From an uncultured bacterium (lineage in GTDB: Bacteria > Patescibacteriota > Gracilibacteria > Absconditabacterales > Absconditicoccaceae), in the NCBI GenBank assembly GCA_903904875.1, contig CAIVEC010000001.1:10147-74146 (forward strand): 64,000 nt of DNA. The letters run 5' to 3'. This document shows positions 1-64,000 of the stretch, one piece after another. Position 1 is the first letter of the stretch. Each line of letters opens with the position of its first letter. Both the position numbers and the translations under genes were made by a program. A model generated the notes under the pieces. It saw only the letters and a program-made list of their open reading frames with translations. It searched no databases and was not told the origin of the DNA.

Positions 1-2
1 CG

Positions 3-287
3 CTTGAAGATTATGTAGGATTGGATATGGACGCCGTCTTGAATAAGATAACCCAAGAAATGTGAGAGTTTAATGATGCTGTACAGAAATACAGATGAAT
101 CTATTGCAGGGAGAAACATGAAACACCCGAAGAAGTGGAGAAAGAGGTTGGTGATTTGTTCTTCAACATCATTTCTTTATGTAATAGATTATGAATTGAT
201 CCTGATAGGTTACCAGAGTTCGCAGAAAATACCTTGCACAAAGCAGAAGGAAGAAAAGATATCTACAAAAAAATAATGGAAGAATAA
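3..287 (+). CDS. MazG-like NTP pyrophosphohydrolase, C-terminal fragment (5' end outside window)
   Basis: Read with TGA=Gly: ...EVEKEVGDLFFNIISLCNRLGIDPDRLPEFAENTLHKAEGRK..., a MazG-type helix pair. TAA at 285-287. 3 in-frame TGA. Confidence 0.55.
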
Positions 288-309
288 CTTTTATTCATTG
301 TGTATAGCC

Positions 310-1020
310 GTGAAGATTGCGTGAATACAACAGTCGACGATGATAGATTACCCAGGCAAGATCGCTTGCGTGGTCTTTACCCAGTGATGCAATTTCCGCT
401 GTAATTTTTGCCATAACCCTGAATGTGTCTTGCCGGAAAAAATGATGCTGTTCCAGAACGACTTGATCCCTGAAGACGCGTTCTTCAATTTCCTGAGAGC
501 GAGAAAATGACTTTTGGATTGAGTGAGTATCTGTTGATGAGAACCTACCTTACAACAAGACTTATACGACTTTGCCAAGAGGTGCAAAGAGATGTGATTC
601 TTCGTCAAGTTGGATACGAACGGGAGGGATTATCAACTCGTCAAAAGGATGATCCAGGATAAGATTCTTGATTATGTCGCGGTAGACTTGAAACACTCCA
701 TGCATTGTTACGGTGATGCGGTAGGACTTGAACAGCCCACAGAATTCTATCTGAGTTTCCAGAAATTATTGCAGATATTATTGGAAAGCAAAATAGATTA
801 CGAATATAGGACTACGGTCGCTAAGTGACTTCATACGCTTGATGATGTAGAGAATATGGCGGTCTATATCAGAGGTGCGAAGCACTATTATCTCCAGAAT
901 TATATCGGAGGGAATACGCTGGATCCTGATTTCTGATGAACGCCGTTCAGCGAAGAGGAATTGGAAGAATTCAAAAAAATAGCTGAACGTTATGTCCAGC
1001 ATTGCGAGATCAGAATGTAA
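310..1020 (+). CDS. nrdG: anaerobic ribonucleoside-triphosphate reductase activating protein (radical SAM)
   Basis: VKIAGIQQSTMIDYPGKIACVVFTQ(TGA=G)CNFRCNFCHNPE radical-SAM CxxxCxxC motif. GTG start at 310 (ATG alternative at 340), TAA at 1018-1020, 711 nt. Confidence 0.8.
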
Positions 1021-1098
1021 TTATTTTAGTCATCGCGAGCAAAGCGTGGCGATCCAGTATTAGATTGCTTCATTCTTCGCAATGACATCAATCAGTTA

Positions 1099-1875
1099 TT
1101 ATTTAAAGTGTTTCATACAGTCCTCGTATCCTTGAAGATATGCCTTGTGCATATTTTTTTTGCTGATATCCAAGACCTTGAGCGGAAGATCTTTATAGAA
1201 GAGATGTTTGACCGACGCCATGTTTTCTATGGTATGATGTCTGAGAAGAATCTCGAATGAAACCGATAAGGTATCGAAGATATTTTTTATTTTCTGATTC
1301 TCTTGGTATTTATTAAGCGCGATACCGATGATATCGTTTTTTGGATATCTCTTTTTCGCGATATCGACCGGGAAATTATTCGTCGCTCCTCCGTCCATCA
1401 GGACATGGTCCTGATAATGTACGACAGGGAATATTCCCGGGATGGAGACACTAGCAAGAAGGATAGGAGTCAGATCACCTTTGTCGAATAAAAGGAATTT
1501 TCATGTTTTGGTGTTGGTGGTTCAGATATAGGTCTTTATTTTGAGGTCGATGATTTTTTTTGGCAGATCCTTGATAAATTTCTTTTCGAAGTAATTGAGT
1601 TTTAGTAAGCTCTGTTTGGAAAAAATATTGATTGAAGAGAATCAAAACGCGTGATCGGCAATAAAGATATCGTAGATCTCTTGAGCGGAATATCCAGCTG
1701 ACCGGTAGCATCCTGCAATCGCTCACGCGCTTACTCCGTAGATGGCTTGGATTTTATCTTTATATCACAACTCCTCTAGTCACTTCAAAATCCCCAACGC
1801 ATAAAACCCTCTCGTTCCTCATCACGAAATTACGAGTGTGTATTTCTTTTTAGGAAGGAAGGAAAAAAGTTTCAT
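1099..1875 (-). CDS. patatin-like phospholipase
   Basis: MKLFSFLPKKKYTLVISGGGTRGFYALGILKGLEELG...GVSAGAIAG...DGGATNNFP. The GGGxRG oxyanion motif is partly encoded by TGA TGA (1819-1824). 777 nt. Confidence 0.85.
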
Positions 1876-1882
1876 AAACTTA

Positions 1883-2044
1883 ATGAAAAACTAAAAATGA
1901 AAAACGAATGAATTGTATACCTAAAGACTATCGTAATCTACAATAGTTTATAATAGAGCAAAAACAACATTATTCATTATTCATCGTTCATTATTCATTA
2001 TTCATCGTTCATTATTCATTATTCATCGTTCATTATTCATTATC
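1883..2044. repeat. intergenic hairpin element copy 1 (A/T-word arms, conserved core); right arm contains about 3.5 x 21-bp tandem repeat (1969-2041)
   Basis: Left arm aatgaaaaactaaaaatgaaaaacgaatgaa. Core ttgtatacctaaagactatcgtaatctacaatagtttataata. Right arm (ttcattattcattattcatcg)n is complementary to the left-arm words. Confidence 0.7.
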
Positions 2045-2603
2045 TGATGAGTTCTGCTCGATCTCCTGGCTTGATACCAGCAGCATTTGCTTCTTCGATG
2101 TCGACATGGAAATCCAACGCATAATCGTCTCTCGCTCTGACATCTACATTTTCAAAAACCAATCCTCTGATTCCTCAGACACGCATTTTTATCAAATCAT
2201 TGTTTTTGATCCCTAATTCCTGTGCATCCTTGATCGTGCAATGCAGATGTCTCTGCGCGACTAATGCGAACGGTCCGTAGACTTCTCCTGCCGGTCCGAC
2301 GATTTTGATATATGCGAGATCCTTGGTTTCTCCGGATACTTCGATAGGCGCATTTGTTCACAGTATGAAATTATCGCCAACCATGATTTCCACTTGCGTG
2401 GTTCTTCTATTTGGTCACATCACTCTCACTTTTTCTATTTTTCATTTCTCTCAGACAAGCGTAACGGTTTCCTCGCAGGCGTATTGGCCTGGCTGCGTGA
2501 TGTCTTTGAATTTCTTGAATGCATATCCTGGTCCGAAAAGCTTATCCGCTTCCAGCTGCCCGAGGTGAACGTGTCTATTGGAAATGCCTATAGGTATTCT
2601 CAT
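2040..2603 (-). CDS. pduL: phosphate acyltransferase PduL
   Basis: MRIPIGISNRHVHLGQLEADKLFGPGY...ITQPGQYACEETV...AQRHLHC; both PduL repeats recognised. 5 in-frame TGA. 564 nt. Confidence 0.85.
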
Positions 2604-2628
2604 ATTTTGAATGTAAAGAATAAATACA

Positions 2629-3108
2629 TTATTGTATTATTTTTCTCATCTTATGAGAGTATGTCGTGAATCAAGATTTTTCATAGAATTTAATTGCTCA
2701 TTGATTGAAATCCCGGACATTCAATTCAATATCGGATATAGCATTTTCTTTTGCCCGATCTTCTACTTTCTGGAGTAATATCTTCCCTATTCATTTTTTT
2801 TTGTATGTTTCTTGTACAACGATCGTATCTATATCAACCCATATTCTTGGCTTCAAAACTGGAATATCACTTGCTTTTTTTATGAATGCGAGAGCACATC
2901 AGACAACACGTTCGCCATCCTTGGCCAGCAAAAGTTTTGAATCGGCGCTAGTTATTATACTCATATAATACTCTTTAGTAAATAATTCCGGTTCCGGTTG
3001 TTTGAATTTCCATGGTGCTTGAAGCCTATGGAATTCTTCCACTTCTTTGAATACCTCGACAAATCAGAGATAGTCTTCTTGGGTAGCAGGCACTAGTATT
3101 ATATTCAT
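2629..3108 (-). CDS. GNAT family N-acetyltransferase
   Basis: ...IVVQETYKKKGIGKILLQKVEDRAKENAISDIELNVRDFNQGAIKFYEKSGF, the GNAT acetyl-CoA motif (Q/RxxGxG). 480 nt, 4 TGA. Confidence 0.7.
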
Positions 3109-3116
3109 GGTATATA

Positions 3117-3674
3117 TTAAATATTAAATGTAGCAATCACTTTCTCTATCTGTTCATTGAGTTCTTCGAATGTTCAATTATTGATGAATATATGGTCAGC
3201 CATTTGGATACATTTAGCGACATTCTGTTTGGTAGGATCTTCGTTCTCCATTTCTCTTTGTTCGTCACTGATAAATTTTTCGTACGACACATGATCGCTT
3301 TCATTATTCCTCAATACAACTCTTTCATATCTGATCTTCGGATCTGCGTCGATTGCGAAGAAATGGAAATTCTCCTTGCCTTTGAGCGCTTCAACTTCAC
3401 CCACGGTCCTTAAGCTTTCGATGATAGCATTCTTTCCGCTGAGTTTCGCTTGTTCATAGAGTTGTTCAGCGATATAGGAAGATCAATATATTGCACGAAG
3501 GTCATTACCGACGATGACCATACTATCCCTATTCACCGGCATTCCTCTCTTCTCTATTTCTTGGATCAGATACGCTCTCACGGAAAAATGCTGGAATCAT
3601 TTCTTCTGGACAAGATAGTCCACGATGGTGCCTTTTCCTGCACCGAGTGTTCACGTGATTCAGACGATAATCAT
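3117..3674 (-). CDS. P-loop nucleotide/nucleoside kinase-like protein (dephospho-CoA kinase / dNMP kinase-like)
   Basis: MIIVGITGTLGAGKGT Walker A, with two of the Gly as TGA. 558 nt. Exact family not resolved. Confidence 0.6.
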
Positions 3675-3769
3675 GATAATATGATTAAGGGATAAATTTC
3701 ATTGAGTATAGTTATTTAGACAAGAATTGAAACAATTTTTTTTGAAGGTCGATTATAATATTTTTATAT

Positions 3770-3885
3770 ATTTTGTCCTCCTTTTGAAAAGGAGGGGTGG
3801 TGCGGAAGCACAGGAGGATTTAAGTCGTGGACACGAAATCCCTCATCCGCAAAATGCGGATACCTCTCCCTTTTATAAAGGGAGA
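3770..3885. repeat. cluster of short GC-rich REP-like hairpins
   Basis: cctccttttgaaaaggagg, atccgcaaaatgcggat, tctcccttttataaagggaga. Similar hairpins at 1020-1090, 18170-18290 and 42880-42935. Confidence 0.5.
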
Positions 3886-3986
3886 CAAATTTTGTAAGTC
3901 CAACGAAGTGTTTACTATTTATGTTTGAAAACAGCATTACACTTGTATATAGTTATAGCAATAATTTATCTTTTCACTTATGCACC

Positions 3987-4883
3987 ATGCGAGAACAGAT
4001 ACAGAAATATTATGCTGACAAAAAAATCTTCTGGAGGATTATTCTCGTCATCATCCTCGTTTTGATTATCATCTTCCTGATGAACGGAGGAAAGAGATGA
4101 GTGCATCTCAATATCAATAATAACTTAAATTTTGCTGGCGAAACAATGCCAATTGACGGAAAGTATGCGTTGAATATCGAAAGGTTTGACAGGGAAGTTG
4201 CGTTGTTGGAAATCAATGAAGCGCAATTTATCATGATCTACAAAAGACGAAATCTGATCATGCCAACGATAGAAAAAGCGCTCAAAAAGGCTGATCTTCC
4301 TGACGACTTTAAATACATCCCGGTCATCGAAAGCGCATTGAGGGAGAACGTGGTCAGTTCGGCAGGCGCTGCAGGATTGCGGCAATTGATGCCGGGTACT
4401 GCGCAGAAATATGGTTTACTGGTGAATGAATTTGTTGATGAGAGATACGATGTCGCTAAGTCTACGGCGGCGGCTGTCAGTCATTTGAAGGAATTATGAA
4501 AACTGTTTAACAAGCGGACGCTCGTAGCCGCCGCCTACAACAGAGGCGAAAACGGCTTGCAGAATAGTTTGGAATCGCAATATAGCAATAACTTCTACGA
4601 CCTCCGATTGAATAACGAAACCTCAAGATACGTCTTCAGATTATTGGCGATGAAGTATATACGGGAGAATAAATACAGATTCTTTGACCGTGGAATTCTA
4701 GGTGATATGTATACACCGTTCATCACCAAAAGTATGAGCGTGAAACAAGTGGACGATCTAGCGGACCGAGCGAGAAAAAATAATTTGGGGTATTATGAAG
4801 TTAAGAAGTTGAATCCGCGGATCATGAAGAATAATCTCCCGGAAGGCAAACGGAATATAGAAGTATTTCAGTCAGATAAATAG
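3987..4883 (+). CDS. membrane-anchored lytic transglycosylase (SLT domain)
   Basis: N-terminal TM, then IPVIESALRENVVSSAGAAGL(CGG)QLMPGTA and (CGG)TLVAAAYNRGENG. Both CGG fall where this family has Trp (GLWQ, W..AAYN). 897 nt. Confidence 0.8.
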
Positions 4884-4898
4884 GTTTATAAGTTTTTA

Positions 4899-4927
4899 AA
4901 AAAAGAGCCTTCATCGGCTCTTTTTTA
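4899..4927. terminator. bidirectional intrinsic terminator between SLT gene and efp
   Basis: aaaaagagcc-ttcatc-ggctctttttt hairpin flanked by an A-run and a T-run. Confidence 0.65.
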
Positions 4928-4941
4928 CTATATATTCAATA

Positions 4942-5493
4942 TTAATTTGTTTCTCAGGTAAGCGTATTTAATGTCACGGTGTCACCTTCATTCTTGTGGA
5001 GCGGGATCATGATTTCCATCCCTGTCTCTATCTTTGCTGGTTTCTTTCCTGCCTGCGCTCTGTCTCATTTCACGCCGGGAACCGTGGAAACTATTTTGTA
5101 CGAAACGGTCGGCGGCAAGATGACGCTAATGACATTCCCTTTGTAGACCATAACGAAACAATCCATATTCTCTTTGAGATATCCTGTGATATCGTCAACC
5201 ATGGATTTGTTCAAGTCGTGCATCTCTCCTGTATCATTTTCCATGAACGTATAGCTGTCTCCTGCACTATATAAGAAGATTGCGTTCTTGGTGATTACAT
5301 CACCTTTTTCGAGAACAGTCCCAGATTTGTACGTGAATGTCTGCACACCACCCGTGATAAGATTCTTCATTTTGAAAGAATAGCTTCCTTGCCTTTGCTG
5401 CATCTGCATAAACGCAAAATCCACTACTTTATACAACTGACCATCAATTTCTACGATGGTATTTTTTTTAATTTCAGAAACATCTAACTTCAT
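4942..5493 (-). CDS. efp: elongation factor P
   Basis: MKLDVSEIKKNTIVEIDGQLYKVVDF...PGVK(TGA=G)DRAQAGKKPAKIETG. 552 nt. The ORF-track TTG start at 5511 is less likely. Confidence 0.9.
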
Positions 5494-5517
5494 AACATTA
5501 TGACTAAACAATTAAAA

Positions 5518-8500
5518 TTAATTTAATTCGAACACGATAAGCTGACTTCCTCCGCCGAGACTTTGACCGAGGATATTGTTAACGAATTCCTGATATTGAG
5601 GATTATTCGCTTTGACAAGATTCACTAGTCCGAGATATTGTGTCAAAATCAAACGTTCATCCTGGGAAAGTCATTCAATGGTTTTAGTGAGTTCTTCTGA
5701 AGCTCATTGTTGTTCAAGTATTTTTGCCGCTATAGGGAAGAGTTTATTTTCATCAACCACCTTTCCATAGACATCAGCGATATCGCCTATCACTTGTCCA
5801 TCAGCTATCCTGTTTGTAAATGTCTCTCCGATGAAGTTAAGCAAGGTTTGTGAATCCGGGAAGAATCTTGCAACTGAAAGCTTAGCTCTGAGGAATACGA
5901 GATCATCAGCAGACATAGCTCCGAATTTTGCGATAAGCGTAGCGTCGTCCAAACTGAATGCATATTTCGCTCATAAATTATTTGTTGAGAATAAACTGAT
6001 ATATCACGCTTTCCGGAGTTTGACTAAATCGCTGATCGCTCCGTCCTCTTGGATCTTTCCGGTGACCGGATCTCTCTTGGCAAAGAATCTATTGAAGAGT
6101 GATTCATTTCCTTCTCACATTACCACGGTTCCGATATTCGGATCGATGACGAGATATTTGAGATTGCTGTCTACGAGTCTCTGGTAGGATTTACATAAAT
6201 TTCCATCGCTGTTCTGTTCTCGGAATCGGTCAAGCATTCCATCGCTTCTGATATTGTGTTGATTATCCAAGAAGTATTGCATATAGGTTCCTGCAATCAA
6301 AACCCCATCTTTGTTCGGCCTATTTTTTACGTAGTCAATGAATTTATTATAATGAGGGAATTGGAGATCGAAAACATCCTTTTGTCCGTATCCTGCTTTC
6401 ACTACTTCTTTCTGTTGAAGCGTGTCGGTGATCTCTGTGGTCTTTCCGTTATTCATCTTGTATCGAAGGAAAGGGCCTCATCCGCCTTGTGAAGAGATTC
6501 TTACAAAGTTGAGTACGAATTGCACTAATCCTCGGATAGCAAAAAGGAAGAGAATAATGTAGATCATAGTCTTATCTTTTTCATCCTTGGAATGTTCAAA
6601 CATATCCCTGAAAATCATAGCTACTGCGATGACGGTCCGTATGACAAGTCCCATTCCATACCGGAGGATACCTCATCCTATAATCCGCCAGATTGCTCGC
6701 CCTATAATGGTCACTCCTGAAAGCACGACGAGATTGGTATCTTGTCTGAAATGTTTTGCGTTGCACAATGCGTAAATGAATCCAAGTACTAACAATGCCA
6801 TGATCATCAACCATACAAATCCGATATCCGTATAATAACTGCTGAGATTCTGCAATGATCGATTGAAGACGATATTGAATGGTACGAGATATCTATAGGG
6901 TATATTGATTTTTCCTGCTTGAGTCTGAATTACATGATCTTGATAATATCCTCTCAGTGCGACTATCTGATCTCTGTATTCAGTGGGATTGATGACAGTT
7001 CCGCTTCCTTTGGCTGCATAGGCAGCAAGCGCTCAGCTCAAGAGATCATATGCTTTAGTCCCTGGCTGCACTTGTGTAAAGAGTTTCTGAAGTGTCGGAA
7101 CATTGAAGTTATCTATGGCTTGCGCATTTACACAGAGCAATTTCGCCGCTGCATTGACTCCATAACAGGTATTATTGTTTGGATAGAATATCCTCAGCAA
7201 TCCATAGCCGAGATTGAGCCCTCCACCCTTATCAATTTCCTTCCGGCCATATCCGATATATCTTCCCACATCCTCATTCGTAGTTACCGCTTTTTTGATA
7301 TTGGCATTCAATTCTTCTGTAGTGAAACTGGTTTGTTTACATTGTTCAGGAGATAGGACAGCGGTATTTACTACTGTCGTGTCTACTGCTGTTTGTAGGG
7401 CTAATGCCTTAGTATCCGTAGCAGCCAGTAATGGTTTTGATTGATCTTGTTTTCCCAGGAGAATGCTTTTTATGAAATTTCCTGGAGTAAGGGTATGATC
7501 ATTGATTCCTTTGATCAGCATATTCGGTCCTTTGAAGACAAGCAAGGTCACCGCTAATGTCACCGCCCAAATGCATATATATTTGAATAACCTTTTTTTA
7601 TCTGAAAGATTTCCTTGGGCTTTATTTTTGTTCATCATCATCCTTACCAATCCAAGAACGACTATAATCAATCCTATCACCACAATATATTTTCCTGCTG
7701 CAGGAGTCATCATATCAGGGGCATTGGCAATTTTGAGAATACCCGTCACTCCCACAGTCATGATACCTGCTCCGATAGCGACAATACTATCTATCCAGAG
7801 CCCTACAAGCAATAATCCGAATAATGCCATATCGATAAATGCTGTTGGTTTAGCCATACCTGCTCGAGCAAACATCACTCACGAGATGATGATATATTTG
7901 AGCGAATCTCGATGAAGCTTGAGTCCATGCTCGCGATTGTCCAGGATATATTTAAGGAAGATGAATCCAGAAAGGATCGCTAAGATCGTCAATGCCATCA
8001 CTCACAGATCACTCTTATTATCCACGAAAACCAAGAACGCTCACATTCAGCTCGTAAGCCGGAATAATAGCATCATCCATCCGCTATACATACCAAGTGT
8101 CGTAGTAATATCTTCTTCGTCTTTTTCCTCTTTTTTCGGAGAGAAATACGTCAATACTTCCTTGATGAGTCCTGTTCAGAAAATAAGGACGAATACTCAA
8201 CTAAGGAAGTTCATCGCAACAGCTATCGTATCCGGTGCTAGCCAAAATCGGCTTTTGATAGGTTGTATGAGTGCAAACCGGAATGTAACAAAAATATGCC
8301 GGAGATATGGCGCTGCTGCCGCTGGTCCTACATTACCTCGAAGCACTCCATGGCTTTGTGCAAGCACTCTCGGGATATACATATATTCATGATTAGCATC
8401 CCATGCGGTTGAATACGGAATAAATGATAATTGGAATCCATAGAGATAGTAGATAAGTGAAACCGCTAGGAGTATGATTCACAATCGTTTTCGCCGATTA

Positions 8501-9132
8501 GCTTTCAGTTTTTCTCCTCTAAATTCGTCGGCGATATCGCTGATGATGGTTTTGTAGGGAAGTATATCAGCTTTTGTACGCCGATAGATATATCCGATTC
8601 CCACAAAAAGAATCCGGATTACGATTCATCGTAATAAATGAATCATAGAGAAGATATATACGATCAATAAGAAAATTCAGAGTCACATTCAGAAATTGAT
8701 AAGCATCTCTTGCCATCTGGTCTCTTTGAACTTGATGTAGGTTTTGGATATCCATGTTCCGAATGCCATGATACCGAGAACAAAATACATTCCTAGGAAA
8801 TACAGTATCAAGGTATTGAGCATAAGGATGATGAATCATGCCGATCATCAGATTATGGTATCTTTGATCAGCGTGAACGCAGTGGTATACACCATCAACG
8901 TCAATGGGATGATATATATGAAGAATCTCTTTACGGAAAATACTTTTGATCTGATGATATATACGATAGGAATACACACCGCGATAATGCTCCGAATCAC
9001 TAATTTCCGATTATCCCAACTTGCCAGCATAGTCTGATAGTACGTATGGTTCGCCATGAATTCGTTGTAGATGGTCACTCCGAAAAAACTGAGGAGCAAG
9101 ATACCGATAATCAAAAAGATTTTTTGTTTCAT
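5518..9132 (-). CDS. giant polytopic membrane protein (1204 aa), family not recognised
   Basis: ORF-track fragments 5704, 6115, 6673, 7033, 8197 and 8848 share one frame. Codon-by-codon checks of 5518-5706 and 7876-8199 show only TGA between them. Many TM helices flank a hydrophilic stretch of about 280 aa. 3615 nt. Confidence 0.75.
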
Positions 9133-9177
9133 TACAGAAATGGGAAATGAATAAAAGATAATATGCTGAAAAAATTA

Positions 9178-10881
9178 TTAATTACTTTTTTCCGGATCGT
9201 AGAATACATGAAGAAGTATCTTGGTTAATGGTACATTGAGAAATAAGGTAAGAAACATAGTCACAAGCATCATAGATCCAAATCCTTTGAACATATTTGT
9301 TCCCATGGAAAAGAGGACAAACGCTATCAATCACGTACTGATGTTACCATCCCTGATAGCTGACCGGCTTCTGTCTTTGGCATTATCAATCGCTCATCTT
9401 ATGCTTTTCCCTTCTTTAAGCTCTTCACGCAATCTCTCGTAGATCAAGATATTCGCATCCACTCACATTCCTATAGAAAGGATGATAGCTGCTATACCGC
9501 TCAGTGATAATGCGTAGTCGGTAAGTTTCATGAACGCTGCAAGAACCGTCAAGGACGTAATCAACACCATACCGGTAAGAATCATTTTTTTGTACCCATA
9601 CATGCTGCAGATCAAAATCATGATAGCAAAAAAGCCTATCAATCACGCGAACAACGCTCCCGTCAATGCATTGACTCATAGACTCGGACTGATTTTTTCT
9701 TCTTGCATCAAGATCAAAGGCGCAGGCAATGTTCCTTCATTCAATGCATTAGATAATTGTTTAGCGGATTCTGTGGTAAATGATCAGTTGATTTCCGCTG
9801 TTCCTCCACAGATTTTGGTTTGGATATTTGGTGCGGTAAGCAGATTTCCACCTACGAATATTGCCATAGGTTTTCCTACATTCGCTTGAGTTATATTACA
9901 GAACACTTCTTTTCCATTCTCATCCAAATTGATGACTACGGTAGGTTCTCCGACTTGTGAAGTTGACGTGTTAGCAAATTTGAAGTAGGCACCATTGAGG
10001 ATTTTTTCTCCATCAGTTGCTGGTATCCGCGTTTCCCTATCTTGGATAAAAATATCTTCAAATACATAGATTGTCGCTGTATTCCCTGACAAATCCTTGC
10101 CTTGTTTTCTGTCCAAGACACGGAATATCGTATATCCGTCCAATGCGACTCAGGTTCATTGGGTAAGCGCATTCTCTTGTTGCTGATAGACAGTAGTATA
10201 ATTTCCTTCTATAAGTCCGTAGATTTTCCCTATTTCTGCAGCATCAAGAAGCTTCGGATTCTTTTTGTAGATATCTGGCAACTGATCCAAGGTATTTCCT
10301 GTGAATACCGTATGATAGATATTTTCTGACATCCTTCCTTCGAGCATTTTCTGGATATTTTCTGGATCTTTTTGTACTTCAGCAAGGACCTGAGCAGCTA
10401 ATGCCTTTCTGGCTGCTATACTTGCTTTAGTGGGTTTCTCAGGATTCTGAAGTTTGAATTCGAGTTCGAGCGTCTTACCGATAAGCTCTTTCGCCTGATC
10501 AAGATCAGCGATACCACCTATCTCTACAACGATATAATGTTGATTATCCATATTCTGGACATATGCTTTATAATCACTGACTCCGAGTTTGGAAATCCTG
10601 TTATCGATATTTTTCATGATAATAGTTTCTATCGTCTTTTCGATAGTAGCAAGCTCCGTGGTATTGGTATATATTTTTTCATATTTATCATAAGAGATTT
10701 TGTAGACCAATCTGGTTCATCCTGATACATCCAATCCTTTCCTGAAATGAGCAAATCCATTTGTAGTAAGGATAAAACTTCTGGTTCATGTCTGAGGATC
10801 AAATTTTCTTCCTACAAAGAGGACAAATATCAAGGATACGATAAACAGTGCTGCAAAAATCGTTTTTTTACTAATTTTCAT
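9178..10881 (-). CDS. secD: protein translocase subunit SecD
   Basis: GLDVSGGTRLVY..., VGKPMAIFVGGNLLTAPNIQTKICGGTAEI(N)G, GMGVDANILIYERLREE. S(CGG)SAIRDGN matches the family W. 1704 nt. No secF next to it. Confidence 0.85.
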
Positions 10882-11002
10882 CTGCTGCCATAATATGGAT
10901 AAAATTTTGAAATAACAAAAAATAACAAAAAAGTTGAACGCTATTTTTTAGTTTTTTAGTGGTATAATGCAAGTGAAATTGGCTGAAATGCGGCAGTTAA
11001 AA

Positions 11003-12298
11003 TTAGGCTTCAAGCCTGACAAGTTTAAACTGTTTCTTCCCTTTTCTGAGAAGAATCGTTCCGTTGATGAAATCCTCTTTTTTGACTGTATGTTGGATGT
11101 CGATGACTTTTGCTTCATTACAATATAAGGAACCAGAAGCGAGAAGTTTCTTCGCTTCGCCGTTGGATTCGGTAAGTCCAGCTTGCGTAAAGAGGTCTAT
11201 GAGTTTAAATTCTGTTCCTGAGATCTCACATCCGCCGGTCTCTTTCTGGAGTGCAGCTAAATCATTTTTGGTCATCGTCCTGATGGTCTGTAATTTATCG
11301 CCTTGGCCAAAAAGAATTTCGGTAATTTTCATGGCCTGATTAGCAGCATCTTCGCCGTAGACGGTAGTAACCAAATAATTAGCCAATTGTTTTTGTCCGT
11401 ATCTGAGTTCCGGGTTCTGCCTATGATTTTTGACGATGCCTGCTACCACGTCGAAATCGAGCAAAGTGAAAATCTTGAGATATTTTTCCACATCTTCATC
11501 TGTCGTATTCATAAAGTATTGATACGCGAAATACGGGCTGGTCTTATTCGGATCAAGAAAAATGGCGTTTCATTCAGATTTTCAGAATTTTTTTCCGGTT
11601 GAATCGTTTATCAAGGGAAACGTCATCACATATCCTTCCGCTTCGTTTCCAAGTTTTTTCCTGATCATTTCCGTACCGGTCACCATATTCCCCCGTTGGT
11701 CGGATCATCCTATCTGCAATTTTACCTTATGCTTTTCATATAAGGTAAGGAAATCGTATCCTTGCAGAAGCATATAGCTGAATTCGGTATAGGTGATGCC
11801 CATTTCCGGATCTTCTATCCTTTTTTTCACCGTCTCTTTGTTGAGCATATTATTGACGGTGATATATCTTCCTGCCGTTCTGAGAAATTCAAAAATGCTC
11901 ATGTTTTTGTAAAAGTCATAGTTATTGATCACTTCGAATTTGAAGTCGTATCCACTAAGTGATTTAAGATTTTCGAGGATTTGTTTTACTTGTTTGGTGA
12001 TTGCTTTTTCGTTGTCTCTCAGCATAGTTTCGTCGAGCATTGTCCTGTCACTAGTCTTTCCACTCGGATCTCAGATCATTCCTGTTGCTCCTCCGACGAT
12101 CATCACGAAGGTGTTGTTCCTTTTCATGAAATTCACTGCCGTCATGAAGCTGACAAAATTTCCGAGCTGGAGAGAATCCGACGTCGGATCGAATCCACAG
12201 TAAAATTTCTGTCCTCCTTTTTCGTAGAGATCAAAAAGCTTTTCATCAGTGAATTGATATACTAAACCACGGGTTTCCAATTCTTCACGCAAATGCAT
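11003..12298 (-). CDS. tyrS: tyrosine--tRNA ligase
   Basis: [15 protein letters not shown] (HIGH-type region), GGSDQ(CGG 11693-11695)GN = GGSDQWGN, KFGKSEG (KMSKS), C-terminal S4-like domain. 1296 nt. Confidence 0.95.
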
Positions 12299-12411
12299 AC
12301 TTCATTACTTATAAAATAAATATTGTATTGTCACATATTGCTACAGATTGTTCCAGGTTGCAGCAATCTGAATCTATCTGCAACTATCTGAAGCAACCTG
12401 AGACAAATTTT

Positions 12412-14319
12412 TTACATACGTTCAAGAAATTTCATTCAGACCAGATTCATTCACTTTTGTAGTATTTCATGGACTTTTTTCAACAACATTATTCTCGCTA
12501 TCTTCGTTTGTTTTTCTGATTTGAGAATAATCACATTGGCGTAATAGCTGTTAAGCAATTTGGCGGTGTCTAATAAGTATCTACAGAGAAGATACGGAGC
12601 TAACTGGTCTTTTGCTTGCAGAAGCATGTCATTGAATTCAGCAAGTTTTTTTATGAGAGCGAATTCTTCCGGTTGGGTAAGTAATGAAGCAGTTGTAGTT
12701 TCATCCAAATTTTTTATAGCTCATGCATTGTCGATGATGCTTTGTACCCTTGCTCCCGCGTAAAGGATATATGCTCATGTTTCGCCTTGCATGTCTAATG
12801 CTTCGTCGATATCAAACACCAAGTCCTTGTCGATATCAGATCTCATGAGGAAGAATCTGAGCGATCCGATGGCAATGGTCTCTGCAACCTCATCCAGCCG
12901 GGTATCGTCTTTTTCCGGATTTCTTTCTTTGGATTCTCGATACGCTTTACCATGAAGCATAGTAAGCATTTCGTCCAAGGTGACGGTCCGTCATTTCCTG
13001 CTGGAAAACGGGAGTCTTTTTTCCGCCAGTTCTTCTGTGGTAAGTTTGTATCATAATTTAGTTAAGGTCTGTGGAGTAAGATAAACAACACCGTAGCCAA
13101 GCGGAAGATAATGTTTATGCTTCGCTGTATAATCTAATAAGGTGAATGTAGATTTTACAATCGTCTGTGCAGGGATTTGTCTGTTGTCGATAACGGTAAT
13201 TGCGGTGTCGTAATTTCAGAAATCATGCTTAGTCACTTTTGCATCTGGTTGTGAATTGGTGGTATACATAGTTTTACCTCTTGGATCTTCTTCGAAAATA
13301 TCGTAGCCGAAATCTTTGGAGATATAGCCAAGTTTCCAGAGTGCGAAAGCGATATCTTTTGCGATGTATGTAGCAACGCCATCGGACTTGATGAGAATCT
13401 GATATTGTTTTTCTTCTTTGGCGTATTCAGGCAGCGATGAGAGATCAAGCACTCGACATCATTTTGCTTCGCCGTCATCAACGAATTTTACGAATCATTT
13501 CTCTCTGAGCAGATCTATCGCTTCAGCGAAAAATTTGAGATGTAAGACATCCGTCTCTCGTGCGATTGCATCGAAAAACGCGTTCATCCTCCAGCACGTT
13601 CTGATCTGATCTAGCGCGCATCTTCTGGTATAGTTGAAATGAAGCTGGTTGAGATTTTCGTCTTTCCCTTCTTCTATTTTGAATAAGGTCTCTGAGAGTA
13701 TTTTTTTGAATCCTGGATCTTCGTCCTGTTTCCTCATCTCTTCGTAAATATTTCCGCAATAATGATCAAATTTTTTGTCCGTATCTAATGGATAGTCATA
13801 GAATAAATGTCCTACTATATTATAACCGACATTGACGCCGCTATCATCACCGTAGTTGAATGCGTGAACGGTATATCATAGCTCTTCATAAATCCTTCTC
13901 ATACTATCCCCTATACAGACATTTCTTGCCTGACCGATATGGAGGGGTTTATTCGGGTTGGCGTTCATATATTCTATCATCACCCTCGTCTTCGACGATC
14001 CTTTAATTCAGAATTCAGAATTCAAAATTCAGAATTCAAAAAAATCATTGATAAATGTTTTTTTGTCGATGTGTGCGTTGAGATATCCGCTGAGATGTTC
14101 GAACGAAGAAAAATAATCAGATTGTAATTTTTTTGTCAATTCTTCAGCAATCTGCTGAGGAGATTTTTTGAGGAGTTTAGAAAGTCTGAAACACGGAAAA
14201 GCAAAATCTCCCGGAATGTTTTCCGGCGGAATCTCTATCAATGCTAAAATCTCCGCCAATGGCAGATCGATATGTTTAGCTAATAATTCTGCAAAATGCT
14301 GTGTATAGAGAGTAAGCAT
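12412..14319 (-). CDS. argS: arginine--tRNA ligase
   Basis: EYMNANPNKPLHIGQARN (HIGH-type region), anticodon-binding domain, ends ...FLERM as ArgRS typically does. All five ORF-track fragments are in one frame. 1908 nt. Confidence 0.9.
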
Positions 14320-14334
14320 ATATGATGATAAATG

Positions 14335-14760
14335 CTAAAGTTCTAATTTTGGTTTCTGTCTAAATTGTTTGATCTTGCTAACAAGTTTTTTTTCTATGAT
14401 GCGCGTTTCGCGCTGTTTCTTTGGTATCTTGGTAGGGATTCTTTTTTTCGGTTCCGGAAGTATTTGTATCAATAGTTGTTTGAAATGATGGATCACTTTC
14501 TCTTTGTTCGCCACCTGCAGACGCTCTTCCTGACACGTCATAATAAGGATGCCTTCTTCGTGATGAACCATATGTCCGGCTAAATCTATGAGCCTTTGTT
14601 TTTGGGCAGGAGTGAGATAATCGGAATCGTGGATATTGAAATAGAGTTCCGCCTTGGTTTCTTTCTTGTTCACCTTCTGGCCGCCATGCCCTTTGCTTTT
14701 GGAGAAATGGAAATGGACCTCTTTCTGTAAAATAGCATTTATGATATCTTGATTATTCAT
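14335..14760 (-). CDS. arfB: alternative ribosome-rescue factor ArfB (GGQ peptidyl-tRNA hydrolase)
   Basis: 141 aa, SKSKGHGGQKVNKKET GGQ motif plus basic C-terminal tail. No TGA. Confidence 0.8.
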   Translation of the reverse strand: MNNQDIINAILQKEVHFHFSKSKGHGGQKVNKKETKAELYFNIHDSDYLTPAQKQRLIDLAGHMVHHEEGILIMTCQEERLQVANKEKVIHHFKQLLIQILPEPKKRIPTKIPKKQRETRIIEKKLVSKIKQFRQKPKLEL

Positions 14761-14900
14761 AATGTTTTGTGCTAAGTGTTAAATGTTAAGTGCTAAATGC
14801 TAAGTGTAGGAATATGTACCATTATCGACTATTGTAATTTACAATAGTTCATTAAAAGATAAATCTTTCACTTAAAACTTAAAACTTAGAATTTAAAATG
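14761..14900. repeat. intergenic hairpin element copy 2
   Basis: Arms gctaagtgttaaatgttaagtgctaaatgctaagtg / cacttaaaacttaaaacttag are complementary. Core atgtaccattatcgactattgtaatttacaatagttcattaaaag has a perfect inner hairpin ctattgta-attt-tacaatag. Confidence 0.75.
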
Positions 14901-14906
14901 GTTTTT

Positions 14907-15122
14907 TTATTGTTTCTTGTGTCTTTCTATTCTGCCTGTTTCATATCTATCGAGTTCCTGAGAGATCTGGTTTTTGGCTAGCGTTTCTCATTTTTTACCG
15001 GATTTTTTTGCACCGCTCACTGCACGTGAAAGATCTTCGACACCTAACCAAAGCGTGTTTCCTATCGTATCTGCTAAATTCGTTTTGCGTTTTTCTTCGA
15101 ATTTTTTGAGATCGGTAGTCAT
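14907..15122 (-). CDS. small hypothetical protein (71 aa)
   Basis: MTTDLKKFEEKRKTNLADTIG...; ATG to TAA, 216 nt, one TGA. No family recognised. Confidence 0.35.
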
Positions 15123-15261
15123 GCGTAATAATAGGGATAAAAACAAGAATATCTAAACTCTAAGGTATGAAAAATGATCAGAAAATCAATGATATTTTTA
15201 GTTGATATTTTTGGTTCCATTTGTATAATAAACACATAATTTTACCCTATTAGCCAATTAC

Positions 15262-16458
15262 ATGGCAAAAACAAAAAATATACTCGCTCGATGAATCATC
15301 GGTATCATTACAATGATTGGATTTACGCTCTGAGCTAAAGTCACTTTCCAACCATTATACTCTGACGTAAGATTCCAACCTTCTGACAAACTCCACGCCG
15401 GGTGCACTAATTCTGCCGACATTTTGTTTTCTCCGCAGGGACAGAAAGTGAGCAAATTTACGCTGGTACTCTATTATAATCCGCAAGATGTGGAAATCCT
15501 TCGTATCTTGCCAAGCACGACGAATGGTATAGCAAGCTCAAAAATCGAGTATGATAAAATCATCCTTGAAGTGCAGAATCCTACATTTGCTTCGTCAACG
15601 GAAACAAAATCGTTTTTTCAACTCTATTTCAAAAGTAATATCATAGGCAAAGAGATATTAACGTTAGGAACAGGTTCTGAAGTCGTTACGGCAAACAAAA
15701 CCTCTCCGCTTGCAGGAACATTTAATCTAACGTTTGAACAGGTGCCGGAATGTGAACCTGATATCGTCCCCCCAAGCATTAATTTAATTTATCCAAAAAA
15801 TACCGACGATAGGATTACCTTGGATCAATATTTTATCTTTGACATCAAGGATATCGGCAAATGAGTGGACAAAAATAGCGTCATCATAAACTTTGATGGA
15901 GACCAGTATTTCTATGGATCGGATAATCTCAAACGAAATGGAAATTATCTGACGTTCTACCCAGATAAATGGATTCCTATCGATACATCTATGGACCTCA
16001 AAATCCTTGTTGCTGACCAACAATCCTATGGATGAGCAAACAAGACGGAGAGCATGTATACCTTCCAAAGCGCTACAGGGATGATGCTCAATAAACAAAT
16101 TACGCCGATGATATTCAGAAGAATGGCGCAGGAAGCAGAGAAAATATCTGCATCAGTAGATGAATGCGGACTTCTATGAGACTTATACAACAAAGCACAA
16201 TTCAGCTATCAAGTGGATCTGAGATCTATCATGCAGAAACTTGGATGTGATGTAAATACCATAGATGCAACCTTGACTGCTCCTAAGGAAGATAAGGTGC
16301 CTGCAATGAATGCTAGCCAACAACAATACAGAAATATCTCTGTCTTTGCTACGCTTGGATGGATACTCTTCTTCATCGCATTTACCTTAAAAATACATTA
16401 TCTTCTTGCATATAGGAAACACAAAAAAATTAATGAAAAATTAAGAATTAAGAATTAA
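15262..16458 (+). CDS. membrane-anchored surface protein, cohesin-like plus Ig-like (Big_5/SbsA-type) domains
   Basis: Checked codon by codon. N-terminal TM, FTLVLYYNPQDVEILRI cohesin-like region, DIVPPSINLIYP...GKGVDKNSVIINFDG Ig-like motif, C-terminal TM. The last codons lie in the arm of element copy 3. Confidence 0.7.
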
Positions 16459-16552
16459 GAATGAATGAACTGTATATCTACAAACTATAGTAATATACAT
16501 TAGTTCATAATATAGCAAAATCCGACATTATTCATTTTTAATTAATTAGTTA
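16430..16552. repeat. intergenic hairpin element copy 3
   Basis: Arm (aattaaga)n-atgaatgaa, core ctgtatatctacaaactatagtaatatacattagttcataatatagcaaaatccgac, arm attattcatttttaattaatt. Confidence 0.7.
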
Positions 16553-16557
16553 AAGTT

Positions 16558-17046
16558 ATGGCATTTGAAATTGAAAGAAAATTTTTGGTAAAAGATATAC
16601 CCATGGATATCGAGCAATTTCCTCATAAGGAAATCATCCAATGATATTTTAATGATCCGACTACCGGCAAAAGTGTCAGAGTCAGAAAAATCTGAGATGA
16701 ATATAAAGTCACCAGAAAAAAATGACATGGACTCGTTAGAGAAGAGATAGAAGTAGCGGTCAGCAAAGAGGAATTTGATCAGTTACGATTCCAAGTAGAA
16801 AATCATTTTCTCGAAAAGACTCGTTATGAAATACCCTATAATGGTATAGCTATAGAGCTCGATGTCTATAAAAATCTTCAAGGACTCAAAACCGCTGAAG
16901 TGGAATTCGGCAGCAAAAGAGATGCGAAAAAATTTATTGTTCCTGAGCGATTCAGTGAAGAAGTAACGAGAATGAGAGAAGCGACCAACGGATATATAGC
17001 CAATCACTGACTTGCTGATGAACTGATTGAATTAATGAAAAATTAA
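16558..17046 (+). CDS. CYTH-domain protein (CyaB/ThTPase-like triphosphate tunnel enzyme)
   Basis: MAFEIERKFLV start. VPE(CGA)FSEEVT fits the family PEWF...EVT. 489 nt, checked codon by codon. Confidence 0.8.
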
Positions 17047-17160
17047 TAATGAAAAATGTATGACTTGTACACTTATAGGCTATCGTAATATACGATAGTT
17101 CATAACAAAAACAAAATCCGACATTATTCATTATTCACTATTCATTATTAATTATATTTA
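17028..17160. repeat. intergenic hairpin element copy 4
   Basis: Core ttgtacacttataggctatcgtaatatacgatagttcataac. The inner hairpin ctatcgta/tacgatag carries a compensatory C-G where copies 2 and 7 have T-A. Confidence 0.75.
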
Positions 17161-17163
17161 AGT

Positions 17164-17967
17164 TTAGAAGTTTCTGAATATTTCCTGTAATTTTTTTCTT
17201 TCTCTTTCCCCTTCCTCTTTTTCTTTGATTTCTTTTTCCAATTTTCTGAGTTCCTCTGAAGTCAAGAATATGAATTTATTGAGTTTGTCTACGACTTGCA
17301 GTTTTTTCTTCTGATCTTCCGTAAAATCCTGTATCTCATCGAATAATAAGCTATCATTTACCATCACTTCCAATGAGGATGTCTCTTCGTTGAAGGTAAA
17401 TCTCAATTCGTTGACGGTCTCTTCTTCTGTTTCCTTGTCTTGTTCGATCTTGGTGATAAAGATTGTAGGATCATCGGTCTCATCAAGCAGGAATTTATAG
17501 GAGATGAATATTTTGTCATTATCTGCTCAGAGGATATCGAATGTCTCTTCACCGCCTACTCATAACGTATCTTTGAGTTCATAGATCTTCTTTGTTGTGA
17601 AAAACAGTTCACCGAATTTCTTCTGTACGTCAGTCTGGAGTTTAGTATCTAATAAATCTTCTACCTGACTTTGTTCCAGTGATGATTGTTGTTGGATATT
17701 CTGTGCTTCTTCTTCAGCAAAATCTTCAATAACATGTTTTTGTCCACGAAGGTGGGCTTCTGGAATATATATGGGTTCCTGTGTTTCAGGTATCTTATTA
17801 AATTGATATTTTTTTTCCAACATATCGCCATATGGAAGATCTTCTTCCTCGGGAGTCGCCTCAGGAATTGTAGAGAATATATCTTCTCACGCAAAAATAT
17901 CATCAGTATATCACTGGTGTCCTTGTTGTTGCGGATTGGTTCATTGGATAGGATCGGTCATACTCAT
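17164..17967 (-). CDS. acidic hypothetical protein with C-terminal coiled coil
   Basis: Two ORF-track fragments share one frame, and 17407-17562 was checked. MSMTDPIQG... 804 nt. Confidence 0.6.
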
Positions 17968-18375
17968 TAGCTTAAAGATTAAAGCTTGAAGCTTAAAGCT
18001 TTTTGCTTTTGGCTTATAGTAATTATATCCAGATTCTGTAATTTTGCAAATTTCCGAAGGGGAAATTTATAAGTCCTTTATCTACGTAAAGAACAAACGC
18101 TCCGTAAAGGACAAACAAATTTTAGATAGTTTTAAAGCGGTAGAAATCCATAATTCACTCTTAGACGTCATTCCGGCAGTAAGTTTTGCAGCCGAAATCC
18201 ATACTAAAATGCTCTTTAGTTTCTATGGTTATGGATTCCCGCTTTCGCGAGAATGACGCTGAAACGAGAGAGATGGATTCCGGATTATATCTTTTTTTAA
18301 GAGAAAATGCTTGTATTTTAGTAGCCATTCTATAATATGTATTCTGTCAATTCTTTATTTTGTTTTTTTGGGTAC

Positions 18376-18726
18376 ATGTCAGAAGACAACACTATTATCA
18401 GCCAGACAAAACTCTTTGTCGGTGGGCTAAATTGGAAATTGAGATGAAAAGATCTCAGAGAAGAATTCTCAAAGTTCGGAGAAGTCGCTTTCGCTAGAGT
18501 GAAGCTCGATCAAGAGACAAACAAGAGCAGAGGGTTCGGTTTCGTAGAATTCGTTAATCCAGAAGATGCTGCTAAAGCGCAGAAAGCAATGGATGGACAG
18601 GAAATCATGTGAAGAGCGGTAAAAGTCGATTTCGCTAAAGAGAATCCTGATAGGATACAGGCGAGAGAAGATGCCATTGCAGGAAAAGCCAAAGAAGAAG
18701 ATCCAAACGAGATACCGGAATTCTAA
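18376..18726 (+). CDS. RRM-domain RNA-binding protein
   Basis: KLFVGGLNWKL (RNP2) and SRGFGFVEF (RNP1). 351 nt. Confidence 0.85.
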
Positions 18727-18748
18727 TCACTATATGATTTCTATAAAA

Positions 18749-18784
18749 GACACGCGACAACCTTTGGTGAGCGTGTTTTTTTTA
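18749..18784 (+). terminator. intrinsic terminator
   Basis: gacacgc...gcgtgt hairpin followed by a run of 9 T. Confidence 0.7.
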
Positions 18785-18965
18785 TTTTCGCTTGAAAACA
18801 CGGTGAATACTAATAGTCTGAAATAGACTGCAGGGCCCGTACGTAAGGGGAGGAATATTACTTCCTATCTATCTCATGGGAGCCACAAAGTTGAGTCTCG
18901 TATTCAACGGAGCTACCCACTTCTAAGTCTTTAGGAGAACTACTCGCCTTCTACGACCATGTGGT

Positions 18966-19438
18966 CACTTAAAACGCTTAATCGCTCAAACGACAAAACG
19001 AAAAAACGATGTGTTTTAGCTTATTAATGTATTAAACATGCAATTTGAAGAACTAAATATGTGGCAAGATTCTCAGGAAGTATATTTCAAATTAGCACAA
19101 ATTTTTAACAAAGAAATATTTAAAGATTATTTTTTTAGAGATCAAATATTAAGAGCTGCTTTAAGTATTTCCAATAATATAGCTGAATGATTTGAAAGAG
19201 AAACAAATAACGAATTAAGAAGGTTTCTTTATATAGCTAAATGAAGCTGTGGGGAAGTTAGAAGTATGCTTAATTTGGCTTATAAAAACGATTATATAGA
19301 CAAAAAGCTATTTGAAGAATTAGCAGATAAAGCGAAACACATAAGCATTATGATATATAAGTACATTGAAAAACTAAAATAATTAAGAAACGTCGTTTAA
19401 TCGTTTAATCGTTTCAACGTTTAGTCGTTTAGTCGAAT
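18966..19438. mobile_element. IVS-like element: long imperfect inverted arms enclosing a four-helix-bundle ORF
   Basis: Left arm cttaaaacgcttaatcgctcaaacgacaaaacgaaaaaacg and right arm cgtcgtttaatcgtttaatcgtttcaacgtttagtcgtttagtcg are built from complementary aaacga/tcgttt words. Confidence 0.5.
19038..19382 (+). CDS. four-helix-bundle protein (23S rRNA intervening-sequence protein family)
   Basis: ...ISNNIAE(G)FERETNNELRRFLYIAK(G)SCGEVRSML, the family signature. 345 nt. Confidence 0.85.
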
Positions 19439-19441
19439 TTC

Positions 19442-19753
19442 ATGAAAAAAATAAATGAGTCATTCATATGCATCAACTGTTGAAAAGAGGTTTCCCAGGC
19501 TGCCAGAACCTGTAGGAATCATTGTCCGTATTGTTTTGTTTCCTTGCATGTAGACGAGAAAATACCGTGAGACAGGAAAACTACCTGCGGCGGAAAGATG
19601 TATCCCACCGCGTATGAAATCAGGAACTGACAATTGAAGATATGTTTCCAATGCAAGGAATGCGGAAAAATTCATCGGAATAAAAGAGCAGATGACGACC
19701 ACGTTGAAAAGTTAGATGAGTATATCAAACAATATAAGGAAATACTCTATTAA
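19442..19753 (+). CDS. RNHCP-domain zinc-ribbon protein
   Basis: FICINCGKEVSQAARTCRNHCPYCFVSLHVD...CFQCKECG. 312 nt. Confidence 0.8.
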
Positions 19754-19905
19754 CTAAATAATTTTGAATGCTAAATGCTAAATGTTGAATGATGGTTTTT
19801 GTCTTATTATGAACTATAGCTACACCATGTGATGGTAATAATAGTCCATGATAATACATATCCTACATTCAAAATTCAACATTCAAAATTTAAAATTATA
19901 TTTAA
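19754..19905. repeat. intergenic hairpin element copy 5 (core in opposite orientation, longer)
   Basis: Arms ttgaatgctaaatgctaaatgttgaatg / cattcaaaattcaacattcaaaat are complementary. Core contains ttattatgaactatagc. Confidence 0.65.
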
Positions 19906-20901
19906 TTAGGCGGCTTGTGCCGTTGGTGCTTTCTTCGACAATATTTCTTCAAAATATCCTGCTATGGTAGGATTTTCTTTTTTTACGGCGATTATGATCT
20001 GATCGATATTATCTCATTTCTTATTCTTTTTTCCTCGCTCCAGGATACTTTCTTCACTGGCTTTTCAACCTAGCACTTTTTCATAATCCTTGATATATTC
20101 TTTCTTGAACGTATCATCCATGGTTTTCCAGGAAAGGTTTTCCTGATCTGCTTGGTCTTTTGCTTCGGTTTCTTCTTTGTTCTTTTTCTTTATTTCGTCG
20201 ATGGAGTTCTGTTTATTATTTCAGGATGCCGGAGGATTATCGGATGGCGTTGATGGCGGAGTGGAATCTGGTTTTTTGTCAGATGATTGGTCTGGTTTTT
20301 CTTCTGATTTCTTTTCCTTCGTTCCTCAGGATACATCTTCGTTTTTTGGAATTTCTGCTTTAGGTGTTTCGCTTTCTGCGGGAGTTGAAGATCATCATGT
20401 CGCACCAAGGAATCCGAAACTTTTTTCTTGGATCTGATTGACCCAAGTATCTCATCCTGTTTCATGCGTATCATAGGTTTGGAAATCGAATCCTTTCTTT
20501 TTGCTGAATATCCTCGTAGCGTTCCGCATTCATTTGAACATCTTGCCTGGCGTATATAAGAGCTTTTTGAATGGCTGTCGGATTCACTGATTAAGTGCGC
20601 TTGCCATACCGGCACCTGCTATCATTACTGGTCTTCGTGTCACTGCAGAAGCTAAATTCATTGAACCTTTAAGAAATCTCTGATACCATTTCCCTTGTAC
20701 TTTGGAAAAATTGAGAAAATTATGAACTAAAGCATTTCCTGTTTGTTTGGTGACTTCTGCAATATTTTTGAGCCCGCTTATTCATTGTCTAGGAATATTT
20801 GCTCAAGCATTTAAAATCTCTCCTCATCGTCTGACAGGGGTTGCTATCGTATTTCCTACTCTCAATCACGCAGTACTGACTCATTGTTTAATTTTTCCCA
20901 T
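19906..20901 (-). CDS. hypothetical protein (331 aa) with low-complexity Ser/Pro/Lys linker
   Basis: Every codon checked: no TAA or TAG, about 15 TGA, 996 nt. The 141-aa ORF-track entry 20190..20615 is a different frame. Confidence 0.6.
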
Positions 20902-21037
20902 GGTTCATGGCTATAAATAAACACCTATATTATACTTGTTTTAAAAAAATTGTCAAATATTGCTTTATGGTTGAATTGAGCGACTAAAAAGCTAATTTTA
21001 CCCCAACAACCAGTTTTTAGTTGTTAGTTATAAAGCA

Positions 21038-22081
21038 ATGGATTTAGCTTCATTCAAGACTACGTTTGACGGCATTCTGCAGACCTACATCCAAGCCAAG
21101 ATAGAGCAAGCGCAAGCGCTTATCAGCGATAAAAAAATCAATAAATTCATCGACTATATCAACACGTTTATTTTTTCCGGCGGGAAGAGAATCAGGCCGT
21201 TCGGACTACGAATTGTCTATAAATGATTTGGCGGTGAGAATGAAAAGGCGATTCTGAATTTCGGGATCATCTTTGAACTCCTCCACTCCATGGCGCTCAT
21301 TCATGACGATATCATCGATCAAGCAGAGAAAAGACATAACGCGCCCACGGTACATTCGTTCATCCAATCAACCTTAAGTGGCGTTAATGCAAAGCATATC
21401 GCGGAAGGACAAGCTATCCTGCTTGGTGATCTATTGCTTTCTCGAGTTTATGAGCTTCGATACCAACAACATGATTTCCAAGAAAATCTGCTCCGGGAAG
21501 CGAGAAAAAATGTTCACAGCATGATTGAAGAAGTGATTCTCTGACAAATGATTGACGTTGATATGATGATTTCCGAACCTGCTTCCTTGACCTTGATCGA
21601 TAAAAAAAATATGTATAAAACCGCTTCCTATACATTCATCAGACCTATGCTCACCTGAGCCATTTTAGCTGATGCCCCAGAAGAACAAAAACAGCTTATC
21701 ATAGAGCTTGGAAAATATATGGGACTCGCATTCCAGATGAGAGATGATTACCTCGATATCATAGGCGGCGACAAAACCAAGTCCACATTCAGCGATATCC
21801 AGGAAGGACAGCAGACATATTTCACCAATTATATTGTTGAAAAGTGAACCACAGACCAGCAAAAACTTTTGAAATCCTGCATGAGCAAATCGCTCAATGA
21901 TAAACAGATCAAAGCTTTGCAAGTTATGTTCCACGATAGTGGAGCGATAGATTTCTGAAAAAAAATGATTCTCGAATGCAGCCAAAAAGCCAGAGACATT
22001 TTGGCAGAAACCCAGCTCAACGAAGAAGCTAAAAACGGCATCCTCGCGTTGATCAAGAAGATGGAGAAGCTCGAGCACTAA
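21038..22081 (+). CDS. polyprenyl diphosphate synthase (trans-isoprenyl diphosphate synthase)
   Basis: LIHDDIIDQAEKRH and FQMRDDYLD aspartate-rich motifs. 1044 nt. Confidence 0.9.
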
Positions 22082-22095
22082 AATCCTCACTCGAT

Positions 22096-22200
22096 ATTTT
22101 GTGATAAAGTAACTTTCCTCACCCCCTTTATCCCCCTCTCCTTCAGAGAAGGGGATGATTACTACTCCCTCTCTGAAGGAGAGGGTTGGGGTGAGGACAT
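22096..22200. repeat. REP-like imperfect palindrome of about 95 bp (second copy at 60690-60800)
   Basis: cctcaccccctttatccccctctccttcagaga...ctctctgaaggagagggttggggtgagg. About 85% identical to the 60.7-kb copy by eye. Confidence 0.7.
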
Positions 22201-22371
22201 ATTTCATTGATTTTCTCAATGATTTCCTTAGTACATACGTAGCAAAACAAAAACATAATATACCCTAACATCAAGCCTTATCATCAGGCTATTTTTTGCT
22301 AGGTCCAGTCGATTTTTCCGTCAAATAAAAATAAAAATAATAATAAAAACTAAAAAAGAAAGGTCATTAAA

Positions 22372-23916
22372 ATGAAAAAAAACTTTACTAAATTTTTGTT
22401 CATCGCAGTAGCGGTGATCGGCATGTTTTTTGCCAAATCAAGTCAGGGACAAACAGCTTATGTAAGCTTGGATACACTTAGCAATGGAGATACTATCCAT
22501 TATTGTACTTCACAGTATACCCAGGTAGTCCTTTACAAACCAACGGCAGCATTAACAAATCCTCAATGGGATATTCAACAGCCTTCATATCATAATGTTT
22601 TTGCTGATTCTGTTATCTTAAACACCACAAACGCTGGGACAATCTGGTTTTCGTCTGATCAAACATCAACGATAGAATTAAATTTTTTTCTTGTAGGAGT
22701 ACCAAATTCTCCAGGATTAGCTGATATCAATGCCTGTGGAGATATCTACAGTTACCCGCTTGATGCATTGAATCATAATACCGGGTCTTTTTATACCTGG
22801 TCAACGGGAGCAACAACACAAAACATTACTGCTACAAGTCCCGGGACGTACTGGGTACATATTGATGATGGGTGCGGTACGATATCAGATACTGCTATCA
22901 TTACTGCAGATCATACCAATGACGCTAATCTTGGTCCTGATCAAACGATTTGTCTGTATGATACTATCACGTTGACCAGCGGTAATACCAACATCACTAC
23001 CTATGCATGGTCAACCAGTAGTTCTGCTTCGACTATTACTGTTTCGCAAGCAGGGAGCTATAGTATCACAACAACTGACAATTCTGGTTGTGTAAGTACT
23101 GATACAATGAATCTCATTATTATCGTTCCCTATGATCAGCAGCAAATCTGCATGGTAGAATATGACACTCTTGCGTCCGAGAATCGTATCAATTGGGATC
23201 AGCATCTTGGCGAAAGAATTGACAGTATTAATATCGAAAAACAGATATCACTTACTGAATGGGAAAGTATCGGAGTTGTACCCAATACAATAACTAATTT
23301 TTTGGATACCAATAGTACTCCGCAAACCAATAGCGATTCTTACCGGATTCTTGTAATAGATAGTTGTGGCAACAAATCATCAGCTTCTGATGCTCATAAG
23401 ACCATTACGCTTTTGACGAGCTACACTCCAGGAACTGGGGTTATGGGATTTAATTGGTCTCACTATCTAGTCAATGGCATACTCGTTGCACCGACCTATA
23501 CTATCTATGGTATAGATACCAGTGGAAGTACTCATGTGGTTGGCACGGTTCCGGGAAGCCAGAATTATTATAACTGGACCACCCCCGATTTGAGCTATAT
23601 CAAATTCTTTGTCGGATTTACGCTTAGTTGCGGAGCCAAAACAGATTATCTGGTACGCTCAAACTATACAGGCAACCCTGCAGGAATTGACGAATATTCT
23701 TTGACTGACCAAATTCATGTATATCCGACACTGACCAACGGTCCGATAACTATCATGACCGATCTCTTTATCAAGGATATCAAACTTTATAATACTTTGG
23801 GACAAGTACTCTTGGTCACCAAGGAGAAAAAAATTGATATTCCTTACCATGGACTTTACTTTTTACACATCAACACCGATAAAGGTGTGATGGTAACTAA
23901 AATTATGATCCAATAA
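22372..23916 (+). CDS. secreted repeat protein with Bacteroidota-type T9SS C-terminal sorting domain
   Basis: Signal peptide MKKNFTKFLFIAVAVIGMFFAKSSQG. 3 x Y.WSTGATT..ITV..GTY.V...D..GC..DT repeats. Two Fn3-like ...SCGNKS modules. CTD VYPTLTNGPITI...LYNTLGQVL...GLYFLHINTDKGVMVTKIMIQ. 514 codons with no TGA. Confidence 0.85.
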   Translation: MKKNFTKFLFIAVAVIGMFFAKSSQGQTAYVSLDTLSNGDTIHYCTSQYTQVVLYKPTAALTNPQWDIQQPSYHNVFADSVILNTTNAGTIWFSSDQTSTIELNFFLVGVPNSPGLADINACGDIYSYPLDALNHNTGSFYTWSTGATTQNITATSPGTYWVHIDDGCGTISDTAIITADHTNDANLGPDQTICLYDTITLTSGNTNITTYAWSTSSSASTITVSQAGSYSITTTDNSGCVSTDTMNLIIIVPYDQQQICMVEYDTLASENRINWDQHLGERIDSINIEKQISLTEWESIGVVPNTITNFLDTNSTPQTNSDSYRILVIDSCGNKSSASDAHKTITLLTSYTPGTGVMGFNWSHYLVNGILVAPTYTIYGIDTSGSTHVVGTVPGSQNYYNWTTPDLSYIKFFVGFTLSCGAKTDYLVRSNYTGNPAGIDEYSLTDQIHVYPTLTNGPITIMTDLFIKDIKLYNTLGQVLLVTKEKKIDIPYHGLYFLHINTDKGVMVTKIMIQ

Positions 23917-23936
23917 AATTATTTCATGTAATATAA

Positions 23937-23968
23937 ATCCCGAAGTTTTTCTTCGGGATTTTTTTTAT
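23937..23968 (+). terminator. intrinsic terminator (near-copy at 44645-44675)
   Basis: aatcccgaag-ttttt-cttcgggatt followed by a T-run. Confidence 0.75.
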
Positions 23969-23993
23969 TTATATATTTTATTTTTTCTGATTA

Positions 23994-25703
23994 CTAAAAA
24001 CAAACGGTAGTATAAAAACTAATAGATCATCAAGCATATATTAAAAATGAGCCATCAATAGGTATTGCTGTATTGGTTGAATCACAGAAACAATACATAT
24101 CAGGGCGAGGGGGATGATTAGCAGCACGAACATAGAACATTGTTCATTCAGGATAACCAGTAGTTCAACATGGATCTCAAGCTTGTCGTCTTATTGCTTT
24201 AATACCACCTTGTACAGTAAGCATAGCATCTGGGTTAGTTATTCCGATACCGACTCATCATGTTAATACCGTCATTATATTACTATAACCAATAGAACCA
24301 CCTCAGTTTCATATTTCAAATAAAGAATTAGATAATCATACATTATGACTTCATATCGCCAATGAATTATCTCAATTAGCGGTTGTATAAGATCCCATTA
24401 CAGTAGACATAGCTCAACTAGCAAGGGATCTATTTCCCATTGCTGTGGAATAATCTCAGTTAGCTTGTGTCTGATGTCCTATTGCTGTAGAAGCATATCA
24501 ACTAGCTATTGTACTATATCCCATCGCTGCAGAATAGGTTCAGTTAGCAGCATTGACACTATTTCACGCTATAAATGTCCCTACAACCTGCAAGTTTGCT
24601 GTTGGACCAGTCGTTCCGATTCCTACATTGCCATTTACATATAAATCTCCCGCACCTGAACCAGTTAAAATATTATATCATATACCGACATTTCATCACA
24701 TTGATACCGTCATTATATTATTTCTATTAGAACTATTAAGTCAATTTCATATTTCAAATACAGAATCAGATAATCATATATTATATTTTCATATCGCTAG
24801 TGAATAATTTCAATTAGCATGTGTTCCTTGTCCCATGGCAGTTGAATAATCTCAACTAGCTATGGTATTAGCTCCCATAGCAGTAGAAGTATTTCAATTA
24901 GCTGTTGTAGTAGCTCCCATAGCAGTTGAATAATCTCAATTAGCTGTTGTACTAGCTCCCATAGCAGTTGAATAATCTCAATTAGCATAAGTTAAATTTC
25001 CCATCGCTGTAGAAGTATTTCAATTAGCTGTTGTACTATGTCCCATAGCAGTCGATCGACTTCAAATAGCTCGTGTTAAATTTCCCATCGCTGTAGAGAC
25101 CACTCAAATAGCATGTGTTCCATATCCCATTGCAGTTGAAATCGTTCAGGTAGCATAAGTTCAATTTCCCATCGCAGTAGAGTAATTTCCACTAGCAGTT
25201 GTTCATTGTCCCATCGCTATAGAATTGGTTCAAATAGCACTATTACTAGTACTTCATGCTATAAATGTTCCTGAAACTTGTAAGTTTGCTGATGGACTAG
25301 CTATTCCGATACCGACTTTACCAGAATTATAGTAAGCGATTCAAGCTCCTCATGTAGACCATATGGATTCACCACCTGCAGTACCTCCTGTAGGCCATGT
25401 AGTTCTACACTTTGTAAGAGATGTATCATCAGAAAGACATATAGTAGAACCGGTTACTGTACCAGAAAAGTATGCGTCTCCATTTGCTCCATTGAAAAAG
25501 ATTCCTGTATCGGAACCAACATCGCCGTCTATAGTCATAAGAACATCTCTTATAACCATTGCAGCATTTTTTTGTGCAGGCACAACCTCAAATGCCTTTG
25601 CCATAAAGAGTATGCAAGACATTCAGAGGAAAAACAGCGTAGCTCATTTGATGAAGCTCATACCGCCTTTCTTTGACTGTAAGTTTTTGCTTGTGAAGCT
25701 CAT
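23994..25703 (-). CDS. surface fibre protein with YadA-head / Hep_Hag-type 14-residue repeats
   Basis: Whole gene translated codon by codon (569 aa, TAG stop). N-terminal signal-anchor MSFIKGATLFFLGMSCILF. Two blocks of STAMG..T.A.G.. repeats, the A.G Gly mostly TGA. NVGIGTTGPTANLQV spacers. Cys-containing C-terminus. Confidence 0.8.
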
Positions 25704-25847
25704 TTTATTGAATGTAGAATGTAAAATGCAGAATTCAGAATGTATAAATTGAACTACTATAATTGTATTCCATATAGCTAGAAAAACAAAAAATCTAGCT
25801 TTTGAGGGCTAGATTATCTTGCTATTTTATGTTTTTATTATGTAATA

Positions 25848-26651
25848 TTAATTTACCCGTAACTCTCCTGGACTACCTCATTGTCCGACCTTCCAAACTC
25901 CTCCTGTTAATCATTCAATTACTAAATTATCACCAGAAACAATGATTCTTCGTGGAGTTGTTCATCAGGTAAGATAGAATCCTGAGTTGCTTTGTACTGC
26001 ACCACTAACATCTAACGCATATTCTGGTGAAGTTATTCATCCGATACCGACATTTAATCAAACATTGTAAATATTTGTACTATTGGTGATCCAGGAAGCT
26101 CAATCCCAAAATGGCGTTGCTCACAATCATATTCATGCTTGTAAAAATCCTGTAGCTCCTGTATCTCCTGTCGCTCATGTTGCTCCTGTATCTCCTGTCG
26201 CTCATGTTGTTCACATTGCTCATGTCGCTCACGTTACTCATATTGGTCATATCGCTCACGTTACTCATATTGGTCATATAGCTCATGTTGGTCCACTCAG
26301 TGCAAATCCACTAATGAAGTTGTATACTGCACCACTTGTAGATGCTATTAATTTTCCACTTGCATTAGTTCCAAGCACAGCAAAGTTTAGTAAACTGTCC
26401 ATCGTTACATCGCCTTTGAACCATGCGGTTCCGCTAGCACCGTTTAAAAAAACTCCTGTAGCAGAAGTAGAATTTCCGTCTAGAGTAAGAATAAGATTTC
26501 CTACAAGTATCGTCGCATTCTTTTGTGCAGTTTTAATTTCAAACGCTTTTACCATAAAGAGTATGCAGGACATTCAGAGGAAAAACAGCGTAGCTCATTT
26601 GATGAAGCTCATGCCTTTTCTTGATTGTAAGTTTTTGCTTGTAAAGCTCAT
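25848..26651 (-). CDS. collagen-like (G-X-Y) surface fibre protein
   Basis: Same N-terminal cassette as 23994..25703. About 16 uninterrupted GXY triplets (GAIGPIGVTGAIGPIGVTGATGAMGTTGATGDTG...) at about 26100-26285, about 10 of the Gly encoded by TGA. 804 nt. Confidence 0.8.
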
Positions 26652-26783
26652 TTTTTATGGTGATGAAGGTATAAAGTACAAAGATTAACATACTTTAATT
26701 GTATTCTAGATTTTGAAAAAAACAAAAAACCTGACCCTTTCTAGCCAGATTTACTTGCCAATTTATATTTTTGTGATATAATA

Positions 26784-28898
26784 TTAAATAAATATATCTC
26801 TCGGTTTTGCGCCGTCTTGTGGGCCGATGATTCCTTTCTCTTCCAGGATATCCATAATCCTAGCGGCGCGAGCAAATCCTACTCCGAGTTTTCTTTGTAA
26901 TAAGGTTGCTGAAGCTTTTCTCGTCTGCGAGATGACTTGGATCGCTCTTTCTACGAGCTCATCATCATTATCGCCATTATTGCTGAAGAGCTGTTGTCCT
27001 GCTTCAAGTTTGTTTTCAAGCAAACTGACTATTTCCTGGTTGTAGATATCCTCTTCCGTGAGTCCTCCCATGTATTTCGTTTTCAAGGTCATCACGACTT
27101 TTTCTATCTCTTCCGTTGAAATGAATGGCGCCTGGATTCTTGTCGGCGATTTCGTTGAAGGATCCATATAGAGCATATCTCATTTTCCGAGCAAGGTCTC
27201 CGCTCATTTTCTTCCAAGGATTGTTCTGCTGTCGATTTCTGATACTGTTCAGAATGCTATTCTCGTCGGCATATTCGCTTTAATCAATCAGGTTATGACA
27301 TCAACGGATGGTCTTTGTGTCGCGATGATCAAGTGAATTCCCACGGCACGAGCTTTCGCTGAAATGTGCGTGATGCAGTTTTCCACGTCTCTCTTGGATC
27401 TGGAAAGCATCATGGATGCAAGCTCATCTACTACAAATACAATGCGGAACATTTTTTCTCCGCCGGTTTTCTGATTGTATTCATCGATATTTTTCACTCT
27501 CGCTTCTTTGAGTGCGCCGTATCTTCTCTCCATCTCATGTTCTGTCCGCTTCAAAAGCTTCAACGCTTTTTCCGGCTCGAAGACTATCGGTGCGAGCAAG
27601 TACGGAAGTCCTGCGTACAATTCCAATTCCACCTGCTTCGGATCAACCATCAGGAATTTGAGTTCAGAAGGCGTATTTTGGTACATCAATGATAAGATGA
27701 AATCATTTATTCCCACAGACTTTCCGGAACCGGTCGCTCCTGCAACAAGCAGATGCGGCATAGATTCTAGGGTTTTGATGATTATAGATCCGTCAATCGC
27801 TTTTCATAATGAAAGATTATTGTCGGATTTTTTCATATCATTGGCAAAATCATTTGAGCTGAGGATATCGCCGAGACGCACCATAAGCGGCTTCGGATTT
27901 GGCAATTGAATACCTACACAATCCGTTCATGGGATCGGCGCGACGATACGAACGGATTTGGATTTGAGCGAAAGTGAAATATCGTTGGATAATCCTTCTA
28001 TCATTGATAATCTGATTCCTTCATCCGGTTTAATCCTTATTTGTACGATGGAAGGCCCGATATCGAATCACTCAATCATGATCGGAACATTGAATTCCAT
28101 GAGTTTATTCTGTAAGGCTTTCGCTTTTTCCATAAGGAACGTTTCGTCGATTGTCTCCGTTTGATCGGAATTGGTTTCAAGAACGGATACATTGAACGTA
28201 GGTTTCTCTCCAGAAAAATTAATGGTCGGCCTTATCTTTTTCTCTCTGACCTGTTCTTTCTCTTCTATCTTGCGCTGAAGTTTATCTTTTATCAATGATT
28301 TGATGAGTGAACGGGAAACCGGTCTTCAAAACTCTGGTTTCTCTTCTTCCTCTTCATCGTCTTCTTCGTATCTTGAAGATTTCTGTTTGAATGCCTTGGG
28401 TTTATTTTCGGTCTTGAGGCTGATATTCGGGAATGAAAAATTGAACGAATAAAGAATCCGTACAATAGCGAGGATTAATAAAATGATGATGAATGATTTG
28501 GTCGCGATAGCTTTGCCGCCGAACATCACCTGCAACAATGCGATGACGGGCCGAGAGATATATCATCCCAGTTTTTCGTATTTGGTCGCATCTCCATCTA
28601 TGATCGGGAAATTGATGATTGCTGAAATGATGATGATGATCACCATAAACTGTCTGATGAGTAATTTCATCAGATACCCTTTGGCCAGAATTATTATTCC
28701 TACGAGGAAACACAAAGCAAAAAAGACATAGAGTCCGATTTCTCCGAATGCGATGCTTGCATAGGTCCTGAGGAACATGATTACCGGTGATCCTTCCGCG
28801 AAATAGAGCGAAAAGAAAAAGAGTGATCCCAAGACCGTTAGGCTGATTCCGAGCTTGTATTTATTTAAGACTACGTTTTTTTTTCTTCTTCTGGACAT
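26784..28898 (-). CDS. ftsK: DNA translocase FtsK/SpoIIIE
   Basis: N-terminal TMs, PHLLVAGATGSGKSVGIN Walker A, VVDELA, C-terminal gamma domain ATLLQRKLGVGFARAARIMDILEEKGIIGP. Five fragments in one frame. 2115 nt. Confidence 0.9.
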
Positions 28899-28904
28899 GA
28901 ACTA

Positions 28905-29035
28905 TGTAATGAAAAATGAAAAGTGAATAATGAAAAATGAAAGATTTGTTTTATTATGAACTATTGTAGATTATTATAGTCGATAGTAACATATTCCAAC
29001 ATTATTCATTATTCATTATTAATTATTAATTAGTT
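28905..29035. repeat. intergenic hairpin element copy 6 (core reversed)
   Basis: Arms atgaaaaatgaaaagtgaataatgaaaaatgaaag / cattattcattattcattattaatta. Core ttattatgaactattgtagattattatagtcgatagtaacatattcc. Confidence 0.75.
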
Positions 29036-29177
29036 ATTATGGTTTAAGTCTATTTTTTCAATACAAAATCCCTCTCGTGGTTTACTGACCCAATATCTAC
29101 ACTATCTATTGACATTTATACTAAAATATCTATCTTAATAGGGAACTTTATTTAGCTTATGGCAATGATGTATGGTA

Positions 29178-30050
29178 ATGAGGCAACTCAAGATAACAAA
29201 AGGCATTACAAACCGTGTTGATGCATCCCTTGATAAATATCTTCAGGAAATAGGCAGGATAGAGCTTATCACTGCAGAAGAAGAGGTTAATCTTGCGAAA
29301 AGAATTAAGGAGGGAGACGAAAAAGCTTTGGAAAAACTTGTCAAAGCCAATTTGAGGTTTGTCGTATCTGTCGCTAAACAATATCAAAACCAGTGACTTT
29401 CACTTCCTGATCTTATAAATGAAGGGAATCTGGGCCTCATAAGGTCAGCCATCAGATTTGACGAAACCAGAGGATTCAAATTCATCTCCTACGGCGTGTG
29501 GCGAATCAGACAAGCAATCCTGCAGGCAATTGCTGAAAAAAGCAGAACCATAAAACTTCCTCTCAATAAAATATGGGAAATCAATAAATTAAATAAAATA
29601 TCAGAAAGATTGGAACAAGAATATGAAAGACTAGCGACCTCTGATGAGATTGCTGATATTTTGGAAAAATCAGTAGATGACGTAAAAGAGATGGAAGCGC
29701 ATATCCAAAGGACGACTTCTTTAGATAGCCCGTTAAGGCAAGAAAATTCTGATGATGGAAAGGTTATAGACACTATAAGAAGCACAGAATTCAAAGATCC
29801 TGATGATGCACTAATGTTGGAGTGACTCAAAAAAGAGATAGCGAGCAGTCTTTCTAAACTTACTCCAAGAGAAGAGGACATCATAAAAATGTATTACTGA
29901 CTTGGTTATGAAATAAATTACACCCTGGAAGAAATAGCGGTTAAATTTGAACTTACCAGAGAAAGAGTCAGACAGATCAAGGAAAAAGGACTCAGAAGAC
30001 TAAAACATCCTACAAGATCCAGAAATCTCAAACCATATCTCGGACAATAA
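29178..30050 (+). CDS. rpoD: RNA polymerase sigma-70 factor (short, Bacteroidota-like RpoD)
   Basis: [13 protein letters not shown]..., [15 protein letters not shown](G)L, ISYGVW(CGA 29502-29504)IRQAI = WWIRQ. 873 nt. Confidence 0.9.
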
Positions 30051-30120
30051 ATTTTTTATTGAAAGCCAAAGGGTTTTGTATACTATTAAGCCCGTCTTTT
30101 TTGAATTTTGAATATAAAGT

Positions 30121-32688
30121 ATGGATCTCAAAGAGATAAGCAAAAAACGACAGAAAAAACGGAAAGAAACAGATCTCTACAAAGTCAGAGAAGATATTTC
30201 TAAACCAAAATTTTATATTCTGGCTATGTTCCCCTATCCGTCCGGTGCATGATTACATGTAGGACATCCGAAGGGATATATTGCTACCGACACGTTGGCG
30301 AGAAAAAAAATGCTTGAAGGATATAATGTACTTCATCCGATGGGATTCGATACCTTCTGATTATGAACGGAAAATTATGCGATAGAGCATAAGATGAAAC
30401 CACAGGATGTAGCGAAAAAAAATATTGCAACATATATGAAGCAACTTGAAATGTTTGGTACTACCTATGATCGAAGTAGAGCCGTCAATACGGCAGATCC
30501 GAAATATTTCAAGCGGACGCAACGAATATTCTTACAGATGTACAATCATTATTATGATGAAAAGTTGAAAAAAGCGATGCCGATCACTGATCCAAGTAAA
30601 CAAGAACGTTTAGCATATGTAGATTACAAGCCGATAAACCGATGTCCATCATGTATGACCGGATTAGCGAATGAAGATCTCGATGACGGAAAATGCGAAA
30701 GATGCGGAAGTGTCGTTGAACAGAGACCGATGAAGCAACGAGTATTGAGGATTACGAAATATGCCGAAAGATTGTTGGAATGATTGGATGTCTTGAAACG
30801 GGAAGAGTCCATGAAAGATTTGGAAAGGAACTGGATCGGGAAATCAGAATGAACAGATTTCGATATGCAGGTCGATGGAACGGATGAAAAATTCAGCGTG
30901 TATACGACAAGGATAGATACGGTTTTCTGAATGTCATTCGTTGCTATCGCACCAGAGCACCCATTAGTGGATAAGATAACCACGAAAGAATATAAAAAAG
31001 AAGTTGAAAAATACAAAGACGCAGCGAAGCACAAAACCCAGTTGGAAAGGACAGAATTACAGAAAGAGAAGACAGGAGTCTTCTGTGGAGCCTACGCGAT
31101 CAATCCGTTCAATGGCGAAAAAGTGAAAATATTCGTCGCCGATTATGTCTTGGCAAATTACGGAACTGGAGTCGTGATGGCCGTGCCCGCGCATGATGAA
31201 AGGGATTTCGAATTCTATAAAAATTACAATAAGAACTGAATAGATATTATATGTGTAAATCAGAGTGAATATGGTGTTGAACCTAGAAATTGAGTTTCTT
31301 TTAATATTGAATACGAATCATTTAAAAAATATTGTAATCAATTAGATAAGTTACCACCTTTCTTATCTGCCAATTGAGATAATCAAAAATTAGTAAATTC
31401 ATGAAAGTTTGATTGACTAACCTTATCAGAAGCAAGAGAAGAAATGAACAAGCGATTAAAAAAAGAATGAATCTGAGGTAGTAAAGTGAATTATAAGATG
31501 CAGGATCGGGTATTCAGCAGACAGAGATATCGAGGCGAACCATTTCCGATTGTACGGACCGAAGATGGAGAAATTGTCGCACTTGAGGAAAAAGATTTAC
31601 CGGTGGAATTACCTGATGTAGATAATTATCAACCGACGGGAACAGAAGAATGACCGCTCGCAAACATCACCGATTGGGTCAATGTTACGTTGCCCGATGG
31701 TAGGAAAGCAAAACGTGAAACGAATACGATGCCAGGACGGGCAGGCAGTTCGCGATACCGGCTCAGATATATGGATGTGAATAATGAGAAGGCATTAGTA
31801 GGAAAAGATAAGGAAAAATACCGAGGGAATGTCGACGTCTATGTCGGAGGTGCGGAGCACGTTACCAGACATATGATCTACGCGAGATTCTGGCAGAAAT
31901 TTTTGTACGATATCGGTGTGGTTACAAAACAGGAACCGTTCGAAGAATATCATTATGTAGGGCTCATCATGGGAGAAGACGGCAGGAAAATGTCCAAAAG
32001 ACGAAAAAATGTTGTCAGTCCAGATGATATTATTAACGAGTTCTGAACTGATGCCTTGAGGACCTATGAGATGTTCATGGGACCGTTCGATCAGCCGATT
32101 GCATGGAGTACGAACGGACTGAAATGAATCAAAAAATTCTTAGATAAAGTTGTTGCGTTGAAAGACAAAATAGGGAGCAAGGAGCAAGGAGCAGGGAGCA
32201 AAGAACCTGAAACCTGAAACATGGAACCTGCAACCCATATAATAGTAAACCAGACAATAAAAAAAGTTTGAGAAGATATCGATGTATTCAGATTCAATAC
32301 CGGGGTTTCACAGCTCATGATCCTCGTCAATCACCTGACCGAATGTAAAACCATCAATAAGAAAACATTCGAAGATTTGGTTGTCTTGATATCGCCTTTC
32401 GCTCCGCATTTAGCTGAGGAATTACGGGAGTGATTAGGTAATGAATACTCCATATTCACGAAAGCGAAATGGCCGAGTTATGATAAAAAATATCTCGTAG
32501 CTGATACCGTAACCATCGCTGTACAAGTGAACGGCAAGGTGAGAGGAACGATTTCTATCGATAAGAACGCTGAAGAAAGTGAGGTCATGAAGCTCGCGAA
32601 ATCAGATGAAAAAATAAAAACACGGATTACGGGCGAACCGAAAAAAGTGATCTACGTCAAAGGAAAAATTTTAAATGTTGTAATATAG
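30121..32688 (+). CDS. leuS: leucine--tRNA ligase
   Basis: KK(CGA)QKK(CGG)K = [12 protein letters not shown](TGA)LHVGHP, D(CGG)VFSRQRY(CGA)GEP = [20 protein letters not shown]. 2568 nt, TAG stop. Confidence 0.95.
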
Positions 32689-32689
32689 T

Positions 32690-33457
32690 ATGATACGTAA
32701 GTGAAAATGAACCGTTGTCATCACGTGATGATCGAGCGGAATCGGTGCTGGATTCGCCAGAGAGTTTGCAGAGCAAGGATATGCTTTATTGCTCGTCGCC
32801 AAGGATAAGAATCAGATGGCTACGTTTGTGAAATATCTGAAAGTGTTGTTTCCGGTGAATATTTCTACCATGATTTTGGATCTGTCTAAAAAGAACGAAC
32901 TAAAACACCTCGAAGCCGAGATAGCAAAAATCAGCGATTTGGAGGTTCTGATCAATTGCGCCGGATATGGCATCAACAGCGATTTTCTTGTAGAAAATAT
33001 CGAAAAATGGGAAGATATGGTGACTGTTCACGATGTAGTATCCATGAGACTCACCTATCAAGCGCTCAAAATCATGAAAAAAAGAAAACATGGAAGTATC
33101 ATCCATGTCTCTTCATTAGCGTCATTGCTTGCAATCGGAAATAATCCCGTCTACGCAGCCAGTAAGATATTTTTGAATAGTTTCTCACAAAACCTCTATC
33201 GGATATACAAGAAATACGGAATCTATGTGCAGTCGCTTTGTCCAGGCTTCACCGCTACGAATTTTGCTAAGAGATGAGGATATACGTTCAAAGGAAAACA
33301 TATGAAAGTAGAAGAGGTGGTGAATGCAAGTTTATCGTGTATGAGAAGGAAAAAATTGCTTTGCATTCCATGACGAAGGAATCAGTTAATTATTCTGACC
33401 TACCATTTGCTTCCGAAAACACGGTCACATAAAATCTTTAAACGATTGATTCATTAG
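32690..33457 (+). CDS. short-chain dehydrogenase/reductase
   Basis: VVIT(TGA TGA)SSGIG = TGGSSGIG, NCAG, YAASK active site. 768 nt. Confidence 0.8.
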
Positions 33458-33458
33458 T

Positions 33459-33543
33459 GGAAGGTTGGCAGAGTGGTCTAATGCGCACCGTTGGAAACGG
33501 TGTGTGCCGCAAGGTACCGGGGGTTCGAATCCCCCATCTTCCG
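33459..33543 (+). tRNA. tRNA-Ser (anticodon GGA), type II with long variable arm
   Basis: Acceptor GGAAGGT/ATCTTCC plus discriminator G. Anticodon stem CACCG/CGGTG with loop TTGGAAA. Variable arm. T-arm GGGGG-TTCGAAT-CCCCC. No encoded CCA. Confidence 0.9.
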
Positions 33544-33550
33544 AAGGATT

Positions 33551-33578
33551 TTCACAGCAAATGCTGTGAATTTTTTTT
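33551..33578 (+). terminator. intrinsic terminator after tRNA-Ser
   Basis: ttcacagc-aaat-gctgtgaa followed by 8 T. A second hairpin, agccgtct/agacggct at 33591-33612, serves the convergent minus gene. Confidence 0.7.
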
Positions 33579-33632
33579 ACATAAAAAAAAAGCCGTCTAA
33601 AAACAGACGGCTTCATTAATAATAATACTATT

Positions 33633-35090
33633 CTACTCATCGAGTTTTTCGATAGCGAATTGGCGTGCCATATACGCTTCCGGACTCTTTTGTGTAAAAA
33701 TATCCAAGGCAAACATATAGGCATCCTTGAGATTCAGGAATGTCGCATTGGGAACAAGTGAAGGCATTCTCAGTGAGCTCCATATATCTTCCGGATGAGT
33801 CTCTGCTGAATTACAATACGACAACACCGGCCATGCTGTTCTGGCGGAAAGTGTTGGTCCGAGGCCGTTGATCATGCCGACTATGGCAATGATCACTGCG
33901 CCTTCCGGATACTTTGCATGCAATTCATTGAGTTTTTTGGCAGCTTTCAAAGGCATTTTGTGTCCTGAAATCACCACATCTTCAATGATTATGCTTGCAG
34001 GAATAGCTTTGAGGAATTCTTCATCTGCGAAACATTCAAGCTTATCATCAGGAGATCCTCTCCATAAGATGATCGGCTGTTTCGGGATGTAAAATTGGTT
34101 AACAAGCTGTGCTACGCGCATATAATTTTCCTGCACCTGAGCTAATGGATGACCATCACGGAAAGTCTGTTTTGATAATTCTTTCCAGTCGGCTGTCCTT
34201 AGTCTCCAGGAGTCATTGTCGATGACGTCAGCAACAACCAAGTTTCCAGCGGTATCGATTCCGAATTCGATTTTAAAATCGATTAAGCGGTAGCCCAATG
34301 TATTCCATGCTCCTTCCAACACCAGGAAAGTTTTGCGGGTGATTTCTTCGATTTTTACGAGCATATCAGGATTGGTAATAGTACTGCCGTCCATTGTTGT
34401 CAATGGAGTGATTTCCCAGGTCGGTTTCTTTGGATGTCGTAAAGTCCACTTTGAAATATCTTTCGGATTTTCGATCCAGGGATCATCAATGATTTTAATT
34501 GCCTCTTCAACAAGGTCTTCGATGGAAAGTTCCATGAGTTTTGTAATTTCCGGAAGCTTTTTTCCCACCAGTTTCTCGTTGATCTCTTTTAAAGATTTTT
34601 TAACATTCAGATATTTAATCAATTCTTCCTTATCCTTGGGAAGATAATCACGGAGATCCATGTCTCCTAATTTTCCTCCTTTGGTTTTCAGAAAGAGTTC
34701 AAATACCAGCTTATGGAAGCGATCTGGATTTCCTGGTTTGGCTAAATGAGGCATTCTTTCAAGGTATGATCCCGTAGCAAATCGACGGATAATTACTTCT
34801 AAGGGTATCATAGTACAATTTTTTGCCAAAATTTCTGTATCAGACAACTGTTCGATATACGCCGTACGGATACCTGCCTGTTCCAGCAATTCGAATATTC
34901 TGCTGGTTGTCTGAGTTGCACAAATGGCTTTTTTCTCCAGAGAACGGGTTTTTGAGGCATCATTGTCTGCCGTAGTTTCATTAGTGCTTTCCATGATAAC
35001 TAGATCATGGCGCTGGGCAACTGCCCAGATCTTTTTTGTTTTCCCTGATGTTAAGGGATTTTTGCCAAATTTCTTGAATTTTTTCTGCAT
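33633..35090 (-). CDS. bifunctional SAICAR synthetase / class II AIR carboxylase (PurC-PurE fusion, PAICS-like)
   Basis: 485-aa intact ORF. IPLEVIIRRFATGSY, DFKIEFG, ADVIDNDSWRL (PurC part). ISGHKMP, GMINGLGPTLS, IWSSLRMPS (PurE part). No TGA. Confidence 0.85.
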   Translation of the reverse strand: MQKKFKKFGKNPLTSGKTKKIWAVAQRHDLVIMESTNETTADNDASKTRSLEKKAICATQTTSRIFELLEQAGIRTAYIEQLSDTEILAKNCTMIPLEVIIRRFATGSYLERMPHLAKPGNPDRFHKLVFELFLKTKGGKLGDMDLRDYLPKDKEELIKYLNVKKSLKEINEKLVGKKLPEITKLMELSIEDLVEEAIKIIDDPWIENPKDISKWTLRHPKKPTWEITPLTTMDGSTITNPDMLVKIEEITRKTFLVLEGAWNTLGYRLIDFKIEFGIDTAGNLVVADVIDNDSWRLRTADWKELSKQTFRDGHPLAQVQENYMRVAQLVNQFYIPKQPIILWRGSPDDKLECFADEEFLKAIPASIIIEDVVISGHKMPLKAAKKLNELHAKYPEGAVIIAIVGMINGLGPTLSARTAWPVLSYCNSAETHPEDIWSSLRMPSLVPNATFLNLKDAYMFALDIFTQKSPEAYMARQFAIEKLDE

Positions 35091-35314
35091 AAGTTTTCTT
35101 TTTTTTTAATGATTATTAACGACTTTTTTTAATTTCACCAAGTATAGAAAAATGGCGGCTCTCGGCCTTTCGAATTTTTTATTTTCATATGTATATTGGT
35201 TTTAGTGATTTTTTTGTTTACAATGTTTGGATAATCTATCTATATACCATCAAATGTCAAGTCATCTAATTTTTACATAAAGAAAAACGTATCCTGAAAG
35301 GCAGAACACGTTTA

Positions 35315-36100
35315 TCAATGATTTCTCAGATCTAGTTTGATACCAAGATGAAGTGAGATCTTTTGGGTTTCGAAATTAAATTCCGGTCCGCAGATAAAGG
35401 TAAATCCATGATAGAAATCTTTGGAAGATCCAACTGAAATATGATCGTACCCATGTTTATTCACTTCCACTTCAGCACAGATACCTGCTTGCTGGAGATG
35501 ATATTCTTGGCGATAATAGTATTTCAACCAGGTATTTCCGATAGGTTTTACCTTAAAATACGTATCAATCAGCCAAGAAGGCGTAATTAATCCAAAGAAC
35601 ATAAAGGAACCCTTGCGATACTTGATCGTATGATCGCCTCTTGCGCTTTGAGGAAGGTGAAGATAACTTATATACATTTCTCCATTCAGATACCTGTATA
35701 CTTCTTCCAACGGATATTGTTGAGCATATGGATCCGCTTCCACGATCAATGCAAATCCCATACGAAGCTTGTTCCAATATCAGAACGTATTCGCTGCTTT
35801 TTTATCAAATGGAGCAGCCATAAGATCAAAATCTATACCATAGATCCTGGCACCGATCATAGAATTACGCTTGTACAATGAATGAAAATTGTATACCGTT
35901 TTTTCCAGATTTGTACGATCGTAGCACTTCCGCCAGTAGATTGTTTGATCAATTGTGGACTGATCCAAGAAACTTGGATTATTGAAATTCTGATCCATAG
36001 AGACAACCGAACCTTCTACGAGCGTAGAAGACCGTACCAATATTTGCGCATTACTTTGTAATGCAGCAAACATCACAAGTAATATCACAAATTTTTTCAT
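35315..36100 (-). CDS. secreted hypothetical protein, possibly beta-barrel (Bacteroidota-like signal peptide)
   Basis: Two ORF-track pieces joined by one TGA at 35780. MKKFVILLVMFAALQSNAQ. Alternating aromatic/hydrophilic pattern. 786 nt. Confidence 0.55.
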
Positions 36101-36180
36101 AATAAAATAAATTTAAGGTTTTTGTTAGAACCTATTTTATATTTATTTACTATAAAATGTCAATACTGTATTATATTTCA

Positions 36181-36588
36181 CTATTTCCTATTCATAGCAG
36201 TAACCGTGAGCTGTAAGACCGTAGCAATAGAAACTCGGAGCAGGTATGGAATCTGCATATATGCGAGCCGAGGATGATATGAAGAGATAGCAATGGTCGC
36301 CCGAATAAGCGTTCCGAGAATCAATAAGATATCTATAGCCGCGAGAAAATTGTTTTGAAGACGAAATTGAATGGGAGAAAAAATAATATTAAATATCAGA
36401 TTAAGGATGAATGGAAGCATTACCATGAACGAAATCTCTTTTCCCCATCACATCAAGAATACCTTCCCGAAGGAGATAATGATCAAAATATAAAGAACTG
36501 TCCATACCGGCCCGAAAAGCCATGCAGGCGGTGCCCGTCTTGGTTTCTTTAATTTTGCATACCGATTTTTGGTGGTTGTCTTTTTCAT
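36181..36588 (-). CDS. tspO: TspO/MBR tryptophan-rich sensory protein
   Basis: N(CGG)YAKLKKPR(CGG)APPAWLFGPVW and PYLL(CGA 36235-36237)VSIA match the W positions of the family (WY..L.KP.W.PP, PYl.Wv.fA). 408 nt. Confidence 0.85.
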
Positions 36589-36611
36589 GATTTTTGAAAA
36601 AAAAATAAAAG

Positions 36612-37010
36612 TTATTTTTTTCTATTATGACGTCGATTAAAAAAGAAACAGAGACCGACTGCTATAGCAGGAAGTGCGATAATCAGCGGCCGAGTAAGCA
36701 TATAGTAAGGGGTTGGTATTCCAGGCGTCCCTGTGGTCGTAATGAATTTGGCTATGCACCGGAATGTATACCGCAATCCGAATCCTCAGAAACCGATAGC
36801 GCCAATCAGCGGACATTTTTTTCGGCTAAGAATGAGGACGATGAGCAGAATCCATGTCGGAATCAGATGCATGAACAATCCTACTACGGTCTGCCGGAAC
36901 GTATATCCGTTTCCGAAGATATCCGCAGCAAACATGCTGATGAAGAGGATGAAAACAATGCTTGCGATTCTCGGAAACCGGAAGAGAAACCCTTTGGAAA
37001 TTTTTTTCAT
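36612..37010 (-). CDS. hypothetical membrane protein (132 aa)
   Basis: ORF 36786..37010 extended through TGA and checked codon by codon to TAA at 36612. 3-4 TM helices. Confidence 0.5.
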
Positions 37011-37543
37011 TATTTAGATAATCTGATAAAACTGAATGCGAGCATGCCTGCAATAATTACCGTGAAAAGCTGGAATATGCCCATAGCTTTGAGGAAAATC
37101 GTCGGTAATACTCACAAGCGAACAAGAATGTATGCGACAGCAAAAAGGAAAAATGTCTTGAGGATTCATCATGCGAGAATTCATAATCGTTGAGTTTGGA
37201 TATGTTGAATAACATAAACCAAAATGAAATTTCCCAGCCAAATCGCTGGCATCAGGTATACGAGGAATATGGTGAACGGTCAGAATATCAATCAATTCAA
37301 TGAAGCGGCAATGCTTGGCAGCATCACCATCGGAATGATTGCAGAGTAATTTTTGTACTTAAGTGCGACAAAAATAAGAAGAAGATTAACAAGTGTTCCC
37401 ACGAGCAATTGCGGTCATCCAAGAAGGAACGGAATGAAAAATAGAGGAATCAGATAAAAGAATATTTTAGTAGTTGAAGTGATGCGGAGTCATAAGCCTG
37501 CTCGCCGTGGCGAGATTTTTTGTTGTACAACAACTTCTTCCAT
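37010..37543 (-). CDS. hypothetical membrane protein (177 aa)
   Basis: All codons checked. Its stop overlaps the next start by 1 nt (TAATG). 5-6 TM helices. Confidence 0.55.
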
Positions 37544-37674
37544 AGAAAATGTAAGGGTATAAAGGGATTTGAGTATATTGAAGAACACGAAAGTTTCAAC
37601 GAAAAATGCATAGTTGAAATCATTTGCTGCTTGTATATATTTACTCTAATCTTTTATCCTTTATCATTTCTTGC

Positions 37675-37938
37675 ATGAAATCACATCTCAAAACCCCTGT
37701 TGCGGTAGGTTTGGCTCTTGGTATCTATTTCGGCATTGGATTGTTTGTGTTCGCGATTACTGCTTCATTATGGGGATACTGTAGAATTTTCGTCAGTTTT
37801 ATGAGTACGTTTTATATCGGTTACGCACCGACATTACTCGGAGCGTTCATCGGACTTTTGCGAGGATTCGTCGACGCGTTCATCGGATGATTCATCGTTA
37901 CGCGATTGGTGGGATATTTTCAAAAAAGGATGAAGTAA
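37675..37938 (+). CDS. small membrane protein (87 aa)
   Basis: MKSHLKTPVAVGLALGIYFGIGLFVF... Followed by terminator hairpin aataccgat/gtcggtatt plus T-run at 37963-37998. Confidence 0.4.
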
Positions 37939-38006
37939 AAATATTTTTTCTGGCACTATATCACGAAAATACCGATTTTCTACGTCGGTATTTTTTTGAA
38001 AAAAGA

Positions 38007-39512
38007 ATTGTACTATTAATTTGTTTCTATTAATGCATCTACTCCTCATCCGATAATGTAATCGATTACTGATCTCTCAGCGACTAATCATAAGTCATCA
38101 GCACGTTTCAACATTACCCGGACATATCCTCTTGTCTCCGGATTGAAAATCAACGGAGCGTCTATATATTGCATGACTCATTTGTCTTTGAGCGCTTGCA
38201 GATGGTTTTTGTAAAATATTTTCCATTGAGTGTTATCTATATTATACGATCCGTCAAAAAGCATCCTGGATAATACTGTTCCGAATTCCGTTCTCGGCAC
38301 CGGATCATTGGGGTCAAACACCGTCTTCGGAGTGACGCCATCAGGCTCCATTCACATGAGTTCCAATTGGCACGCAGTCTTCATATAAAATTTCATTTCT
38401 TCACTTTCATTGGCGATATCGGTATATGCATCGCATCACGGTTTCTGATAATCCGGTATCAGTCACATTTTTCTGATAGCGAATTCAGATATCATTTTTG
38501 CAAGATGCTTCCTCAACAAAGGACCCATGACGTCAGCCTGGGTGATAGGGATTTTTGTCGTAACGGCGAGATTGCATGCATAGAGATATCCTTGTTCCAA
38601 TTCTGAAGAATAGGTGCTTCCCTCCAATGAACAATCAGTTGCGCTGGTATGCGATGGAACATATTCTTCACAGCAGGTATGGTCATAATAACTTGGTGAA
38701 TTATCTATTCCTTCATCATTCGCACATTCCAAGGTACTTGGAAGTTCACAATCATCTTGGTATAATATACCTGGTCAGTTTCAACAATTTTTTGTCCCTA
38801 GAACATATTGAGTATTTCAGCAATTACTCGTTTGCACAAAAGATAGTCACGCACAGACGGTATTTGGATTCGGATTCCGAACATCTGTACACATCCCGCT
38901 TCACCATACCAAACCTATTCATCCATAGTTATCTCGTAAATACCCTGAAAGCATATCTCCATCGGGTGTAGGGACAAAACGCAGTGTCTGAGAAAAGGTA
39001 GGAAGATATTGGTTACTAGAAAATTGTAATTGGGTTCAGGCAATAAGTTCATACCTATATCATGATCGTATATGCGTTATATCTCCATAGACATAGGAAT
39101 CGCTACTTCCATTACAGCCAAGAAATAATCATCCCGTCATCTGAAGAGCGTCGTAGGCTCAAGAAAGTGTTTGGAGAATGGTTAATGTATCTTGATCTAA
39201 CGGCCGGAATCTCATTCCTCTCTGATTATTGTAATATACTCCTCTGAGTTTTTTGTAGCAAGTTTTGGTAGAGCTTCCGAGCTGGACTGTTTCTGGAGTT
39301 CCAAGATTTTCCGGTGAGCGTAAAAATACAAGCCCTCCAAAATTATTTCATCAATAGAAAAATCAGACCGTGCTTTGGTTATTCTGTAGATCGGAAAGCG
39401 CTCATGTAAACAATACCGTATCTTCTGCATCATAGTCTATAAGAGCTGCTTGTACAACAACAGGAATACAGAGACCGATAACCAGCAATAAGAGTATTTT
39501 TTTTATCTGCAT
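38007..39512 (-). CDS. secreted protein with Cys-rich linker and SLH-like C-terminal anchor module
   Basis: All codons 38733-39512 checked. Signal MQIKKILLLLVIGLCIPVVVQA. DDCELPSTLECANDEGIDNSPSYYDHTCC and GCDAYTD...MKTACQLELMGMEPDGVTPKTVFDPNDPVPRTEFGTVLSR are paralogous to the end of 48363..50885. 1506 nt. Confidence 0.7.
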
Positions 39513-39871
39513 AACAAAAAAACGAATAAATCAATAAACAGAACACTAGAGAATAGTTTTTTGGAGATTGAAAACAAGAATATTCCTTTACACATGAAGA
39601 GAGTATTACTGCATAACACCTAGTATTTTTGTCAATTCAAATTTTTGGAAAGTAGACAATATTGTCATGTTTTTTTGAATACATTACATGAATTTTCTTT
39701 GGCTTCTCAGCTATTTTTTTTCACAGAAATTATCTGTCTACATCGACACAGCAAAATTTTTCGGTTTTCTGTCAACATACAAATGGCTTGAAAACTGGTG
39801 TTTCTTTTCTATCTCCAATGTATATTGCGCACATTTTTTACGTATGTATTTTTTAATCTTTTTGCTTAGCA

Positions 39872-42754
39872 ATGAAGAAAAAATTAGCTTCTTGGAAATC
39901 AGGTTGAAAATATCTTGTGGTATTTTTGTTGGGAGTGCTTTTCACTTTTGCAATCACCAATGGATTCACACTGATCCACTCTACAGTAGAAAACGCTATC
40001 CAGTTTATCAGGCAGACGAAGTTCACTGATTCCGGTTTGGATACAGGTACCGTATTCGTGGATATCAATGCAGGATCCGGATATATCAACATCAATACCT
40101 GATCGCTCGGTAATTGAACATGATGGAATTCAAGGTTTTTGGCATTGGATGCTTTGGGAAATATAACCTATGCAGCAGAACAAGATCCGATTTTTTCATC
40201 AAGTCCTGTAAGCGGAATCACACTCACCAATATAAATACTTGGAACGCAGCATATAATCGGGTACAGACCAATTCATGAGACGCATTATATTTTATCAAC
40301 AATTCATGAGATTGGGTTAATATGAGTATGACTGGCAATTGGAATAGTGGATACAATCGAATAATTACTTCATGAGATATTTTACGAGATCGATATACCA
40401 TGAGTGGATTTTCCTCACTCAGTTGTTCTACAGGAGAAATTATAAAATACAATGGGTCTACTTGGATATGTAGTAGTGATTTGGTAGGATGAAGTGGATG
40501 AAGCAACTATTACACTACCGGACTCTATTTTGATAGCGGAACTAATCTACTGACCCTCTATGTCAGCGGTTATGGACCTGTCACAGGATATATCATTTTC
40601 TCCGGTATGGATAACTGGAATAGTGCGTATAATCGAATTAATAATTCAGGAACCTTTTTACGAAGCTGGTATACTACCACAGGAATTTATATAAATACTT
40701 TAGCGACTACAACCGGGCTTAATTGTTCAACATGAGAAATCGCAAAATACAATGGGTCTACTTGGGTATGTAGTAGTGATTTAATAGGAAGTTGAGGTGG
40801 ATGAAGCAACTTTTACACTACCGGACTAGATTTTGATAGCGGAACTAATCTACTGACTCTCTATGTCAGCGGCTATGGACCTGTCACAGGATTCATCCTT
40901 TTCTCCGGTATGGATAACTGGAATAGCGCATACAATCGAATTAATAATTCAGGAACCTTTTTACGGAACCGATATACTAATTCATGAACCTTTTTACGAA
41001 ACTGGTATACCACTACAGGTATATACATCAATACGTTAGCAACAACTACTGGTCTTACTTGTTCTGCATGAGAACTTATAAAATACAATGGATCTGCTTG
41101 GGTATGTAGCGGGGATTTGGTAGGAAGTTGAGGAATTAGTTATTGGACTGCAATAGGAGACTGAACATATACATGAATACAATATCTCGGATGAGATATC
41201 GTCACTACATGATTTATTACCAAATGAATATGAGTGAGTGCTCTATGAATATATGCTACAGCGATGGGATATCAAGCAACTGCTAATTGATCTTATTCTA
41301 TCGCTATGGGATATCAGACAACTGCTAATTGATCTTATTCTACAGCTATGGGAAATACTACACAAGCTAATTGAGATTATTCTACAGCGATGGGATGGTG
41401 AACAATTGCTAGTGGAAATTATTCTACAGCGATGGGATATAATACAAAAGCTTATATAATGGGTGCTACATCTTTATGATGGAATACAACGGCTAGTTGA
41501 AGCTTTTCTACTTCAATGGGACAAAATACACAAGCAATATGACCAAGTTCTACCGCTATGGGACAAGGTTCAATGGCTATTTGAGATTCATCTACGGCGA
41601 TGGGATATCAGACACAAGCTAATTGAGATTATTCTACAGTGATGGGAAGGGACACAATTGCTAGTTGACAATATTCTACTGCGATGGGACGTCAGACAAT
41701 TGCTAATGGACTAAATTCTACGGCGATTGGATTGTGTACACATGCTAATTGAATTGATTCTACAGCAATGGGAAATATAACTACAGCAAACTGAGATGCT
41801 GCTACAGCAATGGGAACTCAGACAATTGCTAATGGACTAAATTCTACAGCAATGGGTGCAACGACACATGCTAATTGAACTGATTCTACGGCGATGGGAA
41901 ACAATACAATTGCTAGTGGATATATTTCTACTGCGATGGGAAGTTGGACAATTGCTAATTGAAATTCATCTACAGCGATGGGATCTTATACACAAGCCAT
42001 TTGAGATTATTCTACTGCTATGGGAGATGAAACAACTGCTAATGGAATTGGTTCTATTGCTATGGGATATCAAACAACCGCTGATGGAACTGGGTCTTTT
42101 GCTATTGGAAATGGAACAACCGCTAATTGAAATGGTTCTATTGCAATGTGATATTATACACATGCTAATTGAGATAGTTCTACTGCCATGGGCGATCATA
42201 CAATTGCTAATGGATATGCCTGTACGGTAATGGGGGCTTCAAATGAAATAACGACATGATCAGATTATTCCAGCATATTAGGATGACAATGAAATAAAAT
42301 ATATTGAGTATTAAATGCTTTTATCGGTGGAGGATGAAGTAATATCATAAGTTGAAGTTCCTCAATGTATTCAGTTATTCCTTGATGATCATTTAATCTT
42401 ATAGAAAATGCACAACATAGTTTTGCTTGAGGGAAAAATGCACAAGCATTGCATGATTATACTTTTGTACGAAATGGAGTTGGAGGTAGTACGGTGTTTC
42501 AATCAGAGCATTCAAATAGTTTTATTATTAATGCACCTGGAGGAGTAGGTATCGGAACTAATAATCCACAAGGAGATCTTCATGTTGCAGGAAGCGGGGT
42601 CGTGGTTTTTGAGCCACAAGACACTAATCCTCAATGAGTATGAACAGGATGTACCGTCACGTGATCAGTAGTATATGCTAAGACATCCAATAATCTTTGT
42701 TATTGTAACTGATCATGACGAACAAAATTAGTTGGACTTAATTGCGCATTCTAA
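39872..42754 (+). CDS. 960-aa surface fibre: tandem ~100-aa repeats, Hep_Hag/YadA-head repeats and beta-helix-like tail
   Basis: Checked line by line. Signal-anchor N-terminus. 2.5 x ~300-nt tandem units (40495-41130). About 25 STAMG..T.ANG.. repeats with TGA at the ANG Gly. Ends LCYCNGSG(CGA)TKLVGLNCAF. Confidence 0.85.
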
Positions 42755-43098
42755 ATAGTCATTTGTACAATCAATCCATTGTAATATCGGGGTTTATCCA
42801 TGAAGGTGGAGATTTTTTTAATTAACTATGTTCTATATCTCAATACATCAAAATTTTGATAAAATAAGACGCCGGAAATCCCTAAAGGATTTCAACGTCG
42901 TTTCTATCCCGCTTTAGCGGAATAGAAATTATTCAAATTCCTATGTGATAAAAAATTTCTTAAACTATTGTTTATCTACCGTTTATCGTTCGCCTATACG
43001 AACCTTTATCTATCGTAATTCGATTGACTTTTTAGAGCAAATCTGTATACTATTTTCACTAAAAAAACAAATATATCAACTAAAACAAAAATAAAATT

Positions 43099-44640
43099 AT
43101 GAAAACGCAGAAATTTTTCTTTTTTTTGTTGGTTTTCAGCATAAGCTGGATATCAACTAGAGCAACTATTCATCATGTCTATCTGGATAATACCTATAAT
43201 ACAGAATGGCATACGTTTTGCGGGGGAGTGAATGATACTGTCATCCTTCACAAACCAATAATTGCCATGAACAATATTACTTGGGTTACTCCGTTAGGTC
43301 TAATGATTTTTGCTCAGGACACCGTGATTGTGCCGTACAATAATCAAGGGGATTGGTATTTCAGTTCCACCGAAGTAGGAAAGGATGTTTATGTGTATTT
43401 CATTTCTACTCCGCCAGTTCAGCCGGCTTGCATGGCTCATGATACGAGCTTTTGTACAGCAAGTATCAATTGGACCTTGAATGCACAAAACACCAGTACA
43501 TTTTCTACCTATCTCTGGGACAATGGTGCAACTACTAAAAACAGAATAGTCACTACGGTCGGCACCTATTGGGTACAAATCACTAATGCCTGTGGTCAGA
43601 GAACTGATACGCTTCACATCACTCAGTCCAACCCTAATGCTCCTCATCTTGGAGCTGATCAGAGTTTTTGCTGGGGAAGTGGTACGATTCTCAATCCAGG
43701 AAGTACTAATGTAACTTCGTATCAATGGTCAACTGGTGCTATAACACCAACAATCACCGTAGATACGACTGGTACGTACTGGGTATATGTAATTGATGGC
43801 AATGGCTGCAGCGGCAGAGACACGATTCAAGTCACCACTTTGATTCCTATCGGTGAAGAAGAATGTTATGTAGGATTTGATACGCTCACATGGAAAAATG
43901 ATGTTAATTGGACGGTAAATTTACCCGGTAATGCTGACTCCGTACGGATCTACAAAGAGACTTCACTGAATGTGTGGACGCTTATCGGAACTGTTTCCAA
44001 GACCGTTGATCATTTCCTGGATATGGCATCTCTACCACAACAACAGAGCTATAGTTACAAAATAGCTCTAGTGGATACTTGCGGTAATGAGTCTAATCTC
44101 TCATCATTCCATACTACAATCTCACTATTGAGTGCTTACGACCAACCCAGTAACACGTATGGGTTTACATGGTCTGCATATGATGGGATTATAGTAAATG
44201 ATTATTATCTGTATGGTATCTATGGTAACGGAACTGTTACCCAAGTGGGCAGTGTACCTGGTAATCAGTTTATGTTCAATTACCTTAATCCTGATCCTGG
44301 CTTTGTAAAATATTTCGTGGGTTTTGAAACTCCGGATTGTGATGCAAAGACCAATATTGTGGTAAAAAGCAATTGGGTACTGAGAGATTCTCTACTTACC
44401 AGTGTTCATGAAGTGGGAATCATTCCGTTCGCTGTTTATCCTAATCCAGCCAGCTCACAATTGACGATCAATATCGGAGTTGAAGACTTCCAAGTGAATG
44501 TGCTTACCACGATCGGACAGGTAGTCTTGTCTGAACACAATGTGAAAACATTGGACGTAAGTAGTTTATCCAAAGGTCTGTACATTATGCAGGTAACTGC
44601 TAACGGTACAACCAGCGAAAAAAAGATTATTATCAATTAA
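43099..44640 (+). CDS. secreted repeat protein with T9SS C-terminal sorting domain (paralog of 22372..23916)
   Basis: Signal peptide and the same architecture as the paralog. CTD VYPNPASSQLTINI...GLYIMQVTANGTTSEKKIIIN. 513 codons with no TGA. Confidence 0.85.
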   Translation: MKTQKFFFFLLVFSISWISTRATIHHVYLDNTYNTEWHTFCGGVNDTVILHKPIIAMNNITWVTPLGLMIFAQDTVIVPYNNQGDWYFSSTEVGKDVYVYFISTPPVQPACMAHDTSFCTASINWTLNAQNTSTFSTYLWDNGATTKNRIVTTVGTYWVQITNACGQRTDTLHITQSNPNAPHLGADQSFCWGSGTILNPGSTNVTSYQWSTGAITPTITVDTTGTYWVYVIDGNGCSGRDTIQVTTLIPIGEEECYVGFDTLTWKNDVNWTVNLPGNADSVRIYKETSLNVWTLIGTVSKTVDHFLDMASLPQQQSYSYKIALVDTCGNESNLSSFHTTISLLSAYDQPSNTYGFTWSAYDGIIVNDYYLYGIYGNGTVTQVGSVPGNQFMFNYLNPDPGFVKYFVGFETPDCDAKTNIVVKSNWVLRDSLLTSVHEVGIIPFAVYPNPASSQLTINIGVEDFQVNVLTTIGQVVLSEHNVKTLDVSSLSKGLYIMQVTANGTTSEKKIIIN

Positions 44641-44644
44641 TATA

Positions 44645-44675
44645 AATCCGGGAGTTTTTCTTCCGGATTTTTTTA
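44645..44675 (+). terminator. intrinsic terminator (near-copy of 23937-23968)
   Basis: aatccgggag-ttttt-cttccggatt followed by a T-run. Confidence 0.75.
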
Positions 44676-44793
44676 TTATATATATTTTCTTTATAAATGG
44701 TTGTTAAAAGGTCAGTATTTTGGCACGAAAAATGACAAATATATCCTCCGGGGATATACTTGAATATACATTTATTTGGTCGATGAATTGCAA

Positions 44794-45906
44794 ATGTATG
44801 TGTCACGAACAAGAATGCGTAATATTTTCCTCTGAGGAATGGGAATAATTGTCCTTTTCCTAGCTTTTTTGTATTCTGACAATACCATGGTCGGTTTCTC
44901 AGAATTTAAATTTCTCTCAGGAGGAAATGAAATCGATACCTTGAATTTGGAAATCACCGGAGGAGATACGACCGGTTTCTCAGTCAAGATCTACAACAAG
45001 GAAGATATAGCTATGACCTATAGATTATGATTTGTCGATGCAGGAGTGACAAATGACTCGTTCGCGCAAAGCGGTTGTCTAGGCCAGCATGAAACATCGC
45101 AATTTTGAGAGTACGTGACAGGAGATACTTCATTTTTTACTCTCACGTCATGAAATGATGTCACCAAAAGTTTGTCAGTAACATTTCCGACATATTACAG
45201 CTGAGTATATCATGGATGTATTATGTTTTATCCTGTGATGACGGGAATAACTACCAGCATTAGCGGTAGTGAAGTAACTAATGATACGAACACGCTTCCT
45301 CGCAGAGGATGATTTATGGATGTACTTGTACACCCAAGTACGTTTCCTGTGGATGTAAAAGCGTTTCCGTCTAACCGTGTGTACCAAGCAACGAATAATG
45401 CCAACACATGAATATTAAAAGTCTATGATAGCAGCAAAACATTGATAGCAACCAGTCCTCTCTTTACGCTCAACAGCGCAGGAACAGGTGAAGCATTGAT
45501 AAGTGCTCCTGCAGGAACGTATTACATGGTATTCAAATGACAATCGCATCTTGCATCATATCTCAGCGGAGTGATCCTTGGGGGAACATGAGGAGAATTT
45601 TTGGATTTCACGACAGGAACGGATTTGTACAACACGCAACAATTGAATGATGCTGAAGATGACGGATATAGATATCAGACAGCAGGAGATCTCAAAAACG
45701 TTCTCGGAGATTATGACTTCACCATCAATGGAAATGACATAGCAATCCTGACCGCGAATGGATTCCAGGAATGAGGGATCAATGTTTTGGATCCAAGAAA
45801 TTTAAATGGCGATACCGCAGTCAATGCATCGGATATCAGTGTGATAGGAGTCAATTTTGCAAAAACCGATCCGTTCTTTTCGGACAACGGAATTTTTATT
45901 TGGTAA
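44794..45906 (+). CDS. membrane-anchored protein with C-terminal dockerin-like double Ca-binding motif
   Basis: Checked codon by codon. DYDFTINGNDIAILTANGF and DPRNLNGDTAVNASDISVIGVNF resemble dockerin repeats. Start uncertain (44794, 44815 or 44839). Confidence 0.65.
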
Positions 45907-45921
45907 GAGAAGATCCGGCGA

Positions 45922-47676
45922 ATGATGTGAATCACAAGATCAGCAAAAATCATTTCTCTCTTCGTACTCGGCGTACTCAGTATTTTGGGTATCGCAAGTT
46001 TTGCCGCTGATCCAAGTTTCAGTCTCAGCATAAGTTCTTGAACGCAATTGAAATTGCATTGTAATTATATAATGGGCGTAATAATCAATCCTGGTGCGGT
46101 AAGTTACAACTGATTTGATAGCACCGTAAAGTTTGATAGTGGATTTGCTACAATCACGCATATCTCTATCAACCCATTTTTTACGAGTTCTACTAACGGA
46201 TATATCAAGAGCGGATTCCTTTACAGAGCGTATGGAGTAAGACCTGCGTGATCCGGAAATTCCGTTTTGCAAGCTGCTACGTTCTGATTCAAAACCATAC
46301 AAAATACGCTGAGCACTATGCTCGAATTTACTACCCTCACCGGATGAACTATTATCTTCGATAAGAATACGACGGACGATGGAGCAGTAATCAACTCAAG
46401 TATTTCTTCACTGGATACGCTTACCGGAATAACTGATGCAACGTATACCTTTGTGCCATTGTCATGTATCGTAGATAGCAATGCACCCGGGATGTCCAAT
46501 ACCGATCCAAGCAATGGCGATAGATATGTGGATACAGGACATGTTGTTTCGTTTATCTTGTACGACTGGGCCGGACCATGAACAGCGGTTTGACCAGCAC
46601 CGTTAGGAACGAATAATAGGAGCCATTACCGATATTCCTGATTGAATGCCATCTTAACAAATTATCAGCCAGCACCAAGTACGGTAGATAACCAAGAATG
46701 AGTAAACAGCGGAAGCATCGTCGTCAATATTTCATGTCCGACCTGTTCCTGATCATGGGCATATACGTTCACGGCAGCGAATCTGAACATCACTACGTGG
46801 TTATGAAATTCTTCGATCAACAGATATACGCGAGATAGTAAAGACAGATGATACGCGGTGAATTTTCCTGCACCAGCCCCATATGAAATAGAAAAACTTG
46901 TTACGGTAAATGTGCAATGAGTGGATAATCCAAATGAAAACGGAAATATACATACAGGAAATTATTCCTTCTCATTCAACGCTCCTTCACTTCCAACAAT
47001 TACAAGAATAGCGCCATCTCTATCGACGAATATCAATCCAAAGATAGATCCGATTATTTTCCATTTTGAAGACGATTGGGCTGGAGTGAATCCTGATACG
47101 ATCAGTCTCACTATTCCAGAAATTTTATCTGGAAGTACCGTTATCTATACTGGATATACCTATTCATGATCTGATTTCACTATCATCCTTATCAACGGAT
47201 CAGCAGGAACAGGAAACTCTGGATGATATGAAGTATCCTTTACCCCGAAACGGGAATTCCCTTCAAATACCACCATTACCCTTACCTGATCTGTCTATGA
47301 TTATGCGGGCAATCATGGAATATATGCAGGCAGCTTTACCACAAGGATGAGTTGTGCCGATCGGTGATGTGCAGATATTTTTCAGCTTAATATTTTATGA
47401 TGAACAAACATCTGAAATTATCTCTTCACGTGATCACTGATTATCGTCACATGAACGAATCTCTCTTCGCCATATCCATATCTCACATGAACCAATAATG
47501 ATATCCTCATGTGCGGACGACCTTATACCTGAACAATCCTTACTTGAAATATCTGAATCTACGACAAGAGCGGAACACAAATCAATGGAAGCATGTTTAC
47601 CGGAAATGAGATTTATATCACGGGAATGGACGGATTGGATTTTATATTCAGCGGCGACAAAATTATCATTCAATAG
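45922..47676 (+). CDS. secreted protein with cohesin-like N-domain and Ig-like (Big_5-type) domains
   Basis: Checked codon by codon. Signal peptide. HFEDDWAGVNPDTISLTIPE motif. TAG stop. 1755 nt. Confidence 0.7.
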
Positions 47677-47691
47677 TTTTATTTTGGAAAT

Positions 47692-48378
47692 ATGATGATG
47701 AAAAAAATTCTTGGAATAGCAGCACTCATAATGATCCTCTGAGTCAGTACGGCGGCAGAAATCAGATTTTCTCCTGATAGTGGAAATATAGGAAAAGGAT
47801 GTTTAGTGACAGCGGATATTATCGTAAATACCGATAGTAGAGATATAGCCGCAACAGACATAATGATAGAAAGTTCTCTTGATTTTGTGGACTTCGTGCC
47901 TACGAAGATGTTTCCGTATTTTCTTCCTCCCCAAGTAAAAGATAGCATGATCCATATTGTCGGATTCACTATCGATCCCAAACATCGTGTCAAAGGGAAA
48001 TGAAGTATCGGAACATTGTATCTGAAACAAAAAGGATATGATGATAGCGATGGAACAATAAAATTATATTTCAAAAAGAAATGAGATACCACAGATTCCA
48101 ATCTTAGTGTCGCAGGAGGTATAGATATCCTCGATACGGTAGGAACAGCATATTATCAATTTACTGATAGCGGAGCTTGTGCACATTATGCAGGAGAAGC
48201 TATCAACTGATGAATAGCTAATGCATCGCTCAATAGCGTGATAACAAAAATCAATCGCAATCAGCGAATGCAAAAAATATTCAATCGAAAAACACTCATA
48301 GCGTTTGCGTGATTATTGATCGTGATAACATTTTTATTTCTTTATTATAAAAACACTAAGCAATGAAAAAAAAGGTAG
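47692..48378 (+). CDS. cohesin-like domain protein with C-terminal TM anchor
   Basis: Signal peptide, then EIRFSPDSGNIGKGCLVTADIIVNTD...IMIESSLDFVDFVP, then a C-terminal TM. 687 nt. Confidence 0.7.
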
Positions 48379-50885
48379 TACAGTATAAATTATGAATATT
48401 TGTATGTACTCTTCTCGGAGGAATATTTTCTCTCGTTGCTGGACAATATTATTATTTTGATACCTGAAGCACCAATTATCCGCTTCAACAATGATGTAAT
48501 GAAACCTTGAACATAAGAGCAAATACAGAATCTCATCCGTATGGAGCAAGAGCATGACTTTTACGTCTGCTGTTTGATCCGCTCCATTTTTCGTATTCCA
48601 CATCTTCGCTTGCCAGCGTCTTGCAGACAGATTTATTTCTTGCAAGCACACAGACATTTCTGATGTATACCAACCCTTCGCTTTCACCGACATGGGTAGG
48701 TACCGGTACAACTATTTTGCAGATTGATCGTTACAATCCTAGCAGTGATTATATCTGAAGTAATGGGCTGTATGGAACGTTAAAATTTGTACCGTTATAT
48801 AATGCAACTGATTATACGTGAACTTTTGCTATGATCTACAATGGCGATACGGTTAAAACATCATTGAGTATGATATGAGGTACTAATATTATTATTTCTG
48901 GACATCAAATACCTCGCCTTACATGATATTATTATATTACTCAAGCGCCTTGTGTAGTAGATACTACAGCACCTAGTGTTGCGATACTTGTACCAAGCTG
49001 AGGAACAAAACAATCTCATCTTAGTGGAATAGCACTTACGCTTAATGAAAATGGTGGATCAACAGATGTACCGTATGTATGGACAGGAGGAATTCCCGGT
49101 ATCGGTATATGGACAGGAAATAGTTGGGGACTCACCAACCAATATGGAGTGAATTTTGATACCTTCCAGATACGGATTTCTGGAAATGGGACAGGAAGAT
49201 ATTTTACGGGAGGAATGTTCTCTCCTTCGTGAACGCTTTCCACAGTGGCTAATGGAACCACATGGCAATTCCGCGACAAAAATTATACCGTAGATATCAG
49301 CGGTTCAGAACTCTTTGATTATGGTATAGAAAAACCGATTATTATCTCTGGAAATGTAAGAGACCGAAATAACAATCTCAGAACTTTCAGTCTGAATTTC
49401 AATCCTGCTGTAGGACCATGGCTTATTCCATGATCAGCTAATCCTGCATGATGAGCAACCTGGATAGGAACGGCAGTGCCGATACAATTGGGAATAGCAG
49501 ATGATTGGGCATGAGTAAACTCATGAACTATTCGTGTCACTATACAATGAATTTGATGAACGACATACTGACCGTATATTTTCTCATGAAACAATCTCAA
49601 CCTTTCTGGTGTACGATGAATCGCTAATCAGCCTGATTATTATATCACTATTTCCGGTCATGTTGTATTCCCTACATCATGAACTATCCAAGTGAGCGTC
49701 TATGCGGAAGACATGGAAGGCAATGCAAGCAGTATCTCTCCGTATAGTTTCTGAACAAGGCCGTCATGCGGAGATCTTGGATGTTGCAATGAGGTATATA
49801 TTCAGACAGGAATAAATATTCCGTTCCTCTATAGCGGATTTACCCTCAATGTTTCTGGTGGACTCGACGCGTCATTTACGATGAGCGGAAGTACAGGAAC
49901 TTTGTATTGTGGTACAGAAAATCAGGGAATGGATATCTACAGGTGAACAGAAGCAAATACCTGAAGTGCAATATATGTCAGCTACTTTGATCTGCCAAAT
50001 TTAGTTCTCTCATGACATAATGTCAAAGCTGTGCTTTCAGGAAAAACACTCTATCTCCAAAAAATATATGTACCGCCAATCACCTGATGATGTATAGGTA
50101 CTTGTCCTGGTGGATGAGGTGGTGGTTGATGATGAGGAAACATTATTAGAGATGATTGTGAGCTTCCAAGCAATTTTGAATGTGCAAATACTGGAGGAAT
50201 AGATAATTCCCCAAGTTATTATGATACCACATGTTGTGCTGCTCCTATGACAGGACACGGTGCAGCAGAGTGTGATATTTCTTTTCCAGCATCATATAGC
50301 CAGGAAATCAGTGAAGCATACCAACGATGATATAATCTCAATATTACGAACAAATGCCCTATCGTTGAAGCTCGTCTAGATGATACTATTGTGAGAAAGG
50401 AAGTCGCCAAAATGATGACGATGTTTACGATCCAGATCATAGGTATTTTCCCTGATACGCATAAAGCGTGATGTGACGAATTCACGGATACGAAATATCT
50501 GACCGATGAAATGAAATTCTTCACCAAGACTGCTTGTCAGCTTGATCTCATGGGACTCGAACCTAACGGAAATACCGTAAAAAAGACATTTGAACCTAAT
50601 GATCCTGTCGATAGGGCGCAGTTTGGTACTATCCTTTCGAGATTGATTTATGGTGACGTATATAATGTCTATAGCGGTGAAACATATCAACGATATGAAA
50701 AACATCTCCAAGTATTGTTTGAAGATGGTATCATAAAAAAAATACAGGATCCGTTTATGCTAGAAAAAAGAGCTCGAATATTATTGATGCTAAAAAGAAC
50801 TGATGATAGTAATTTCATCGAACAATACCGTCTTGTAGCTCCGGCTCACAACGGCGCACTTTCTCTCTTGGAAAACGTTTGGTAA
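48363..50885 (+). CDS. 840-aa surface protein: cohesin-like plus Ig-like domains, poly-Gly, Cys-rich linker, SLH-like anchor
   Basis: Checked line by line. Overlaps the previous gene by 16 nt. GIADDWAGVNSGTIRVTI. Run of 10 Gly at 50109-50138. DDCELPSNFECANTGGIDNSPSYYDTTCC. SLH-like end. Confidence 0.75.
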
Positions 50886-50925
50886 TTTATATATACAGAC
50901 TATCTTTATTTATTTTTTCTCACGC

Positions 50926-51549
50926 ATGAAAAAATCATTTTTCTTGGTTATTGTAGCATTTTCACTATTCCTATTTACCGGTTGTCGGAACAAACCATTG
51001 GATGCACAAACATGCGCATTGACATGATGAGTCGCTTGCTGAATAGCTGATCATAGCGATCTCAGCGGTTCTATTGATACTGTTTTATTGGCATTGAAAA
51101 ATCAGGATTTCGCTACATTAGCGCAATTCGTCTGACCGCAAGGACTCCGTTTTTCTCCCTATGAACATGTAAGCACGGGAACAGATATCGTTCTCAGTAC
51201 GGAAGAAGTAGCTAACGCATTAACGATATCCAGATCGTATATCCGGTGAGCGTATGACGGCTCAGGCGAACCTATCGACTTATGAATCTGACAGTATTTC
51301 GAGAAATTCGTCAACGACGCGGATTATGCAACCGCACCAGAAGTGTATCAGAATCAAAGCATCCAAAGAGGAAATACCATCAATAATATCGCTGAAGTGT
51401 ATTCAGGCAAACAATGGGTGGAATTCTATTTTTCAGGATTCGATGCTCAATACCAATGAATGGATCGAAAGAGTCTGACATTAGTATTTGAACAAGTGAA
51501 TAATGAATGGTATCTCATCGGTATCATTCACGGGCAACGGACTATATAA
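50926..51549 (+). CDS. lipoprotein (207 aa)
   Basis: Lipobox LFLFTGC. All codons checked. CGG/CGA sit at plausible W sites (SYIWGAYDG, GMDWKSL, HGQWTI). Confidence 0.7.
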
Positions 51550-51551
51550 CA

Positions 51552-51652
51552 TATAATTTTAAGTTTTAAGTGCTAAGTTTTAAATAAAATTTTTCCTATA
51601 TTTAACACTTAACATTTAGCACTTAGCATTGAATTTATTTAATTAATTTTTC
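51552..51652. repeat. core-less long hairpin of the same arm type
   Basis: ttttaagttttaagtgctaagttttaaat ... atttaacacttaacatttagcacttagcattgaa. Overlaps the last codons of rlmN. Confidence 0.6.
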
Positions 51653-52732
51653 ATATCCTAACTGACCGCAAGCTCATTTCATTTTTCTTCACAGGCTATC
51701 CCTGACGGTCACGGTAAGCCCTCCGTCCTCCAATATCTTCTTGAATGCTTGTATCGATGCGGCGTCGCTTTCTACGAGATCAATAGCAGGATTTTTGTTG
51801 TAAGGAATCAAGTTCACATGCGCTAATTTTTTTCTGAGCAAGGCAACGAGTTGGTGTGCAAGCTCCGGTTTGTCGGTCACATTTTTGATCATGATGTATT
51901 CGTAGAAAATCCTATTATCTGAAGCATTGACGTATTCACTTAATGCTTTATTAAGTTCATCGAGCGGATATGCTTTAGCGATCGGCATAAGTTTGTCGCG
52001 TAAGGTCTGATTGGGTGCGTGAAGTGAGATAGCTAATTTTACGGGAATCTCGTCTTTGACGAGTTGTTTGATTCATGGAATAATTCACGCCGTGGAAATC
52101 GTGATGTGTCTTCTTGAAAGTGAGAATCCCGCTTCCTGTCTGAGCATAATCTCGATAGCTTTTTTGACGTTATCATAGTTCAGCAACGGTTCTCCCATGC
52201 CCATGAAGACGACATTCCTTACGGAATATAAACTTCCGTCTTCCTGTTTTCCGAATTTCTGTTTGATGTAGTTGTTGGCGAATAATATCTGCGAAACCAT
52301 TTCGTCTCGGGTAAGGTTCCTTTTGAAGCCGAGTTTTCCGGTTACACAAAATAAACAACCCATCGGGCATCCGACCTGGGAAGAGATGCAGAGGGTGATT
52401 CTGTTCAATTTCTCTTCATCGTTCTTGTTGTATTTTTCGTCCTGCCGGTGAAAGATGATGACCGCTTCGATCATGTAGCCGTCGTGTGTCTGGAATCAGA
52501 TTTTGGTAGTGGTTTTGTCTTCCAAAAGTTTATCTACCTTCAAGGTGACGACAGAAAAATGCTTGTCCAGGTCTTCTCTCAGATCTTTGGAAAGTGTCGT
52601 CATCTGCGAAAAATCTATATTCTGGTTATTGAATATCTCTTGGTAGATCTGTTTGATCCTGAACGGCTGGAGCTTGCGCTCTTTGGCGAACGCTTGGAGC
52701 TTTCCGGCGTCTAATATTGATGTTTTGATCAT
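51635..52732 (-). CDS. rlmN: 23S rRNA/tRNA (adenine-C2)-methyltransferase RlmN (radical SAM)
   Basis: FRIKQIYQ, SSQVGCPMGCLFCVTG, GMGEPLLNY, ACGQL. Three fragments in one frame. 1098 nt. Confidence 0.9.
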
Positions 52733-52768
52733 AGTACGATATAAGGGTAAATATATTTTCAAGCGATA

Positions 52769-53413
52769 CTAATCGATTTTTCTTGCGACAAAACCCATCC
52801 ATGTTTTATTATACGGATCGGCAAAGATTCTTTTATTGATGATTTCAAATCCATGATTCTCGAGTGTCTCCTGAAGTTCTTGTTCAGTCCGATGTTTTCT
52901 GAATCTAATCATTCTTTTATTATAATCATGTTTCGTCTCTAGCCCTTCCCTGGACACCTCCGCTTTTGTAGTGCTCAAGAAGATAAGACCATTTGGTTTC
53001 AATATCTTTTTCACTTTTTTGAATACTTCCTGAATCTTGTCTTTGGGGAAGAGATGGATGAATGCACTCATATACACCGAATCAAATGTCTCTTGGAATT
53101 CATGCTGCAAAAAATCCGCCTCAATGATATCTGACATAGGGTTTCTTGTTTTCGCATACGTTGTCATTTCATGAGAAAGCTCAACACCAGTACACAAAAA
53201 CCCCTTATCATTGAAACACTTAACGGCTATCCCGACAGCGCAACCTATGTCCAAAACACTGTTTCCAGGCTGTAAGTATGTTGCGCAAATCTCTATAGCT
53301 TCTACCGTCATCGGGATTAAACTTCCGACACGAGACTCATACTCATCAGCAAGCGTATCATATGCTTGTTTGTGAATACTATCATCAGATTTATGTTTGA
53401 GGTTTCTTTTCAT
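52769..53413 (-). CDS. class I SAM-dependent methyltransferase
   Basis: VLDIGCAVGI motif I. 214 codons with no TGA. Confidence 0.8.
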   Translation of the reverse strand: MKRNLKHKSDDSIHKQAYDTLADEYESRVGSLIPMTVEAIEICATYLQPGNSVLDIGCAVGIAVKCFNDKGFLCTGVELSHEMTTYAKTRNPMSDIIEADFLQHEFQETFDSVYMSAFIHLFPKDKIQEVFKKVKKILKPNGLIFLSTTKAEVSREGLETKHDYNKRMIRFRKHRTEQELQETLENHGFEIINKRIFADPYNKTWMGFVARKID

Positions 53414-53430
53414 GGAATCAGCAACACAAA

Positions 53431-54582
53431 TTAAATGGTATTTTTCTCCGACCTGGTATCATCATTATTTTTCAGCAGCGTCTTTTTGTAGAATCGGCAT
53501 CTTTCTCAGCCGTTGAAAATCATGGACTTCTTCCGTGTTCACGATACGTCATCAGTGGTGAACTTATCATACGAGGTGATGATTCATCAATGCAATTTCG
53601 GATGATGAGCGAATAATTCAGTGATGGTGTAATAGAGCTTCTCTAGGTCATAGGTGTTCATCCTCAATCCGTACGGCGGATTGGAGACCATCGTTCATAC
53701 GAGTTCCGGACCGGAGATATAGTCAGCGATAGCTTTGGTTTCGAAGGTGATATATTTTTCCATTCAGGCATGTTTCGCATTCTCTTTGGCGATGCTGATC
53801 ATGGTCGGATCGATATCAGAAGCGATGATGGTATGTTCTTTTGTTAGCATCATTTTAGCTTTTGCCGCCTCAAGTTCTGCAGTGAATAATTTTTGATCGT
53901 ATCGTTTGAACTGCTGGAACGCGAACGAGCGGAACATTCCCGGTGCGATATTCTTCGCAAGCAATGCTGCTTCGATAACGATGGTTCCACTTCCGCAGAA
54001 AAAATCATAGAGCGGTTCGCTGAATTTCCAGCCGGATAAAAGCAATAATCATGCCGCTAACGCCTCGTTGATCGGCGCTTCTCCCGTGGCTTTTTTGTAG
54101 CCTCTCTTGTGGAGCGATTCTCAGGTAGTATTAAGCAAAACGGAACACATATCGTGTTCTATGTAGACAAGAATTTCTATCGGTTGTAATTTTTCATCTT
54201 CGATGACGAGTCATTCTTTGCCATTAAGAATTTTTTTTGTGATGGATTTTTTGACTATTTTTTGGATGGCTGGTACGCTGGTAAGGAGTGATTGTTTGGT
54301 AATAGCGGTGACGATGATGGGATTGTTCTGAATGTAGATTGCTCGGTCGATCGTTGAAATCATGTCGAAAAGTTTGTCGAAATCAGTGGTTTGGTATTGT
54401 TTCAATTCAAGGAATACTTTGTTGCCTACCCTGCTCCGGAGATTCATTTTCGCGATTGCAGGAAGCTCTCCCTGGAAACGGACCAGCGTCGGTCATGAAC
54501 CGAGCATTTTGTATCCAGCGATTTCTATCTCTTTCTTGAGGATGGACTCTAGCCCTGCAGCGCAGGAAATGGCAAAATTCAT
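53431..54582 (-). CDS. THUMP-domain RNA methyltransferase (RlmL/COG0116-type)
   Basis: MNFAISCAAGLESILKKEI..., DFFCGSGTIVIEAA, SNPPYG. NL(CGG)SR fits the family W. 1152 nt. Confidence 0.85.
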
Positions 54583-54589
54583 GAAACAC

Positions 54590-54716
54590 AATGAATAATG
54601 AAAGATGAAAAATGAATAATGTCGGATTTTATCGTGTATAAACTATTGTAGTTTACAATAGCTGATAAAAAACAATACAATCATTATTCATTATTAATTA
54701 TTAATTTTTCATTAAA
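54590..54716. repeat. intergenic hairpin element copy 7 (core reversed)
   Basis: Arms aatgaataatgaaagatgaaaaatgaataatg / cattattcattattaattattaat. Core tcggattttatcgtgtataaactattgtagtttacaatagctgat. Confidence 0.75.
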
Positions 54717-54787
54717 TTTGTAGGGATTTACGTCCTGATTTCTATCCGAAAAACTTCCTTGACTTTTTTTGTGAAATAGGTAATTTT

Positions 54788-56200
54788 ATGTTTCAAAATA
54801 AAAAATCTAAAATAAAAAAAGATATGATACAAACCAAAACATTTATTCGCGCTACGGGAAAGTATATTCCTGAGCGTGTCGTGCCAAACTCGGATTTTGA
54901 AGATCCAGAGAAATATGAATTCTTCATATCCAATGACAAAAAAGAAGAACGCTCCAATCTTGAAATTGCCGACAAACTTGCAGAAATCACGGGTATCAAA
55001 GAACGACGATATTTTGATGAGCATACGACAACTTCAGATGCAGGCTATCGTGCCGCAAAAAACGCTTATGATGCTTCCAGAGATGATCCACAAAAAACCG
55101 ATGTCTTCATTTTCGCTCATAATTTCGGTGACATCCGTTATGAAGAGGATAAGTTTGATTGTGTGCCCTGCCATGCAGCAAGAATCAAGAATAATCTCGG
55201 TGTAGAAAACCCTTATACGGTTGCTTATGATATCGCTATCAGCGGTGCTTGTTTGATAAGGGATCTCACGAAACTAAAGGAGTATCTTGCTTTGGGGCCT
55301 AATGATCTTGTCGTAGAAACTGAGAATTATGAGCTCACTGGTATCTATGAAAAAGCTCAGCGTGCTTTTTCTCTTCTTGACGTGCAAAAGGAAAGCTTAC
55401 ATCGGATTATTGTGATTCATATTATTTATGAAAAATTATGTCTTGCAGCCAAAGTAAAAAGAAGGCTGGAAACAGCTAATCCCGATGCGCTTGCTTTTGA
55501 TGTGCTTTTCGGCTGTCCTGGGTGGCTCCATAGTGTAAGCATTGCTGACGCATTCATCACCTCAGAGAAAGCAAAAAAAATCATGGTTATCGGTGCTGAA
55601 GCATTATCACGAGTATCTGATTATTCAGATCCGGATAGCCAGATCTATTCTGATGGAGGAGGCGCCATCTATCTTGAGGGACGAAAAGTAGACGTTTCTG
55701 AGACCCTGGATGATAGTTTTTTCATCTTTGCATCTGTGGGTGCCGGTATGAATCGTAATGTCATGGTGTACTCCAAAAAGTATGGCATCTTAGGTTATCT
55801 TGTATGTTCAGATACCACATCGAAGTATCTCAATCTGCTCTGGATGGATAGATCGTATAATTCTAAGATCGCTGGCTTATATCTCAAAATAAAGGGATCA
55901 ACTGTCTTTGGATATGCAAAAGGGAAAGTTCCTGAGCTTATCAAACAGCTGATGGACAAGCTTGGAATAAACATCAATCAAGTAATCCGCATGTATCTTC
56001 ACCAGGCTAATGAGACATTGGATATAGCAATGACAAAGGGCGTCTTCGAACTTTGTTGTGGCAGAAAAGACTATTCCACTGATCCTCCTACCCCTAGCTA
56101 CATCATTCCTGATGGGCTCGTTCCTATGACCATTCAAAAGTATGGCAATAATTCCGTTGCTACACTACCTATACTGTTGGATGAGTTTGGATTGCAGTAA
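54788..56200 (+). CDS. FabH-like beta-ketoacyl synthase III family protein with ~90-aa internal insertion
   Basis: ITGIKE(CGA CGA)YFDE, AFDVLFGCPGW active-site Cys, IGAEALS(CGA)VSD, HQAN, GNNSVATLP. 470 codons with no TGA. True start may be ATG 54824. Confidence 0.8.
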   Translation: MFQNKKSKIKKDMIQTKTFIRATGKYIPERVVPNSDFEDPEKYEFFISNDKKEERSNLEIADKLAEITGIKERRYFDEHTTTSDAGYRAAKNAYDASRDDPQKTDVFIFAHNFGDIRYEEDKFDCVPCHAARIKNNLGVENPYTVAYDIAISGACLIRDLTKLKEYLALGPNDLVVETENYELTGIYEKAQRAFSLLDVQKESLHRIIVIHIIYEKLCLAAKVKRRLETANPDALAFDVLFGCPGWLHSVSIADAFITSEKAKKIMVIGAEALSRVSDYSDPDSQIYSDGGGAIYLEGRKVDVSETLDDSFFIFASVGAGMNRNVMVYSKKYGILGYLVCSDTTSKYLNLLWMDRSYNSKIAGLYLKIKGSTVFGYAKGKVPELIKQLMDKLGININQVIRMYLHQANETLDIAMTKGVFELCCGRKDYSTDPPTPSYIIPDGLVPMTIQKYGNNSVATLPILLDEFGLQ

Positions 56201-56217
56201 AAAAACTATTGTTATAT

Positions 56218-56248
56218 TACTCCGGTTATTTACCGGAGTTTTTTTTCT
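56218..56248 (+). terminator. intrinsic terminator after the FabH-like gene
   Basis: tactccggt-tattt-accggagt followed by 8 T. Confidence 0.7.
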
Positions 56249-56250
56249 AC

Positions 56251-56306
56251 AAAAAAACCACCCCGCTTTGGAGTGGTTTTTCTCTATTTCAGTAATAAAT
56301 TTATTT
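56251..56306. repeat. 56-bp direct repeat, copy 1 (hairpin terminator plus stop codon)
   Basis: aaaaaaaccaccccgctttggagtggtttttctctatttcagtaataaatttattt. Identical except 1 nt to 56901-56956. Confidence 0.85.
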
Positions 56307-56840
56307 CGCTGAAAATACTCTTCTACTCAATACCACTGCAACTCGTCCACATCATATTCACAGAACCGCTCCTGCGAGAATGTCGCTCGGATAGTGCATA
56401 CCGTTATGCATCCTGCTCCACGCCATAAGCAACGCGTAGAGAATCGCATACGGTCGAACTGCGGGAAATAAGAGTATCAACACGGTGATCATAGCAACAG
56501 TTAGCGCCATGTGAGTTGAAGGAAATGATGAGTCTGTATAAAGTTTTCCTATAGGTTGAATGGTTGTTGAATGAGCCATATACGGTCTCTGTCTGATTCC
56601 GGTTTCGTGGATAAGTGCAGTTTTGAATCCTATATCAGAAAGCGAATACGATAGTCCTGCTGCGAGGATGAATGCGAACACGACGAACTTCCGATATTTT
56701 TTTTTGAGGAGAATAGCAAGAATAATTATCAATGTCCGAATACCTATCATCGTCCGATTCCGGGAAATATATTGAGAAAAAATATCTAATCGTGTCCCGT
56801 GTCAGAGATGGTTGATGAAGGTAACTATCTGCACGTCCAT
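56301..56840 (-). CDS. PAP2-family phosphatase
   Basis: SFPSTHMA...SRMHNGMHYPSDILAGA. Start MDVQIVTFINHLGHGT(CGA)LD. 540 nt. Its stop lies inside repeat copy 1. Confidence 0.75.
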
Positions 56841-56900
56841 GTGAGTCAGAAAAAATTAAATATAGGTAGTGATAGTTTTCCACGCTCTTTTGTCAAAAAG

Positions 56901-56950
56901 AAAAAAACCACCCCACTTTGGAGTGGTTTTTCTCTATTTCAGTAATAAAT

Positions 56951-56956
<6 letters not shown>
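56901..56956. repeat. 56-bp direct repeat, copy 2 (dnaK stop plus terminator)
   Basis: Same sequence as 56251-56306, exactly 650 bp away. Confidence 0.85.
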
Positions 56957-58846
<1,890 letters not shown>

Positions 58847-59064
58847 AGTAATAGTAGTAAATATGTAAAAAAAAATTAGTAACTTTGAATATTTTTAAAA
58901 ATAGCACGTAGTGTATACAGATGCTACATCAAAAATCAAGAGATTTTTTGTCATCTTTTTTGCCTGCCTGCTATTGCATTGTTTTAGCAATAATTACTAA
59001 TATCTATTGTAATATGTCAATAAATAATTATATATTCTTTGTTTTTATGTCTTAATCATAAAAA

Positions 59065-59721
59065 ATGACTCCTCCGATTTGAGAAACGCCCGTCACACCA
59101 GAAAACGTGAATAATCTTACCGACACAGAACTGGATATTGTTTTGAATTCCGAAAAAGCCCAAGCAAAAATCGCAGCCAATCTGTTATCAAAAATCCCTG
59201 AATTTGAAAAAAACACTTTTAGGATAGATAGCGCATGATGGAAAGAAGAAACAAGACATATACAATGACAATGACCAGTCAGCCTGAAAGTAAATCCACA
59301 ATGAGACGTATTAGAATTTGTGGACGGTCCTGCAAAATGAGAACAGTTATTTATCACGTATAATGGATTTATAAGAGAAGCATGTGCGCAGAAAGGCGTT
59401 TCAAAAGAAGTATTAGAACAAAAATATTTGCCGACACCTGAAAAACTGACAAAAATGGCTGGTGGACAAGGACCAGGAAAAGAGCAATATAAAACATTTT
59501 ATGAGGCAGCTACCATCAATAAACATCTTGCTGGATATCGGATGCCTGATATCCCAAGATTTCATGAAACCGGTAAAAGTTTCTTTGTACGATTGGCTCA
59601 AGGCAATTCTGTCCAATTTGACATATCCGGATGGTATCGCTTCGATAACAGACCAAGTCGGTTTAATTATAAAGACCTTAATGCAGGTCATGGTTTAAGC
59701 GGTCTATTATTAAAGGACTAG
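59065..59721 (+). CDS. hypothetical protein (218 aa)
   Basis: ORF 59428..59721 extended upstream through 5 TGA to ATG 59065. 657 nt. No family recognised. Confidence 0.55.
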
Positions 59722-59735
59722 ATCAAATTTCTTCT

Positions 59736-60629
59736 TTAAAAAAAATGGAGACTGAAATACAGCCTCCATCATGTTTTAATGCCTTTATCTTTCCGCACAT
59801 ACAAGGTCGGTCGCCAAGGATAGCGCAGAAAGATCGAACCGAAGCTGATAGCTTTCGCACCGAGTTTCCTCACTTTCTCGATGTCGTCAAACTCCCATAC
59901 GCTTGGGCCGATCACGGGAATCGAAGTCGATGTGACAAGCTTCTCGATCAGGCTCCAGGTGAATGGCTGTGCCGCTTTGCCGGAAACACCGCCTCCTCCA
60001 AAGTTTGCCAGAGGGCTTTTTTTATTTGGAAAAGCTATCGCCCATGAGACACTGTTGATTGAAATAGCTTCGACAAGATTTTCGACTTCCTTCACGATTT
60101 GTTCTATGTCGTGGCTGACTGATAGTTTCAGAATCAACGGCAGACGGGAATTCTCCTTAACCGCTTTACAGCTTGCTATCACTCTTGCTGTATTATGAAG
60201 AATATCGGTTTTGGTATTCGGACAAGAAGCGTCTATTTCTAGTCCTACTAAATCAAATCTATCCAGCATCCTAGGCATTTCCGCCAGTTCTTCCGGTTCG
60301 CCGAAAATTGAAACAACCAAGGGAATTTTGTTTGAATCAACTGACGGGCCGATTTTTTCGCACCACCAGGCAATGCCGGGATTTGATAAACCGACTGCAT
60401 TCACTACTCCGCCATGGAGCAATCGTATGCATCGTAAAGGATTGTACCAACGAAGATTTCCTTCCGTTGGTTGAAGTGTGAGTGTTTTGGTGACTGAGGT
60501 GAAAAGTGTCGGGTCAAAAATTTTTAACCACTGCCAAGGACGTTCCCATGGCCAACCTTTTCCGTCGAAACCCAAAGCACCGCTTGCGGTCATATATTCA
60601 AAGGCATGACCATTAGAAAATTTTATCAT
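59736..60629 (-). CDS. dihydroorotate dehydrogenase-like (PyrD family) flavoenzyme
   Basis: GNLRWYNPL(CGA)..., VNAVGLSNPG, DASCPN, LKLS, FGGGGVSG. 286 codons with no internal TGA. The standard-code stop is TGA at 59769; under code 25 the frame runs 11 more codons to TAA at 59736. Confidence 0.75.
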
Positions 60630-60689
60630 ACTGCCTCCTTTTTTTGAAGAATTTTTTTCGACTATAGATATCCCATAGCTTTTATCAAG

Positions 60690-60800
60690 TCGGAAGGTTT
60701 GAAGAGTTTTTCCTCACCCCCTTTCTCCCCCTCTCCTTCAGAGAGGGGTATGATTACTGCTCCTTCTCTGAAGGAGAAGGTTGGGATGAGGAAAGTTACT
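60690..60800. repeat. REP-like imperfect palindrome, second copy
   Basis: cctcaccccctttctccccctctccttcagagagg...ctctgaaggagaaggttgggatgagg. See 22096-22200. Confidence 0.7.
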
Positions 60801-60880
60801 CAATACCTTGTAAACCAGCTTTGAAAAAATATAAAACAACCAATTCTGAATTCTGCATTTTACATTCTGCATTCAAAAAA

Positions 60881-62083
60881 ATGTCCGTCTATTCATTCTC
60901 GCAGACGCAGTGTTTCGTGCAATGTCCGCGCAAGTACCAGTATAAATATGTCGACAAGATCCAGGAAAAGGAATTTGAATCGAGTCCGGATCTGATTCTC
61001 GGACATAGCGTCCACGCAGCATTGGAACGGCTGTATAATCAGATAAATGTTTTTAAAGTCCCTGCCAAGGATGAGCTTTTGGCGAAGTTCAAGGACCAAC
61101 GGGATACTGAATTGAAAGAGGCGACCATCGAGAAACCATTGGAGATGAAATGAGAACAGACGCTTGAGGACTACATCCGCAGAGGCATCCATTATGTGGC
61201 GAACTATTATGACAAGTATAGTCCCTTTGAAAATATCACCGTCGTCGCTACGGAAGCGTCGATAGTTTTTGATCTGAATGACCAGGTAAAATTCCGTGGA
61301 TTCATCGATAGATTGGATAAAGAAGGAGAAACGTTCATCATCAATGATTATAAGACGAACAAGAATCTTCCGCCGGAGAGCAAGGAAGAATACATCGATC
61401 AGCTCACCTTGTATGGTCTAGGAGTGCAGCAGAATTATGCGAAATATTTTAAAACAATCAAAGCCAGACTCCACTATCTTCATTTTGACCTGATGGACGA
61501 ATGGGAGATCACTCCTGAGCTTTTGGCTACAGTCACGAAAAAATATGTGGATACAATCACCGATATTGAAGCAAAAAAATTCGCGTACAATATGGGAGAT
61601 AAAAAATGTTTCGATCCGAAACAGAATAATTTTTGTAAATATTGTGAATACTATTCGCTCTGCCCTTTGTGGGCGCATCTGAAATTCGACGACGAAGTCA
61701 TAGGAAGCGAATTAGGAGAGAAGACCGTGAAAGGATTGGTGGATGAATATGTCGCGTTGTCCAAGCAAGAATCACAGGCCAAGAACGATAGGGAGTTGAT
61801 CAAAATCTTGTTGGTCGAATATCTCGAGAAAAAGAACCTATTGAAATTGTTTTGAAACGTGTATAAAATATCAGCTTCACAAGCTGAAAATATCAGTATT
61901 GCCGATAAAGAAGCGCTAAAGAAAGTCTTGCAGGAATTGGGAATTTTGAATGAAGTGATGGAAGTCGATAGGTTTAAGTTACAGAAATTAGTCAAAGATA
62001 AAAAATTGTCGCTAGAACAACTTGGTGTGACTGTTCAAAAAAATAGTAGTCGGACACTCAGAGCTGGCGCAAAAAAGGAATAA
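60881..62083 (+). CDS. PD-(D/E)XK nuclease with Cas4/AddB-type Fe-S cysteines
   Basis: N-terminal QCPRKY Cys, FIDRLD...INDYKT catalytic motif, C-terminal CKYCEYYSLCP. Three ORF-track pieces joined by 2 TGA. 1203 nt. Confidence 0.75.
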
Positions 62084-62561
62084 AAAAAACGCACCTAATA
62101 CAGGTGCGATTATATAACATGGTAAGAAAAACTCATATACCGATAGCTTGGCATAAATTTTCACAGATTTTTTTTTGGGTGTCTGCTTCAGATATGTGGG
62201 TAAATATTTGACTGAGTGGATGTACAATTCCTACGGTATCATTATACGTGCTTGTATACTGGTATTTTTGATTTTCATGTATCGATAAAGCACTTGCAAT
62301 GTTGTCAAATTCTTTTTTACCGAAAGCTCTGAAACTTTCCGGATTGAAATCCATGCAGCGGTGTGCAAAAATCTTTATAGCCCTTTTGATGACGGCTATC
62401 TTTCCGTCTCTTTTAAATCTTTTTATTCCATTTATAACATAACGGATTTCTTTTTTTTGTCTCTGTATGGCATAGTGATCACATATACAAACGTACATTA
62501 TAATCGAGCCAATTATACCCCCAAAAATAAGGCATAGTACATAGTAAATTACGTGTGTCAT
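62013..62561 (-). CDS. hypothetical membrane protein; 142-aa ORF ends at TGA 62133-62135 and reads on to TAG 62013 under code 25
   Basis: N-terminal TM VIYYVLCLIFGGIIGSIIMYV. No internal TGA. Hairpin cgcacct/aggtgcg (62090-62108) with a T-run in minus orientation lies just after the TGA. Confidence 0.5.
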
Positions 62562-62692
62562 AGTTTTTTTTCTCCTTTTCGTTTTGGATTAATATATTTG
62601 TTTTAAAACTTATATACATATTTAATTTAAAAAGTCAATCAAAAAAACCTGAGACTCAAAGCGAACTCAGGTTAGAAAATATATCAATTATT

Positions 62693-63277
62693 TTAGTATT
62701 TCTCAGACTTCACAACATAATAATTTGATTCGTGATCGCATGACGGGCATTTTTCCGGTGGAGTTTTCCCTTTGTGGACGTATCCGCATTTGGTGCACAT
62801 CCGCTCGATGTCTTCGGATTTTTTCGCTAAGGTGCCTGCAGCCAATTGGTCGCGTAATGCTTGGTATCTCGCTTCGTGATGCTCTTCCGCGTGGGAAATT
62901 GCTCTGATTCTGGCAGCGATTTCCGGGAATCATTCCTCTTCGGCGATCTTGGCGAATTCAGGATACAACACTTCGTGTTCGTGATTCTCTCCGTTGATGG
63001 CGTATTGGAGATTGTCCAAGGTCGTTCATTTCTTGACGAAAGCTGGGGTTTCTATTACCACTTCGTCCATATCCTCTCCCATCTTCTCTTTGACCATCTG
63101 GATCATTTTGAAAAATCGTGATGCGTGCTCTTTTTCCTGTTCAGCGGTCAGTTCAAAGATATCGGCTATCTGCAATAATCATTCTTTTCTGGCTGCGCTG
63201 GCATAGATAGCATAACGATTCCTCGCTTGTGACTCGCCGATAAAGGCTTTGGTAAGGGCTTCTAGGGTCTTTTTCAT
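62693..63277 (-). CDS. rubrerythrin
   Basis: FIGESQARNRY, EQEKEHA, INGENHEHEVLYP, AEEHHE, and a rubredoxin end (CGG 62801-62803)MCTKCGY...CPSC where the family has W.C..CGY. 585 nt. Confidence 0.9.
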
Positions 63278-63310
63278 GATGTAGAATTTTAAAAGATAAA
63301 GATATGCTGA

Positions 63311-64000
63311 TTATTCTAAAAATTGCAACTCTTGGTACCACGATTTTCCTCATAATCCCCGAAGGACATCCTGCCCTCCATCGATGAAATAGAACTTGTT
63401 TTTATTCTCATTACCGACGAACATCATCACTGATCAACCGATAGCATACGGACCACAGAACGTTGAAGGATAACATAATCGGTCTGCAGGACATCATGAC
63501 AGAATCTTGTCCTGAGGATAATCGATGAAAAACGCTTTATATCCTGAGGCATACATGCTATCGTCAAATGATAATTTAACTGCTGGTTCTATCGTACAAT
63601 CTCCGCTATTCTCTATATTCGCCACTCTTTTGATAGCTTGTTCCAAGGTTTCGTTAGGCAATTTTTCGAACATCTGGACCGATTCTCACCTGGTCATTAT
63701 GGATACTTTATCTCCTGATCTCACCATCGTATAAAACTCATTATTCACAAGCGCGTTTCCATATACATATACGGAAAACGTAATGCCGAGATCCGGTGAA
63801 GTATATGTTTTGAAATATCAAGTCTGTTCTCCGGTCATCTCAGTACATTGTGTCGGAGTTGTGCAATTTGTAGAGGAATATATGAATCAGGTAGGTCATA
63901 CCACTTGCAGAGTATCTTGAGCTCAAACTACATCTCCTGAAGAAATGATGTCTGCCACGGATGGAGATATAGGTTTAGATGATCCGCATCATCAGAGAAT
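63311..64000 (-). CDS. hypothetical protein, C-terminal 229 aa (5' end outside window)
   Basis: Open minus frame from the window edge to TAA at 63311, with 9 TGA. Cys-rich, probably secreted. Confidence 0.5.

What the first reader, a model, noticed from the sequence alone, without database searches (positions are those of the whole stretch)
33633..35090. Animal-type PAICS-like PurC-PurE fusion, TGA-free, in a lineage that normally lacks purine synthesis
The 485-aa protein has SAICAR synthetase at the N-terminus and class II AIR carboxylase at the C-terminus. This is the domain order of metazoan PAICS. Several motifs match what I recall of PAICS: RRFATGS(Y/F), KIEFG.D, ADVIDNDSWRL, S(G/A)HK.P, NGLGP, (I/V)WSSLR(M/L)PS. 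CPR bacteria are generally described as lacking de novo purine biosynthesis, and no other pur gene is in this window. The gene has no TGA and only two CGA codons, one at the second Arg of RR-FATGS. The next gene (35315..36100) has a Bacteroidota-like signal peptide and only one TGA.
Basis: partly seen in the sequence, partly recalled or inferred. Interest (0 to 1): 0.7.

Follow-up and report, generated by a model that had tools for sequence, protein, structure and literature searches.

The report
Standard-code purine gene in recoded genome
A two-enzyme purine-synthesis gene sits stably in the chromosome of a parasitic SR1 bacterium that reads three codons differently from other life, yet the gene has stayed written in the ordinary genetic code through long evolution, which suggests its working protein is not made by the bacterium's usual decoding.

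Summary
Window 33633-35090 (minus strand) encodes a 485-aa SAICAR synthetase + class II AIR carboxylase fusion. It has no TGA and two CGA codons.

"Animal-type" is misleading. The fusion occurs in at least 495 bacterial species representatives, mostly Patescibacteria. Animal PAICS is only about 37% identical.

The window genome is Absconditabacteria-like and reads TGA as Gly and CGA/CGG as Trp. The gene is not a recent import:
- Orthologues carrying a clade-specific ~50-aa insertion sit in conserved synteny in every TGA-recoded context I could read.
- dS matches that of neighbouring genes.
- dN/dS is 0.08-0.18.

Despite saturated synonymous turnover, every orthologue follows the standard code:
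- 0 of 154 conserved Gly codons are TGA. In independent lineage pairs, native genes show 87 GGN<>TGA switches and PAICS shows 0 (p=6e-16).
- All 84 Trp codons are TGG.
- CGA/CGG sit only at Arg or variable positions, including catalytic Arg. In flanking genes they exchange only with TGG.

The gene therefore evolves under the standard code inside a recoded genome.

Best reading, inferred and not shown: its functional product is decoded by standard-code (host-type) translation. Rivals are recurrent transfer, a shuttling element, or codon-quality selection.

No other pur gene is nearby.

The parts
33633..35090 (-). PurC-PurE(II) (bacterial PAICS-type) coding sequence, 485 codons plus a TAG stop. 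It has no TGA, its 10 Trp are all TGG, and it has 2 CGA codons.
34092..35090 (-). SAICAR synthetase (PurC) domain, aa 1-333. The ATP site G16-K17-T18-K19 and the CAIR/SAICAR site D293-S294-W295-R296, K307, R311 match the human PAICS active-site residues.
34491..34655 (-). Helical insertion, roughly aa 146-200, inside the PurC domain. It is found in the TGA-recoded clade and in P0016, whose contig context was not read. It is absent from other Patescibacteria, Bacteroidota and animals.
   Evidence: alignment; model (helices 146-201, block pLDDT 90-95)
33636..34088 (-). Class II AIR carboxylase (PurE) domain, aa 335-485, with S375-G376-H377-K378 and G405-M406-I407-N408-G409-L410-G411-P412.
34782..34784 (-). 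CGA codon 103, the second Arg of RRFATGS. This position is Arg in all 26 aligned homologues and Cys in L087/L097. The genome's own code would read it as Trp.
34437..34439 (-). CGA codon 218, in a variable column that reads R, K or A in orthologues.
33870..33872 (-). ATC codon 407. It gives Ile where 25 of 25 aligned homologues have Ser (human Ser332, an AIRc active-site residue). The substitution is specific to the window.
35091..35270 (-). Upstream region conserved among the recoded lineages. It contains TTGGTG (35136-35141) and TAATAAT (35112-35118), which resemble a promoter. Further upstream lie an A-rich block and a short GC hairpin with a T-run. Function unknown.
   Evidence: no Rfam hit; no consensus fold
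33458..33544 (+). tRNA-Ser(GGA). It marks the variable, island-like stretch that holds the gene in the window, L001, L006 and L127.
35312..36100 (-). Neighbouring gene for a 262-aa secreted protein of unknown family. It is TGA-free in L001. In the window it has one internal TGA (35780-35782) where L001 has CGA, and a TGA-TAA tandem stop.

Best explanation
Shown:
- The gene encodes a bacterial PAICS-type bifunctional enzyme. A class II PurE domain should convert AIR + CO2 to CAIR, and a PurC domain should convert CAIR + Asp + ATP to SAICAR.
- It is a long-standing, vertically inherited chromosomal gene of a subclade of TGA-recoded Absconditabacteria-like bacteria.
- Its coding sequence is under purifying selection according to the standard genetic code, not the code used by every native gene around it (TGA=Gly, CGA/CGG=Trp). 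It never acquires TGA for Gly or CGA/CGG for Trp. It freely uses CGA/CGG at Arg positions, including substrate-binding ones.

Inferred, not shown:
- The functional protein must be produced with CGA/CGG read as Arg.
- The most economical way to get that is translation by standard-code machinery, in or derived from the host cell these epibiotic parasites feed on.
- In that setting the gene would act like a phage auxiliary metabolic gene, boosting purine supply.
For: Identity of the protein:
- Pfam finds both domains.
- The best PDB sequence and fold matches are human and Bombyx PAICS. The AF2 model has pLDDT 89.7 and Foldseek E=6e-31.
- Residues equivalent to the human active sites are conserved.

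Code of the genome:
- Reading TGA as sense raises ORF coverage from 45% to 94%.
- 14 of 19 CGA/CGG codons in LeuRS align with Trp of T. thermophilus LeuRS.
- Between window and L001 LeuRS, CGR exchanges with TGG and never with Arg codons.
- This matches the published Absconditabacteria code (PMC8629427).

Vertical inheritance:
- The block LeuRS-adh_short-(GlmS)-tRNA-Ser-PAICS is shared by the window, L001, L006 and L127.
- The block SpoU-PAICS-Dus is shared by L004 and L126.
- Window-L001 dS is 0.25 for PAICS, against 0.27-0.33 for three neighbours and 0.69 for LeuRS.
- dN/dS is 0.08-0.18, and deep pairs have dS of 1.7 or more.
- GC3 tracks each host genome closely in window and L004, less closely in L006 and L007.

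Code discordance:
- 20 Gly columns across 9 lineages give 154 GGN codons and 0 TGA, with extensive third-base turnover. All 84 Trp codons are TGG.
- In six independent lineage pairs, changed Gly columns in native genes split 87 GGN<>TGA to 65 GGN<>GGN. In PAICS they split 0 to 52. Fisher p=6e-16.
- Pooled pairwise counts: native CGR-TGG 48 and CGR-Arg 0; PAICS CGR-Arg 214 and CGR-TGG 0.
- In one syntenic block (L004 vs L126), flanking genes show 7 CGA<>TGG and 0 CGA<>Arg. PAICS shows 6 CGA<>Arg and 0 CGA<>TGG.
- CGR sits at R296 (human R215) in L004, L088 and L006, and at R311 (human R232) in L087.
- CGR makes up 16% of PAICS Arg codons in recoded genomes and 21% in code-11 relatives, so it is not being purged.
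- All 11 full-length or near-full-length PAICS orthologues counted are TGA-free, against 7 of 102 other genes.
- Orthologues retrieved with a Gly-free DNA pattern were also all TGA-free, so this is not an ascertainment artefact.

Plausibility:
- Stand-alone PurC occurs in viral contigs.
- Other TGA-free genes in the window carry Bacteroidota-type T9SS sorting domains.
- The window-L001 pair of the 513-aa T9SS-CTD gene (43099-44640) has dN/dS 0.14.
Against: - No transfer of DNA or RNA from any CPR bacterium to a host, and no import of host translation components, has ever been shown. Nothing in the window encodes an obvious delivery device.
- The host is unknown.
- The promoter-like signals upstream are generic sigma-70-like and could serve the bacterium itself.
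- In the window's own copy only two CGA codons exist and neither is at a proven catalytic residue, so this copy could still work if read with the resident code.
- The window copy also carries S407I at an otherwise invariant active-site Ser.
- Code-11 Patescibacteria carry the same orphan fusion, so a role inside the bacterium is plausible in general.
- tRNA sets of the complete genomes could not be inspected. A residual Arg-tRNA reading CGA cannot be excluded.
- Counts pooled over lineage pairs are not all independent. The independent-pair test is the one to trust.
Confidence: 0.42

Rival explanations
1. Selection inside the bacterium. The gene is translated by the bacterium's own ribosomes. 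It avoids TGA(Gly) and CGR(Trp) because those decodings are slow or error-prone. The CGA/CGG codons at Arg positions are either read ambiguously or give tolerated Arg-to-Trp changes.
For: - Some native, probably well-expressed genes have a lower TGA share: EF-P 2/16, TyrRS 4/36, S1 in L004 1/33.
- The window copy has only two CGA codons, at non-catalytic positions.
- Column 103 is Cys in L087/L097, so it is not absolutely fixed.
- U34 wobble ambiguity in this code is discussed in PMC8629427.
Against: - DnaK keeps 8 TGA among 44 Gly codons, so high expression does not remove TGA.
- PAICS is TGA-free in all 11 counted orthologues and in the further partial ones, with 0 switches against 87 in native genes.
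- CGR sits at the CAIR-binding Arg (human R215) in three lineages. L004 has 7 CGR at Arg columns, yet dN/dS stays near 0.1.
- CGR never exchanges with TGG in PAICS, as it would if it meant Trp there.
- CGR usage is not reduced relative to code-11 relatives.
Confidence: 0.15
2. Mobile, code-agnostic island. The gene is cargo of an integrative element or phage that shuttles between recoded SR1-like bacteria and standard-code bacteria. Selection in the standard-code hosts keeps it standard-coded.
For: - The gene lies beside tRNA-Ser(GGA) in four lineages.
- Variable TGA-free genes sit between the tRNA and the gene in L006. In L088, which has no tRNA in the stretch held, TGA-free genes sit next to PAICS.
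- The gene's location differs in L092 and L007.
- Code-11-compatible phages of Absconditabacteria and Gracilibacteria are published (PMC10746230).
Against: - No integrase or phage gene was seen next to it.
- The published prophages in these bacteria are all recoded.
- Every insertion-bearing orthologue whose flanks could be read, 12 distinct loci, is in a recoded chromosomal context.
- dS equals that of neighbours, and synteny persists while flanking genes have diverged to 38-72% identity.
- IMG/VR holds only stand-alone PurC, not the fusion.
Confidence: 0.1
3. Recent or repeated horizontal acquisition from standard-code donors, not yet adapted to the new code.
For: - The gene is TGA-free with TGG-only Trp.
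- The closest relatives outside the clade include genuine Bacteroidota.
- The window holds other TGA-free genes that look like recent imports. One example is the methyltransferase at 52769-53413, which is absent from the syntenic L092.
Against: - The recoded clade is monophyletic, with its own insertion, in a rough NJ tree.
- Synteny is conserved.
- dS is 1.7 or more between lineages and equal to neighbours in the close pair.
- Composition has adapted to each host genome.
- No donor-context copy was found.
Confidence: 0.05

Closest known systems
Metazoan PAICS (human 2H31/6YB8, Bombyx 4JA0)
   Same: - Same domain order: SAICAR synthetase then class II AIR carboxylase.
- Best PDB sequence and fold match.
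- Shared active-site residues: GKTK, DSWR, K/R pair, S-x-H-K, NGLGP.
   Different: - Only ~37% identical, 24-27% in the Foldseek alignment.
- A ~50-aa helical insertion in the PurC domain.
- Human Arg331 is Met here, and Ser332 is Ile in the window copy.
- Bacterial, and much closer to hundreds of Patescibacteria proteins (44-73% identity).
PurC-PurE(II) fusions of Patescibacteria and other bacteria (annotated 'AIR carboxylase family protein' or 'phosphoribosylaminoimidazolesuccinocarboxamide synthase')
   Same: - Same family and architecture.
- Stand-alone gene without a pur operon in the two Patescibacteria loci examined.
   Different: The recoded clade has the extra insertion and lives in genomes with three reassigned codons without using any of them in the new sense.
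Treponema denticola class II PurE (3RG8/3RGG)
   Same: Class II signature (S-A/G-H-K, SSLRMPS) and fold.
   Different: The Treponema enzyme is a single-domain protein. Its sequence match is weak (E=0.04).
Code-11-compatible (TGA-free) phages of Absconditabacteria and Gracilibacteria (Liu et al. 2023, PMC10746230), and recoded phages with standard-coded early genes
   Same: Coding sequence kept free of the reassigned stop codon while associated with a recoded host. The idea that a sequence must work in a standard-code cell applies to both.
   Different: Here it is a chromosomal, syntenic, vertically inherited cellular gene. It is not merely compatible with both codes but conflicts with the resident code at CGA/CGG codons.
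Phage auxiliary metabolic genes for purine synthesis (stand-alone purC in viral contigs)
   Same: A purine-pathway step carried by a parasite that depends on host nucleotides.
   Different: Those genes are viral and single-domain (about 31-33% identity to the query for most, higher in a few short segments). Delivery to the host is part of infection. No delivery route is known for this bacterium.

Membership tests
PAICS-type bifunctional PurC-PurE(II) | N-terminal SAICAR synthetase domain | tested here: met
   Pfam PF01259 3e-41, 142 bits against a cut-off of 20. PDB PurC hits down to 2e-24.
PAICS-type bifunctional PurC-PurE(II) | C-terminal AIR carboxylase/PurE domain on the same chain | tested here: met
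   Pfam PF00731 45.7 bits against a cut-off of 30. The full-length Foldseek match to human PAICS 6yb8 has E=6e-31.
PAICS-type bifunctional PurC-PurE(II) | SAICAR synthetase ATP and CAIR/SAICAR site residues (human G16-K19, D212-S213-W214-R215, K228, R232) | tested here: met
   G16 K17 T18 K19, D293 S294 W295 R296, K307 and R311 are invariant in the 26-sequence alignment. The residue list comes from PMC9376930.
Class II PurE (AIR carboxylase) | S-A/G-H-K loop (Lys, not the Arg of class I) and the S-N-G-L-G-type 70s loop | tested here: met
   SGHK at 375-378 and NGLGP at 408-412. Ranking of the C-domain alone in the PDB: animal PAICS 1.7e-10, T. denticola class II 0.04, class I 0.08. The class I consensus is recalled from the literature, not tested.
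Class II PurE (AIR carboxylase) | Active-site Ser equivalent to human Ser332 | tested here: not met
   The window has Ile407 where 25 of 25 aligned homologues have Ser. The 92%-identical P0001 has Ser.
Class II PurE (AIR carboxylase) | Direct carboxylation of AIR with CO2, with no PurK needed | not testable with these tools
   Needs an enzyme assay or complementation of an E. coli purK mutant.
De novo purine pathway member | Co-occurrence with the other pur genes | tested here: inconclusive
   None in the 64-kb window. None within +-10 kb in the related recoded loci that carry gene annotation, nor in two Patescibacteria genomes. Whole genomes could not be searched.
Absconditabacteria genetic code (UGA=Gly, CGA/CGG=Trp) | Reassigned codons used in the new sense | tested here: not met
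   Met for native genes. Not met for this gene: 0 TGA, 0 CGR at Trp columns, CGR at Arg columns.
Recently transferred, unadapted gene | No conserved synteny, lower divergence than neighbours, foreign composition | tested here: not met
   Synteny is conserved. dS equals that of neighbours. GC3 tracks the host genome.
Code-agnostic phage or prophage gene | Located on a phage or prophage and compatible with both codes | tested here: not met
   The context is chromosomal with no phage genes. CGA/CGG at Arg columns conflict with the resident code. The fusion is absent from IMG/VR.

The most novel reading that the evidence does not exclude
Absconditabacteria keep a small set of chromosomal genes written in the standard code because those genes are translated by the host's decoding system. 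This could happen through nucleic acid passed into the prey cell, or through host translation components taken up during feeding. The set would include this PAICS-type gene and, in this window, secreted proteins with Bacteroidota-type T9SS sorting signals. The genetic-code mismatch would then be a natural label showing in which cell a parasite gene works. This gene would be a cellular counterpart of a phage auxiliary metabolic gene that raises host purine output.
Probability: 0.25. Interest if true: 0.97.

Novelty: new variant of a known kind. Interest (0 to 1): 0.82.

Why it matters
The enzyme itself is ordinary. The way it is encoded is not.

As far as I know, a vertically inherited cellular gene that stays under purifying selection in a code different from that of its own genome has not been described. 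The papers I searched and read did not mention one.

If it holds up, it bears on three open questions:
- Why SR1 and Gracilibacteria changed their code, and whether the change isolates them genetically.
- How CPR parasites obtain nucleotides from hosts.
- Whether they manipulate hosts with expressed genes.

It also offers a simple, genome-wide computational handle. Per-gene code inference could pick out genes that function outside the normal decoding context. The result is directly testable by proteomics at the CGA/CGG codons.

Tried and rejected
- Exact look-up of the window protein: not on record.
- First literature search on Patescibacteria and purine genes was swamped by the word 'pure'. 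Searches for CPR + phosphoribosylaminoimidazole and for PAICS + class II PurE + fusion gave nothing on bacterial fusions.
Sequences had to be pasted after code-25 translation.
- A small Codetta-like tally against the code-11 loci in hand had too few shared homologues to decide CGR meaning outside the window. Codon-pair comparisons between syntenic recoded loci replaced it.
- L073 (52% identity, partial) turned out not to be TGA=Gly recoded and was dropped.
- The window-L001 comparison alone has little power. About 1.4 GGN>TGA switches would be expected.
- Five of 12 metagenome pattern hits were chance matches.
- IMG/VR holds only stand-alone PurC.
- Rfam finds nothing upstream of the gene. RNAalifold gives no consensus fold for the conserved upstream block.
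- Cluster look-up gave no useful organism names.
- The ENA contigs of the closest strain (P0126) have no DNA on file.
- CGT/CGC richness of the gene first looked like a foreign signature. It is partly a family trait, also seen in code-11 genomes, and I do not rely on it.
- Expression-level codon bias was rejected because DnaK keeps TGA.
Full report
**Observation.** The ORF at 33633-35090 lies on the minus strand, runs ATG to TAG, and encodes 485 aa. Pfam finds SAICAR_synt (3e-41) at the N-terminus and AIRC (6e-12) at the C-terminus, both above their curated cut-offs. The gene has no in-frame TGA: all 21 Gly codons are GGN. It has exactly two CGA codons, at codon 103 (34782-34784, the second Arg of RRFATGS) and codon 218 (34437-34439).

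**Genetic code of the window.** Reading TGA as sense raises long-ORF coverage from 45% to 94%. LeuRS alone has 19 in-frame TGA codons. TGA makes up 29% of Gly codons overall.

The genome also reassigns CGA and CGG:
- 14 of the 19 CGA/CGG codons in LeuRS align with Trp of T. thermophilus LeuRS.
- Between the window and its close relative L001, CGA/CGG in LeuRS exchange with TGG and never with Arg codons.
- TspO gives a strong Pfam hit when CGR is translated as Trp.

This is the code that Shulgina and Eddy predicted for Absconditabacteria (UGA=Gly, CGA/CGG=Trp). The high CGA/CGG usage resembles their "advanced" assembly (PMC8629427). The window therefore comes from an SR1/Absconditabacteria-like bacterium. 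Genomes of that group are reported to lack nucleotide biosynthesis almost completely (PMC8080830).

**What the protein is.**
- The best PDB sequence matches are Bombyx (1.9e-48) and human (4e-47) PAICS.
- The C-terminal domain alone ranks animal PAICS first, then T. denticola class II PurE, then class I enzymes.
- An AlphaFold model built on a 26-sequence alignment has mean pLDDT 89.7. Its best full-length Foldseek match is human PAICS (E=6e-31).
- Residues equivalent to the human ATP site (G16-K19), the CAIR/SAICAR site (D212-R215, K228, R232) and the AIRc site (S301-K304, G330-L335) are conserved. Two exceptions are Met for human Arg331 and, only in the window copy, Ile407 for the otherwise invariant Ser.
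- A ~50-aa helical insertion (aa ~146-200) is specific to the closest relatives.

The predicted chemistry is AIR to CAIR to SAICAR. Activity was not tested.

**"Animal-type" is not apt.** The protein search returned 1513 hits. Hundreds of full-length fusions from Patescibacteria are 44-49% identical. A scan of one genome per species found at least 495 species with the fusion. These include Patescibacteria, Xanthobacteraceae and Verrucomicrobiota, plus a clade in genuine Bacteroidota contexts. Animal PAICS is ~37% identical. In a rough NJ tree the recoded clade is monophyletic, sister to P0018 plus the Bacteroidota clade, and nested among Patescibacteria.

**No pur neighbours.** No other pur gene is in the window. 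None lies within 10 kb in the related loci that carry gene annotation, nor in two near-complete Patescibacteria genomes. Whole-genome inventories were not possible.

**Vertical inheritance.** Twelve distinct orthologue loci carry the insertion. They were found through protein hits, genome contigs and a Gly-free DNA pattern (DDPWIE[ND]P). All lie in TGA-recoded contexts. P0016 also carries the insertion, but its 2.2-kb contig was not read.
- The window, L001, L006 and L127 share LeuRS-adh_short-GlmS-tRNA-Ser-...-PAICS.
- L004 (UBA5124) and L126 share PseudoU synthase-...-SpoU-PAICS-Dus, while their flanking proteins have diverged to 38-72% identity.
- Between the window and L001, dS is 0.25 for PAICS against 0.27-0.33 for three neighbours. 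LeuRS is higher, at 0.69.
- Deeper pairs have dS of 1.7 or more. dN/dS is 0.08-0.18.
- GC3 and two-fold codon choice track each host genome closely in the window and L004. The gap is wider in L006 and L007.

This is a resident gene under purifying selection, not a recent import.

**The anomaly.** Synonymous turnover is saturated, yet the gene follows the standard code in every lineage:
- At 20 conserved Gly columns in 9 lineages there are 154 GGN codons (GGA 56, GGT 52, GGC 35, GGG 11) and no TGA. All 84 codons at 10 Trp columns are TGG.
- In six phylogenetically independent lineage pairs, Gly columns whose codon changed split 87 GGN<>TGA to 65 GGN<>GGN in native genes. In PAICS they split 0 to 52. 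Fisher p=6e-16. Native genes show 16 TGG<>CGR switches and PAICS shows none.
- Pooled over all pairs, CGR in native genes pairs with TGG 48 times and with Arg codons 0 times. In PAICS it pairs with Arg codons 214 times and with TGG 0 times.
- Within the single syntenic block L004/L126, flanking genes show 7 CGA<>TGG, in both directions, and 0 CGA<>Arg. PAICS shows 6 CGA<>Arg and 0 CGA<>TGG.
- CGR codons occupy invariant Arg columns. These include R296 (human R215, CAIR site) in L004, L088 and L006, and R311 (human R232) in L087. L004 has seven CGR at Arg columns.
- CGR makes up 16% of Arg codons in PAICS of recoded genomes and 21% in code-11 relatives, so it is not being purged.
- In a census of 113 genes with at least 12 Gly codons, 18 are TGA-free. 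Eleven of those are the PAICS orthologues.
- Stop codons are TAG or TAA in nine of nine orthologues.

**Mundane explanations.**
- Recent or repeated transfer conflicts with synteny, dS and adaptation to host composition.
- Expression-linked codon bias fails. DnaK keeps 8 TGA among 44 Gly codons and uses AGA for Arg. No such bias explains CGR at catalytic Arg positions.
- Tolerated Arg-to-Trp changes are implausible at the CAIR-binding Arg in three lineages with dN/dS near 0.1. CGR would also then exchange with TGG, and it never does.
- A shuttling island has some support. tRNA-Ser is adjacent, variable TGA-free genes lie nearby in L006 and L088, and code-11-compatible phages of these bacteria are published. 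However, no mobility genes, no standard-code context and no viral copy were found, and vertical signals are strong.
- Chimeric assembly is excluded by independent assemblies of the same loci.

**Explanation.** One assumption accounts for all three codon patterns: the functional product is decoded with the standard code. These bacteria are epibiotic parasites or predators that depend on host nucleotides. I therefore consider translation by host-type machinery the most economical reading. That machinery could act in the host after nucleic-acid transfer, or it could be host components taken up during feeding. The gene would then work like a phage purine AMG. Stand-alone PurC is present in viral contigs.

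Two observations in the window fit this reading but do not prove it:
- Two TGA-free, TGG-rich genes encode proteins with T9SS C-terminal sorting domains. The window-L001 pair of one of them, the 513-aa gene at 43099-44640, has dN/dS 0.14. T9SS is known only from the Bacteroidota lineage (established knowledge, not tested here).
- A TGA-free KAS III-like gene has CGA-CGA at the conserved RR of TGIKERR.

The mechanism is an inference. No delivery route is known, the host is unknown, and tRNA sets were not available. I give it 0.42. I give the rivals 0.15 (selection within the bacterium, or ambiguity), 0.10 (mobile element) and 0.05 (recent transfer). The rest is unassigned.

**Caveats for the window copy.** It has only two CGA codons, neither at a proven catalytic residue. 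It carries S407I in the carboxylase site. So this particular copy says less than the clade as a whole.

**Verdict.** The enzyme is a new member of a widespread bacterial PAICS-type family. Its persistent standard-code state inside a genome with three reassigned codons is robust. To my knowledge it is undescribed. It is directly testable.

Noticed in passing
window 1-64000 (e.g. LeuRS 30121-32688): The whole window uses three reassigned codons: TGA=Gly (29% of Gly codons) and CGA/CGG=Trp. CGA is at about 60 and CGG at about 46 per 10,000 codons, against about 68 for TGG. This is an advanced stage of the Absconditabacteria code.
   Followed up: yes
window 22372-23916 (+) and 43099-44640 (+): Two paralogous ~513-aa secreted proteins carry T9SS Por_Secre_tail sorting domains (52 bits and 23 bits). 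Both are TGA-free (35 and 36 GGN) and TGG-rich (9 and 15). The second has a 92%-identical TGA-free orthologue in L001 with dN/dS 0.14. A Bacteroidota-type secretion signal in a CPR genome is unexplained.
   Followed up: partly
window 54788-56200 (+): A TGA-free KAS III (FabH)-like gene. Its CGA-CGA codons 73-74 align with the conserved Arg-Arg of the FabH 'TGIKERR' motif, so it is a second gene read sensibly only with the standard code.
   Followed up: partly
window 52769-53413 (-): A TGA-free SAM methyltransferase sits between RlmN (51635-52762) and a THUMP-type methyltransferase (53431-54591). The syntenic locus L092 has those two genes adjacent without it, so this looks like a lineage-specific insertion.
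   Followed up: partly
window 35312-36100 (-): The 262-aa secreted neighbour of unknown family has an internal TGA (35780-35782) where L001 has CGA. A near-identical ENA strain (P0126) matches the Arg version of the protein. In the standard code this is a nonsense mutation. The gene ends in a TGA-TAA tandem stop. Only 24 homologues were found, one from a Bacteroidetes MAG.
   Followed up: partly
window 35091-35270 (-); loci L001, L127, L088, L128, L092, L087, L007: Sequence upstream of the gene is conserved across lineages whose synonymous sites are saturated. It has an A-rich block (GAAAACAAAAAAT), GCCGAGAACCACC with a short hairpin and T-run, then TTGGTG...TAATAAT. A short ORF is possible. 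No Rfam family and no consensus fold were found.
   Followed up: partly
window 33458-33544 (+); L001 11547-11633; L006 8241-8327; L127 3645-3731: tRNA-Ser(GGA) flanks a variable stretch that contains the PAICS gene. In L006 the stretch also holds two TGA-free 361/362-aa paralogues with no Pfam family. It resembles an island at a tRNA gene, but no integrase was seen.
   Followed up: partly
window 33870-33872 (-): Ile407 replaces a Ser that is invariant in 25 of 25 aligned homologues (human Ser332 of the carboxylase site). The 92%-identical relative keeps Ser.
   Followed up: partly
window 23994-25703 (-), 25848-26651 (-), 39872-42754 (+): Gly-rich repeat proteins, probably on the surface. The L001 orthologue of the largest has a weak YadA_head hit. 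TGA supplies 36-46% of their Gly codons, the opposite extreme from the TGA-free genes.
   Followed up: no
window 59736-~60600 (-), 298-1020 (+): Other genes possibly related to nucleotide metabolism: a DHO_dh-family (dihydroorotate dehydrogenase-like) gene, and a radical-SAM activase that I recognised by eye as NrdG-like (Pfam gives only Radical_SAM and Fer4_12). None belongs to the purine pathway.
   Followed up: partly
L123/L124 (P0020 contigs): A 430-aa version of the fusion without the insertion sits in genuine Bacteroidota contexts (DUF5106, BatA). In a rough NJ tree it is nested among Patescibacteria sequences, which suggests transfer between Patescibacteria and Bacteroidota.
   Followed up: partly
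L098-L122 (IMG/VR contigs): 25 viral contigs encode stand-alone PurC related to the N-terminal domain (most about 31-33% identical). None encodes the fusion.
   Followed up: no

What the first reader, a model, noticed from the sequence alone, without database searches (positions are those of the whole stretch)
44794..50885. Four-gene operon-like block of cohesin-like, dockerin-like, Ig-like and SLH-like surface proteins (cellulosome-style parts without any enzyme)
Four consecutive plus-strand genes each begin with their own signal or anchor sequence. Gene 1 ends in two dockerin-like Ca-binding segments (DFTINGNDIAIL; DPRNLNGDTAVNASDISVI). Genes 2-4 begin with cohesin-like beta-sandwich regions and carry DDWAGVN..TI Ig-like (Big_5/SbsA-type) motifs. 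Gene 3 ends in a TM anchor. Gene 4 ends in an SLH-like module. Genes 1-3 are even in the same reading frame, separated only by TAA (45904) and TAG (47674), each followed 5 codons later by ATG; genes 3 and 4 overlap by 16 nt. A related cohesin-like/Ig-like protein sits at 15262..16458. No glycoside hydrolase or other catalytic domain is visible. This may be a self-assembling adhesion or attachment scaffold, which would suit an epibiotic lifestyle.
Basis: inference. Interest (0 to 1): 0.7.

Follow-up and report, generated by a model that had tools for sequence, protein, structure and literature searches.

The report
Enzyme-free cohesin–dockerin surface operon in SR1
A conserved operon in a tiny, probably host-attached bacterium that reads the stop codon UGA as glycine encodes surface proteins built from very divergent versions of the cellulosome's "plug and socket" modules (dockerin and cohesin) with no enzymes attached, so it most likely builds an anchored surface scaffold rather than a plant-fibre-degrading machine.

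Summary
Four consecutive + strand genes lie at the stated coordinates, and a fifth lipoprotein gene follows. Domain calls:
- Gene 3 is a cohesin fold. Its top 25 PDB fold hits are all cohesins, and it links to Pfam-validated cohesins at E 1.5e-15.
- Gene 2's N-domain is cohesin-like (E 1e-6). Gene 4's is too, less strongly.
- Gene 1's conserved C-terminal tail is a divergent dockerin. All 15 PDB matches of its family profile are dockerins.
- Genes 2 and 4 each carry a Big_5 Ig domain (95% probability).
- The "SLH-like" end of gene 4 is only weakly supported.
- No catalytic domain was found.

Gene order is conserved across the 24 loci fetched from Absconditabacteria/Gracilibacteria-type genomes. 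Many relatives add a gene that fuses the cohesin–Ig body to the dockerin half. None of these proteins passes Pfam's cut-offs, and database entries that carry a name are called hypothetical.

Most likely reading (about 0.6): an enzyme-free cohesin–dockerin surface scaffold, anchored in membrane and wall. Binding itself is untested. It is a new variant of a known kind.

The parts
44644..44670 (+). Intrinsic terminator (11-bp stem plus T run) that ends the upstream T9SS-tail gene and separates it from the cassette
44732..44760 (+). Best sigma-70-like promoter match (10/12) upstream of g1. It lies downstream of the alternative TTG start at 44701, which favours the ATG at 44794.
   Evidence: Consensus match only. 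Homologues are also about 360-370 aa.
44794..45906 (+). g1, 370 aa: N-terminal hydrophobic helix (residues 5-31), two beta-sandwich domains, C-terminal dockerin-like tail
44902..45234 (+). g1 beta-sandwich domain A (residues 37-147), PapD-like/Ig-like, with a conserved Cys pair (C95, C142)
   Evidence: AF2 pLDDT 73-91. The fold hits (WxLIP, pilus chaperones) are generic. Invariant columns.
45304..45606 (+). g1 beta-sandwich domain B (residues 171-271), weakly CarboxypepD_reg-like
   Evidence: hhalign E 1.2e-3
45667..45903 (+). g1 dockerin-like tail (residues 292-370). Repeat 1 is residues 304-320 (45703..45753) and is degenerate at loop positions 1 and 3. Repeat 2 is residues 336-355 (45799..45858) and is a canonical loop, N-L-N-G-D-T-A-V-N-A-S-D, followed by a helix.
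   Evidence: Most conserved part of the family. All 15 PDB profile hits are dockerins. The motif is unique in the window. AF2 confidence is low here.
45922..47676 (+). g2, 584 aa: signal peptide, cohesin-like N-domain (residues 29-175, 46006..46446), Big_5-like Ig domain (residues 357-472, 46990..47337, DDWAGVN at 47071..47091), Cys-containing C-terminal beta region. No anchor.
47692..48378 (+). g3, 228 aa: signal peptide, one cohesin module (residues 23-158, 47758..48165), helical stalk, C-terminal TM anchor (residues 201-219, 48292..48348) and a basic tail
48363..50885 (+). g4, 840 aa: signal peptide, cohesin-like N-domain (residues 27-195, 48441..48947), Big_5-like domain (residues 352-464, 49416..49754), beta region, poly-Gly linker (residues 583-592), Cys-rich plus helical C-terminal module (residues 596-840, 50148..50882) with one SLH-like motif (residues 740-754)
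50926..51549 (+). g5, 207 aa lipoprotein (lipobox LFTG|C). It belongs to the cassette in one clade only.
15262..16458 (+). Unlinked paralogue, 398 aa: signal peptide, cohesin-like N-domain, Big_5 domain (residues 167-244, 15760..15993), C-terminal TM anchor (residues 359-384)
38016..39512 (-). 498-aa secreted protein whose C-terminal ~250 residues (38019..38765) are the same Cys-rich/SLH-like module as the end of g4
   Evidence: profile E 9e-107

Best explanation
This is a conserved operon of a code-25 bacterium (Absconditabacteria/SR1-type). It encodes an enzyme-free cell-surface assembly built from highly divergent cohesin and dockerin modules.

The parts, all shown by analysis:
- g3 is a single cohesin held in the membrane by a C-terminal TM helix.
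- g4 is a cohesin-like domain followed by Ig domains, with a C-terminal module shared with another surface protein. That module probably binds the wall (inferred).
- g2 is a secreted cohesin-like plus Ig protein with no anchor of its own.
- g1 carries two Ig-like beta-sandwiches and the only dockerin-like module in the window.

Proposed mechanism (inferred, not shown): the calcium-loaded dockerin of g1 plugs into one or more of the cassette cohesins. This ties the proteins into a layered scaffold that spans membrane and wall. In relatives, an extra protein has both a cohesin and a dockerin, so it could cross-link or extend the scaffold. The structure would serve as surface coat or attachment apparatus.

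Shown: module identities, operon structure, conservation and modular swapping. Inferred: the binding itself, partner specificity, wall anchoring and the adhesive role.
For: Genetic code and organism.

Cohesin:
- The AF2 model of the g3 orthologue has pLDDT 85-92 over most of the domain.
- Its top 25 PDB fold hits are all cohesins: 1g1k E 5e-8, TM 0.72, rmsd 3.1 A. Only 54 hits have E<=1e-3.
- The g3 profile's three best PDB sequence hits are cohesins.
- An exhaustive HMMER search links the family to 299 relatives. Of 94 distant ones, 23 hit Pfam Cohesin, best 2.7e-15.
- hhalign against five Pfam-validated cohesins: g3 E 1.5e-15, g2 E 1e-6 over 135 columns, paralogue E 1.4e-5, g4 E 3e-4.
- g3 and g4 N-domains match at E 2e-7.
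- A broad cohesin profile hits exactly four of 526 window ORFs below E 1e-4.

Dockerin:
- All 15 PDB hits of the tail profile are dockerins, and several span both repeats.
- The canonical Ca loop is conserved at positions 1, 3, 5, 9 and 12.
- The motif is unique in the window.

Relatives P0243 and P0212 combine curated Cohesin and Dockerin_1 in one chain.

Big_5: 95% probability in g2 and in g4.

Operon and conservation:
- An upstream terminator, short gaps and a conserved g3/next-gene overlap.
- Gene order is kept across the 24 loci with different flanks.
- Fusion genes swap the SLH-like end for the dockerin half.

No catalytic domain.
Against: - No cohesin-dockerin contact was modelled or measured.
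- g1-g4 themselves fall below Pfam's cut-offs for Cohesin, Dockerin_1, SLH and Big_5.
- AF2 gives the tail low confidence, pLDDT 32-52.
- The first dockerin repeat lacks the usual ligands at loop positions 1 and 3.
- The g2 and g4 N-domain profiles do not reach PDB cohesins directly, and g4's link to validated cohesins is modest.
- Wall anchoring rests on a sub-threshold SLH motif.
- g1 may stay membrane-anchored by its N-terminal helix, which complicates a simple cargo-on-scaffold picture.
- Many non-cellulosomal cohesins and dockerins have no demonstrated partner.
Confidence: 0.6

Rival explanations
1. The genes encode independent surface proteins (S-layer-like or adhesin proteins) that are only co-expressed. 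The cohesin-like domains act as ordinary beta-sandwich spacers or ligand binders. The dockerin-like tail is a calcium-stabilised terminal module, or it binds something other than a cohesin, such as a wall polymer or a host surface.
For: - Many non-cellulosomal cohesin and dockerin modules have no known partner (background summarised in PMC9012536).
- There are three or four cohesin-like domains for one dockerin in this window.
- The first dockerin repeat is degenerate.
- The tail is modelled with low confidence.
Against: - Cohesin-like and dockerin-like genes are strictly co-inherited in one operon across diverse relatives with different flanks.
- The tail is the most conserved part of g1.
- In the genome scan, whose two search patterns were g1-family peptides, the tail turned up only in cassette genes g1 and the fusion gene.
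- Related proteins combine curated Cohesin and Dockerin_1 in one chain, as scaffoldins do.
Confidence: 0.25
2. The cassette is an analogue of the Firmicute WxL/Csc cell-surface-complex loci, or of chaperone-assisted fibre assembly. In this reading g1, with its PapD-like/WxLIP-like double beta-sandwich, binds and stabilises the other cassette proteins by beta-strand complementation. The dockerin-like tail would be secondary.
For: - The top fold hits of the g1 model are E. faecium WxLIP (9i1y, 9i25; E 1e-9), followed by pilus chaperones.
- WxL loci likewise combine a small protein, a large protein and a TM-anchored two-Ig-domain protein (PMC10599100).
Against: - TM-scores are low (<=0.38), and 791 PDB chains match at E<=1e-3, so the fold match is generic.
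- No WxL, DUF916 or DUF3324 hit was found.
- g1's hydrophobic helix is N-terminal, whereas WxLIP's TM helix is C-terminal.
- This reading does not explain the cohesin and dockerin evidence.
Confidence: 0.08
3. It is a true, minimal cellulosome for polysaccharide degradation, whose dockerin-bearing enzymes are encoded elsewhere in the genome.
For: The cohesin plus SLH-like and cohesin plus membrane-anchor architectures resemble anchoring scaffoldins.
Against: - No glycoside hydrolase or carbohydrate-binding module was found in the cassette proteins or their neighbours.
- The tail profile finds no other dockerin in the 64-kb window.
- In the scan of 185,579 genomes, which used two g1-family peptide patterns and so could only find g1-type tails, the confirmed tail-bearing ORFs were g1 or the fusion gene, including a single locus in the complete SR1 genome RAAC1_SR1_1.
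- Each protein carries one cohesin-like domain, not a multi-cohesin scaffoldin.
- These organisms have very reduced metabolism (PMC8080830).
Confidence: 0.04

Closest known systems
Cellulosome anchoring systems: Ruminococcus flavefaciens ScaE (single type III cohesin, wall-anchored) binding an X-dockerin, and Clostridium/Acetivibrio anchoring scaffoldins (cohesin plus SLH)
   Same: A single cohesin on a C-terminal anchor (g3 resembles ScaE; 2zf9 is among its top fold hits). A cohesin-bearing protein ending in a possible wall-binding module (g4). A dockerin at the C-terminus of a non-anchored partner. The unusual first repeat of the g1 tail aligns with the R. flavefaciens dockerin 5k39_B.
   Different: No enzymes, carbohydrate-binding modules or multi-cohesin scaffoldin. 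The g1-type tail was detected only in cassette genes. The anchor is a TM helix rather than a sortase signal. The SLH assignment is weak. All modules fall below Pfam thresholds. The host is an ultra-small code-25 bacterium, not a fibre degrader.
Non-cellulosomal cohesin-dockerin modules: Archaeoglobus fulgidus (2xdh), Clostridium perfringens toxin/glycosidase complexes (2vo8, 2jh2, 2w1n), ANME archaea
   Same: Cohesin and dockerin used outside cellulose degradation. These structures are among g3's best fold matches. A role in cell-cell interaction has been proposed for ANME (PMC9012536).
   Different: Here the modules sit in one compact, syntenic operon with dedicated membrane and wall anchors, and there is a natural cohesin-dockerin fusion variant. 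Neither the Vampirococcus paper nor the Gracilibacteria metaproteogenomics paper mentions cohesin, dockerin or SLH, and literature searches found no description of such a cassette in these lineages.
WxL / Csc cell-surface-complex gene clusters of Enterococcus and Lactobacillus
   Same: A small operon of secreted surface proteins: a two-Ig-domain TM protein plus small and large partners. The g1 model's best fold hits are WxLIP.
   Different: No WxL, DUF916 or DUF3324 sequence signal. The TM helix is at the opposite end. The interaction modules here are cohesin-like and dockerin-like.

Membership tests
Cohesin (Pfam PF00963; cohesin fold) | Beta-sandwich jelly-roll fold that superposes on solved cohesins | tested here: met
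   The model of the g3 orthologue has pLDDT 85-92 over most of the domain. Its top 25 PDB hits are all cohesins, TM 0.38-0.74 normalised to target (mostly 0.6-0.74), best rmsd 3.1 A.
Cohesin (Pfam PF00963; cohesin fold) | Score above Pfam's curated cut-off for the Cohesin model | tested here: not met
   No Cohesin hit for g2, g3, g4 or the paralogue, nor for any of 16 g3 orthologues. It is met only by distant relatives: 23 of 94, best 2.7e-15.
Cohesin (Pfam PF00963; cohesin fold) | Profile-level homology to validated cohesins | tested here: met
   hhalign against five Pfam-validated cohesins: g3 98.5%/1.5e-15, g2 91%/1e-6, paralogue 80%/1.4e-5, g4 40%/3e-4. g3 and g4 N-domains match at 2e-7.
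Cohesin (Pfam PF00963; cohesin fold) | Binds a cognate dockerin | not testable with these tools
   No multimer prediction was available. The restricted tools also refuse table-25 translations.
Dockerin (Pfam PF00404) | Two tandem segments, each a 12-residue EF-hand-type Ca loop followed by a helix | tested here: inconclusive
   Repeat 2 (residues 336-355) is canonical and conserved at positions 1, 3, 5, 9 and 12. Repeat 1 (residues 304-320) keeps positions 5, 9 and 12 but is variable at 1 and 3. Short helices are predicted after both loops, at low confidence.
Dockerin (Pfam PF00404) | Sequence-profile similarity to solved dockerins | tested here: met
   All 15 PDB chains with E<=10 are dockerins, best 0.0028. 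Alignments cover both repeats.
Dockerin (Pfam PF00404) | Score above Pfam's curated cut-off for Dockerin_1 | tested here: not met
   No hit for g1. Only 4 of 29 tails hit, all sub-threshold, best E 0.027.
SLH domain (Pfam PF00395) | Score above Pfam's curated cut-off | tested here: not met
   g4 scores 13-17 bits against a cut-off of 20.8, matching only model positions 29-43. 7 of 12 orthologous modules hit, best E 5e-4.
SLH domain (Pfam PF00395) | Three tandem SLH repeats | tested here: not met
   The three candidate segments (residues 643-692, 702-765, 774-815) are not detectably related to one another (E 0.13-0.4). The module profile hits nothing in PDB.
SLH domain (Pfam PF00395) | Pyruvylated secondary cell-wall polymer pathway (csaB) in the genome | not tested
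   Only a 64-kb window was held.
Big_5 bacterial Ig-like domain (PF13205) | Homology to validated Big_5 domains | tested here: met
   hhalign 95.2%, E 2.8e-8 for g2 residues 357-472 and for g4 residues 352-464. The paralogue scores E 7e-10. Single-sequence Pfam is below cut-off.
Cellulosome | Dockerin-bearing carbohydrate-active enzymes and a multi-cohesin scaffoldin with a carbohydrate-binding module | tested here: not met
   No catalytic or carbohydrate-binding domain in g0-g5. There is one cohesin-like domain per protein. The only dockerin-like ORF in the window is g1. In the genome scan, which used g1-family peptide patterns, the confirmed tail-bearing ORFs were g1 or fusion genes.
WxL / Csc surface-complex locus | WxL domains, plus a DUF916-DUF3324 protein with a C-terminal TM helix | tested here: not met
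   No such Pfam hits. Only a generic fold resemblance. The g1 helix is N-terminal.

The most novel reading that the evidence does not exclude
The cassette encodes a self-polymerising cohesin-dockerin fibre or lattice. In lineages with the fusion gene, which has a cohesin at the head and a dockerin at the tail, subunits would chain head-to-tail from the g3 membrane and g4 wall anchors. This would form the fibrous coat of predatory or epibiotic Absconditabacteria, mediating attachment to prey and the stacking of daughter cells. It would be a structural, enzyme-free use of the cellulosome plug-and-socket system in a bacterium with a minimal genome.
Probability: 0.15. Interest if true: 0.8.

Novelty: new variant of a known kind. 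Interest (0 to 1): 0.55.

Why it matters
Absconditabacteria and their relatives are ultra-small bacteria, and the two cultivated members are epibiotic predators. How they hold on to their prey is unknown, apart from type IV pili and a "fibrous" surface made of unannotated proteins (PMC8080830).

This work gives names and a testable assembly logic to a conserved set of "hypothetical" surface proteins. It defines a dockerin, three to four candidate cohesin partners, and two kinds of anchor.

It also extends the cohesin-dockerin system to a compact, enzyme-free, operon-encoded form. The modules are so divergent that the Pfam and NCBIfam models tested here miss them, so such systems may be under-counted elsewhere.

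Tried and rejected
- Single-sequence Pfam and NCBIfam scans of g1-g5 gave nothing significant.
- One query concatenating g3, g2 and g4 was swamped by 8000 word-sharing candidates, probably drawn in by the poly-Gly run, and returned nothing. That wasted one capped search.
I therefore used database orthologues, many of which are mistranslated with W for G. That may have lowered model quality for the g1 tail.
- Profiles of the g2 and g4 N-domains and of the g4 C-terminal module found no relevant PDB sequence.
- The internal-repeat test for three SLH motifs failed.
- The tail profile did not detect the curated dockerins of distant relatives, so there is no transitive link for the dockerin as there is for the cohesin.
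- Read-through or fusion of g1-g2-g3, suggested by the shared frame, is rejected because the frame relation varies among orthologous loci.
- The longer TTG start at 44701 is rejected, because the terminator and promoter-like site lie between it and the ATG, and homologues are about 360-370 aa.
- Chimeric assembly as the explanation for the TGA-free neighbour is rejected, because the same linkage appears in three independent assemblies.
- In a literature search, neither the Vampirococcus paper nor the Gracilibacteria metaproteogenomics paper mentions cohesin, dockerin or SLH, and no paper describing such a cassette in these lineages turned up.

Full report
**Genetic code and organism.** Under the standard bacterial code the region breaks into ORFs of 40-125 aa. 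Reading TGA as a sense codon nearly triples ORF coverage of the window, from 48.6 to 136.8 kb, and yields four long + strand genes. TGA sits at invariant glycines of DnaK (DLGgGTFD, LVgGATRMP) and at the G positions of collagen-like G-X-Y repeats, so it encodes Gly, which is code 25. The surrounding genes are ordinary housekeeping genes such as ArgRS, LeuRS, TyrRS, SecD, FtsK and DnaK. Named homologues come from Absconditabacterales, Absconditicoccaceae, "Gracilibacteria" and the "gcode 4" ACD80 genome.

**The observation.** Under code 25 the genes are g1 44794..45906 (370 aa), g2 45922..47676 (584 aa), g3 47692..48378 (228 aa) and g4 48363..50885 (840 aa). A lipoprotein gene, g5, follows at 50926..51549.
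The quoted peptides are present.
- A strong terminator at 44644..44670 ends the upstream gene, and the best promoter-like site (44732..44760) precedes the ATG of g1.
- The shared frame is not conserved in orthologous loci, so it is a coincidence.
- The overlap between g3 and the following gene (-16 or -22 nt, -52 in L009) is present in all 12 loci that hold both genes. This suggests translational coupling.
- A strict EF-hand/dockerin loop motif occurs once in 68,178 aa of window ORFs, in g1. Shuffles give a mean of 0.01. A relaxed form occurs only twice, both in g1, 32 residues apart.

**Conservation.** g1 has 76 homologues and the g3 domain 77. None has a precomputed Pfam domain, and those that carry a name are called hypothetical.
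- A 57%-identical relative keeps the run 354/578/241/1001/203 aa between unrelated flanking genes.
- A scan of 185,579 genomes returned 22 loci, including the complete SR1 genome RAAC1_SR1_1.
- Table-25 ORF calling on all 24 loci gives the order g1-(fusion)-g2-g3-(fusion)-g4-(g5).
- The "fusion" gene, about 750 aa, joins a g4-like body (residues 1-568) to g1's C-terminal half including the tail. The dockerin-like half and the SLH-like end are therefore interchangeable modules on the same body.
- g5 is confined to one clade. In the RAAC1-type clade g4 is followed by an ExoIII-like gene.

**Cohesin.** Single-sequence Pfam and NCBIfam scans found no cohesin. Family-level evidence is strong for g3.
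- Its profile's three best PDB sequence hits are R. flavefaciens cohesins, weakly (E 0.025-0.07).
- An AF2 model of the 99%-identical orthologue has pLDDT 85-92 over most of the domain.
- Its top 25 fold matches are all cohesins: 1g1k E 5e-8, TM 0.72, rmsd 3.1 A. They include the non-cellulosomal Archaeoglobus and C. perfringens modules, and only 54 hits reach E<=1e-3.
- An exhaustive HMMER search found 299 relatives. Of 94 distant ones, 23 hit Pfam Cohesin (best 2.7e-15), within the region matched by the g3 profile. Many of them continue with Big_5 and CarboxypepD_reg.
- Two relatives, P0243 and P0212, combine curated Cohesin and Dockerin_1 in one chain.
- Against an alignment of five Pfam-validated relatives with signal peptides removed, hhalign gives g3 98.5%/1.5e-15, g2 91%/1e-6 over the whole domain, the 15262 paralogue 80%/1.4e-5 and g4 40%/3e-4. 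Unrelated controls score 0.2-0.8.
- The g3 and g4 N-domains match directly at E 2e-7.
- A broad profile hits exactly these four ORFs out of 526 below E 1e-4.
- The g2 and g4 profiles alone do not reach PDB cohesins.

**Dockerin.** The last ~80 residues are the best conserved part of the g1 family.
- Repeat 2 (N-L-N-G-D-x-A-[VI]-N-x-S-D plus a helix) fits the 12-residue Ca loop at positions 1, 3, 5, 9 and 12.
- Repeat 1 keeps positions 5, 9 and 12 only.
- A profile of 29 tails matches 15 PDB chains at E<=10. All are dockerins (best 0.0028), and several alignments span both repeats. The R. flavefaciens dockerin 5k39_B aligns with the odd first repeat.
- Pfam Dockerin_1 is reached, below threshold, by only 4 of 29 tails.
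- AF2 models the tail with low confidence.
- g1's other two domains are PapD-like/Ig-like beta-sandwiches. The best fold hits, WxLIP and pilus chaperones, are generic: TM<=0.38, with 791 hits at E<=1e-3.

**Ig and anchor modules.**
- g2 residues 357-472 and g4 residues 352-464 match validated Big_5 domains at 95% probability (E 2.8e-8).
- g3 ends in a TM helix with a basic tail.
- g4's C-terminal 245 residues form a Cys-rich plus helical module that is also found at the end of the protein encoded at 38016..39512(-).
- Pfam SLH matches 7 of 12 such modules. All are below cut-off (g4: 17 against 20.8 bits), and in g4 the match covers only the F-x-P...[TD]-R-A-Q motif.
- That module's profile hits nothing in PDB, and three internal repeats are not detectable. 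"SLH-like" is therefore a weak call. "Shared anchoring module" is an inference from its reuse.

**Interpretation.** The parts of a cohesin-dockerin system are present without any enzyme or carbohydrate-binding module. Only g1 carries a dockerin in this window.

In the genome scan, whose two search patterns were g1-family peptides, the tail turned up only in g1 and fusion genes. A tail-HMM search of complete genomes is still needed to show that the dockerin is confined to the cassette.

The most economical mechanism is Ca-dependent docking of g1 (and the fusion protein) onto cassette cohesins held at the membrane (g3) and perhaps at the wall (g4), with g2 as a further unanchored component. Binding, specificity and function are inferred, not shown.

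Rivals are independent co-expressed surface proteins, a WxL-like or chaperone-like complex, and a true cellulosome. The last is the least likely.

**Comparison and novelty.** Non-cellulosomal cohesins and dockerins are known in all three domains of life and have been proposed to mediate cell-cell contact in ANME archaea (PMC9012536). Single-cohesin anchors such as ScaE, and cohesin-SLH anchoring scaffoldins, are the nearest analogues.

I found no description of such modules in Absconditabacteria or Gracilibacteria. The Vampirococcus and Gracilibacteria papers mention neither.

This is a new variant of a known kind: compact, syntenic, enzyme-free and very divergent. It offers a concrete, testable candidate for part of the surface or attachment apparatus of these bacteria.

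Noticed in passing
22372..23916 (+) and 43099..44640 (+); also 33633..35090 (-), 52769..53413 (-), 54788..56200 (+), 14335..14760 (-): Several genes have no in-frame TGA at all, although neighbouring genes use TGA for 18-44% of their glycines. The first two are paralogous secreted proteins. The one scanned (43099..44640) has a T9SS C-terminal sorting domain (Por_Secre_tail, E 7e-14), which is odd for a bacterium of this group. The others are a PurC/PurE fusion, a methyltransferase, an ACP_syn_III-like gene and a 141-aa ORF of unknown function. The same linkage appears in three independent assemblies. They look like recent acquisitions from standard-code donors that have not yet been recoded.
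   Followed up: partly
38016..39512 (-): A 498-aa secreted protein shares the entire Cys-rich/SLH-like C-terminal module of g4 (profile E 9e-107), with a different N-terminal part. This suggests a common anchoring module for several surface proteins.
   Followed up: partly
23994..25703 (-), 25848..26651 (-), 39872..42754 (+): These are Gly-rich repeat surface proteins with 23-54 TGA codons each. One has collagen-like G-X-Y repeats, and two have 'STAMG'-type repeats; the orthologue of 39872..42754 has a weak YadA_head hit. The two minus-strand genes share a nearly identical N-terminal ~40 residues.
   Followed up: no
48361..48378: The ATG of g4 overlaps an in-frame TGA (Gly) codon of g3 (cAATGAaaaaaaaggTAG). 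The overlap between g3 and the next gene (-16 or -22 nt, -52 in L009, frame +2) is kept in all 12 loci that hold both genes.
   Followed up: yes
L007, L009, L013 (RAAC1_SR1_1), L016, L017, L019, L020, L022, L023, L024: An extra cassette gene of about 750 aa (1052 aa in L024) fuses a g4-like cohesin-Ig body to g1's C-terminal half with the dockerin-like tail. Its position differs between clades: after g1, or after g3. This window has no such gene.
   Followed up: partly
P0001-P0153 (database homologues); loci L003-L019: Many public translations of this family carry W where the DNA has TGA, which looks like code 4 translation. Several source MAGs are labelled 'Candidatus Peribacteria' although their cassette ORFs are intact only when TGA is read as a sense codon.
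   Followed up: no
L006 2868..3997: One relative has a 1.1-kb gap between g1 and g2, where other loci have 1-15 nt. This may be an insertion.
   Followed up: no
50109..50138: The linker between the body of g4 and its C-terminal module is a run of ten glycines, four of them encoded by TGA (three consecutive). This low-complexity run probably caused the failed concatenated protein search.
   Followed up: no

Follow-up and report, generated by a model that had tools for sequence, protein, structure and literature searches.

The window analysed here, a stretch of 64,000 nucleotides from an uncultured bacterium, carries on its plus strand an open reading frame of 470 codons (54788-56200) that is free of TGA, as an initial annotation had stated. 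The span of the frame was correct as given, but translation almost certainly starts at the ATG at 54824, because the ATG at 54788 lies only 2 nt past a conserved -10 element and all orthologues begin at the position of 54824. The coding sequence, which we call FabH-like, contains 0 TGA, 2 TGG, 4 CGA and 1 CGG codons (Table 1). The promoter motif TTGACT-N16-TAyTTT is kept upstream of 6 of 6 orthologues, and the recoded resident genes rpoD, PAP2 and 19906-20901 have a promoter of the same type. A search of the leaders for known RNA elements (Rfam) gave no match besides tRNA-Ser. The initial annotation also placed the gene between a hairpin element (54590-54716) and a duplicated terminator (56251-56306). 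An AT-rich inverted repeat with 32-nt arms of 81% complementarity is indeed found at 54590-54713, but it overlaps the leader of the divergent rlmL and is missing in the close relative L087. The second element proved to be two different intrinsic terminators of convergent genes, one at 56219-56239 for the FabH-like gene and one at 56248-56286 for the end of PAP2. No mobile-element genes or repeats bracketing the FabH-like gene were found in the window.

Table 1. Features of the FabH-like locus and of further TGA-free genes in the window.
Feature	Coordinates	Strand	Details
Sigma-70-type promoter	54759..54786	+	-35 TTGACT 54759-54764, 16-nt spacer, -10 TAATTT 54781-54786; read from the sequence
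A-rich leader without Shine-Dalgarno	54793..54823	+	A = 0.73 in -30..-1
CDS, rearranged KAS III (FabH-like) condensing enzyme, putative	54824..56200	+	458 aa, TAA stop
CGA-CGA, R61-R62 of the TGI(K)ERR motif	55004..55009	+	orthologues CGA in 5/5 and 4/5, the fifth AGG
Family-specific insert	55154..55525	+	duplicated strand-helix segment preceding the catalytic Cys
CGG, R194 (LHRIIVIH)	55403..55405	+	orthologue codons CGG, CGG, CGT, CGT, CGC
Catalytic Cys231 (GCPGW)	55514..55516	+	invariant, 67 homologues
CGA, R263 (ALSRVSD)	55610..55612	+	orthologue codons CGA, CGA, AGA, CGA, TTA; CGC in L087
CGA, R287, variable basic column	55682..55684	+	orthologue codons CGA, CGT, CGA, AAA, CAA
FFIFASVGAGMNRNVMVY strand-turn-strand	55718..55771	+	mid-protein here, C-terminal in the 360-aa relatives (against L091-L105 proteins)
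Catalytic His393 (LHQAN)	56000..56002	+	invariant, 67 homologues
Catalytic Asn442 (GNNSVA)	56147..56149	+	invariant, 67 homologues
Intrinsic terminator of the FabH-like gene	56219..56249	+	ACTCCGGT-loop-ACCGGAGT, then T8; hairpin 56219-56239
PurC-PurE fusion (SAICAR synthetase / AIR carboxylase)	33633..35090	-	0 TGA, 10 TGG, 2 CGA (one on invariant R102), A-rich leader
Secreted protein with T9SS C-terminal sorting domain	43099..44640	+	0 TGA in 36 Gly codons, 15 TGG, 1 CGG, TTGACT-N16-TATACT, A-rich leader
T9SS-tail paralogue	22372..23916	+	0 TGA in 35 Gly codons, 9 TGG, 1 CGG, A-rich leader

Profile matches and a structural model identify the gene product as a rearranged KAS III (FabH-type) condensing enzyme of putative activity. 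Pfam PF08545 (ACP_syn_III) matched residues 237-299 of the 470-aa ORF, around the active-site Cys, with 53.6 bits (cut-off 24). PF08541 (ACP_syn_III_C) remained below its cut-off (20.6 against 26.6 bits), but PDB alignments still span the HQAN and GNNS regions, and matches to FabH structures reach E = 8e-20. The AF2 model has a pLDDT of 94.2 and a pTM of 0.94, and Foldseek aligned it to FabH structures with E = 2e-20 and a target-normalised TM of 0.75-0.79. The Cys-His-Asn triad (C231, H393 and N442) is invariant in a 67-sequence KAS III alignment. Like the enzymes of E. coli (1HN9, 6X7R), A. aeolicus (2EBD) and H. influenzae (3IL3), the protein has the thiolase fold, the ACP_syn_III domain, the triad and the arginines of the TGIxERR and LSR motifs. 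These arginines presumably line the CoA/ACP channel, which fits the mtFabH R46A/R161A mutant entries among the Foldseek matches. R61 and R263, the equivalents of E. coli R36 and R151, are present only under standard decoding and become Trp under the resident code. Length and segment order depart from KAS III, with 458 aa against the canonical 310-360 and an insert or duplication of about 120-130 residues; unlike in FabH, the segment preceding the Cys is doubled and the C-terminal hairpin, FASVGAGMN, has moved to mid-chain. Copy 1 of the insert (residues 111-141) is without the Cys, and copy 2 (residues 193-234) ends in GCPGW. Residues 111-233 are left unmatched in the PDB alignments, and comparison with 360-aa relatives also delimits the insert. 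Partners in fatty-acid synthesis (fab or acp genes) were not seen among the window genes.

The closest relatives outside the orthologues, which form a 455-aa family, belong to a 360-aa 'AHNFGD' KAS III family of standard-code bacteria (35-49% identity; loci L007-L086 and L091-L105), with Bacteroidales, Kapabacteria, Desulfobacterota and Ancylomarina among the best matches. The motifs AHNFGD, GCPGW, KMNG, HQAN, GNNSVAT and FASVGAGMN are common to both, but the 360-aa family has the canonical order and length, lacks the insert and resides in standard-code hosts. Because the nearest relatives are this family of standard-code genomes, with Bacteroidota among the best matches, the FabH-like gene is likely to be an old import. 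There is no sign that the 360-aa family acted as a donor later than the common ancestor of the 455-aa family.

The gene lies in a genome of the Absconditabacterales (SR1). In Absconditabacteria UGA encodes Gly and CGA/CGG encode Trp (Shulgina & Eddy 2021, PMC8629427). The housekeeping genes of the window match this code exactly, whereas the FabH-like gene and its class, described below, deviate from it. That the genome is recoded had been noted before and was confirmed: dnaK, leuS and other ORFs are cut by TGA under table 11, TGA accounts for 29% of Gly-family codons in 44 window ORFs (mean share 0.29-0.32), and 14 of the 19 CGA/CGG codons of LeuRS fall on Trp and none on Arg in comparison with T. 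thermophilus LeuRS. When eleven neighbouring genes were compared with their orthologues, CGR exchanged with TGG 28 times and with Arg codons once (Arg and Lys together, 2). Databases at present show CGA/CGG as Arg throughout, which is wrong for most genes of these genomes. The published analysis infers one code per genome and reports no gene-level exceptions; it treats tRNA identities in the clade as provisional and CGA/CGG decoding as inferred, with ambiguity possible, and no Arg-type decoder of CGA/CGG is reported for Absconditabacteria (PMC8629427). The sole tRNA in the window is tRNA-Ser(GGA), and 16 recoded loci contained only tRNA-Ser(GGA) and tRNA-Arg(CCU), with no decoding-relevant tRNA or RF gene.

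The initial annotation had read the FabH-like gene as standard-code spelling inside a recoded genome, in which resident decoding would place Trp on invariant Arg, and our data support this. The CGA-CGA pair in ITGIKE-RR-YF and the CGA in ALS-R-V do lie on Arg columns, and among the standard-code homologues of the KAS III alignment 62/62, 61/62 and 62/62 have Arg at these three positions. Residues 56-70 read TGIKERRYFDEH with Arg and TGIKEWWYFDEH with Trp at the pair. All five CGA/CGG codons differ in this way, and the gene does not encode the same protein under both codes. TGA is absent from the 29 Gly codons of the window gene (P ~4e-5) and, over four full-length orthologues from as many lineages (29, 41, 37 and 38 Gly codons), from 145 of 145. 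No orthologue contains TGA, every Trp is written TGG, and CGA/CGG alternates with AGA, AGG, CGT or CGC. CGR exchanged with TGG 0 times, with Arg codons 7 times and with Lys codons 4 times, so that the TGG to Arg ratio is 0:7 here against 28:1 in the neighbours (Fisher p = 1e-6). Relatives with Trp at the CGA columns, which had been raised as evidence that would count against this reading, were looked for; the codon there is never TGG, and is either CGA or one of AGG, AGA and CGC. The CGA-CGA pair was considered as a special signal and rejected, as an unchanged codon in all four sequences is found at 28% of conserved columns. Compared with the 92%-identical relative L087, the FabH-like gene shows AGG-CGG and CGA-CGC swaps and no GGN-TGA exchange, whereas its neighbours show 12 GGN-TGA exchanges and no CGR-Arg exchange. 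Judged from these opposite patterns, the standard-code state of the gene is maintained at present.

Orthologues of the FabH-like gene are found in at least four other recoded lineages (54-65% protein identity), in the order rlmN-rlmL-gene-PAP2-dnaK or Tex-gene-PAP2-dnaK, in independent JGI, ENA, NCBI and Logan assemblies. The gene is under purifying selection (dN/dS 0.16-0.32, with dS of about 1 or more, near saturation), and it evolves faster than its neighbours, which are 68-94% identical. Two groups of near-identical contigs (L001/L002/L089 and L003/L004) come from the same population and are uninformative for comparison. The G+C content is 0.40 against about 0.39-0.40 for the genome; the choice of Arg and Gly codons departs from that of the genome, with CGY used more and GGA less. 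A donor search of 5.8 billion proteins recovered no close standard-code homologue, the next best match being 41-43% identical over about half the length. The same proteins include no standard-code copy of the 455-aa architecture, and all six clusters lie on recoded contigs. Among the matches listed for species-representative genomes there are only canonical KAS III proteins of 320-360 aa (33-40% identity), and no member of the 455-aa family was found on standard-code metagenome contigs. A phage or viral reservoir was rejected because viral contigs yielded no relatives (one alignment had diverged too far for scanning). By its substitution pattern and synteny, the FabH-like gene is long-resident and under selection.

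Four other ORFs of the window are TGA-free, the three in Table 1 and 52769-53413. In PurC-PurE from four lineages, 91 Gly codons contain no TGA, TGG occupies 40 of 40 Trp positions, 11 of 11 CGR columns exchange solely with Arg codons, and the column of the CGA at R102 is Arg in 40 homologues. PurC-PurE fusions of this kind occur widely among standard-code Patescibacteria. The T9SS-tail family has about 100 members of about 515 aa, in which CGA/CGG are nearly unused (0-1 CGR). At four more loci its genes have 0 TGA and are syntenic with IF-2 and trigger factor (about 190 Gly codons), and the Trp columns of 64 members hold 593 W against 3 R. The leaders are also alike. Among 95 genes scored, a leader with A of at least 0.6 was found in 12 of 16 TGA-free genes, many of which are orthologues of three or four families, against 1 of 79 others (Fisher p = 4e-11). 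Leader A is 0.60-0.87 in all FabH-like and T9SS-tail orthologues and about 0.33 in neighbours. A Bacteroidota-type -7 promoter (TAnnTTTG) was rejected for these genes, since matches were few and the conserved element is the canonical TTGACT-N16-TAtttT of the resident type. The PRPP synthase of L167 has no TGA and an A-rich leader. Its CGA codons, however, lie on mixed columns, one Arg-like and one Phe/Tyr-like, which makes it at most a candidate member; because of the CGA in a column of Phe/Tyr type, the class may lack a sharp boundary. Low dS was tried as a hallmark of the class. Between the window and L087, dS is 0.13 for the FabH-like gene against 0.6-0.8 for its flanks, but PurC-PurE does not show this, and the gene diverges between L001 and L005 no less than rlmL does, so the hallmark was rejected. 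The dS of neighbouring genes is a mosaic from 0.03 to 0.84 (rpoD 0.03, leuS 0.69). This holds for all genes, and the low value was attributed to strain recombination.

From these comparisons, the syntax of the class is UGA absent, Trp written only as UGG, and CGA/CGG interchangeable with other Arg codons; as far as the aligned genes indicate, the T9SS-tail family shares all features that are testable in it, CGA/CGG use apart. A conserved and selected class of standard-code genes, and not a recent import, is thus very probably present in the Absconditabacterales, and one genome appears to contain genes in two incompatible codes. We found no published report of a standard-code gene class in a recoded bacterium.

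In these genes selection visibly handles CGA/CGG as Arg codons and does not permit UGA. We infer that the product relevant to fitness must come from a translation system in which CGA/CGG mean Arg and UGA causes a stop or a stall. On present understanding the resident system is unsuited to this, with Trp-type tRNA(UCG) and tRNA(CCG), a tRNA-Arg(GCG) for CGU/CGC only, and tRNA-Gly(UCA). We propose, with a probability of roughly 35-40%, that the class genes are translated outside the resident decoding system, in a host. The genes would be transcribed by the epibiont, which is the natural reading of a resident-type promoter, and transcripts or DNA would cross the cell contact into a standard-code host or prey cell, where a standard-code apparatus, probably that of the host cell, would translate them. 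The priming ketosynthase, purine-pathway enzymes and surface-directed proteins might then drive host synthesis of lipids and nucleotides, which the epibiont is unable to make itself. This would fit the host-dependent life of Absconditabacteria, which live on host cells and lack pathways for making lipids and nucleotides (PMC8080830, PMC8406219). Should the T9SS tails indicate that the host belongs to the Bacteroidota, the mRNA-transfer version would be forced. A Bacteroidota RNA polymerase is not expected to use a resident-type sigma-70 promoter. We know of no RNA or DNA transfer from a CPR epibiont into its host, and no obvious export device was found among the window genes. We suggest tentatively, too, that about 10% of the genes have been kept in the standard code and share the A-rich leader because they are translated by the host, the deviant code serving as a label that separates 'self' from 'host-directed'; the T9SS tails would in this view be secretion signals of the host type.

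Other explanations of the class differ in how they account for its spelling. The initial annotation favoured a recent transfer from a donor with the standard code, the gene being either still unadapted or non-functional, and raised a chimeric assembly. The standard-code syntax, the Arg/Gly codon choice unlike that of the genome, and nearest non-family relatives that are standard-code KAS III proteins, with Bacteroidota among the best matches, would suit an import, but an event of this kind is scarcely credible given the synteny and intact ORF in at least five lineages, dS of about 1 or more, genome-like G+C, a resident-type promoter, the missing close donor, and flanks that are not mobile elements, the inverted repeat belonging to the rlmL leader. 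Loss of function is at odds with dN/dS around 0.2, the retained triad and the confident KAS III fold, and a chimera with the identical arrangement in independent assemblies from four sources. Translational selection alone, with TGA and CGA/CGG as poor codons shunned by very highly expressed genes, the strong promoter and A-rich leader as marks of high expression, and CGA at Arg incidental, would agree with class promoters near consensus and with lower TGA shares in conserved, probably well-expressed genes (S1 3%, DnaN 0-6%, ClpB 6%, dnaK 15%; mean 32%). It is very improbable, as the zero TGA among 145 (FabH-like), 91 (PurC-PurE) and about 190 (T9SS-tail) Gly codons is far under 3-15%, and the 5 CGA/CGG codons of the FabH-like gene, which an optimised gene should avoid, lie on Arg and not on Trp columns. 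The FabH-like gene also lacks the Tyr, Phe, Asn and Ile bias of dnaK (TAC 0.08 and TTC 0.47 against 0.73 and 0.90), and codon optimisation for high expression was rejected as the cause of TGA avoidance because this bias is opposite to that of dnaK. Another possibility is that the genes have their home on a standard-code replicon (phage, plasmid or prey) from which chromosomal copies are repeatedly replaced by recombination, so that no drift to the resident code takes place. Absconditabacteria take up host DNA (PMC8080830), code-11-compatible phages target the clade (PMC10746230), strain-level recombination is seen in the dS mosaic and in the low FabH-like value with L087, and the relationships of the gene are mildly incongruent with those of its neighbours (L004 is most divergent for the FabH-like gene, the window is the outgroup for neighbouring genes). 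We nevertheless regard such replacement as improbable, since the searches of 5.8 billion proteins, of metagenome and viral contigs and of the species-representative matches listed gave no standard-code 455-aa copy, different lineages keep the same locus, promoter and leader, and low dS is not specific to the class.

Two further explanations keep translation within the bacterium. Under ordinary resident decoding, Trp or a Trp/Arg mixture at CGA/CGG would be tolerated, and TGA avoidance would be unrelated. Charging of tRNA(UCG) could be ambiguous, as it retains C35/G36, which we take to be the main ArgRS identity elements, and the canonical CoA-binding arginines may be dispensable, given the strong rearrangement of the enzyme and its fast evolution compared with neighbouring genes. 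This is unlikely: it needs repeated Trp-Arg/Lys changes at 8 of 12 CGR columns despite dN/dS of about 0.2, even between 95%-identical proteins, when neighbours show 1 such exchange against 28 between CGR and TGG. With three essential Arg sites, a mixed reading would give few correct molecules, and the TGG-only Trp, the missing TGA and the PurC-PurE syntax with CGA on an invariant Arg are left unexplained. Alternatively, the bacterium itself may, in a certain state, decode class mRNAs in a standard-like way, either by a change of the tRNA pool, with a so far undetected Arg-type CGA/CGG tRNA on and tRNA-Gly(UCA) and tRNA-Trp(UCG) off, or by entry of host tRNAs and release factor 2 during feeding on host cytoplasm, the A-rich leader marking the regulon. 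The resident-type promoter kept in all lineages and the common leader, which resembles a shared control element, would agree with such a switch. That PurC-PurE acts as an ordinary cytoplasmic enzyme elsewhere in the Patescibacteria is also in favour of the switch; in standard-code members the fusion presumably works in their own cytoplasm, and this speaks against translation in a host. Phages switch decoding regimes within one genome. Code-11-compatible phages of the clade exist (PMC10746230), and the provisional tRNA identities leave room for ambiguity (PMC8629427). However, no Arg-type CGA/CGG decoder is reported for the clade, no relevant tRNA or RF gene occurs at the loci examined, and mixed pools would harm both classes, LeuRS having 19 CGA/CGG codons and the FabH-like gene 3 on invariant Arg. 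Since all housekeeping genes require the recoded reading, the two regimes would need clean separation in time, and we consider a switch rather unlikely.

A cellular genome is usually assumed to be read with one code. Ivanova et al. in 2014 and Borges et al. in 2022 are said to have described stop-codon-recoded phages whose early genes are standard-compatible and whose late genes are recoded. The present genome is alike in that two decoding regimes separate gene sets within one genome, but in those phages the host is standard, the phage brings the deviation and only a stop codon is concerned, whereas here the genome is cellular and the conflict involves Arg/Trp sense codons. Phages compatible with code 11 have been predicted for Absconditabacteria/Gracilibacteria, with no in-frame TGA and other stops, and this was read as expression in either code (Liu et al. 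2023, PMC10746230). The FabH-like gene resembles them in being TGA-free with a TAA stop, and the T9SS-tail genes (no TGA, almost no CGA/CGG, TGG for Trp) likewise fit both codes. Unlike these phages, the class genes are chromosomal, with conserved synteny, resident promoters and purifying selection, and the CGA/CGG codons of the FabH-like and PurC-PurE genes are right only under the standard code.

Over the genes compared, patterns of selection show two incompatible readings of CGA/CGG, Trp in most genes and Arg in a conserved UGA-free subset. If this is confirmed, annotation with one code per genome mistranslates genes of both classes, and in uncultivated CPR bacteria spelling would offer a sequence-only way to spot a regulon with a special function. 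The reasons for the code change and the manipulation of hosts by epibionts would become testable by asking in which cell, and with which tRNAs, the class mRNAs are translated. Recoding as a genetic firewall would also be affected, as natural recoded organisms seem to keep genes that cross it. Translation of the class in a host, if true, would mean that mRNA or DNA passes from a CPR epibiont to its host, and a temporal two-code system inside the bacterium would be comparably novel.

The FabH-like gene is very probably (probability about 0.9, judged from comparison of sequences) one instance of a conserved class of standard-code genes inside recoded genomes, a class for which three to four gene families were sampled in a small number of related lineages from lake metagenomes. 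The genome around it is recoded, as the initial annotation had held. Under table 11, the genes around the FabH-like gene (dnaK, rlmN, rlmL and others) are broken into fragments, and long ORFs appear when only TAA and TAG are taken as stops. TGA accounts for 29% of Gly-family codons (430 of 1489 in 44 ORFs of the window). When leuS was translated with X for CGA/CGG and aligned to T. thermophilus LeuRS, 14 of the 19 X positions fell on Trp and none on Arg. By eye, CGA/CGG likewise occupy invariant Trp positions of TyrRS (GGSDQ-W-GN) and sigma-70 (VW-W-IRQ). CGA, CGG and TGG occur 50, 42 and 65 times per 10,000 codons in the window, which is an advanced stage of reassignment. The recoded genes match the Absconditabacteria code, which is already known: Shulgina & Eddy report UGA = Gly and CGA/CGG = Trp, with tRNA-Arg(GCG) serving CGU/CGC and tRNA-Arg(ACG) absent, the tRNA identities being provisional and without in-vivo test (PMC8629427).

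The state of CGA and CGG reassignment seems to differ between close Absconditabacterales lineages. In L170, a further locus with relatives of window genes, nine neighbour genes use CGA (28 codons) and never CGG, and PurC-PurE has four CGG, all at Arg columns, and no CGA; CGG may be not reassigned or unused there. A single tRNA lies in the window, and the same tRNA adjoins PurC-PurE in another such locus, L172 (Table). TGA-coded Gly is extremely abundant in a tandem pair of paralogues whose N-termini hardly differ (MSFTSKNLQS[K/R]KG..MSFIKGATLFFLGMSCILFM) and whose GC3 is very low (0.20–0.25), and two further ORFs encode similar Gly-rich putative surface proteins.

Table. Coordinates of features in the window and at related loci
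Feature	Locus	Position	Strand	Remark
Methyltransferase, SAM-dependent	window	52769-53413	-	Pfam Methyltransf_23/11/25, CMAS-like match; between rlmN and rlmL
Intrinsic terminator	window	56219-56239		FabH-like gene's own
AT-rich inverted repeat	window	54590-54713		32-nt arms of AATGAATAATG units; inner hairpin 54637-54667
tRNA-Ser(GGA)	window	33458-33544	+	between SDR gene and PurC-PurE
tRNA-Ser(GGA)	L172	9547-9633		adjoins PurC-PurE
262-aa protein	window	35312-36100	-	adjoins PurC-PurE; 2 TGA
262-aa protein	L172	7007-7792	+	TGA 0/16
Tandem paralogue	window	23994-25703	-	41 TGA
Tandem paralogue	window	25848-26651	-	23 TGA
Putative surface protein	window	39872-42754		54 TGA
Putative surface protein	window	48363-50885		34 TGA
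PRPP synthase	L167	17881-18843	+	0/23 Gly codons TGA
PurC-PurE	L170	8001-9467		

The FabH-like ORF (54788-56200, + strand, 470 codons) was confirmed to contain no TGA and to carry CGA at 55004-55009 and 55610-55612. The probability of no TGA among the 29 Gly codons of the gene is about 4e-5. Its promoter, TTGACT-N16-TAyTTT, is kept in 6/6 lineages and is of the type that other, recoded residents have, rpoD and PAP2 among them. It puts the transcription start downstream of ATG 54788, and the real start is therefore ATG 54824, the position at which all orthologues begin. The gene had been described as bracketed by a hairpin element and a duplicated terminator. The inverted repeat exists, but it overlaps the leader of rlmL, and L087, a locus with a 92%-identical gene, lacks it. 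Two terminator hairpins are also present, but the second belongs to the convergent PAP2 gene and is not a duplicate. T-rich 'CATTATTCATTTTTCAT'-type strings also lie 5' of the recoded genes 26784-28898, 16558-17046 and 1099-1875, which suggests that these strings and the repeat are a recurrent 5'-leader motif or small repeat element of this genome.

The predicted product is a KAS III that folds well and keeps its active site intact. Its AlphaFold2 model is confident (pLDDT 94.2, pTM 0.94) and superimposes on solved FabH structures (target-normalised TM 0.75–0.79, E = 2e-20). Pfam detects ACP_syn_III at 53.6 bits, with the C-terminal domain under the cut-off, and in a PDB sequence search the matches to FabH enzymes fall into three blocks, with query residues ~111–233 uncovered. 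The protein thus has the fold, domain and triad of KAS III but not the canonical architecture. It differs from its nearest relatives, a 360-aa KAS III family on standard-code contigs, by a duplicated segment before the active-site Cys, and the FASVGAGMN hairpin, C-terminal in that family, is mid-chain here. All family members share this rearrangement, and the 455-aa family therefore has a single origin. Across 67 aligned sequences there is no variation at the catalytic Cys231, His393 and Asn442 or at R61 and R263, and R62 is at least 90% conserved. The CGA-coded residues 61, 62 and 263 are Arg in 62/62, 61/62 and 62/62 standard-code homologues, and the TGG-coded residue 234 is Trp in 62/62; the protein has the KAS III arginines under standard decoding only.

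Assemblies from JGI, ENA, NCBI and Logan supplied the DNA of four further family members (L001/L002, L003/L004, L005 and L006) and of L087. TGA is absent from four full-length orthologues (29, 41, 37 and 38 Gly codons). At 8 of the 12 CGA/CGG columns AGA, AGG, CGT, CGC or AAA also occur and at none does TGG, and the conserved Trp columns hold TGG in every sequence. This answers the question, raised in the initial annotation, of which codons related genomes carry at these sites: they have CGA there, or AGG, AGA or CGC, and never TGG. In eleven neighbour genes on the same contigs there were 28 exchanges of CGA/CGG with TGG, a single one with other Arg codons, and 105 of TGA with GGN; the TGG:Arg ratio of 28:1 compares with 0:7 in the FabH-like gene (Fisher p = 1e-6). 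The relatives are therefore recoded too, and the FabH-like gene is the exception in each. Against L087, the gene shows 34 synonymous differences, including AGG<->CGG and CGA<->CGC (the latter at R263), with six GGN<->GGN changes and none to TGA, whereas the flanking genes show 12 GGN<->TGA, 2 CGA/CGG<->TGG and no CGA/CGG<->Arg changes. CGA/CGG are thus still gained and lost at Arg sites as if synonymous, and TGA is still excluded. These exchange patterns show selection acting on the gene as if CGA/CGG were Arg, UGG the sole Trp codon and UGA disallowed. The family's only TGA occurs in L006 (1378-1380, alignment column 402), where all other members have Leu/Ile (NAT-G-DEAM vs NAT-L-DEAM), and the gene call in the database stops there. 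Possible causes are a nonsense mutation that made the gene a pseudogene in this lineage, replacement of Leu by Gly, or a mistake in the 1.5-kb contig, whose coverage is low.

The initial annotation had read the gene as a recent import, unadapted or non-functional. This is largely refuted by the conserved resident-type promoter, the genome-like G+C, pairwise dN/dS of 0.16–0.32 at dS 0.9–1.5 between orthologues, and constant synteny at the recovered loci (rlmN-rlmL-gene-PAP2-dnaK or Tex-gene-PAP2-dnaK). On this comparative evidence the gene is a resident, presumably transcribed from its resident-type promoter. In the NCBI record, whose genes were called with the standard code, the gene is whole and all its neighbours are in fragments. 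A protein search for a donor returned no close one: the 455-aa family is represented in the protein database by six clusters only (54–100% identity), and the next matches are canonical KAS III at 35–44% over about half the length. Identities between lineages agree only in part with those of the neighbours: for the FabH-like gene L004 stands furthest apart, for the neighbours the window, which could be a rate change or an old exchange. Between strains, dS varies strongly from gene to gene (window vs L087, 51880-58960; window vs L172, 29172-39512): 0.03 for rpoD, 0.09 for the 262-aa protein, 0.13 for the FabH-like gene, 0.25–0.28 for PurC-PurE/SDR and 0.6–0.84 for leuS, dnaK, rlmN and rlmL. Such a mosaic indicates frequent homologous recombination between strains of these uncultivated bacteria.

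Five ORFs of the window are TGA-free: the FabH-like gene, two T9SS C-terminal sorting domain proteins, a PurC-PurE fusion and the methyltransferase. PurC-PurE orthologues from three further recoded lineages (64–92% identity) also lack TGA. In all four sequences the Trp columns are TGG (10/10), CGA/CGG columns exchange with Arg codons only (11/11), and the CGA at residue 102 of the window protein lies where Arg is invariant in 40 homologues. About 100 full-length proteins make up the T9SS-tail family, and their sources label them SR1 or Absconditabacterales. Three more loci, where the family keeps its place between IF-2 and trigger factor, contribute four genes with 0 TGA vs 26–35 GGN, and the adjoining IF-2 has 22–25 TGA. 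In an alignment of 64 family members, 593 W and 3 R stand in the Trp columns; in recoded genes R would be expected at well over half of Trp positions, because databases translate CGA/CGG as R (CGA/CGG are 59% of Trp-type codons in other genes). The leaders of genes of the class are long and rich in A, lack a Shine-Dalgarno sequence and are kept across lineages. Among 95 genes at nine recoded loci, 16 are TGA-free, and the last 30 nt upstream of the start reach 60% A or more in 12/16 of these vs 1/79 others (p = 4e-11). In codon usage the class stands slightly apart, with CGY up and GGA down. Ordinary codon optimisation was rejected as the cause, since dnaK has an expression-type bias that the FabH-like gene does not show (TAC share 0.73 vs 0.08).

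The class has no sharp boundary. The PRPP synthase of L167, another related locus, has a TTGACT-N16-TATATT promoter, an A-rich leader and four CGA on mixed columns, one Arg-like (RRASA) and one Phe/Tyr-like (GA..V-x-A). It may be passing from one syntax to the other; its counterpart in L169 is apparently arranged differently. The 262-aa protein, with a Bacteroidota-like signal peptide (MKKFVILLVMFAALQSNAQ) and 2–3 CGA/CGG codons, may be a borderline or decaying member. The methyltransferase (0/10 Gly codons TGA, one CGG, no A-rich leader, A = 0.27) is present in L087 but not in L001, whose rlmN directly adjoins rlmL, and looks like a genuinely more recent acquisition.

We infer that the FabH-like gene yields a fitness-relevant protein made by an apparatus reading the standard code, because the resident apparatus, as far as known, would put Trp at three invariant arginines and would have no reason to avoid UGA. 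Four readings can be ranked, none of them proven. Translation in a standard-code host cell comes first, as a tentative proposal. Absconditabacterales are host-dependent epibionts or predators unable to make lipids or nucleotides (PMC8080830, PMC8406219), and host translation would fit a class comprising a fatty-acid-priming enzyme, purine-pathway enzymes and proteins with a Bacteroidota-typical secretion signal. However, the promoter is of resident type, PurC-PurE fusions are widespread in standard-code Patescibacteria, and export of nucleic acids from CPR cells is not known. Decoding might instead switch over time inside the bacterium itself, which we consider unlikely. It is somewhat less likely that Trp/Arg decoding is tolerated or ambiguous, and recurrent replacement from an unseen standard-code reservoir appears improbable.

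Phages with two decoding regimes are known. TGA-avoiding, code-11-compatible phages of Absconditabacteria/Gracilibacteria have been described (PMC10746230). Our literature search found no paper on standard-code conservation of chromosomal genes in a recoded bacterium, nor one that connects T9SS-tail proteins with Absconditabacteria. A conserved standard-code class inside recoded genomes would surprise specialists greatly, and it opens the way to direct experiments.

What the first reader, a model, noticed from the sequence alone, without database searches (positions are those of the whole stretch)
59736..62561. Genes whose apparent stop is TGA: read-through into a terminator and a convergent gene under the host code
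The 142-aa membrane ORF (62133..62561, minus) has no internal TGA and ends with TGA at 62133-62135. About 25 nt further on the minus strand is a hairpin (62090-62108) followed by a T-run, i.e. a terminator oriented for this gene. Under code 25 translation would continue 40 codons through the terminator and 70 nt into the convergent nuclease gene, or run off the transcript end. The neighbouring PyrD-like gene (286 codons, no internal TGA) also ends at TGA (59769), giving an 11-codon extension. It uses CGA in GN....NPL-CGA, where DHODH-family enzymes have a conserved Pro-Arg. Together with the nuclease gene (only 2 TGA in 400 codons), this 2.8-kb block looks like imported standard-code DNA.
Basis: inference. 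Interest (0 to 1): 0.75.

Follow-up and report, generated by a model that had tools for sequence, protein, structure and literature searches.

The report
Standard-code genes inside a recoded genome
In a bacterium that reads TGA as glycine and CGA/CGG as tryptophan, two genes ending in TGA belong to a scattered minority of genes that related genomes have kept in the ordinary genetic code over long periods, which no current model of such organisms explains.

Summary
The PyrD-like gene (59769-60629, minus) and a 142-codon membrane ORF (62133-62561, minus) have no in-frame TGA. Each ends at TGA just before a strong terminator.

One figure was wrong. Read-through of the membrane ORF is 53 codons and 110 nt into the nuclease gene, not 40 codons and 70 nt.

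Native genes in the window read TGA as Gly and CGA/CGG as Trp. These two genes do not follow that code:
- they spell Trp only as TGG or lack Trp;
- they, or their orthologues, use CGA/CGG where homologues have Arg or Lys;
- they are the only two of 46 genes with a Shine-Dalgarno sequence.

"Imported standard-code block" is only partly right:
- The nuclease between them is native, with TGA at Gly columns and CGG/CGA swapping with TGG.
- Composition is ordinary.
- PyrD-like orthologues sit at the same locus in four other recoded genomes and end in TAA or TAG before the same hairpin.

Neighbouring genes swap TGA/GGN and CGR/TGG freely. PyrD-like (5 genomes) and a FabH-like gene (4 genomes) never do, so selection treats TGA in them as a stop. 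The window holds other TGA-free genes too.

How translation ends there is not shown. Run-off and ArfB rescue is my inference.

The parts
59769..60629 (-). PyrD-like gene (DHO_dh family paralogue) read in the standard code: 286 codons plus TGA. It has 0 in-frame TGA, 11 TGG, and 3 CGA + 1 CGG at conserved Arg sites.
59769..59771 (-). Terminal TGA of the PyrD-like gene. The orthologues in four other recoded genomes end in TAA or TAG a few codons earlier.
59736..59770 (-). Intrinsic terminator of the PyrD-like gene: stem-loop 59744-59770 and a T8 run ending at 59738. The hairpin core GGAGGC..GTCTCC is conserved in all five recoded genomes. Read with TGA as sense it gives GWRLYFSLHFF plus TAA (59736-59738).
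60634..60638 (-). Shine-Dalgarno GGAGG, 4 nt upstream of the PyrD-like ATG. L013, L014, L017 and the two Parcubacteria loci carry GGAGG; L003 has only AAAGGA.
60881..62083 (+). PD-(D/E)XK nuclease gene, native dialect: 2 TGA in all-Gly columns, CGG/CGA interchanging with TGG among relatives, no SD. It is not part of any imported block.
62133..62561 (-). 142-codon membrane ORF plus TGA. It has no in-frame TGA, no TGG and no CGA/CGG. The CGA/CGG codons of orthologue L009 align with Lys, Arg and Gln codons here.
62133..62135 (-). Terminal TGA of the membrane ORF. The 98%-identical orthologue has TAA at this codon, a single A/G difference. A 52%-identical orthologue (L009) has TGA.
62572..62577 (-). 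Shine-Dalgarno AAGGAG upstream of the membrane ORF, conserved in L006 and L009.
62082..62108 (-). Intrinsic terminator of the membrane ORF: hairpin 62090-62108 plus T8 62082-62089, 24 nt after the TGA. The T-run overlaps the TAA of the convergent nuclease gene.
61974..62132 (-). Read-through frame if TGA is glycine: 52 codons after the TGA plus TAA, antisense to the last 110 nt of the nuclease gene. It is not kept in frame in the close relative (T7 versus T8).
14335..14760 (-). ArfB, a codon-independent peptidyl-tRNA hydrolase that rescues stalled ribosomes. It is a candidate for releasing peptides from ribosomes that run past these TGAs; a role here is inferred only.
54788..56200 (+). FabH-like gene, a second standard-dialect family. 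It is TGA-free in four recoded genomes, and its CGA/CGG codons interchange with CGC, CGT, AGA, AGG, AAA and AAG. Public calls start at 54824.
33633..35090 (-). PurC-PurE fusion gene, TGA-free: 21 Gly codons, 10 TGG, and CGA in an RR-F-ATGSY motif.
22372..23916 (+). TGA-free gene for a protein with a T9SS C-terminal sorting domain: 35 Gly codons and 9 TGG.
43099..44640 (+). Paralogue of the previous gene, TGA-free: 36 Gly codons and 15 TGG. Por_Secre_tail passes its cut-offs.
52769..53413 (-). SAM methyltransferase gene, TGA-free here and in L003, and absent between RlmN and RlmL in L019. Class membership is uncertain because it has few informative codons and a native-looking leader.

Best explanation
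The window comes from an Absconditabacteria-type genome whose own genes read TGA as glycine and CGA/CGG as tryptophan (shown). The PyrD-like gene and the small membrane ORF are not written in that code. PyrD-like has no in-frame TGA, spells tryptophan only as TGG, and puts CGA/CGG where homologues have arginine. The membrane ORF has no in-frame TGA and no Trp or CGA/CGG codons of its own; its orthologue L009 uses CGA/CGG at Lys, Arg and Gln positions. Both have a Shine-Dalgarno sequence (shown).

They belong to a minority class of chromosomal genes that related recoded genomes keep in this standard dialect. This holds even though adjacent native genes swap TGA/GGN and CGR/TGG freely (shown for two families, PyrD-like in 5 genomes and FabH-like in 4). 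Selection therefore treats TGA in these genes like TAA and TAG, as something that must not occur in frame (inferred from the comparative pattern).

On that reading the two terminal TGAs are ordinary stop-codon turnover in standard-code genes. The membrane ORF has a TAA/TGA point difference from its closest relative. The PyrD-like gene has a remodelled tail. Each TGA sits at the usual place before the gene's own terminator.

The region is not a recently imported contiguous block.

How translation physically ends is not shown. My best guess assumes that this organism, like published relatives, lacks release factor 2. In that case the ribosome passes or stalls at the TGA. On terminated transcripts it reaches the 3' end about 10 (PyrD-like) or 16 (membrane ORF) codons later. 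ArfB, encoded at 14335-14760, or tmRNA then releases it. On read-through PyrD-like transcripts it stops at the TAA 11 codons on.
For: Host code:
- TGA falls at conserved Gly in DnaK and rubrerythrin.
- 13 of 19 CGA/CGG codons in LeuRS align with Trp of T. thermophilus LeuRS.
- CGR/TGG swaps occur among orthologues of rubrerythrin, nuclease, RlmL and PAP2, and never CGR/Arg swaps.

Dialect of the target genes:
- PyrD-like CGA/CGG sit at positions that are Arg in 74-111 of 115 homologues.
- Five-genome codon columns read CGA-AAG-CGA-CGA-CGA and CGG-CGA-CGG-CTT-AGG. Eight Trp columns are invariant TGG.
- Across 19 all-Gly columns in 5 genomes, GGN codons turn over in 14 columns and TGA never appears.
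- Membrane ORF: CGR codons of L009 align with AAA, AGG, AAG and CAA.
- FabH-like in 4 genomes at 55-95% aa identity: 0 TGA in 136 Gly codons, seven CGR columns shared with Arg or Lys codons, and GIKE-CGA-CGA = GIKERR of PDB 2ebd.
- Its immediate neighbours RlmL and PAP2 show TGA in 13 of 24 and 3 of 9 all-Gly columns, and CGR/TGG swaps in 4 of 6 and 6 of 9 columns.

Tallies from my count over:
- CGR columns shared with TGG versus with Arg/Lys codons are 14/0 in native genes and 0/15 in standard-dialect genes.
- By my hand calculation the Fisher exact p is about 1e-8.

Rate and signals:
- Synonymous divergence is the same in both classes; identical codons among identical residues run 0.43-0.72 versus 0.51-0.72.
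- 0 of 38 native genes have an SD core, and the two TGA-ended genes are the only two of 46 genes that do.

Vertical history:
- Synteny, clustering in the tree and a conserved hairpin.

Stop turnover:
- Membrane ORF has TAA, TGA and TGA in three lineages at the same codon.
- PyrD-like has TGA, TAA, TAG, TAA, TAG.

Gene-end geometry:
- Measured from TGA, the terminators begin at -2 and +24 nt. The spacing after other genes' TAA or TAG is 3-85 nt, usually 18-35.

Rescue factor:
- ArfB passes its NCBIfam equivalog cut-off.
Against: - Nothing here shows how any codon is actually decoded. All inference is comparative.
- Published relatives lack RF2, and CPR bacteria are thought to have no Arg tRNA for CGA/CGG (PMC6851277, PMC8629427). 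A standard-code reading therefore has no known machinery in these cells.
- Under the host code these proteins would carry Trp at conserved Arg sites, which is hard to reconcile with intact, conserved ORFs.
- The class was first picked by absence of TGA. The CGR, TGG and SD criteria are independent, but they are informative only for some members. ArfB, the methyltransferase and the window's own membrane ORF have few or no diagnostic codons.
- Only two families could be followed across genomes, and only 10-20 kb per relative was seen.
- No tRNA, tmRNA, prfB or 16S gene lies in the sequence held.
- PyrD-like and FabH-like evolve faster than their neighbours. PyrD-like is 81% identical between genomes whose DnaK is 99% identical. 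This could instead mean relaxed selection.
Confidence: 0.5

Rival explanations
1. The 2.8-kb stretch is standard-code DNA imported recently. It has not had time to acquire host codons, and its TGA stops are relics that the host now reads through.
For: PyrD-like is 75-80% identical to Parcubacteria proteins, and even its SD region resembles theirs. It has no TGA, only TGG for Trp, and CGA at Arg sites. The region between nuclease and DnaK is rearranged between close relatives.
Against: The nuclease in the middle is native dialect. GC and codon usage are ordinary. PyrD-like lies next to the same nuclease gene in four other recoded genomes that cluster together. FabH-like keeps the same dialect down to 55% identity and has no close standard-code homologue. 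Orthologues end in TAA or TAG, so the TGA ends are derived rather than relics.
Confidence: 0.07
2. Nothing special. These are ordinary host-code genes that lost their stop by mutation. TGA is glycine, the proteins carry short or run-off extensions that are tolerated, and the lack of TGA and the use of CGA are chance or a codon-bias effect.
For: TAA to TGA is a single transition. Homologue C-termini of PyrD-like vary by about 20 residues, so a 297-aa product is within the family range. Strong terminators limit the extension. ArfB is present. Recoded E. coli resolves unreadable stops by rescue (PMC6207430).
Against: It does not explain 0 TGA among 250 Gly codons of two families in nine gene copies, when neighbours have 31%. 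It does not explain CGR evolving as Arg in these genes and as Trp next door. It does not explain SD in exactly these two genes, or TGA recurring at the same stop position in L009 with no TAA or TAG for at least 58 codons. DnaK, a highly expressed gene, carries 8 TGAs, so plain expression bias is not enough.
Confidence: 0.2
3. A conditional code switch inside the cell, as in stop-codon-recoded phages. The tRNAs for UGA-Gly and CGR-Trp are scarce under some condition, and the standard-dialect genes are the ones that must be made then. At a hungry terminal UGA the ribosome is released by ArfB.
For: It explains selection against TGA and against CGR-for-Trp in a gene subset. ArfB is encoded. A precedent for mixed code use within one genome exists in phages (PMC10746230 and its references).
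Against: There is no known Arg tRNA for CGA/CGG in CPR bacteria (PMC8629427), so CGR read as Arg stays unexplained. No tRNA genes could be examined. The class members share no obvious functional theme.
Confidence: 0.1
4. The standard-dialect genes are read by another organism's ribosomes, for example those of the standard-code host or prey of this episymbiont. In that case the alternative code would separate self-translated from partner-translated messages.
For: Selection on these genes follows the standard code. Two class members carry a T9SS sorting domain, a signal used by Bacteroidota secretion machinery. Several have A-rich, SD-less leaders, unlike the T-rich native leaders.
Against: No transfer mechanism is known. 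The genes are scattered singletons among housekeeping genes. Their initiation signals are heterogeneous, with SD in two and A-rich leaders in others. PyrD-like is a CPR-wide family rather than an obvious effector.
Confidence: 0.08
5. Assembly chimera: standard-code fragments from other organisms were stitched into a recoded contig.
For: All sequences come from metagenome assemblies.
Against: The same junctions recur in independent assemblies from ENA, JGI, NCBI and Logan, and in diverged genomes with conserved gene order.
Confidence: 0.02

Closest known systems
Absconditabacteria genetic code (table 25, UGA to Gly, plus CGA/CGG to Trp; Shulgina and Eddy 2021, PMC8629427)
   Same: The window's native genes follow it exactly: TGA at conserved Gly, and CGA/CGG at conserved Trp and interchanging with TGG.
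   Different: That work infers one code per genome. Here a subset of chromosomal genes in the same genomes behaves as standard code: no TGA, CGA/CGG at Arg, TGG only. The three searches of the held literature found no report of such heterogeneity.
Code-11-compatible phages predicted to infect Gracilibacteria and Absconditabacteria (Liu et al. 2023, PMC10746230)
   Same: Genes without in-frame TGA in the orbit of recoded hosts; TGA is sometimes used as a stop.
   Different: Those are phage genomes, and their TGA stops are backed up by nearby TAA or TAG. Here the genes are chromosomal, syntenic and vertically inherited. The membrane ORF has no backup stop for 53 codons. The genes are not code-neutral, because they use CGA/CGG as Arg.
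Stop-codon-recoded phages with different code use in early and late genes (own knowledge: Ivanova 2014, Borges 2022; cited in PMC10746230)
   Same: One genome holds two sets of genes that are each consistent with a different code.
   Different: In phages the minority set is recoded and a phage suppressor tRNA explains the switch. Here the minority set is standard, the genome is cellular, and no switching machinery is in view.
Ribosome rescue at unreadable or missing stops: tmRNA, ArfA, ArfB (Ma et al. 2018, PMC6207430); ICT1 in human mitochondria (own knowledge)
   Same: A gene whose last codon cannot be read by a release factor can still yield protein through rescue. ArfB is encoded in the window.
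   Different: In recoded E. coli the codon is unassigned and the outcome is mostly degradation. Here the codon is assigned to Gly, and whether rescue occurs is untested.
Amelioration of horizontally acquired genes (own knowledge: Lawrence and Ochman 1997)
   Same: PyrD-like probably entered from an SD-using, standard-code CPR lineage, and it keeps donor-like signals.
   Different: Amelioration predicts drift toward host usage at the synonymous rate. Here synonymous change is as large as in native genes, yet host-dialect codons never appear.

Membership tests
Host genome: table 25 plus CGA/CGG to Trp (Absconditabacteria-type code) | In-frame TGA at conserved glycine positions | tested here: met
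   DnaK GEIA-TGA-LKV and DLG-TGA-GTFD; rubrerythrin KE-TGA and EEE-TGA. TGA/GGN swaps in all-Gly columns.
Host genome: table 25 plus CGA/CGG to Trp (Absconditabacteria-type code) | CGA and CGG at conserved tryptophan positions | tested here: met
   13 of 19 LeuRS CGR codons align to W of PDB 1h3n. CGR/TGG swaps in rubrerythrin, nuclease, RlmL and PAP2.
Host genome: table 25 plus CGA/CGG to Trp (Absconditabacteria-type code) | tRNA-Gly(UCA) and Trp-type tRNA(UCG) present; prfB absent | not testable with these tools
   Only tRNA-Ser(GGA) lies in the window, and no tRNA lies in eight related loci.
Standard-code gene (table 11) | No in-frame TGA, with the absence conserved among orthologues | tested here: met
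   PyrD-like: 0 of 114 Gly codons in 5 genomes. FabH-like: 0 of 136 in 4 genomes. Native genes: 434 TGA versus 949 GGN.
Standard-code gene (table 11) | CGA/CGG encode arginine | tested here: met
   Homologue residues are R at the PyrD-like CGR sites. CGR interchanges with CGY, AGR and AAR in PyrD-like, FabH-like and the membrane ORF. ERR motif.
Standard-code gene (table 11) | The cell actually decodes it that way, with TGA as stop | not testable with these tools
   Needs proteomics or ribosome profiling.
Recently acquired genomic island | Atypical base composition or codon usage | tested here: not met
   GC is 0.40-0.41 against a window range of 0.34-0.42. Non-Gly codon-usage scores of PyrD-like, the membrane ORF and the nuclease gene lie mid-distribution.
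Recently acquired genomic island | Absent from, or differently placed in, close relatives | tested here: not met
   Same neighbourhood in L003/L004/L006, L014 and L017.
Recently acquired genomic island | One contiguous foreign block with mobility genes or flanking repeats | tested here: not met
   The nuclease gene between the two genes is native. No integrase was seen. One palindromic repeat lies upstream of PyrD-like only.
Rho-independent terminator | G+C-rich hairpin followed by a T-run, more stable than shuffles | tested here: met
   -16.4 and -11.3 kcal/mol, z about -5, 0 of 200 shuffles as good.
Rho-independent terminator | Lies downstream of the stop codon of the gene it serves | tested here: inconclusive
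   True if TGA is the stop (-2 and +24 nt). False if TGA is Gly, because both terminators then lie inside the ORF, unlike 13 other gene-end terminators.
Dihydroorotate dehydrogenase PyrD | Score above the curated family cut-off | tested here: not met
   The Pfam DHO_dh domain is present (68 bits). NCBIfam PyrD models score 103, 89 and 85 bits against cut-offs of 269-330. This is a family paralogue, not demonstrably PyrD.
ArfB ribosome-rescue hydrolase | Equivalog model above cut-off; GGQ motif; basic C-terminal tail | tested here: met
   NF006718 scores 101.6 bits against a cut-off of 100. GHGGQ and a Lys/Arg-rich tail are visible in the sequence.
Programmed read-through or functional C-terminal extension | Extension conserved in frame among orthologues | tested here: not met
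   Orthologues stop before the hairpin. The membrane-ORF downstream frame is broken by a T7/T8 difference.
Code-neutral ('code-11-compatible') genes, as in Gracilibacteria phages | Avoid every codon whose meaning differs between the two codes, and back up TGA stops | tested here: not met
   They use CGA/CGG as Arg. The membrane ORF has no TAA or TAG for 53 codons after its TGA.

The most novel reading that the evidence does not exclude
These episymbiont genomes carry two genetic codes side by side, and both are kept by selection. Most genes are in the recoded dialect (UGA = Gly, CGA/CGG = Trp). A scattered minority stays in the standard code, including legitimate TGA stops, because something that uses the standard code reads them. 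Or it could be the cell itself under a switched tRNA and release regime. The code difference would then partition which messages are translated where or when.
Probability: 0.2. Interest if true: 0.95.

Novelty: new variant of a known kind. Interest (0 to 1): 0.78.

Why it matters
Alternative genetic codes are treated as genome-wide properties and as barriers to gene exchange. Here, in at least six related recoded genomes, neighbouring genes evolve under different codon meanings. In one gene CGA behaves as Arg and TGA never appears in frame. In the next gene CGA swaps with TGG and TGA swaps with GGN.

If this holds genome-wide, it has three consequences:
1. Single-table annotation mistranslates a defined set of proteins. 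Public records already extend these two genes through their terminators.
2. Per-genome code inference averages over two signals.
3. One can ask directly how a cell thought to lack RF2 and an Arg tRNA for CGA/CGG expresses such genes, or who else expresses them.

This bears on how codon reassignments proceed and on the biology of uncultivated episymbionts.

Tried and rejected
- The genome-contig scan with PyrD-like returned only three standard-code Patescibacteria loci. Two were full-length at 77% identity and ended in TAG before a different hairpin. No recoded genome was found.
- The metagenome scan with the membrane-ORF alignment re-found one known contig only. That family has just three known lineages.
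- Pfam and NCBIfam give nothing for the membrane ORF.
- tRNA, tmRNA and Rfam scans of the window and eight loci found only tRNA-Ser. The decoding machinery could not be examined.
- A leave-one-out codon-usage likelihood on non-Gly codons did not separate the TGA-free genes. It tracks a housekeeping-versus-surface-protein axis instead.
- Expression-level codon bias was rejected as the sole cause. DnaK keeps 8 TGAs, and such bias cannot make CGA behave as Arg.
- Ambiguous decoding of CGA/CGG was rejected as the main state. LeuRS places 19 such codons, mostly at conserved Trp positions.
- Pseudogenes were rejected. The ORFs stay intact and free of all three stops over 279-457 codons in 4-5 lineages.
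- Repeated re-import was rejected. Gene order, the conserved 3' hairpin and tree clustering argue for vertical descent.
- Assembly chimera was rejected because the junctions recur in independent assemblies.
- I did not attempt structure prediction. The tools return no coordinates with which to place the Arg sites.


Full report
**1. What is in the sequence**

The window uses TGA as a sense codon. Long ORFs appear only when TGA is read through. TGA sits at invariant glycines of DnaK (GEIA-TGA-LKV, DLG-TGA-GTFD) and of rubrerythrin.

The PyrD-like ORF (59769-60629, minus) has 286 codons without TGA, then TGA. The membrane ORF (62133-62561, minus) has 142 codons without TGA, then TGA.

Read-through of the membrane ORF is 53 codons and overlaps the nuclease gene by 110 nt.

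The stem spans 59744-59770 and is followed by T8; it folds at -16.4 kcal/mol, z = -5.05. The "11-codon extension" GWRLYFSLHFF is that hairpin and T-run read in frame. Its TAA is formed by the last T of the run.

Thirteen clean gene-end terminators lie 3-85 nt (mostly 18-35) after a same-strand TAA or TAG. Only these two fall inside a TGA-as-sense ORF. Counted from the TGA they begin at -2 and +24 nt.

**2. What the genes are**

- The PyrD-like protein has a DHO_dh domain but scores far below the curated PyrD cut-offs.
- It belongs to a family of more than 1000 proteins, 283-289 aa typical, that is 65-80% identical across Parcubacteria-type CPR bacteria.
- The gene between the two is a PD-(D/E)XK nuclease.
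- The membrane ORF has no family assignment and only three known lineages.

**3. Relatives**

Exact copies of both TGA variants occur on several independent assemblies.

A close relative genome is held as L006, L004 and L003. Its DnaK is 99% identical, and flanking DNA is 85-95% identical. It carries rubrerythrin, membrane ORF, nuclease, PyrD-like ... DnaK, PAP2, FabH-like, RlmL, methyltransferase and RlmN in the same order.

In that genome the membrane ORF is 98% identical and ends in TAA exactly where the window has TGA (GGTATATAAG versus GGTATATGAG). A 52%-identical orthologue, L009, again has TGA at that codon. It has its own terminator and no TAA or TAG for at least 58 codons.

PyrD-like orthologues lie beside the same nuclease gene in L003/L004, L014 and L017, and L013 is a fourth recoded genome. 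All end in TAA or TAG a few codons earlier than the window gene. All are followed by the same hairpin core GGAGGC..GTCTCC. They cluster together in a neighbour-joining tree.

So the orthologues do not share the extended C-termini. The window's TGA ends are derived states, not relics.

**4. The host code is more altered than table 25**

Native genes are poor in TGG: 88 TGG against 166 CGA+CGG. In LeuRS, 13 of 19 CGA/CGG codons align with Trp of T. thermophilus LeuRS (KK-W-Q, YD-W, K-W-TQ-W-IF, SRQRY-W-G).

Among orthologues of rubrerythrin, nuclease, RlmL and PAP2, CGA and CGG interchange with TGG and never with Arg codons. This is the Absconditabacteria code of Shulgina and Eddy (PMC8629427).

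**5. The two TGA-ended genes are written differently**

- PyrD-like has 11 TGG codons. Its 3 CGA and 1 CGG sit where 74, 111, 103 and 86 of 115 homologues have Arg.
- Across five recoded genomes its CGR columns read CGA-AAG-CGA-CGA-CGA, CGA-AAA-CGA-GGA-CGA and CGG-CGA-CGG-CTT-AGG. Eight Trp columns are TGG in all five.
- Its 19 all-Gly columns show GGN turnover in 14 columns but never TGA.
- The membrane ORF has no CGR or TGG codons of its own. The four CGR codons of L009 align with AAA, AGG, AAG and CAA.
- Both genes carry a Shine-Dalgarno sequence (GGAGG; AAGGAG) that most relatives share; L003's PyrD-like has only AAAGGA. None of 38 native genes has an SD core. Native leaders are G-poor, with a T-rich block near -20.

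**6. The nuclease between them is native**

Its two TGAs fall in all-Gly columns, and three of its Trp columns mix TGG with CGG/CGA. It lacks SD, and its leader is almost identical to that of another native gene. GC content and non-Gly codon usage of the region are unremarkable. There is therefore no contiguous foreign block.

**7. A gene class, kept over time**

Eight genes in the window have no in-frame TGA: 0 of 166 Gly codons, against 434 TGA to 949 GGN elsewhere. They are TGG-rich.

Besides the two target genes they are:
- a FabH-like gene;
- a PurC-PurE fusion;
- two paralogues with a T9SS sorting domain;
- a methyltransferase;
- ArfB.

The last two are small and ambiguous.

FabH-like could be followed in four recoded genomes down to 55% identity, always between RlmL and PAP2. 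It shows:
- 0 TGA in 136 Gly codons;
- 21 all-Gly columns with GGN turnover only;
- TGG never replaced by CGR;
- seven CGR columns shared with CGC, CGT, AGA, AGG, AAA or AAG;
- the FabH ERR motif spelled CGA-CGA in all four genomes.

In the same genomes its immediate neighbours show TGA in 13 of 24 (RlmL) and 3 of 9 (PAP2) all-Gly columns. They show CGR/TGG swaps in 4 of 6 and 6 of 9 columns. DnaK is 99% identical between two genomes yet differs in TGA state at 6 of 11 TGA columns.

Synonymous divergence is alike in both classes. By my own tally over, CGR columns shared with TGG versus with Arg/Lys codons are 14/0 in native genes and 0/15 in the minority class. By hand calculation the Fisher exact p is about 1e-8.

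These genes have had the same opportunity to acquire host-dialect codons and have not. Selection treats TGA in them as it treats TAA and TAG.

**8. Reading of the finding**

The two TGAs are the stop codons of standard-dialect genes. They arose by ordinary stop turnover: a TAA/TGA transition in the membrane ORF, and a remodelled tail in PyrD-like. Each sits where a stop should sit relative to its terminator.

PyrD-like probably did come from an SD-using, standard-code CPR lineage. Its identity to Parcubacteria proteins (77-79%) equals its identity among recoded orthologues, and its SD region is similar. That transfer happened before these genomes diverged.

**9. Mechanism**

What is shown is the codon patterns, the conservation and the gene-end geometry. 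What is inferred is how translation ends.

Published relatives lack prfB (PMC6851277). CPR bacteria are thought to read CGA/CGG only through tRNA-UCG or tRNA-CCG (PMC8629427). If the host code applies, ribosomes pass the TGA. On terminated mRNAs they reach the 3' end after about 10 (PyrD-like) or 16 (membrane ORF) codons and need rescue.

The window encodes ArfB, which passes its equivalog cut-off. Recoded E. coli resolves unreadable stops through tmRNA, ArfA and ArfB (PMC6207430). That account explains tolerance of the TGA ends. It does not explain why TGA and CGR-for-Trp are excluded from these genes, or why CGA evolves as Arg.

Two alternatives would explain those patterns: a conditional switch of the tRNA and release regime, or translation by a standard-code partner cell. 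Neither has support beyond the pattern itself and the T9SS signals.

**10. Limits**

- Only 64 kb plus 10-20 kb from each relative were seen.
- Only two families were traced across genomes.
- No decoding machinery was in view.
- PyrD-like and FabH-like evolve faster than their neighbours, which may signal relaxed constraint.
- Three searches of the held literature found no description of such intragenomic dialects.

Noticed in passing
window, upstream 40 nt of 38 native genes (e.g. 58847-58886, 32689-region, 28899-28938): Native genes have no Shine-Dalgarno core at all (0 of 38). Their leaders are G-poor (9.6% G against 19.6% overall), with a T-rich block near -23..-18 and often a doubled TTTA..TTA pattern. 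This suggests a non-SD or leaderless initiation mode.
   Followed up: partly
window 60692-60768 and 22114-22197; also L003 3023-3103, L004 3821-3901: A roughly 80-nt palindromic repeat (CCCTCTCTGAAGGAGAGGG-type arms) lies just upstream of the PyrD-like gene and again 38 kb away (91.7% identity between L001, a near-identical copy of this region, and window 22114-22197). Copies sit at other positions in the relative genome, like a REP or MITE element. Public gene calls run the PyrD-like ORF through it, giving a 378-aa product.
   Followed up: partly
window 22372-23916 and 43099-44640: Two paralogous (37% identical) TGA-free, Trp-rich secreted proteins end in a T9SS (Por_Secre_tail) sorting domain. 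That signal belongs to Bacteroidota secretion systems, which this kind of organism is not expected to have. Each gene is followed by a near-identical terminator (AAATCCCGAAG.../AAATCCGGGAG...).
   Followed up: partly
window 60851-60880 and 25704-25733: The 30 nt before the nuclease ATG and before the YadA-repeat gene 23994-25703 are nearly identical (TTCTGCATTTTACATTCT[G/A]CATTCAA[A/T]AAA). The YadA-repeat gene and 25848-26651 also share almost the same first 35 residues.
   Followed up: no
window 23994-25703, 25848-26651, 39872-42754: Surface-repeat proteins use TGA for 36-46% of their glycines (41, 23 and 54 TGA codons). This is the opposite extreme from the TGA-free class.
   Followed up: no
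window 52769-53413 versus L019 4634-4745: The SAM methyltransferase between RlmN and RlmL in the window and L003 is absent in L019, where the two genes are adjacent. It is an insertion in this lineage.
   Followed up: partly
window 59065-59721 versus L003 1477-4258: Between PyrD-like and DnaK the window has one convergent 218-aa ORF, where the close relative has three unrelated co-directional genes. The nuclease 5' half and PyrD-like are also the most diverged DNA (76-81%) of the shared region. This looks like a local hot spot of replacement.
   Followed up: partly
window 33633-35090: A PurC-PurE fusion, the PAICS-like arrangement known from animals, is TGA-free and has 10 TGG codons.
   Followed up: no
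public records of this contig (P0124): The deposited protein reads ...GIKTWWRLYFSLHFF, so the record was translated with TGA as Trp (table 4), not Gly. The membrane ORF is annotated as 195 aa overlapping the nuclease gene.
   Followed up: yes
window 5518-9132: A 1204-aa membrane protein carries 26 CGA/CGG codons and 10 TGG. By eye most CGA/CGG codons lie in hydrophobic stretches, which fits Trp. It would be a useful test case for the CGR reassignment.
   Followed up: no
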